DNA of 20,041 nt from Fonticula alba ATCC 38817. Lineage: Eukaryota; Protista; Nucleariida. The stretch lies in the NCBI GenBank assembly GCA_000388065.2, contig KB932212.1. The stretch is one strand, 5' to 3'. Shown piece after piece: positions 1 to 20,041 of this stretch; the stretch's first letter is position 1; every line of letters begins with the position of its first letter. The translations under genes were made by a program, and so were the position numbers. A model generated the notes under the pieces. It saw only the letters and a list, made by a program, of their open reading frames with translations. It was not told the origin of the DNA and made no database searches.

Positions 1-134
1 CACATGCACACATGCACACATGCACACATGCACACATGCACACATGCAACATGCACATATGGAAAATGCACACTTGCACACATGGAAAATACACACTTGC
101 ACACTTGCACACTTGCACACTTGCACACTTGCAC
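1..134. repeat. 8-bp tandem repeat CACATGCA / CACTTGCA (continues off the left edge)
   Basis: Six CACATGCA units from position 1, two degenerate GGAAAAT-containing units, then five CACTTGCA units. Confidence 0.9.
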
Positions 135-325
135 GCGCACAGGACCGCACCACCGGCATCCCGGTGCCCTGTGAGCGGACGCCCGGACAGCGCGCCGGAC
201 CACTGGCCGCCAGCCAGGCAGGACAGGCAGACGACAATGCCGAGCGAGGGGGGATGGGTGTATTCTGCAGGGAGAACCGAAAAACTCAAGGGCAAGGGAC
301 AAGAGAGAGGGAGAGAGAAAGGGGG

Positions 326-2927
326 TCAGCGCGAGCGCGACCGCCGGCGCCAGTTCGAGCGGCCTCGATCGGGAGACCGGCCGCGGCCGCCATGGCGCGA
401 GGGGCCCGACAGCGAGCCGGCCGCCCCGCCGGCCGACGAGGGGGAGTGCCCCCCAACCGGCGAGTGGCCATGGTAGGGCCGCTTGCTGGAGGGCAGGCGC
501 GGGGCATGCGGCGAGCACGACCGCGAGCGCGACCGAGACCGCGAGAAGGACCCCGAGGCGAAGCGCCGCTTGGCCACATACCCGCCGGCGCCGGATGACG
601 CGTGGCGCGAGCCGCCGAACGACCCGCGGCCGCTGCCGTGCCCCGGCAGATCGCCGGGGCTCCGCGACCGCGACCGGTCCCTGCCCCGAGGGGGGGAGGG
701 CGAGCGCGAGCGCGAGCGCGAGTACCGCCGGCGCCGGCCCGGCATCGGGGGCAGCGGCGGCGGCGGCGGCGAGTACCGGCCCCGGCGCGGGCCGCCCCCC
801 AGCCCCGAGCCAGCCAGCGAGGAGGACGAAGAGGAAACCGACGGGCCGCCCGACGACGAGGAGGACGAAGACCCGGAGGGCGATGCCCGGCGGTGGTGGC
901 CATGGTGGAAGTGGTGGCCCGACAGGGAGGACCCCGGCGCGAGCCGGTCGGATGGCAGCCGCGAGCCGGCCGGCCGGCGGCGAGACCCGCGCGAGGGCGA
1001 CCACGACCGCGACCGCGACCGGGACCAGGACCGCGACCGGGACCGGGACCGGGACCGGGACCGCGACCGCGACCGGGACCGGGATCGCGACCGCGACACA
1101 TCGCGATGCTTGCGGCTGCGGTGGTGCGCCGGCGGCCGGCCGCGAGGGCCGCCAGGTGACCTGGACCGCGACCGAGAGCCGGACTCCGACAGCGACCAGG
1201 GCCGCGACGAGGCCCGGGGGGACCGCGGCGAGCGTGACCGCCGGCGCCGGGGCGAGGGGGACCGCGAGCGCGATGGGCCCCGATGACCGGGCCCCGAGCG
1301 CCGGGGCTCCAGCTCCGGCTGCAGCCGCGGCTTCTTGTGCGGCGCGACGTGATGCTCGCTCGGCCCCGGGCCCGGGGGGAAGGGCTGGTGGGGCGACGAG
1401 TCGTCCGGCCCGCGAGACCGCCGGCCCGGCGGGCCTCCGCTCGAGGACAGCGAAGCCCGGCTCGGGGGCGAGGGCGACCGCGACCGGTGCCCGCCGCCAC
1501 CGCCGCCGGCGCCGGCGCGTGGCCGCCCGCCGCGCCGATCTCGCGGCCCGCCCCGGCTCGAGGACGAGGAGGACCCGGAGGAGGGGGACCCGGACCGCGA
1601 GGAGGGCAGCGATCCGGGACGGCTGCCCGGGCCGCGGGACCCGCCGAGCGGGTAGGCCCCGCCCTCCGGCGAGTGGCCCCGCGGTCGCATGGCGGGCGGC
1701 GGCGGCGGCGGCGGCGGCGAGTACGACCGACTCCCGTAGGCGCCGGGCGAGGGGGACCGCGAGGCGGGCGACGCTGACCGGTGGCGCTTGCGCAGCGGCC
1801 CGCCCCGGCCCGGGGGCAGTGGCGGCGGCGGCGGCGACGGCGGCGGCGGCGGCGATGGCGACCGCGGGCCGCCCGACGCCAGGGAGGCTGCCGGCGGTGA
1901 GATCGACATCGGCCGTGACCGGCGCCCAGGGCCGCCACCGCGCTGCATTTGATGCATGTCAATGCGGCTGAGGCGCCCGCCGGCCGAATGGGCCGCCGAC
2001 GAGCCGGCCGACGAGGACGCCGGCTGCGGCGAGGAGGCGCGGCTGACCGGCGCCGAGCCCGGGCTGGCCCCCTCACCGGGGTCGAGCCAGCCCTCGGCCG
2101 TGTCGGCGGCGGCGGCGGCGGCGGCCGCCGCACCGGCCCCCGGGTCCGACTGCAGGAAGCCCCCCTCGGCCAGCAGGGCCCGCCAGTCGTCCAGGAAGCT
2201 GGCCTGCAATTGCAGCGACACCTCGCTGATGTAGGTCTCCTCGGCGTTGAAGAACCGCGCATTCAGCCACAGCAGCAGGATGTCCACGACAAAGTCATGC
2301 GGCGAGGCGTAGGGCAGGGCCTGCTGCTGGGCCGACCGGCCGGGGCCGGCTCCCGGCCCCCGGCCCCGGGGCCGCCCGGTCGTCGCCACCAGATGCCCCT
2401 CAATGCGGCGCAGGTAGGAGGGCCACTTGACCACGGCATGGTACTCCGGCACGTCATACAGGTCGCGGTAGTCCGCGTGCGAGGCCTGCTTCAGGTACCG
2501 CCGGACCAGGGCCAGCGCCCGGTCCGCCAGGGCCGGCCCGCCACCGGGGCCGGCCCCCGGCTCGGCCGGGGCCCAGCGCCCCGGCGCCCCGGCCGGCAGC
2601 ACCAGCGGCACCAGCCGCCGGATGACATAGGCCGAGCTGCACTCCGGCAGCTGGGCCTCGGCCACGGCATCCCGCACGATGGCCGCCTCCTCCTTCGGCG
2701 ACAGGGCCCCGGCCGCCGGGTGGAACCACAGCGCATTGAAGGCGGCCTCCATGCGCACGGCCGTCTTGTAGTTGTCCGTGTGCGCGCTGTTGTAGTACCG
2801 GGCATTCCGGAACATGGCCCGCATGTCGGCCTCGAAGTCCGCCGCGGTGGCGTACTCCTCCCGGGCCAGGGCATGCTGGATGGTATGGAAGGCCACCAGC
2901 TTGCTTTTGAGCTTTTGCGTGACGGCC
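326..2927 (-). CDS. TAF2: TAF2 coding exon 7: rest of bromodomain 3, bromodomain 4 and RS/Pro-rich tail
   Basis: GCAG acceptor at 2928; EYATAADFEADMRAMFRNARYYN; PEYHAVVKWP..DFVVDILLLWLNARFFN; long RS dipeptide runs; TGA at 328-326. Confidence 0.85.
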
Positions 2928-5061
2928 CTGCGAGTGGGTGGGAGGGGGGGGGGGGGGGGTTGGCGCCGTCGTGCGTGAGCGCGCGCGCACACACATTCCA
3001 AAAAAAAAAAGGATTGATCCGGGGGTCAGGCAGGGCTACAGAGAGAGGGAAAGAGAGGCGGAGACGGGCAAAGAGAGAGAGAAGGGGGAAAGGGATGCGT
3101 GCGCGTGCCCGCATGCGACGGGGCAAGGCAAGCACCGGCACGGCACAGGGACGAGGAGCGAAAGGCCGGAACAGCGAGTCACCAGCCCCGGGGGAGCACG
3201 CACTGCTGGTAGGCCACATCCGAGTGCACGAACTTGAAGGCCCCGGAGGTGTCCAGCGGCCGGATGGCATACAGGATGCGCTCGCACTGCTGGAAGCCCC
3301 GGCCGCTCGGGGCCCCGGTCTGGGCCACCTCCTGCTGGGCTCGGGTGAGAGGCAGCCGGGCTGGCACCATCAGCAGCAGGTTCGGATCGGCCCGGGCCAG
3401 CTGCTGCGCCCGGCGCCGGCCGCCCAGCAGCTGGTCGGCCCTGGCGGCCTCGGCAGGGAGGGCATAATCCAAGGCCCCGGCCCCGCCGGCGCGCACATCC
3501 GCCTCGGCCAGCAGCTGGCGCAGGTCCTCCGGCGCGGGGACCATCGCGGCCCCGGAGACCACCGGCCCGCTGGCGGGCAGGCCGGCCGCCGCGGCGGCAC
3601 CCGAGCCATGCGGCAGCCCGGCCAACGGGGCAGCCTCCAGGCCGGGGCCCGGCCCGGACACCGGGCGCCCGGCCCGGCGCTTCCCGGCGTCGGCCCCGCC
3701 GCTGCTCCGGCTCACCATGCGCACCGGCGTCGAGTCCACCGAGATCAGCGCATCCACCGTCTCGGCCGAGTCCGACGTCAGGAGGGCCTCCTCGACGGGG
3801 AGCGACGCGGCGGCCGCCGCCGCCGCCACCGCCCGCCGGGACCCCACCGCATCCGGGGTCACTATGGAAATGTCCTCGCCCGGGGTGCCGGGAGCCCCGG
3901 GCCCCGGGGCCGCGCCGACCGGGCCCCGGGCAGGGCGCCCGGCGCCGCGCCGCCGCCCGGGCGAGGCGGGGCTCCCCGGCCCCGGCGAGTCGGCCAACGC
4001 CAGGAGGCCGCCACTTGCAGGCTCGCCGCCGGGAGGCGCCGCCTCGTCGGCCGGCGGGTCGAGGGCCGCCCGCTTGGAGGGCCGCCCGGCCCGGCGTGCG
4101 GCCGGTGTCGCCGGCGGCCCCGGCGCCGGCGGAGAAGCCGACCCGTCACCGAGTCCCCCCAGCGGCAGCGGCTCCACCACCTGCGGCAGGTACGACGGCG
4201 GCAGGGTGGCCCCCCCGACCGAGGCCAGCATCTTGTAGTGGTCGGCCCGATGGGCTAGGTCCGGCGCGCGCAGGGCCTCCCCCGGCGGCCAGTGGCTCCG
4301 GAGGTAGGCCTCGATCTCCTGGCTGCAGCGGAAGATCTCGCTCCAGGGGGGATTGACATACTGCGCATTGGCCAGGATCTGCCGGACCAGCAGCTCGGTC
4401 TCCAGGAGGGTGGGATTGTTGTTGGGATTGGCGGACTTGAACTGAGGTGATTGTCGCGGAATGATGGTGGTGACGTTGTTGTTGTTGGTGTTGTTGGTGG
4501 TGGTGGTGGTGATGGTGGTGCGTGTTTGTTTGTCCGGGCGGGGGCCGGGGGTCCCGTAAGATCGCCAGGCCGCGAGGGTGAGTGTGAATTCGAGCGCCAG
4601 TGCGAGCCGGGGGCCCGGGAGAGGCGAGAATGGCCCGGTCAGCGGGGAGGGCCACCGCCGGCCGGCAGGCACGCACCTTCTTCTCGATGTCCGAGAAGGA
4701 CATGCCAAACCGCACGATCTTGTAGTACGTCCGCCGGAAGGCGCTCGGATGCACCGGGTCATGGAAGTACCGGTTGGTGTCGATGGCACGGAGGCTGTCC
4801 AACAGGGCCAGCGAGGAGGCCCGGTGCACCGCGTGCCAGTGCTCGGTTGGGGTGACAATCGCCGGCAGGGGGATGCTGTCCATGGGCCGGTCGGCTCGCG
4901 GGGGATCCGACCGGAGGAGCTGCGCCGGGACCGGCGGCTCCGGCAGGCGGACCTGCCTTGTGCGCCCGGACCACGTCGCGCGGAAGAGCGACATCAAGTC
5001 TGCGTGCGCGTGTGGCCGAGCAGGCGGATGGACAGGCATGCCCGGCGAGCAAGCAACGACA

Positions 5062-5144
<83 letters not shown>

Positions 5145-6874
5145 GAATGCACAGGCGGGCCCCCGAGCGGGGCGCAGCCAAGCAGCAACAGGCGCAGGCG
5201 GAAGCAGGCATGAGCAACGGGACACGCGGCAGACAGACAGGGCGGCACGGGCGGCACGGGCGGCGCGAGGGCGAAGGACAGGGGGGCAGAGAGGCAGGCA
5301 AACAACAACGCACATAGCCCATGTCGGTAGATGTCACTGAAGCGCGGGTTGTAGCTGAAGGCATTGGCGAAGATGAGCTCGATGTCCGAGACGAAGGTGG
5401 CCGCGGCCAGGGTCACCAGCGCGTCCGGCGAATCGGCCAACTGCTCGGCCGCCGGCACATCCACCGGGCAGTGCTCGCGCAGGTAGGCCCGGTCGAAGTA
5501 CCGCCCGGCCTGGATGTTGGCCGACACATCCGACAGGCAGATCGGCCGGTGGACCACCGAATTGTAGAAGGCATGGTCCTCCGGGGCCAGCTGCGGCGCC
5601 ACCGGGTCCCGGAAGGCCAGCGAGTGTGCATCCTCGGCCAGGGCCCGCATGAGGGCCCCCATGCGCTCGGCCAGGCTGGCCGCCGTTTCGGCCGACGCAT
5701 CGAAAAGGACCCTCTCGGACCCGATGCTGGCCACGGCCACGGCCGAAGCCACGGCCGTCCGCGAGTCGATGGTCAGGTCCGGCATGGCGGCCGACACCGA
5801 CCCCCGGCGCTCGGTCGGCACCGACACCTTCAGCGAGAGGGGGCGCGCGCCGGCCGGAGATGCCGCCGCCGGACTCGTGGACGTCGGTCGGCCTGCCTCA
5901 TCCGGCTGCGGCTGCGGCTGCGACTTCGGCTGCGGCTGCGACTTCGGCTGCGGCTGCGACTCCGGCTGCGGCTGCGACTGCGGCTGCGGCTGCGACTGCG
6001 GCTGCGGCTGCGACTGCGGCTGGCTGGTCGCCTGGCGCAGGGGGGTCAGCGGCAGCGGCCGCGAGCCGGCCCCCGCCGGGGCGTCACCACCGGCGGGCTG
6101 GTCCGTGGCCGGGGGGGCCGGCGTCGGCTCCGGCCCCGGAGGCGGCCCGTCATCAGCCAGGGCCCCGAGCTGCGGCGAGGAAGCCGCCGACGAGGCGCTC
6201 GACCGCCCGGCCGCCGACGCCGAGTTGAAGGAGATCGAGATGCGCAGCGGCTCGGCGGCCGGCGGGCCCGGCGGCTCGGCGGCCGACTCCCCCGGGCCAG
6301 AGGCCGCCGGATCGGCCTTCTCGGCGGCCGAGGCCGCCGCACGGGCAGCCTGGCGCCGGGCCTCACGCCGGGCCCGGCGCTCCTCCTTGCTTTCGCCCTT
6401 CGACCGCCCGGAGGAGGGGGCCGCACCGGCTCCGGCCCCGGACGAGGCCCCGGTGGGGGACGCAAGGGTGCTGCCAGCGCCCGGGGGCCCGGCCCCGGAA
6501 GTCGGCCCCTTGGCATCCTCCGACTTGAGGACAACGCCGGGCCGGGCCCCGGGCAGGGGGGACCCCCCGCGCCCGGGCGCCCCCTCGGCCACGTCCGCCA
6601 GCCCGGCATGCGACGCCGACCGGCTCAGGGTCAGCGTCGGCAGGGGGGTCGCCCCATCGGCCCCGGCCCCGGGAGCCGTCAGAACCAGCGAGGCCCGACG
6701 CTCCGGGGTCGAGGGCGGCAACTGCAGGCCAGCCTCGCCCAGAGAAGTCGACCCGGAGGAGGGCAGGTCCTCCGCGCTGGCCGACACCCCCGGCGCAAGG
6801 ATCGGCGTGGCTGAGGCACTGCTCCCGGAGAGGGTGATCCGCGGCAGGACCGGACCGGGGCCGGCATCCTGCTG

Positions 6875-6919
<45 letters not shown>

Positions 6920-8703
6920 TGCCGCAGCTTGGGCCTGGGCCTGGGCCTGGGCCTGGGCCTGGAGTAGGATCGCCTGCTCCTTGAGCTCGCGCTCGCGCTG
7001 CAGGTGCTCGGCCGTGGCGGCCAGCGCGGCGGCCGCTCGACTGGCCGCCACCGCCGCATCACTCCCGAACACCAGGAACAATTGCGGCAGGTCCGGCAGG
7101 TCGAAGGCCCGCGGGAAGAGCCGGCGGATCTCGGTGGTGCCATCGGCCGCCGAGGCGGCCACCGCGGCCGCCGCCCCGGCCGCCAGCCGCGCGGTTGTGG
7201 CATTGTTGGGCGAGGCCCGGGCGATGGCCGCCGCGGTGGCGGCCACATCGCCGGCCGCCTGGGCCGCGGCCAGGAACGGCGCAAAGGCCGCCGCATCGGT
7301 CTCGCCCCAGCCCAGCCACTGGTCCACGTCGCCGGGCCCGGCGCCCTCCAGCCACAGGGCCTCGGCCGTGGGCCCGGCCCCCGGGCGCCCGGCGCAGTCC
7401 GTCGCATCCAGCCCATGGACGAAGGTGGCCGAGGGCAGCACCAGCCGCGGGTGGCAATGCACCCCGACGGCCACCCGCCGGCCGAAAAGCAGCAGCCCCT
7501 GCATGAAGAGGGCCAAATTCAGGCTCACATCGGTCGGCGAATGGGCAGCCAGGATCAGCTGCACCAGGCACACGCGCAGCCGCGTGGCCACATCGGCCCG
7601 CGTGGCCGCCCCGGCCGCGCGACGAGACGACCGATGCGCCAGCGACTCGATGGTGGCCGGGCCCGGCACCGGGGTGGCCACCTCGAACACATAGTCCGAC
7701 AGGGGGTCCACCGCCGGCGGGGCGGTCGGCTGCAATGGCGGGCACAGGGCCGCCGGCGTGGGACTGGCCCCGGCAGCCAGGGCCACCGCCGCCGATGACG
7801 CCCGCCGGAAGGCCGTCGTGGCGGCCGGCGAATTCAACTGCCGCGTGGTGCCCGGCAGCAGCCCGGTCAGCGCGGCGCTCGTCAGCAGGTTCACCTCAAA
7901 CCCGGTGCCATCCTCCAGCCCCAGGGTCCGGACCAGGTGGTACGTGGCGCCCAGGTGCCCCGGCGACCAGGCCATGCCGGCCAGCAGCCGGGCCACCCCG
8001 GACCGCACCCGCGCCGACCGGTCCCCGATGGCCAGCTCCACCAGCCCGGTGATGACCGCCGGCCGGTAGCCAAACAGATCGACCAGGGCCCGGGCCGCGG
8101 CCAGCCGACCGGCAGCCGGGCCACCGGCCCCGGTGGCCAGCCGCAGCAGGGCCGCCGCCCGCCCCGGCACCAAGCCCGCGCGCTGCAAATCCCCCAGGGC
8201 CAGGACGCACGCCGAGGCAATCAGCCCCGGCAGGTCCAGGTCCGAGTGCCCGGCATCGGCCGACCCCCCGGCCAGCGGGACCACCCGCGCCCCGGCCCCG
8301 GACAGGTGGTACTCCTGCAGGGTGGTCATCTCGCACACGACCTCCAGCAACAGGCCCCGGAGCTCGGCCACCAGGGGGGCCGGCGCGCGCCGGCGCTGCC
8401 ACTCCGCGCGCTGGTCCTCATCCAGCAGCCGGTTGGCCCGGTCGGTGGCCATCTGCGCGGCCTCCTCCGCCCCGGGCAGCAGGCTCAGCCGCTCCGGGCA
8501 GTAGACATCGGAGAAGGACCGCGCCAGGGCACTGACCAGGGCCGCGGTGTAGCGGGCGCTGCAATACCGATTGGAGGAGTTGTCCTGCAGGCGCAGCAGC
8601 GACAGCAGCAGGCGCACCACGCCCGGGTAGGGCAGCCGGTAGCGCGAGTCGCGCAGGGTGCCGGCCGCAGCGATCACCTCTACCGGAGCGGGGGGGGGGG
8701 GGG

Positions 8704-8740
<37 letters not shown>

Positions 8741-10345
8741 AGGAGGACAGCGAGTCAGTCAGGGGGACAGGAGGGAGCTCCGCGAGCAGACACCAACAGA
8801 GAGGGCAGACAAGGGGGACCGGGAAAAAAGACAAAGACCCGGAGAAGGGCGGGAAGAGCACAGGCCGAGCGTACGCTTGATGCAGAAGTAGCGCGAGTAG
8901 TCGGAAAAGTCATTCGGCGAGGGGATCCACAGTCGAGAAGGCCCGGCTGCTGCCGCGGCCGACCCCGCGCCCGTGCCTTCCAACAGGGAAGGGGCCTTGG
9001 ACGCTGGCATTTCCACCGACGACAGGGCCAGATGGCTGAGCAGCTCCAACTGCGTGCCGGCCGGGCTGGAGAAGAGCCCCAGCCCCGGGGTGGGGGCCGG
9101 CGCCGCGGCGCGATCGCCAGCCAGGCTGCCCGACCCGCCGGGGGCCGCCGCGGGCCGGGCCCCCGAGCCGGCCGGCCCACCGGCCGCCGCGCCAACCCGC
9201 GAGAAGCACAGCTCCTCCAGCAGCCAAAAGAGCACCGCCTCCATCGGGCCCTCCGGGGCATTGAGCTCGCGCATGGACTGCGGCGGGCGCCGCGGCACCG
9301 GCGCATGCCGGGCCAGCATCACGGCCGCCGCCGCCCGAACCCGATGGAAGGCCCGGCCATCGACCAGGACCCGCTGCAGGGCCAGCTCCGTCCGGCGGTC
9401 GGCCACCAGCTGGGCCGCCGCCGAGTCGGAGTCCTTGTCCCGGCCGCCGCCGCCGCCGCCGCCGCCACCGGGCAGCGGGTCGCCGGCCGGCAGGTCGCCC
9501 TCGGCCCCGGGAGCCGGCGAGCCGCCAGGCTCCGGTGTGCCCACACGGCTGGCCTGCACCGACGCGGCCCCGGGCCCGGCCCCCGAGCCGGCCACCCCGC
9601 GCAGGGACAGCTCCCGCGCCCGGGCCAGCACCCCGGCGTCCGGCACCGGCAGCAGGGCCGGCAGGGCCGGCGGCACCAAGTGCCGAATGGCCTGCAGCTG
9701 GGCCACCGCGTCCGAATCCATCAGCAGCTGATTGCGCCACTGGAAGGGCCGCTGCTCCAGCACCTTCAGACACAGCAGCTGCAGGTCCGGATCCACGCGC
9801 ACCCACAGGATGGGGAAGTCCTCCAGCCGGTCCTGGTCCAATTCCGCCCAGTCGGCCACCAGCCCCGCATGTGGGAAGGAGTCGCCCAAGCGCGGGGGCG
9901 ACCGCCGCAGGCGCTTGGACTTCGACCGATACTTCATGATCCGGTCCCGGCTCAGGCCCTCCATCGGCAGGTAGTGGTCGTGGGTCTCCTCCACCTCGAA
10001 CACCCGGATCGGCAACTCGAAGGTGAAGTGATTCAAGGAGCTGACCATGCGCGTGGTGGTCGACTGCGTGACCACGGCCTTCAGCTCGGACGTCCGCTTG
10101 TTGAAGGTGAAGGTGCACCGGATCACCGGCACCCCCGGCCGCAGGACATACTGCCCGATGAAGTGCTTCACCGCATTGGCATCCGTCTGCAGGCTGCGCG
10201 TGGCCCGGCCGATGAAGTCGTCGAAGCCCAGGGCAAAGAGCCCGGGCCCGGCCTCCGACCGGGCCAGGCGCTCGAGCGGCGTCTGCGGCGGGGCCGCCAC
10301 GGGGCCCGCCAGCCCCGCCGCCTTGCCCGGGCCCCCGGCCAAGTC

Positions 10346-10377
<32 letters not shown>

Positions 10378-13094
10378 TGCCGCCGGGTGGCGGCGGACTG
10401 CCGACCCCGGCCGAGCTGGCACCCGGCCCGGCCGTGGACCCGGCCACCGGGGCACCACTGGCAGAGGCAGCACCCCCGACAGGACCGGCGCCCGTGCCGG
10501 CGCCCGTGCCGGCGGCCGCGGGCAACACGGCCCCGGCCCCGGCCCCGGCCCCGGCCCCGGCGGCCGCCTGCGCCTCGAGGCGCGCATGGAAGCGCAGCCG
10601 CAAGCGCGCCACGCCAAATTGCCACGCCGAATAGAAGGTCCCCGCTTCGAGGACCACCTGGCGCAGGTGCTGGCGCAGGGCATTCGGATCGCGCAGCACC
10701 CGCTCCAGCATGTGCACCACCAGGCGCGACTTGAGGGCCACGAACTCCGCTCGCAGGGCCGGATTCAGCACCGGCACACTGTGCTCATAGCTCAAGGCCA
10801 GCTGGTCGGTGTCCAGCTCGCACACCCGGTCCATGTCCGCCTGCAGGCGGACCTTCCAGTCGGTTTGCCCGAAGAGCACCCGCTCCGCCAGCCCGGCCAC
10901 ATGGCCCACCAGCCCGCGCAGGAACCAGGCATCCTGGCTGGACACCGGCACCAAGATCCGACCCAGGTACTGCTCCACCAGGGCATTGACCACGGTCCGA
11001 TACGAGGAGAAGGCCGCCGAGGGGGAGGCCCGGAGACCGGCCCGCGAGGGCAGCCCACCGGCCCCGGGCCCGGCCGAATACGACACCGAGGCCACCGGCC
11101 CCAGGACCGCGTCGCACCCGCGCGTGGCATACCCCACCGCCTCCAGCAGCATGCGGCTCGACAGGCACACCAGCCCGGCCGCCTGCCCGAGGACCCCCCG
11201 CCGAGGGGCATCCCCGGCCGGGATGAACACCAGCCGGATGTCACACTCGGCCGGGAGGAACCCCTGGGCCAGGGCCGCCTCGTCGTCATCGAAGTCCTCC
11301 TCATCCGAGGAGTCCTCCAACTCGTCGGCCGAATCCGACCCCGAGTCATCCACATCATCATGGCGGTCATCCTCCCAGTCGGACTCCTCGTCCAGCCCCT
11401 CGGAGTCCGACGGGCCGGAGTCGCTCCAGCGCCCGGACCGCCGCCGCTGCCGCTGCTGCTGCTGCTGCCGCCGCCGCCGGTGGGCCGCCCGCCCGCGCCG
11501 GCCGCCCTCGTCCCCGGAATCCGAATACCGCTCACTGCGGTCCGAATCCTCGGACTCGAACCCCTCCGAGGCAAAGGGATTCCGCGGGTCATCGTCCTCC
11601 TCCTCCTCCGACCCGAGGGAGGGGGCCAAGCGCTGGCCGGGCCCGCGCGAGGGGCCTCGCCCGGCCGGGCCTCGCCGACCGCCCCGCCGCGGCCCGGGCG
11701 ACACATCGCGCGACCCGGCAGCCAGCCCGGACCCCCGGGACAGCGGCGAGGCCGGGCCCCGTCGGGCCAGCAGCTCGGTCTCCGATCGCCGGTGCCCGCC
11801 GACCAGGAGCCCCGATGCCCCGGCCCGCGACCGCGACCGCGACCGCGACCGCGACCGCGACCGGGCACCGCCACGGCTGCCGGCCCCGGGGCCGGTGGAC
11901 CGCGACCGCGACCGGCCACCCCGGCCGGCCCCGACCCGGCCCGGCCGACCGCGATCCGCCACATCATCATCATCGGTCGGCTCGTCGGTCGGGCCATGAT
12001 CCGAGTCGGTGGCCGAGTCGCCGGAGCTGTGGGCGCCCGGCCGCCGGGAGGGGTGCCCATCACGCCCGGGCATCAGGCCCGCGCCACGCCGGCCGGACCC
12101 GATGGACAGGGACTTCCGCCGGCCGCCGGGGCCACCGGGGCCACCGGGGCCGGATCCAGGCCCGCCGCCGCCGCCGCCGGCACCGCCGCCGCCCGACCCG
12201 GCCGACCCGATGCCCGGGCCGCCAGACCCGCCGGCCCCCTCGACCAGGAGATCCCCGGCGTTGGCCTGGCCGGCCGGCAGGTCCAGGGCCGATGCCCGGG
12301 CCTGGCGCGCCAAACGCGCGGCCGAGGAAAGATGCGCCGCGAAGGATGTCTGCTCGCGGCGGCGCTGCTTCACATCCGCCCCCGGGGCTGCCAGCCCGAA
12401 GAGCCCGAGCCCGGTGGCCTCGGTCAGGTCCGGCCGGAAGCCCGGCGTCGCCGCCCGGCCCAGGTACCCCCGGCAGAAGGCCGACACCCGGGGAGCCACG
12501 GCCAGCGTGGACAACAGTCGCCGGGGGCACACCCCGGCCGGCACGAAGGCCGACAGGCGGAAGCCCATGTCCGGCGCGCGTGACGCCCCGCCGGCCAGGC
12601 TGCCCGGCGGGTCTCGCGACAAAGGCAGCCGCCGCCCATGCCGGAAGCATGGCGAAAAGCCCAGCGGCAGCTCCACCGGCAGCAGGGCCCCTGCCACGAA
12701 GCCCACCGCCGATGCCGGCCGCGGGGTGGGGATCTCCGCCCGGGCAAAGTGCACCAGCTCCGTGTGCGACCCGGCCGGCGCGGGGCTCGCCCCCGGGCCG
12801 GGCCCCTCCTCCGGGGCCCCATCAATGGCCATGGCGGCGGCCGAATCGGCCGGCCCCGGCACATCGCCATCGGCCCCGGCACCGAGCACCGGCAGGACCT
12901 CTTCCTCCAGGGTGCCGGAGGCTACGGCGTCGCCGGCCAGCACGATGTTCGTCGGCCCGGTGGCCAGCGGCCCGGGCGACGCGCGCACCGACAACCGCCA
13001 AGTGCACTTCTGGGCAATGTCATCCACGCAGGGGAACCACTGGCGCGAGGAGCCAAGCTGGGCCAATGCAAGAGGGCCACGGGGGGGGGGCGTT

Positions 13095-13142
<48 letters not shown>

Positions 13143-16100
13143 GGAGGGAGGGGGAGAGAGAGAGAGAGAGAGGGAGGTAGGAAGAGAGGGAGAGAGAGAG
13201 AGGGAGGGAGGGAGAGAGAGAGAGGGAGGTAGGGAGAGAGAGAGAGAGAAAGAGAGAGGTAGGGAGAGAGAGAGAGGTAGAGAGAGGTAGGGAGAGAGAG
13301 AGAGGTAGAGAGAGAGAGAGAGAGAGAGAGGTAGGGAGAGAGGGAGAGAGAGATAAGCGCGCGCGCGCAACATGCCAGCCCCACTGTGGCAGCCGGGGGA
13401 AAAAAGGCCCGCATGCGTGGCCACCGGCCGGCAGACGCACCACGCTACTGGTGTAGATGTGTGTGATGTGGCCCCCTTGCGGGCAGCGCGCGGCCATCAG
13501 ACTGCCGGAGGCGCTGGCTTCCGGCATGCTGCCGCTGGCCAGCACCCGGAAGTCGATCTTGATGTAGAGCGACCGGAAGGCCCGCCGGGGGGTGCCCGGG
13601 CCCGGGGCACTGCCAGAGGGCCCGGCCGCCGGCAGCTCACCACGCAGCAGGAACTCGGCCGCCTGCCGGGGAAAGGGGACCTCCAGGTCGAAATCCTGCC
13701 CGTAAAACTCCGGCGACAAGACCGACAGGGCATTCTGCCCGGTCAGCGACCGGACCACGTCCTCCGGCGTCGGAGCCGAGGCAGGCGCTCGCAGGCTATC
13801 CCCGTACATGGGCGGTGAGAATGACATCGTCGGTAAGGGGAGAGAGGGAGAGAGAGAGAGAGAGAGAGAGCGAAAGGATATTGGCCCCCGGGCCCGGGAA
13901 AGGGCAGGCCCCTCATCCCGGCGCCGCGGGCGCGGCGACGGCAAGGCACAAGCGCAAGCAAGAGGGGCCACGCACAGGAATCCGGTCGGCCAACGGAGCA
14001 TGCGGCACTGGCCGAAGAGAACCTCATCCGGGTGCCCGGCCTCGGTGGCCTTGGCCAGGTCCACGATGTCGTCCGTGTCCCAGTGCCAGTCAGCCGGCGA
14101 GGCCTCCGGGCCGGGGTCCAGCTCGTCCGAGGCCGGGGTGGCCGGCGCCCCGGGCGGCACGTCGACCGCCATGTCCGAGTCGGTGCCCGTGGAGGGCCGA
14201 TCGCCGGGGCCGCCGGCCGTCGGGGCCTCCGTGCTCGCGGCCGGCGAGGCCACGACGTCCGGGCCATCCGACGCCGGCGGCGATGGGGGCGCGCCGGCCG
14301 GCCCGCCGGCCCCGGTCGGAGCCGCCACCGGCCCGCCGGACACCGATGTCGGCAGCTTCGGCGCCACCGGCCGCCGGGGGAGATCACACCAAAGGGTCGG
14401 CCGCGCTCCCGGGCTGGTCACCAGGCAGGTGACCCCGTCGATTTGCAAGCCGGCCCCGCAATGCAAGTTCAGCGATGGCTGCACCGACGAGAAGATGGGC
14501 AGCCCATCGGCCGCCAGGGCGGGAGCTGCCGGCAGCACAGCGGCCGGCCCCGACCCCGGGCCCGCCGCGGGGGACGACACCCCAGGGCCGGCCGGCGTCT
14601 CGGGGCCGGCAGGCGCACCGACGTCCGGGGCTGTGCCCGGGCCGGACCCCGGGGCCGCCGTGGCCGTCGTCGCCGAGGGGGCACTCACCCCCGGGACCGG
14701 GTCGGCCGCCGGGGCCAGGACGCGCAGCTCGATGATCGTCGATCCGGACAGCACCCCGGTGGCCAGATCCACATGCAGACGAAGGAACTGCGACCGGTGC
14801 TCGAGCTCCGCGTGCAGGGGGGCCGCGCCCTCGGGCCCGGGCCCGGCCGTGGCCGCCGGCTCGGCCGACGTCAGCAGCGGCACCACGTCCGACAGGGACG
14901 ATGCCACGGCCCCGGCGGTCGGAAGATCGACCGGCGCCGTAGGCGCTCCGGCGCCGGTCGCCGACATGAGGGTGCTCGGCGAGTGTTCGAGCATCAGGGA
15001 CATTCCCGTGGCCTGCGACAGGGGACGAGTCGGCCGCCCGACGGGAAGGGGACACGGAGGAACGGGTCGAGGAGGGGGGGAACCCAAGGCGGAGGGGGTG
15101 CCCGCGCGCGAGGGGCCCTGCATCGAAGGGGCGATGCCCAGCGACGCAGAAAGCAGGCGAGCGAGCGGGAGTCAGCAGTGGGGAAGAGGGGCCGCACACA
15201 CACACACACACACACACNNNNNNNNNNCTACTGGTGTAGATGTGTGTGATGTGGCCCCCTTGCGGGCAGCGCGCGGCCATCAGACTGCCGGAGGCGCTGG
15301 CTTCCGGCATGCTGCCGCTGGCCAGCACCCGGAAGTCGATCTTGATGTAGAGCGACCGGAAGGCCCGCCGGGGGGTGCCCGGGCCCGGGGCACTGCCAGA
15401 GGGCCCGGCCGCCGGCAGCTCACCACGCAGCAGGAACTCGGCCGCCTGCCGGGGAAAGGGGACCTCCAGGTCGAAATCCTGCCCGTAAAACTCCGGCGAC
15501 AAGACCGACAGGGCATTCTGCCCGGTCAGCGACCGGACCACGTCCTCCGGCGTCGGAGCCGAGGCAGGCGCTCGCAGGCTATCCCCGTACATGGGCGGTG
15601 AGAATGACATCGTCGGTAAGGGGAGAGAGGGAGAGAGAGAGAGAGAGAGAGAGCGAAAGGATATTGGCCCCCGGGCCCGGGAAAGGGCAGGCCCCTCATC
15701 CCGGCGCCGCGGGCGCGGCGACGGCAAGGCACAAGCGCAAGCAAGAGGGGCCACGCACAGGAATCCGGTCGGCCAACGGAGCATGCGGCACTGGCCGAAG
15801 AGAACCTCATCCGGGTGCCCGGCCTCGGTGGCCTTGGCCAGGTCCACGATGTCGTCCGTGTCCCAGTGCCAGTCAGCCGGCGAGGCCTCCGGGCCGGGGT
15901 CCAGCTCGTCCGAGGCCGGGGTGGCCGGCGCCCCGGGCGGCACGTCGACCGCCATGTCCGAGTCGGTGCCCGTGGAGGGCCGATCGCCGGGGCCGCCGGC
16001 CGTCGGGGCCTCCGTGCTCGCGGCCGGCGAGGCCACGACGTCCGGGCCATCCGACGCCGGCGGCGATGGGGGCGCGCCGGCCGGCCCGCCGGCCCCGGTC

Positions 16101-16786
16101 GGAGCCGCCACCGGCCCGCCGGACACCGATGTCGGCAGCTTCGGCGCCACCGGCCGCCGGGGGAGATCACACCAAAGGGTCGGCCGCGCTCCCGGGCTGG
16201 TCACCAGGCAGGTGACCCCGTCGATTTGCAAGCCGGCCCCGCAATGCAAGTTCAGCGATGGCTGCACCGACGAGAAGATGGGCAGCCCATCGGCCGCCAG
16301 GGCGGGAGCTGCCGGCAGCACAGCGGCCGGCCCCGACCCCGGGCCCGCCGCGGGGGACGACACCCCAGGGCCGGCCGGCGTCTCGGGGCCGGCAGGCGCA
16401 CCGACGTCCGGGGCTGTGCCCGGGCCGGACCCCGGGGCCGCCGTGGCCGTCGTCGCCGAGGGGGCACTCACCCCCGGGACCGGGTCGGCCGCCGGGGCCA
16501 GGACGCGCAGCTCGATGATCGTCGATCCGGACAGCACCCCGGTGGCCAGATCCACATGCAGACGAAGGAACTGCGACCGGTGCTCGAGCTCCGCGTGCAG
16601 GGGGGCCGCGCCCTCGGGCCCGGGCCCGGCCGTGGCCGCCGGCTCGGCCGACGTCAGCAGCGGCACCACGTCCGACAGGGACGATGCCACGGCCCCGGCG
16701 GTCGGAAGATCGACCGGCGCCGTAGGCGCTCCGGCGCCGGTCGCCGACATGAGGGTGCTCGGCGAGTGTTCGAGCATCAGGGACAT
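326..16786 (-). CDS. TAF2: Whole spliced gene: TAF2-like protein fused to four bromodomains and an RS-rich C-terminal tail (about 4,360 aa after collapsing the duplicated segment)
   Basis: Single-copy exons 15003-13976, 13795-13441, 13057-8875, 8679-5314, 4999-4677, 4441-3204, 2927-326 sum to 13,095 nt; every junction is GT..AG and phase-matched (2,0,1,1,0,2). TAF2-type motifs recognised by eye: HIYT..SRQWFPCVD..KCTW; NALVEQYLG..DAWFLRGL; WVRVDPDLQ..QWRNQLLMDSDAVAQLQAIRHL; LQRVLVDGRAFHRVRAAAA; NDFSDYSRYF. Confidence 0.88.
998..1097 (-). repeat. Coding hexanucleotide repeat encoding an (RS)n block
   Basis: Plus-strand GACCGC/GACCGG repeats translate on the minus strand as SRSRSRSR...WSRSRSRSWS. 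Confidence 0.9.
3204..4441 (-). CDS. TAF2: TAF2 coding exon 6: second half of bromodomain 2, linker, start of bromodomain 3
   Basis: TCAG acceptor at 4442; QILANAQYVNPPWSEIFRCSQEIE; CERILYAIRPLDTSGAFKFVHSDVAYQ; GTGCGT donor at 3203. Confidence 0.82.
4677..4999 (-). CDS. TAF2: TAF2 coding exon 5: end of bromodomain 1 and first half of bromodomain 2
   Basis: GCAG acceptor at 5000; YLMSLFRATW...RYFHDPV..TYYKIVRFGMSFSDIEKK; GTGCGT donor at 4676. Confidence 0.82.
5062..5143. repeat. Intronic poly-G homopolymer (poly-C in the pre-mRNA), about 82 nt
   Basis: Uninterrupted G run inside intron 5000-5313; length may be unreliable. Confidence 0.85.
5314..8679 (-). CDS. TAF2: TAF2 coding exon 4: C-terminal helical region, low-complexity linker, most of bromodomain 1
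   Basis: Within ORF 4994..8677; junction reads YFCIK-Q-VIAAAGTLRDSRYRLP; bromodomain motif SLAFRDPV..FYNSVVHRPICLSDV..FVSDIELIFANAFSYN; GTGCGT donor at 5313. Confidence 0.87.
5904..6020 (-). repeat. Coding 18-bp tandem repeat encoding QP(Q/E/K)SQP units
   Basis: GGCTGCGGCTGCGACT(T/C/G)C about six times on the plus strand. Confidence 0.88.
6873..6960 (-). repeat. Coding (AQ)n plus poly-Ala tract
   Basis: (GCCTGG)n and (GGC)n on plus; QAQAQAQAQAQAAAAAAAAAAAAAAAAAA on minus. Confidence 0.88.
8875..13057 (-). CDS. TAF2: TAF2 coding exon 3: M1-aminopeptidase-like core and start of the HEAT-like region
   Basis: Within ORF 8759..13414; CCAG acceptor at 13058 with GCTAAC branch-like site at 13092-13097; GTACGC donor at 8874; contains WFPCVD, NALVEQYLG and WVRVDPD..QLLMDSDAVAQ motifs. 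Confidence 0.9.
13098..13356. repeat. Intronic (GA)n polypurine tract, about 260 bp, with GAGAGAGGTAG subunits
   Basis: Almost purely purine on plus (CT-rich in the transcript), inside intron 13058-13440. Confidence 0.85.
13441..13795 (-). CDS. TAF2: TAF2 coding exon 2
   Basis: ATAG acceptor at 13796, GTGCGT donor at 13440; encodes LYIKIDFRV...HIYTSSV, which joins in phase 0 to LGSSRQWFPCVD. Confidence 0.78.
13976..15003 (-). CDS. TAF2: TAF2 coding exon 1 (downstream duplicate copy)
   Basis: Same translation as 15759-16786, offset 1783 bp. Confidence 0.65.
15218..15227. other. Assembly gap (10 N)
   Basis: Run of N. Confidence 0.99.
15228..15578 (-). CDS. TAF2: TAF2 coding exon 2, truncated upstream copy ending at the 10-N gap
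   Basis: Same sequence as 13445-13795 (LRAP...LYIKIDFRV...HITHIYTS); runs into Ns at 15227. Confidence 0.65.
15759..16786 (-). CDS. TAF2: TAF2 coding exon 1 (upstream copy)
   Basis: ATG at 16786 (MSLMLEH...), then HQFLRL-like segment EHRSQFLRLHVDLATGVLSGSTIIEL and LNLHCGAGLQIDGVT typical of the M1/TAF2 N-terminal beta domain; GTGCGT donor at 15758 (an alternative phase-2 donor near 15790 is possible). Confidence 0.7.
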
Positions 16787-16795
16787 TCCCGTGGC

Positions 16796-17008
16796 CTGCG
16801 ACAGGGGACGAGTCGGCCGCCCGACGGGAAGGGGACACGGAGGAACGGGTCGAGGAGGGGGGGAACCCAAGGCGGAGGGGGTGCCCGCGCGCGAGGGGCC
16901 CTGCATCGAAGGGGCGATGCCCAGCGACGCAGAAAGCAGGCGAGCGAGCGGGAGTCAGCAGTGGGGAAGAGGGGCCGCACACACACACACACACACACAC
17001 GTACGCAC
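16796..17008 (-). other. Probable 5'-UTR intron of the TAF2 gene
   Basis: GTGCGT donor at 17008-17003 (the local consensus), GCAG acceptor 9 nt before the ATG, 213 nt long like neighbouring introns; the adjacent upstream pyrimidine-rich sequence has no ATG that I could see. Confidence 0.45.
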
Positions 17009-17797
17009 ACAAGAGAAAAGCACAGAACAGGGAAACGACCAGCTCAGAGGAGATGGAGGAAGGTAAATCCGGAGACCAGGGAAGGGGGGGTGACAGGCGC
17101 CTGCCGGCTGGGAATGGCGGCGGCGGCGGCGGCAAAAGCAGCAACAGCAGCAGCAACAACAACGGCGGCGTCACCAGCGGATGGAGGGATAAGCAGAAGC
17201 CGACGCAGAGGTGAAGGAAGGAAAGGAAGAGGAGGAAAGGGAGGGGGGGGGGGGAGAGAGAGATTGGTTGTGTGAGGTGCGCAATCCCCACCTGGCGGCC
17301 AGCTAGTCGGAGCCCGATGAAGTACCGGTACCCGCCAACGGACGTGCACCGGTGCCCACTCTCGCGCACACCCCCTGCGCGGGAACCAGGTGCCGCCGAA
17401 GGGCCACATCCTAAATGACGGCACGTGCTCCATAACAAGGCGTGCCCACGCAAGGTGCCGATGGTGGGCATTCTCAACGGCCCCGGGGGGGGGGGGCGTG
17501 CAGCCGCATCTAACGCCCGCCCGCCGTCCGCGCGTCCGGCCGAGAGGCGGACACCATCACAAGGAAAAGCGGGCAATGATATTCGCCTTTTTTATTCTCC
17601 CCCGAGAATCGCGGCGGCGAGCAGCGGGGGGGGGGGGGGGGGGCTTCCCACGAGAAGCAGCACATACACAGGTGCACAGAGTGCGCGCGGGCGCATGGCC
17701 CTGGACAGTGAGAGATCAGAAGGAGGGGGGGGGCTGAAGGCATCCCATCATACAGGGGGCAGCAGCAGCAGCGACAGCAGCAGGGGGATGGAGGGGA

Positions 17798-18199
17798 CTA
17801 CTGCTGCGCCTGGGCGGAAGCCTGCCCGCTCGGGCGCTGGAGCCACACCCGATCCGGGAAGCCATACGGCGGGAGGTCCGTGTGCATGGAGGACCCGGAC
17901 ATGGACGACCCACTGCCGAGGAGGGAATCCTCGCGCGCGCGGCTGAGCAAAATCTTGTGCTTGGTCGGCACATAGTACACGGAGGAGGGGAGCTGGGAGC
18001 TGCCGCCGCGCCGGCGGCCGCCGGGCCCCTGCTCCTCGTCCTCCGAGAGGAAGGGATCGTCGCTGTCGGACCCGGTGTCCATGGGCGCGTCGGTGTCCTT
18101 CGGCCCTGCGGCCGGGGCGATCTGCAGCGACACGAAGCTATCCTCGACCGCGCGCATTTCAATGAGGTAGACACCGGCCACGATGTACTCGGTGTCGCC
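17798..18199 (-). CDS. PAF1: Paf1 probable last exon
   Basis: Phase-0 GCAG acceptor at 18200; GDTEYIVAGVY...VYYVPTKHKILLSRAR resembles the Paf1 Y...Y and YY.P....L.kR motifs; TAG at 17800-17798. The exact 3' end is uncertain. Confidence 0.72.
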   Translation of the reverse strand, partial: GDTEYIVAGVYLIEMRAVEDSFVSLQIAPAAGPKDTDAPMDTGSDSDDPFLSEDEEQGPGGRRRGGSSQLPSSVYYVPTKHKILLSRAREDSLLGSGSSMSGSSMHTDLPPYGFPDRVWLQRPSGQASAQAQQ

Positions 18200-18248
18200 C
18201 TGCGCACATGCGCGGCACGCCCGGGACCGGGAGGCAGTGCAGGGGGGG

Positions 18249-18818
18249 NNNNNNNNNNNNNNNNNNNNNNNNNNNNNNNNNNNNNNNNNNNNNNNNNNNN
18301 NNNNNNNNNNNNNNNNNNNNNNNNNNNNNNNNNNNNNNNNNNNNNNNNNNNNNNNNNNNNNNNNNNNNNNNNNNNNNNNNNNNNNNNNNNNNNNNNNNNN
18401 NNNNNNNNNNNNNNNNNNNNNNNNNNNNNNNNNNNNNNNNNNNNNNNNNNNNNNNNNNNNNNNNNNNNNNNNNNNNNNNNNNNNNNNNNNNNNNNNNNNN
18501 NNNNNNNNNNNNNNNNNNNNNNNNNNNNNNNNNNNNNNNNNNNNNNNNNNNNNNNNNNNNNNNNNNNNNNNNNNNNNNNNNNNNNNNNNNNNNNNNNNNN
18601 NNNNNNNNNNNNNNNNNNNNNNNNNNNNNNNNNNNNNNNNNNNNNNNNNNNNNNNNNNNNNNNNNNNNNNNNNNNNNNNNNNNNNNNNNNNNNNNNNNNN
18701 NNNNNNNNNNNNNNNNNNNNNNNNNNNNNNNNNNNNNNNNNNNNNNNNNNNNNNNNNNNNNNNNNNNNNNNNNNNNNNNNNNNNNNNNNNNNNNNNNNNN
18801 NNNNNNNNNNNNNNNNNN
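18249..18818. other. Assembly gap (about 570 N) inside a PAF1 intron, flanked by G runs on both sides
   Basis: Run of N within intron 18200-18906. Confidence 0.98.
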
Positions 18819-18906
18819 GGGGGGGGGCGGGAGCACCGGGTCAGCGGACGGGCCGACACAAAAGACGCCCACGGCCGGCGATGTTCGCGCGCGCGCGCGC
18901 GCGCAC

Positions 18907-19363
18907 CTGGTTCACGCGGGGCCCAACCGGCGTGCTAAGGGGGTTCTCCTTGAACCAGTAGAGGACCGACGGCTCGGCGGCCGCATGCGGCCCGAGCGCC
19001 TGGACCACCGGGTCGGTGTCGGGAGTCGGCCCGCTCGGCGGCGGCGCCAGGAACAGCCCCTCGGCATCGTACTCCGGCGGGCCGTTCGGCAGGAGGGTGC
19101 TCAGGACGGCCCGCGCGCCGGACCAGTCCGGGTCCAGGGGACGCGACCGGCCGCCGTCCGGCGGCCCGGCCGCCGCCAGCGCCTCCAGCGGGAAGATCGG
19201 CTCCGCTGCCACGGCCTTCAGGTGGGGCTTGGTCGGGTGCACCAGCGTGGCCAGCAGCTCCGACCCGGCCAGCGGGGCCCCCTGCTCCGAGTGGAATGCC
19301 TTGAAGGTGGACTCGATCAGGCGCTGCTGCTCCGGCAGCGAGAGGAGGTCCGACGGGTCGGCA
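18907..19363 (-). CDS. PAF1: Paf1 internal exon
   Basis: EQQRLIESTFKAF...VHPTKPHLKAVAAEPIFP resembles the Paf1 Ie.TF...HP.K...P..P motif; phase-2 ATAG acceptor at 19364, GTGCGC donor at 18906. Confidence 0.82.
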
Positions 19364-19412
19364 CTATCGGCGCGCACGCGCGCGAGCGCCAGGGGCCCCA
19401 AGGGGGGCCAGG

Positions 19413-19413
<1 letters not shown>

Positions 19414-19499
<86 letters not shown>
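19414..19499. repeat. Intronic poly-G homopolymer (poly-C in the pre-mRNA), about 86 nt
   Basis: Uninterrupted G run inside PAF1 intron 19364-19577. Confidence 0.85.
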
Positions 19500-19501
<2 letters not shown>

Positions 19502-19577
19502 AGATGTCAGCGTGTCGGCGTCCGGGCCCGAGCAGGGGGGCGCGCAAAGGGCAATACGCCGGCCATGTTCAACGCAC

Positions 19578-20000
19578 CGCGCCGCCTTGGCATCCATGCT
19601 GGCCTTGGTCAGCTCCGAGGCCAGCAGGAACTTCGGCCGATTGGTGTAATCCTCGCCCACCAGGGAAATGGTCGGGATGGCGGCCAGACCGCGGCGATTC
19701 TGCGCGCCGGCCTCCTCCGACGGGGGCATGTCCCCCAGGAGGAGCGCATCGTCCGGATGCAGGTGCTGGCCCCCGGCGGCCCGGGGAACATCCCACTGGG
19801 CCGCGTCCAGGAGGCTGGCCGCCGGCAGCAGGGCTGCCAAGCTGGCCATCGACGTCATGCGCACCGGGGCATGGGCCTCGAGCGACGCCAGCCGGTAGGA
19901 CGTGAAGCTGAACGGCGACATCGGCAGATTGATGGACTTCGGCTCGAAGGGCGGGTCCGGCACCGTGGCCGCGTAAGACAGCTTGCCGATGAAGAGCCGC
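19578..20000 (-). CDS. PAF1: RNA polymerase II-associated factor Paf1, internal exon (earlier exon(s) lie beyond the window)
   Basis: RLFIGKLSYAATVPDPPFEPK...YRLASLE...LHPDDALLL matches the Paf1 N-terminal signature as I recall it (F..K.kY.N.LPDPPFDPK...LdPdD..LL); GCAG acceptor at 20001, GTGCGT donor at 19577. Confidence 0.85.
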
Positions 20001-20041
20001 CTGCCGTTGCCGGGGGCAGGAAGCAGGGGGGGGAGGGGGGG

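Follow-up and report, generated by a model that had tools for sequence, protein, structure and literature searches.

The window (the whole stretch of 20,041 nucleotides of Fonticula alba DNA analysed here) carries a TAF2 gene on its minus strand, with seven phase-consistent exons and a coding sequence that is complete at 326-15123. Judging by homology, the product is TAF2 and would be a subunit of TFIID. Counted from the ATG at 15003, the coding length is 13,092 nt (4,364 codons), and counted from the in-frame ATG at 15123 it is 4,404 codons; the former ATG is the counterpart of the start chosen in a preliminary description of this DNA. We identified the following exons, introns and assembly features:

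15228..17000, minus strand: redundant copy of 13445-15217 (5' UTR, exon 1, intron 1, and exon 2 minus its last 4 nt)
15218..15227, no strand: 10-N assembly gap, exactly between two identical copies
13976..15123, minus strand: exon 1, predicted TAF2 N-terminal domain, divergent and carrying low-complexity inserts; open reading frame (ORF) with donor CCT/GTGCGT at 13975; start at ATG 15123 or ATG 15003
13796..13975, minus strand: intron 1, with the exon 2 acceptor GATAG
13441..13795, minus strand: exon 2, TAF2 N-terminal domain continued; donor GTG/GTGCGT, phase closes
13058..13440, minus strand: intron 2
8875..13057, minus strand: exon 3, 1,394 codons; WFPCVD motif, predicted aminopeptidase-like core, TAF2 Ig-like domain, start of the TAF2 TPR region
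8680..8874, minus strand: intron 3
5314..8679, minus strand: exon 4, ~1,122 codons; TPR/HEAT C-terminal region of TAF2 and, after ~750 aa of low-complexity linker, bromodomain 1
5000..5313, minus strand: intron 4, containing a poly-C run
4677..4999, minus strand: exon 5
4442..4676, minus strand: intron 5, interrupting bromodomain 2
3204..4441, minus strand: exon 6
~2927..3203, minus strand: intron 6, interrupting bromodomain 3
~2927 down to the stop codon at 326-328, minus strand: exon 7, C-terminal half of bromodomain 3, bromodomain 4 and the RS-rich tail

Base composition and the duplicated 5' block

The predicted frame is the frame of highest GC3 throughout, with values of 0.83-0.96 along every exon, linkers and RS tail included (0.87 in exon 1). 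Intron GC is 0.62-0.67 in five of the six introns and 0.78 in intron 4. The GC content of the window is ~73-75%, and antisense and off-frame ORFs of >1,500 codons occur in it too; because of this high GC content, ORF length by itself is weak evidence. The residues A, G, S, P and R together make up 58.6% of the protein, and RS, poly-Ala, poly-Gly and PQ/SQ repeats lie inside exons 3 and 4. It is long Ala/Gly/Ser/Pro/Arg low-complexity segments, lying between and within the domains, that bring the protein to ~4,364 aa. Such segments are typical of this window, with its ~73% GC.

Comparison of the sequences on the two sides of the gap shows that the 1,773 nt of 13445-15217 recur with 100% identity at 15228-17000, at an offset of 1,783 nt, and that the inner ends of the two copies are the gap edges. 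In the upper copy, Ns take the place of the exon 2 donor and of the final 4 nt of that exon; the upper boundary of this copy falls within a (GT)n microsatellite. Since the copies show no difference and both run up to the gap, the duplicated block almost certainly represents an unmerged contig overlap, that is, an assembly artefact. A real tandem duplication of the ~1.78-kb 5' end of the gene, with two promoters or first exons, is very unlikely: such events exist, and the gap length is an estimate, but complete identity over the entire block, with each copy stopping at a gap edge, is the mark of overlapping contigs scaffolded end to end, and the microsatellite at one boundary hampers merging. 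Since the lower copy of the overlap gives an intact coding sequence, the gap leaves the gene unbroken and the duplication adds nothing to its length. The 5' end had previously been placed at 16786, which falls in the redundant upper copy; any annotation should merge the two copies beside the gap into one and adopt the 326-15123 model.

TAF2 core and bromodomain array

In a Pfam scan run exon by exon, the TAF2 Ig-like third domain (PF25316, TAF2_3rd) scored 80.7 bits vs. a cut-off of 27 (E = 1.5e-22, profile positions 2-119 of 120), and TPR_TAF2_C (PF25577) scored 35.2 bits in exon 4 vs. a cut-off of 27 (E = 8.3e-9, positions 110-164). A further, sub-threshold piece of the latter profile (positions 28-61) is found in exon 3, the domain being split across the exon 3/4 junction. 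Among solved structures, exon 3 matches human TAF2 (E = 5.5e-15) and Komagataella phaffii Taf2 (E = 2.6e-12, the M1-like segment aligning with residues 483-578); the M1-like segment also aligns with fungal TAF2s. The aminopeptidase-like core is broken by an RS/acidic low-complexity insert of ~350 aa, and exon 3 may hold further in-frame introns, unrecognised so far. Against a profile built from 70 TAF2 N-termini, the WFPCVD motif scored 28.6 bits; residues 111-137 (exon 1) match profile positions 8-34, collinearly and not significantly on their own, and exon 2 gives a weak collinear match to positions 119-138.

Downstream of the core we identified four predicted bromodomains (BrD1 to BrD4), all of which match a TAF2-bromodomain profile built from 202 bromodomains of TAF2 relatives:

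5324..5653, minus strand: BrD1, complete; Pfam 33.2 bits (E = 5.1e-8), TAF2-bromodomain profile 46.2 bits; Asn in NAFSYN
4286..4805, minus strand: BrD2, split by intron 5; Asn in NAQYVN
2723..3292, minus strand: BrD3, split by intron 6; Asn in NARYYN
2165..2539, minus strand: BrD4, in exon 7; Pfam 22.3 bits, just over the cut-off, TAF2-bromodomain profile 28.8 bits; Asn in NARFFN

BrD1 has an insert of ~30 aa between helices A and B, matches the p300/CBP bromodomains (E = 4.4e-5) and shares one exon and one frame with the TAF2 TPR region. The N-terminal half of BrD2 in exon 5 covers positions 4-45 of the Pfam Bromodomain profile (PF00439) with 14.7 bits, below the cut-off of 21.7 bits; on the TAF2-bromodomain profile the two halves are complementary, exon 5 matching positions 10-53 (24.3 bits) and the start of exon 6 positions 64-102 (17.2 bits). 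The C-terminal half of BrD3 scored 52.4 bits with Pfam, and its best match among solved structures is bromodomain 2 of Candida albicans Bdf1 (E = 1.8e-6); the N-terminal half is weakly recognisable (0.9 bits on the TAF2-bromodomain profile). BrD4 contains a Gly/Arg/Pro insert of ~25 aa. Its single-sequence AF2 model has at least four helices in the right order for a bromodomain (mean pLDDT 62), and a Foldseek search with this low-confidence model returned nothing at E<=0.001, although bromodomains fill many of the top rows. The asparagine that anchors acetyl-lysine at the end of helix B is kept in all four domains, aligned to the Asn column of the profile, and the predicted bromodomains may bind acetyl-lysine. 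In a tree of 128 bromodomain rows, built without an outgroup, the four group together on long branches (support 0.72), and no correspondence by position is seen.

Pfam thus recovers the TAF2 Ig-like domain, TPR_TAF2_C, BrD1, the C-terminal half of BrD3 and BrD4; Peptidase_M1 and M1_N were not detected in the exon-by-exon scan, and the N-terminal half of BrD2 stays below the cut-off.

RNA evidence and the serine/arginine-rich tail

We compared the locus, from exon 4 onward to ~2392 in exon 7, with assembled RNA contigs of one study (a public 2012 run, depth ~5x). Spliced contigs skip exactly 2927-3203, 4442-4676 and 5000-5313, i.e., introns 6, 5 and 4; the joint from 4441 to 4677 unites the halves of BrD2, and the joint from 2926 to 3203 (cut +1) unites those of BrD3. 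RNA depth is zero in 5100-5299, within intron 4, and 0.65 in 8700-8899, mostly intron 3. All four junctions proposed earlier show the canonical GT..AG when read on the minus strand: those at 5314/4999, 4677/4441 and 3204/2927 are borne out by spliced RNA, whereas 8875/8679 has GT..AG and phase in its favour and is not directly seen in RNA, the match of the covering contig ending at 8677, 2 nt before it would reach the predicted acceptor. That contig has 118 nt more beyond the compared stretch. Exon 4, which carries both the TAF2 C-terminus and BrD1, is tiled by contigs at 5314-5707, 5740-5938, 6314-6611, 6972-7397, 7694-8121 and 8156-8677. The holes at 6612-6971 and 7398-7693 are low-complexity stretches and coincide with skipped repeats, and among these assembled contigs, at ~5x, no single one spans from TAF2 to a bromodomain.

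The TAF2 core and the bromodomains belong to a single polypeptide because the TPR region and BrD1 share an exon and a frame, and because BrD1 to BrD4 are joined by RNA-confirmed splices. The preliminary description gave one ORF of about 4,360 aa (TAF2 core, low-complexity linker, four bromodomains and RS tail), and this anatomy is upheld by phases, Pfam matches and RNA splices. It is highly improbable that two same-strand genes are present instead, a TAF2 ending in the exon 4 linker and a separate multi-bromodomain RS protein downstream. Long ORFs are cheap at ~75% GC, the RNA contigs of the linker are fragmentary, and a word-based protein search gave no relative of 767-2,440 aa; yet exon 4 has no stop in ~1,121 codons, in-frame GC3 is 0.87-0.95 over the whole linker, and RNA depth is ~5x on either side of the holes, which fall on skipped repeats. 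Moreover, 62 relatives, annotated fungal proteins included, have a TAF2 core and bromodomains in one protein, and in the nearest relative an uninterrupted ORF joins the TPR region to the N-terminal half of the first bromodomain. The locus very probably holds one expressed gene, encoding a TAF2 of 'early-fungal' architecture with a four-bromodomain array and a disordered RS/His tail.

TFIID has to recognise acetylated nucleosomes at promoters, a task performed by TAF1 in animals and by Bdf1 in yeast. In F. alba, the TAF2 core, with an Ig-like domain, TPR/HEAT repeats and predicted aminopeptidase-like domains, would dock in TFIID and contact core-promoter DNA, and the four bromodomains on the same polypeptide would hold TFIID at promoter nucleosomes that are acetylated. 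The tail, if it behaves like the intrinsically disordered region (IDR) of human TAF2, could connect TFIID with SR-type splicing factors.

The tail itself was delimited by composition and runs:

329..1936, minus strand: RS-rich C-terminal tail, 536 aa

It consists of S (25.7%), R (19.8%), P (17.5%), G (15.3%) and H (4.5%), among other residues. RS/SR dipeptides number 95, and in one run S and R alternate over 23 residues; the DNA encoding this run is a hexamer repeat, imperfect (87% matches) and varying synonymously. Its frame is open for 536 codons, with in-frame GC3 of 0.87-0.94. No RRM was found in any exon by the Pfam scan, and none of the 164 TAF2 relatives has a counterpart of the tail. 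The tail is most likely a disordered region for nuclear targeting or condensate partitioning; a specific role in splicing or in speckles, as the human analogy might suggest, is possible, with the weight of probability somewhat against it. We give an even chance to the view that, within one gene, the tail and the other inserts are neutral low-complexity expansions, products of a genome rich in GC and prone to repeats, with no specific link to splicing, the RS character of the tail being a compositional accident. The hexamer tandem repeat at the core of the RS run points that way, as do the like repeats within exons 3 and 4, the share of the protein taken up by five residues, the lack of an RRM, and the relatives, the nearest of which stops 56 aa past its last bromodomain. 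However, the repeat is imperfect and varies synonymously, RS clusters extend over ~500 aa and do not form one fresh microsatellite, the long open frame is the one of highest GC3 there, and the C-terminal IDR of human TAF2 has a demonstrated link to speckles, binding the SR-repeat protein SRRM2 and targeting nuclear speckles (bioRxiv 10.1101/2024.02.05.578926).

Comparison with known systems

The TAF2-bromodomain fusion is not new. Bromodomain-bearing fungal TAF2s, already mentioned in the preliminary description, are documented with one to six bromodomains in Basidiomycota, Mucoromycota and Blastocladiomycota and with four in Mortierellomycetes (Antonova et al. 2019, Genes Dev 33:888, PMC6672047), and 62 of our 164 TAF2 relatives carry 1-7 bromodomains, always in the order TAF2 then bromodomains. 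Four bromodomains, previously singled out as a point to test, are ordinary (10/164 relatives, and Mortierellomycetes); the RS tail is the one element absent from all 164. What is unusual here is the ~4,360-aa size and the long serine/arginine-rich tail.

The predicted order in the window protein, aminopeptidase-like core, Ig-like domain, TPR/HEAT repeats and C-terminal bromodomain array, is that of early-diverging fungal TAF2s, and its four bromodomains fall within the known range of 1-7. Four are present in the chytrids Gaertneriomyces sp. (KAJ3178561.1) and Fimicolochytrium jonesii (XP_052923540.1), and five in Geranomyces variabilis (KAJ3174070.1). The core sequences most similar to that of the window are holomycotan (30-39% identity), and all named bromodomain-bearing relatives are Holomycota. 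In contrast to the window protein, about twice as long through its low-complexity inserts (~4,364 aa), these fungal proteins have 1,500-2,300 aa and none has an RS-rich region; Fonticula, moreover, is a nucleariid-type amoeba outside Fungi proper. The published survey found TAF2 bromodomains in Fungi only, placed the fusion in a fungal ancestor and reported that Fonticula TAF1 has lost its bromodomain (PMC6672047). A four-bromodomain TAF2 in Fonticula would push the fusion's likely origin back to the base of Holomycota and would fit the 'compensation' idea for TAF1 bromodomain loss. It is rather unlikely, taken jointly, that the fusion predates the split between Fungi and the nucleariid/Fonticula lineage and that the tail became a true RS domain coupling TFIID to SR proteins or speckle-like bodies. 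If true, promoter recognition, acetyl-lysine reading and splicing-factor recruitment would be united on one polypeptide, paralleling the human TAF2-IDR/SRRM2 link independently and in a more explicit form.

The closest sequence, best of 1.84 billion representatives, comes from a bioreactor metagenome and is the TAF2 of an uncultured eukaryote (P0001 on locus L001; 37% core identity, contig of 59% GC), in which the core is likewise followed by bromodomains, each intron-split; it differs in having two bromodomains, short linkers and no RS tail. Human TAF2 (1,199 aa; PDB 7EGx/6MZx series) has a homologous core and, like the window protein, a basic disordered C-terminus containing Ser and His, but it has no bromodomains, whereas human TAF1 carries two. 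The human IDR is ~190 aa long, with a His/Lys stretch, a Ser stretch and no RS repeats, and the two tails are without sequence homology; the RS/His-rich tail lends itself to asking whether the TAF2-speckle link is an older, recurrent property of TAF2 C-termini. Long alternating Arg-Ser runs and Pro/Ser-rich spacers are shared with SR and SR-related proteins (SRSF family, SRRM1/2); because it has no RRM, the window TAF2 is not a canonical SR protein and is at most 'SR-related' by composition. Finally, the metazoan TAF1 double bromodomain and budding-yeast Bdf1/Bdf2 read acetyl-lysine for TFIID, as the F. alba array may do, with two domains vs. four here and on another subunit or a separate protein; the acetyl-nucleosome reader of TFIID sits on different subunits in different lineages.

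Gene model, RNA evidence and the duplicated 5' block

The ORF pieces of the TAF2 gene on the minus strand can be connected via six introns, all of which start with GT and end with AG (donor GTGCGT in 5 of 6), and the exon phases close exactly. The predicted protein has 4,404 codons with the ATG at 15123, or 4,364 with the ATG at 15003.

Predicted features of the TAF2 gene (exons from the ORF chain and phase)
13976-15123, minus strand, exon 1
13441-13795, minus strand, exon 2
8875-13057, minus strand, exon 3
5314-8679, minus strand, exon 4
4677-4999, minus strand, exon 5
3204-4441, minus strand, exon 6
329-2927, minus strand, exon 7
326-328, minus strand, stop codon

The GC content of the window is ~73% overall and, the second N run aside, lies between 0.66 and 0.81 in each kb; that of the F. 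alba genome is 70.3% (PMC10752896). Long ORFs are present in all frames at this GC, including antisense ORFs of >1,500 codons, so that ORF length is weak evidence for a gene. In the predicted TAF2 frame, GC3 is the highest of the three codon positions in each 100-codon block (0.83-0.96), linkers and tail included, and GC falls to 0.62-0.67 in five of the six introns. Intron 4 is at 78% GC because it holds a perfect 82-G homopolymer (5062-5143; C on the coding strand), at which the RNA contigs are interrupted. The borders, the exact phases and GC3 together bear out the single spliced gene of the preliminary description. Five residues (A, G, S, P and R) account for 58.6% of the protein, the doubled size of which is due to low-complexity inserts. 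CT repeats occur in the introns, and the 3' flank (1-130) is a compound microsatellite, (TGTGCAAG)n followed by (TGTGCA)n on the minus strand, with no clear poly(A) signal between the stop codon and the window end. Several wrong-frame ORFs of >450 codons are found in the window, among them a plus-strand antisense ORF of 1,548 codons (7937-12583) opposite TAF2 exons 3-4; these arise as a by-product of coding sequence rich in GC3 and call for caution with ORF-based gene calls in this genome.

A public 2012 RNA study (runs X1-X4) contains roughly half the words of 2900-8899, and contigs of run X1 were aligned to this interval. Joints in the X1 contigs leave out exactly 2927-3203, 4442-4676 and 5000-5313, with CT..AC ends on the plus strand, which shows that run X1 contains spliced RNA. 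X1 depth is 0 at 5100-5299, within intron 4, and no more than 0.65 in the 8700-8899 bin, most of which belongs to intron 3, and X1 contig pieces cover exon 4 (5314-8677) with holes solely at skipped low-complexity repeats. Three of the four junctions proposed from the sequence (5314/4999, 4677/4441 and 3204/2927) are thereby confirmed exactly, and the fourth, exon 3/4 (8875/8679), is probable. A 640-nt X1 contig matches 8156-8677, ending 2 nt inside predicted exon 4, and continues for 118 nt, consistent with a splice to exon 3, which lies outside the aligned 2900-8899; none of the alternative splice pairs considered beats GT at 8874 with AG at 8680. Further X1 joints from 3833 and 3490, skipping 57 to 3,527 nt, were rejected as splicing and classed as repeat artefacts, since their ends are non-canonical and their sides are ≤23 nt in GC-rich repeats; many short-sided joints begin at 3833. 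X1 depth spikes to ~740x at 5900-6099 and ~105x at 3700-3899, and (CAGCCG)n-type coding repeats are common to many other transcripts of the same organism. The species-labelled RNA runs X12, X13 and X17 gave zero reads and are thus no test of the gene.

At the 5' end, a 10-N gap (15218-15227) exactly separates two blocks of 1,773 nt each (13445-15217 and 15228-17000) that are 100% identical. Because each copy stops at the gap edge and a (GT)n microsatellite lies at one boundary (the upper) of the duplicated block, this looks like two overlapping contigs put end to end and left unmerged; that two identical copies should represent a real tandem duplication is very improbable. The block contains the 5' UTR, exon 1, intron 1 and exon 2 minus its last 4 nt. 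The upper copy meets the Ns 4 nt short of the exon 2 end, and the lower copy continues into the remainder of exon 2 and its donor; TAF2 is therefore unbroken from 15123 to 326. The start at 16786 that had been proposed falls in the upper, duplicate copy and is superseded, as the unbroken gene uses the lower one, where the corresponding ATG is at 15003. The length of the TAF2 protein is not inflated by the duplication, and gene models spanning the gap would double or cut short the TAF2 5' end.

Farther upstream, a gene on the same strand (17798-18248 and 19367-19963) is broken by a 570-N gap (18249-18818), and its C-terminal exon stops at a TAG near 17797. Its 199-aa ORF at 19367-19963 (minus strand) weakly matches the Paf1 N-terminus (20.7 bits, under the cut-off of 24.7), and two Pol II transcription factors may thus lie head to tail here.

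TAF2 core and bromodomains

Domain scans were run exon by exon. Pfam matches identify the TAF2 Ig-like domain in exon 3 (80.7 bits) and a TPR domain divided between exon 3 (profile 28-61) and exon 4 (profile 110-164, 35.2 bits), a split that supports the exon 3/4 junction. Against solved structures, the core matches human TAF2 (5.5e-15) and K. phaffii Taf2 (2.6e-12). A profile from 70 TAF2 N-termini matches the WFPCVD motif at the start of exon 3 (28.6 bits) and, weakly and in the correct order, exons 1 and 2. The aminopeptidase-like domain carries an insert of ~350 aa (exon 3, 11100-12200, residues about 330-690) that includes an RS run (RSRSRSRSRSRSR), a segment rich in Gly and a highly acidic block of Asp/Glu/Ser; part of this insert may be an unrecognised in-frame intron.

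The first bromodomain (BrD1) lies entirely within exon 4 (Pfam, 33.2 bits; p300/CBP bromodomains, 4.4e-5). BrD2 is interrupted by intron 5, its exon 5 part scoring 14.7 bits (Pfam profile positions 4-45), and BrD3 by intron 6, its C-terminal half scoring 52.4 bits and matching C. albicans Bdf1 BD2 (1.8e-6). BrD4, in exon 7, scores 22.3 bits, slightly over the Pfam cut-off of 21.7; its single-sequence AF2 model is of low confidence (pLDDT 62) and gave no significant Foldseek match in the PDB. A profile of 202 bromodomains from the retrieved TAF2 relatives matches all four domains, with the BrD2 halves at 10-53 and 64-102, and the acetyl-lysine-anchoring Asn is kept in all four (NAFSYN, NAQYVN, NARYYN and NARFFN). 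Both the TAF2 core and the four bromodomains that had been read from the sequence are therefore upheld.

A specific kinship with fungal TAF2 bromodomains, suggested by high whole-sequence scores, was dropped, as the per-domain scores against fungal TAF2s are 15-20 bits, not above those of the best solved (unrelated) bromodomains. In a bromodomain tree, the domains of the window group together on long branches, with half-domain rows that have no common columns, and no orthology between the window and fungal arrays was recovered; the grouping may reflect long-branch or compositional attraction.

Relatives, the RS tail and known architectures

An exhaustive search with the TAF2 core returned 294 proteins, with a top identity of only 37%. 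All named relatives are holomycotan: chytrids (Spizellomyces, Gaertneriomyces, Fimicolochytrium, Geranomyces, Rhizophlyctis, Blyttiomyces, Borealophlyctis, Clydaea and Lobulomyces), Zoopagomycota (Coemansia, Mycoemilia, Smittium, Furculomyces, Dipsacomyces, Tieghemiomyces and Neoconidiobolus), Mucoromycota (Rhizopus, Gilbertella and Calcarisporiella) and one aphelid. A green-algal host, an initial idea prompted by the GC content, the CT-repeat introns and the GTGCGT donors, was discarded on account of these holomycotan relatives. Word-based protein searches (exon 4; exon 3 residues 690-1260; exon 3 residues 940-1135) gave no matches and are uninformative on relatives, the first two having been swamped by low-complexity words and the third restricted to 767-2,440 aa. 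One to seven C-terminal bromodomains are present in 62 of 164 retrieved relatives, and exactly four in 10 of the 164; Pfam counts in five relative TAF2s were 3, 4, 4, 5 and 3. The closest relative (37% identity) comes from an uncultured eukaryote, on a contig from a bioreactor metagenome (L001, 3049-7647; run SRR1955887; 59% GC); this organism may be an unsampled relative of the lineage of the window. The bromodomains of this TAF2 number two, both with an intron about two thirds of the way through the domain, and the protein ends 56 aa past them without an RS tail.

TAF2s with one to six bromodomains have been described in Basidiomycota, Mucoromycota and Blastocladiomycota, and with four in Mortierellomycetes (Antonova et al. 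2019, PMC6672047). Neither the fusion nor the number of four is therefore new: the preliminary description was correct that some fungi have bromodomain-bearing TAF2s, as the relatives found here also show, and the four-domain count, which it put forward together with the RS tail as the part to test, is ordinary. The same study states that TAF2 bromodomains are specific to the fungal branch, reports loss of the TAF1 bromodomain in several lineages, Fonticula included, and proposes that TAF2 bromodomains compensate for it (PMC6672047). The window TAF2 adds a case to this fusion and, if the host is Fonticula, would carry it to the sister lineage of Fungi. Judging from its family, the product is most likely a TFIID subunit with a core that functions as it does elsewhere in eukaryotes. 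Its four bromodomains would tether TFIID to acetylated nucleosomes, a reader that TAF1 of this lineage reportedly does not have. The preliminary description stands in what it observed, and its interpretation is supported in part.

The predicted protein ends in an RS-rich tail of 536 aa (Ser 25.7%, Arg 19.8%, Pro 17.5%, Gly 15.3%, His 4.5%), with 95 RS/SR dipeptides and one alternating S/R run of 23 residues. RS/SR dipeptides at >8 per 100 aa were not found in any of the 164 retrieved relatives. This RS/His tail is a disordered, basic region and is probably phosphorylated. It could, with a chance that we put well short of even, serve to direct the protein to the nucleus or to condensates and make contact with SR proteins; otherwise it would be a mere product of a repeat-prone, GC-rich genome. 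The 23-residue run is coded by an imperfect hexamer repeat in which synonymous variation is present. The C-terminal IDR of human TAF2, which has one His/Lys and one Ser stretch, binds SRRM2, an SR-repeat protein, and sends TAF2 to nuclear speckles (bioRxiv 10.1101/2024.02.05.578926); this IDR is the nearest precedent for the RS tail, by function and not by sequence.
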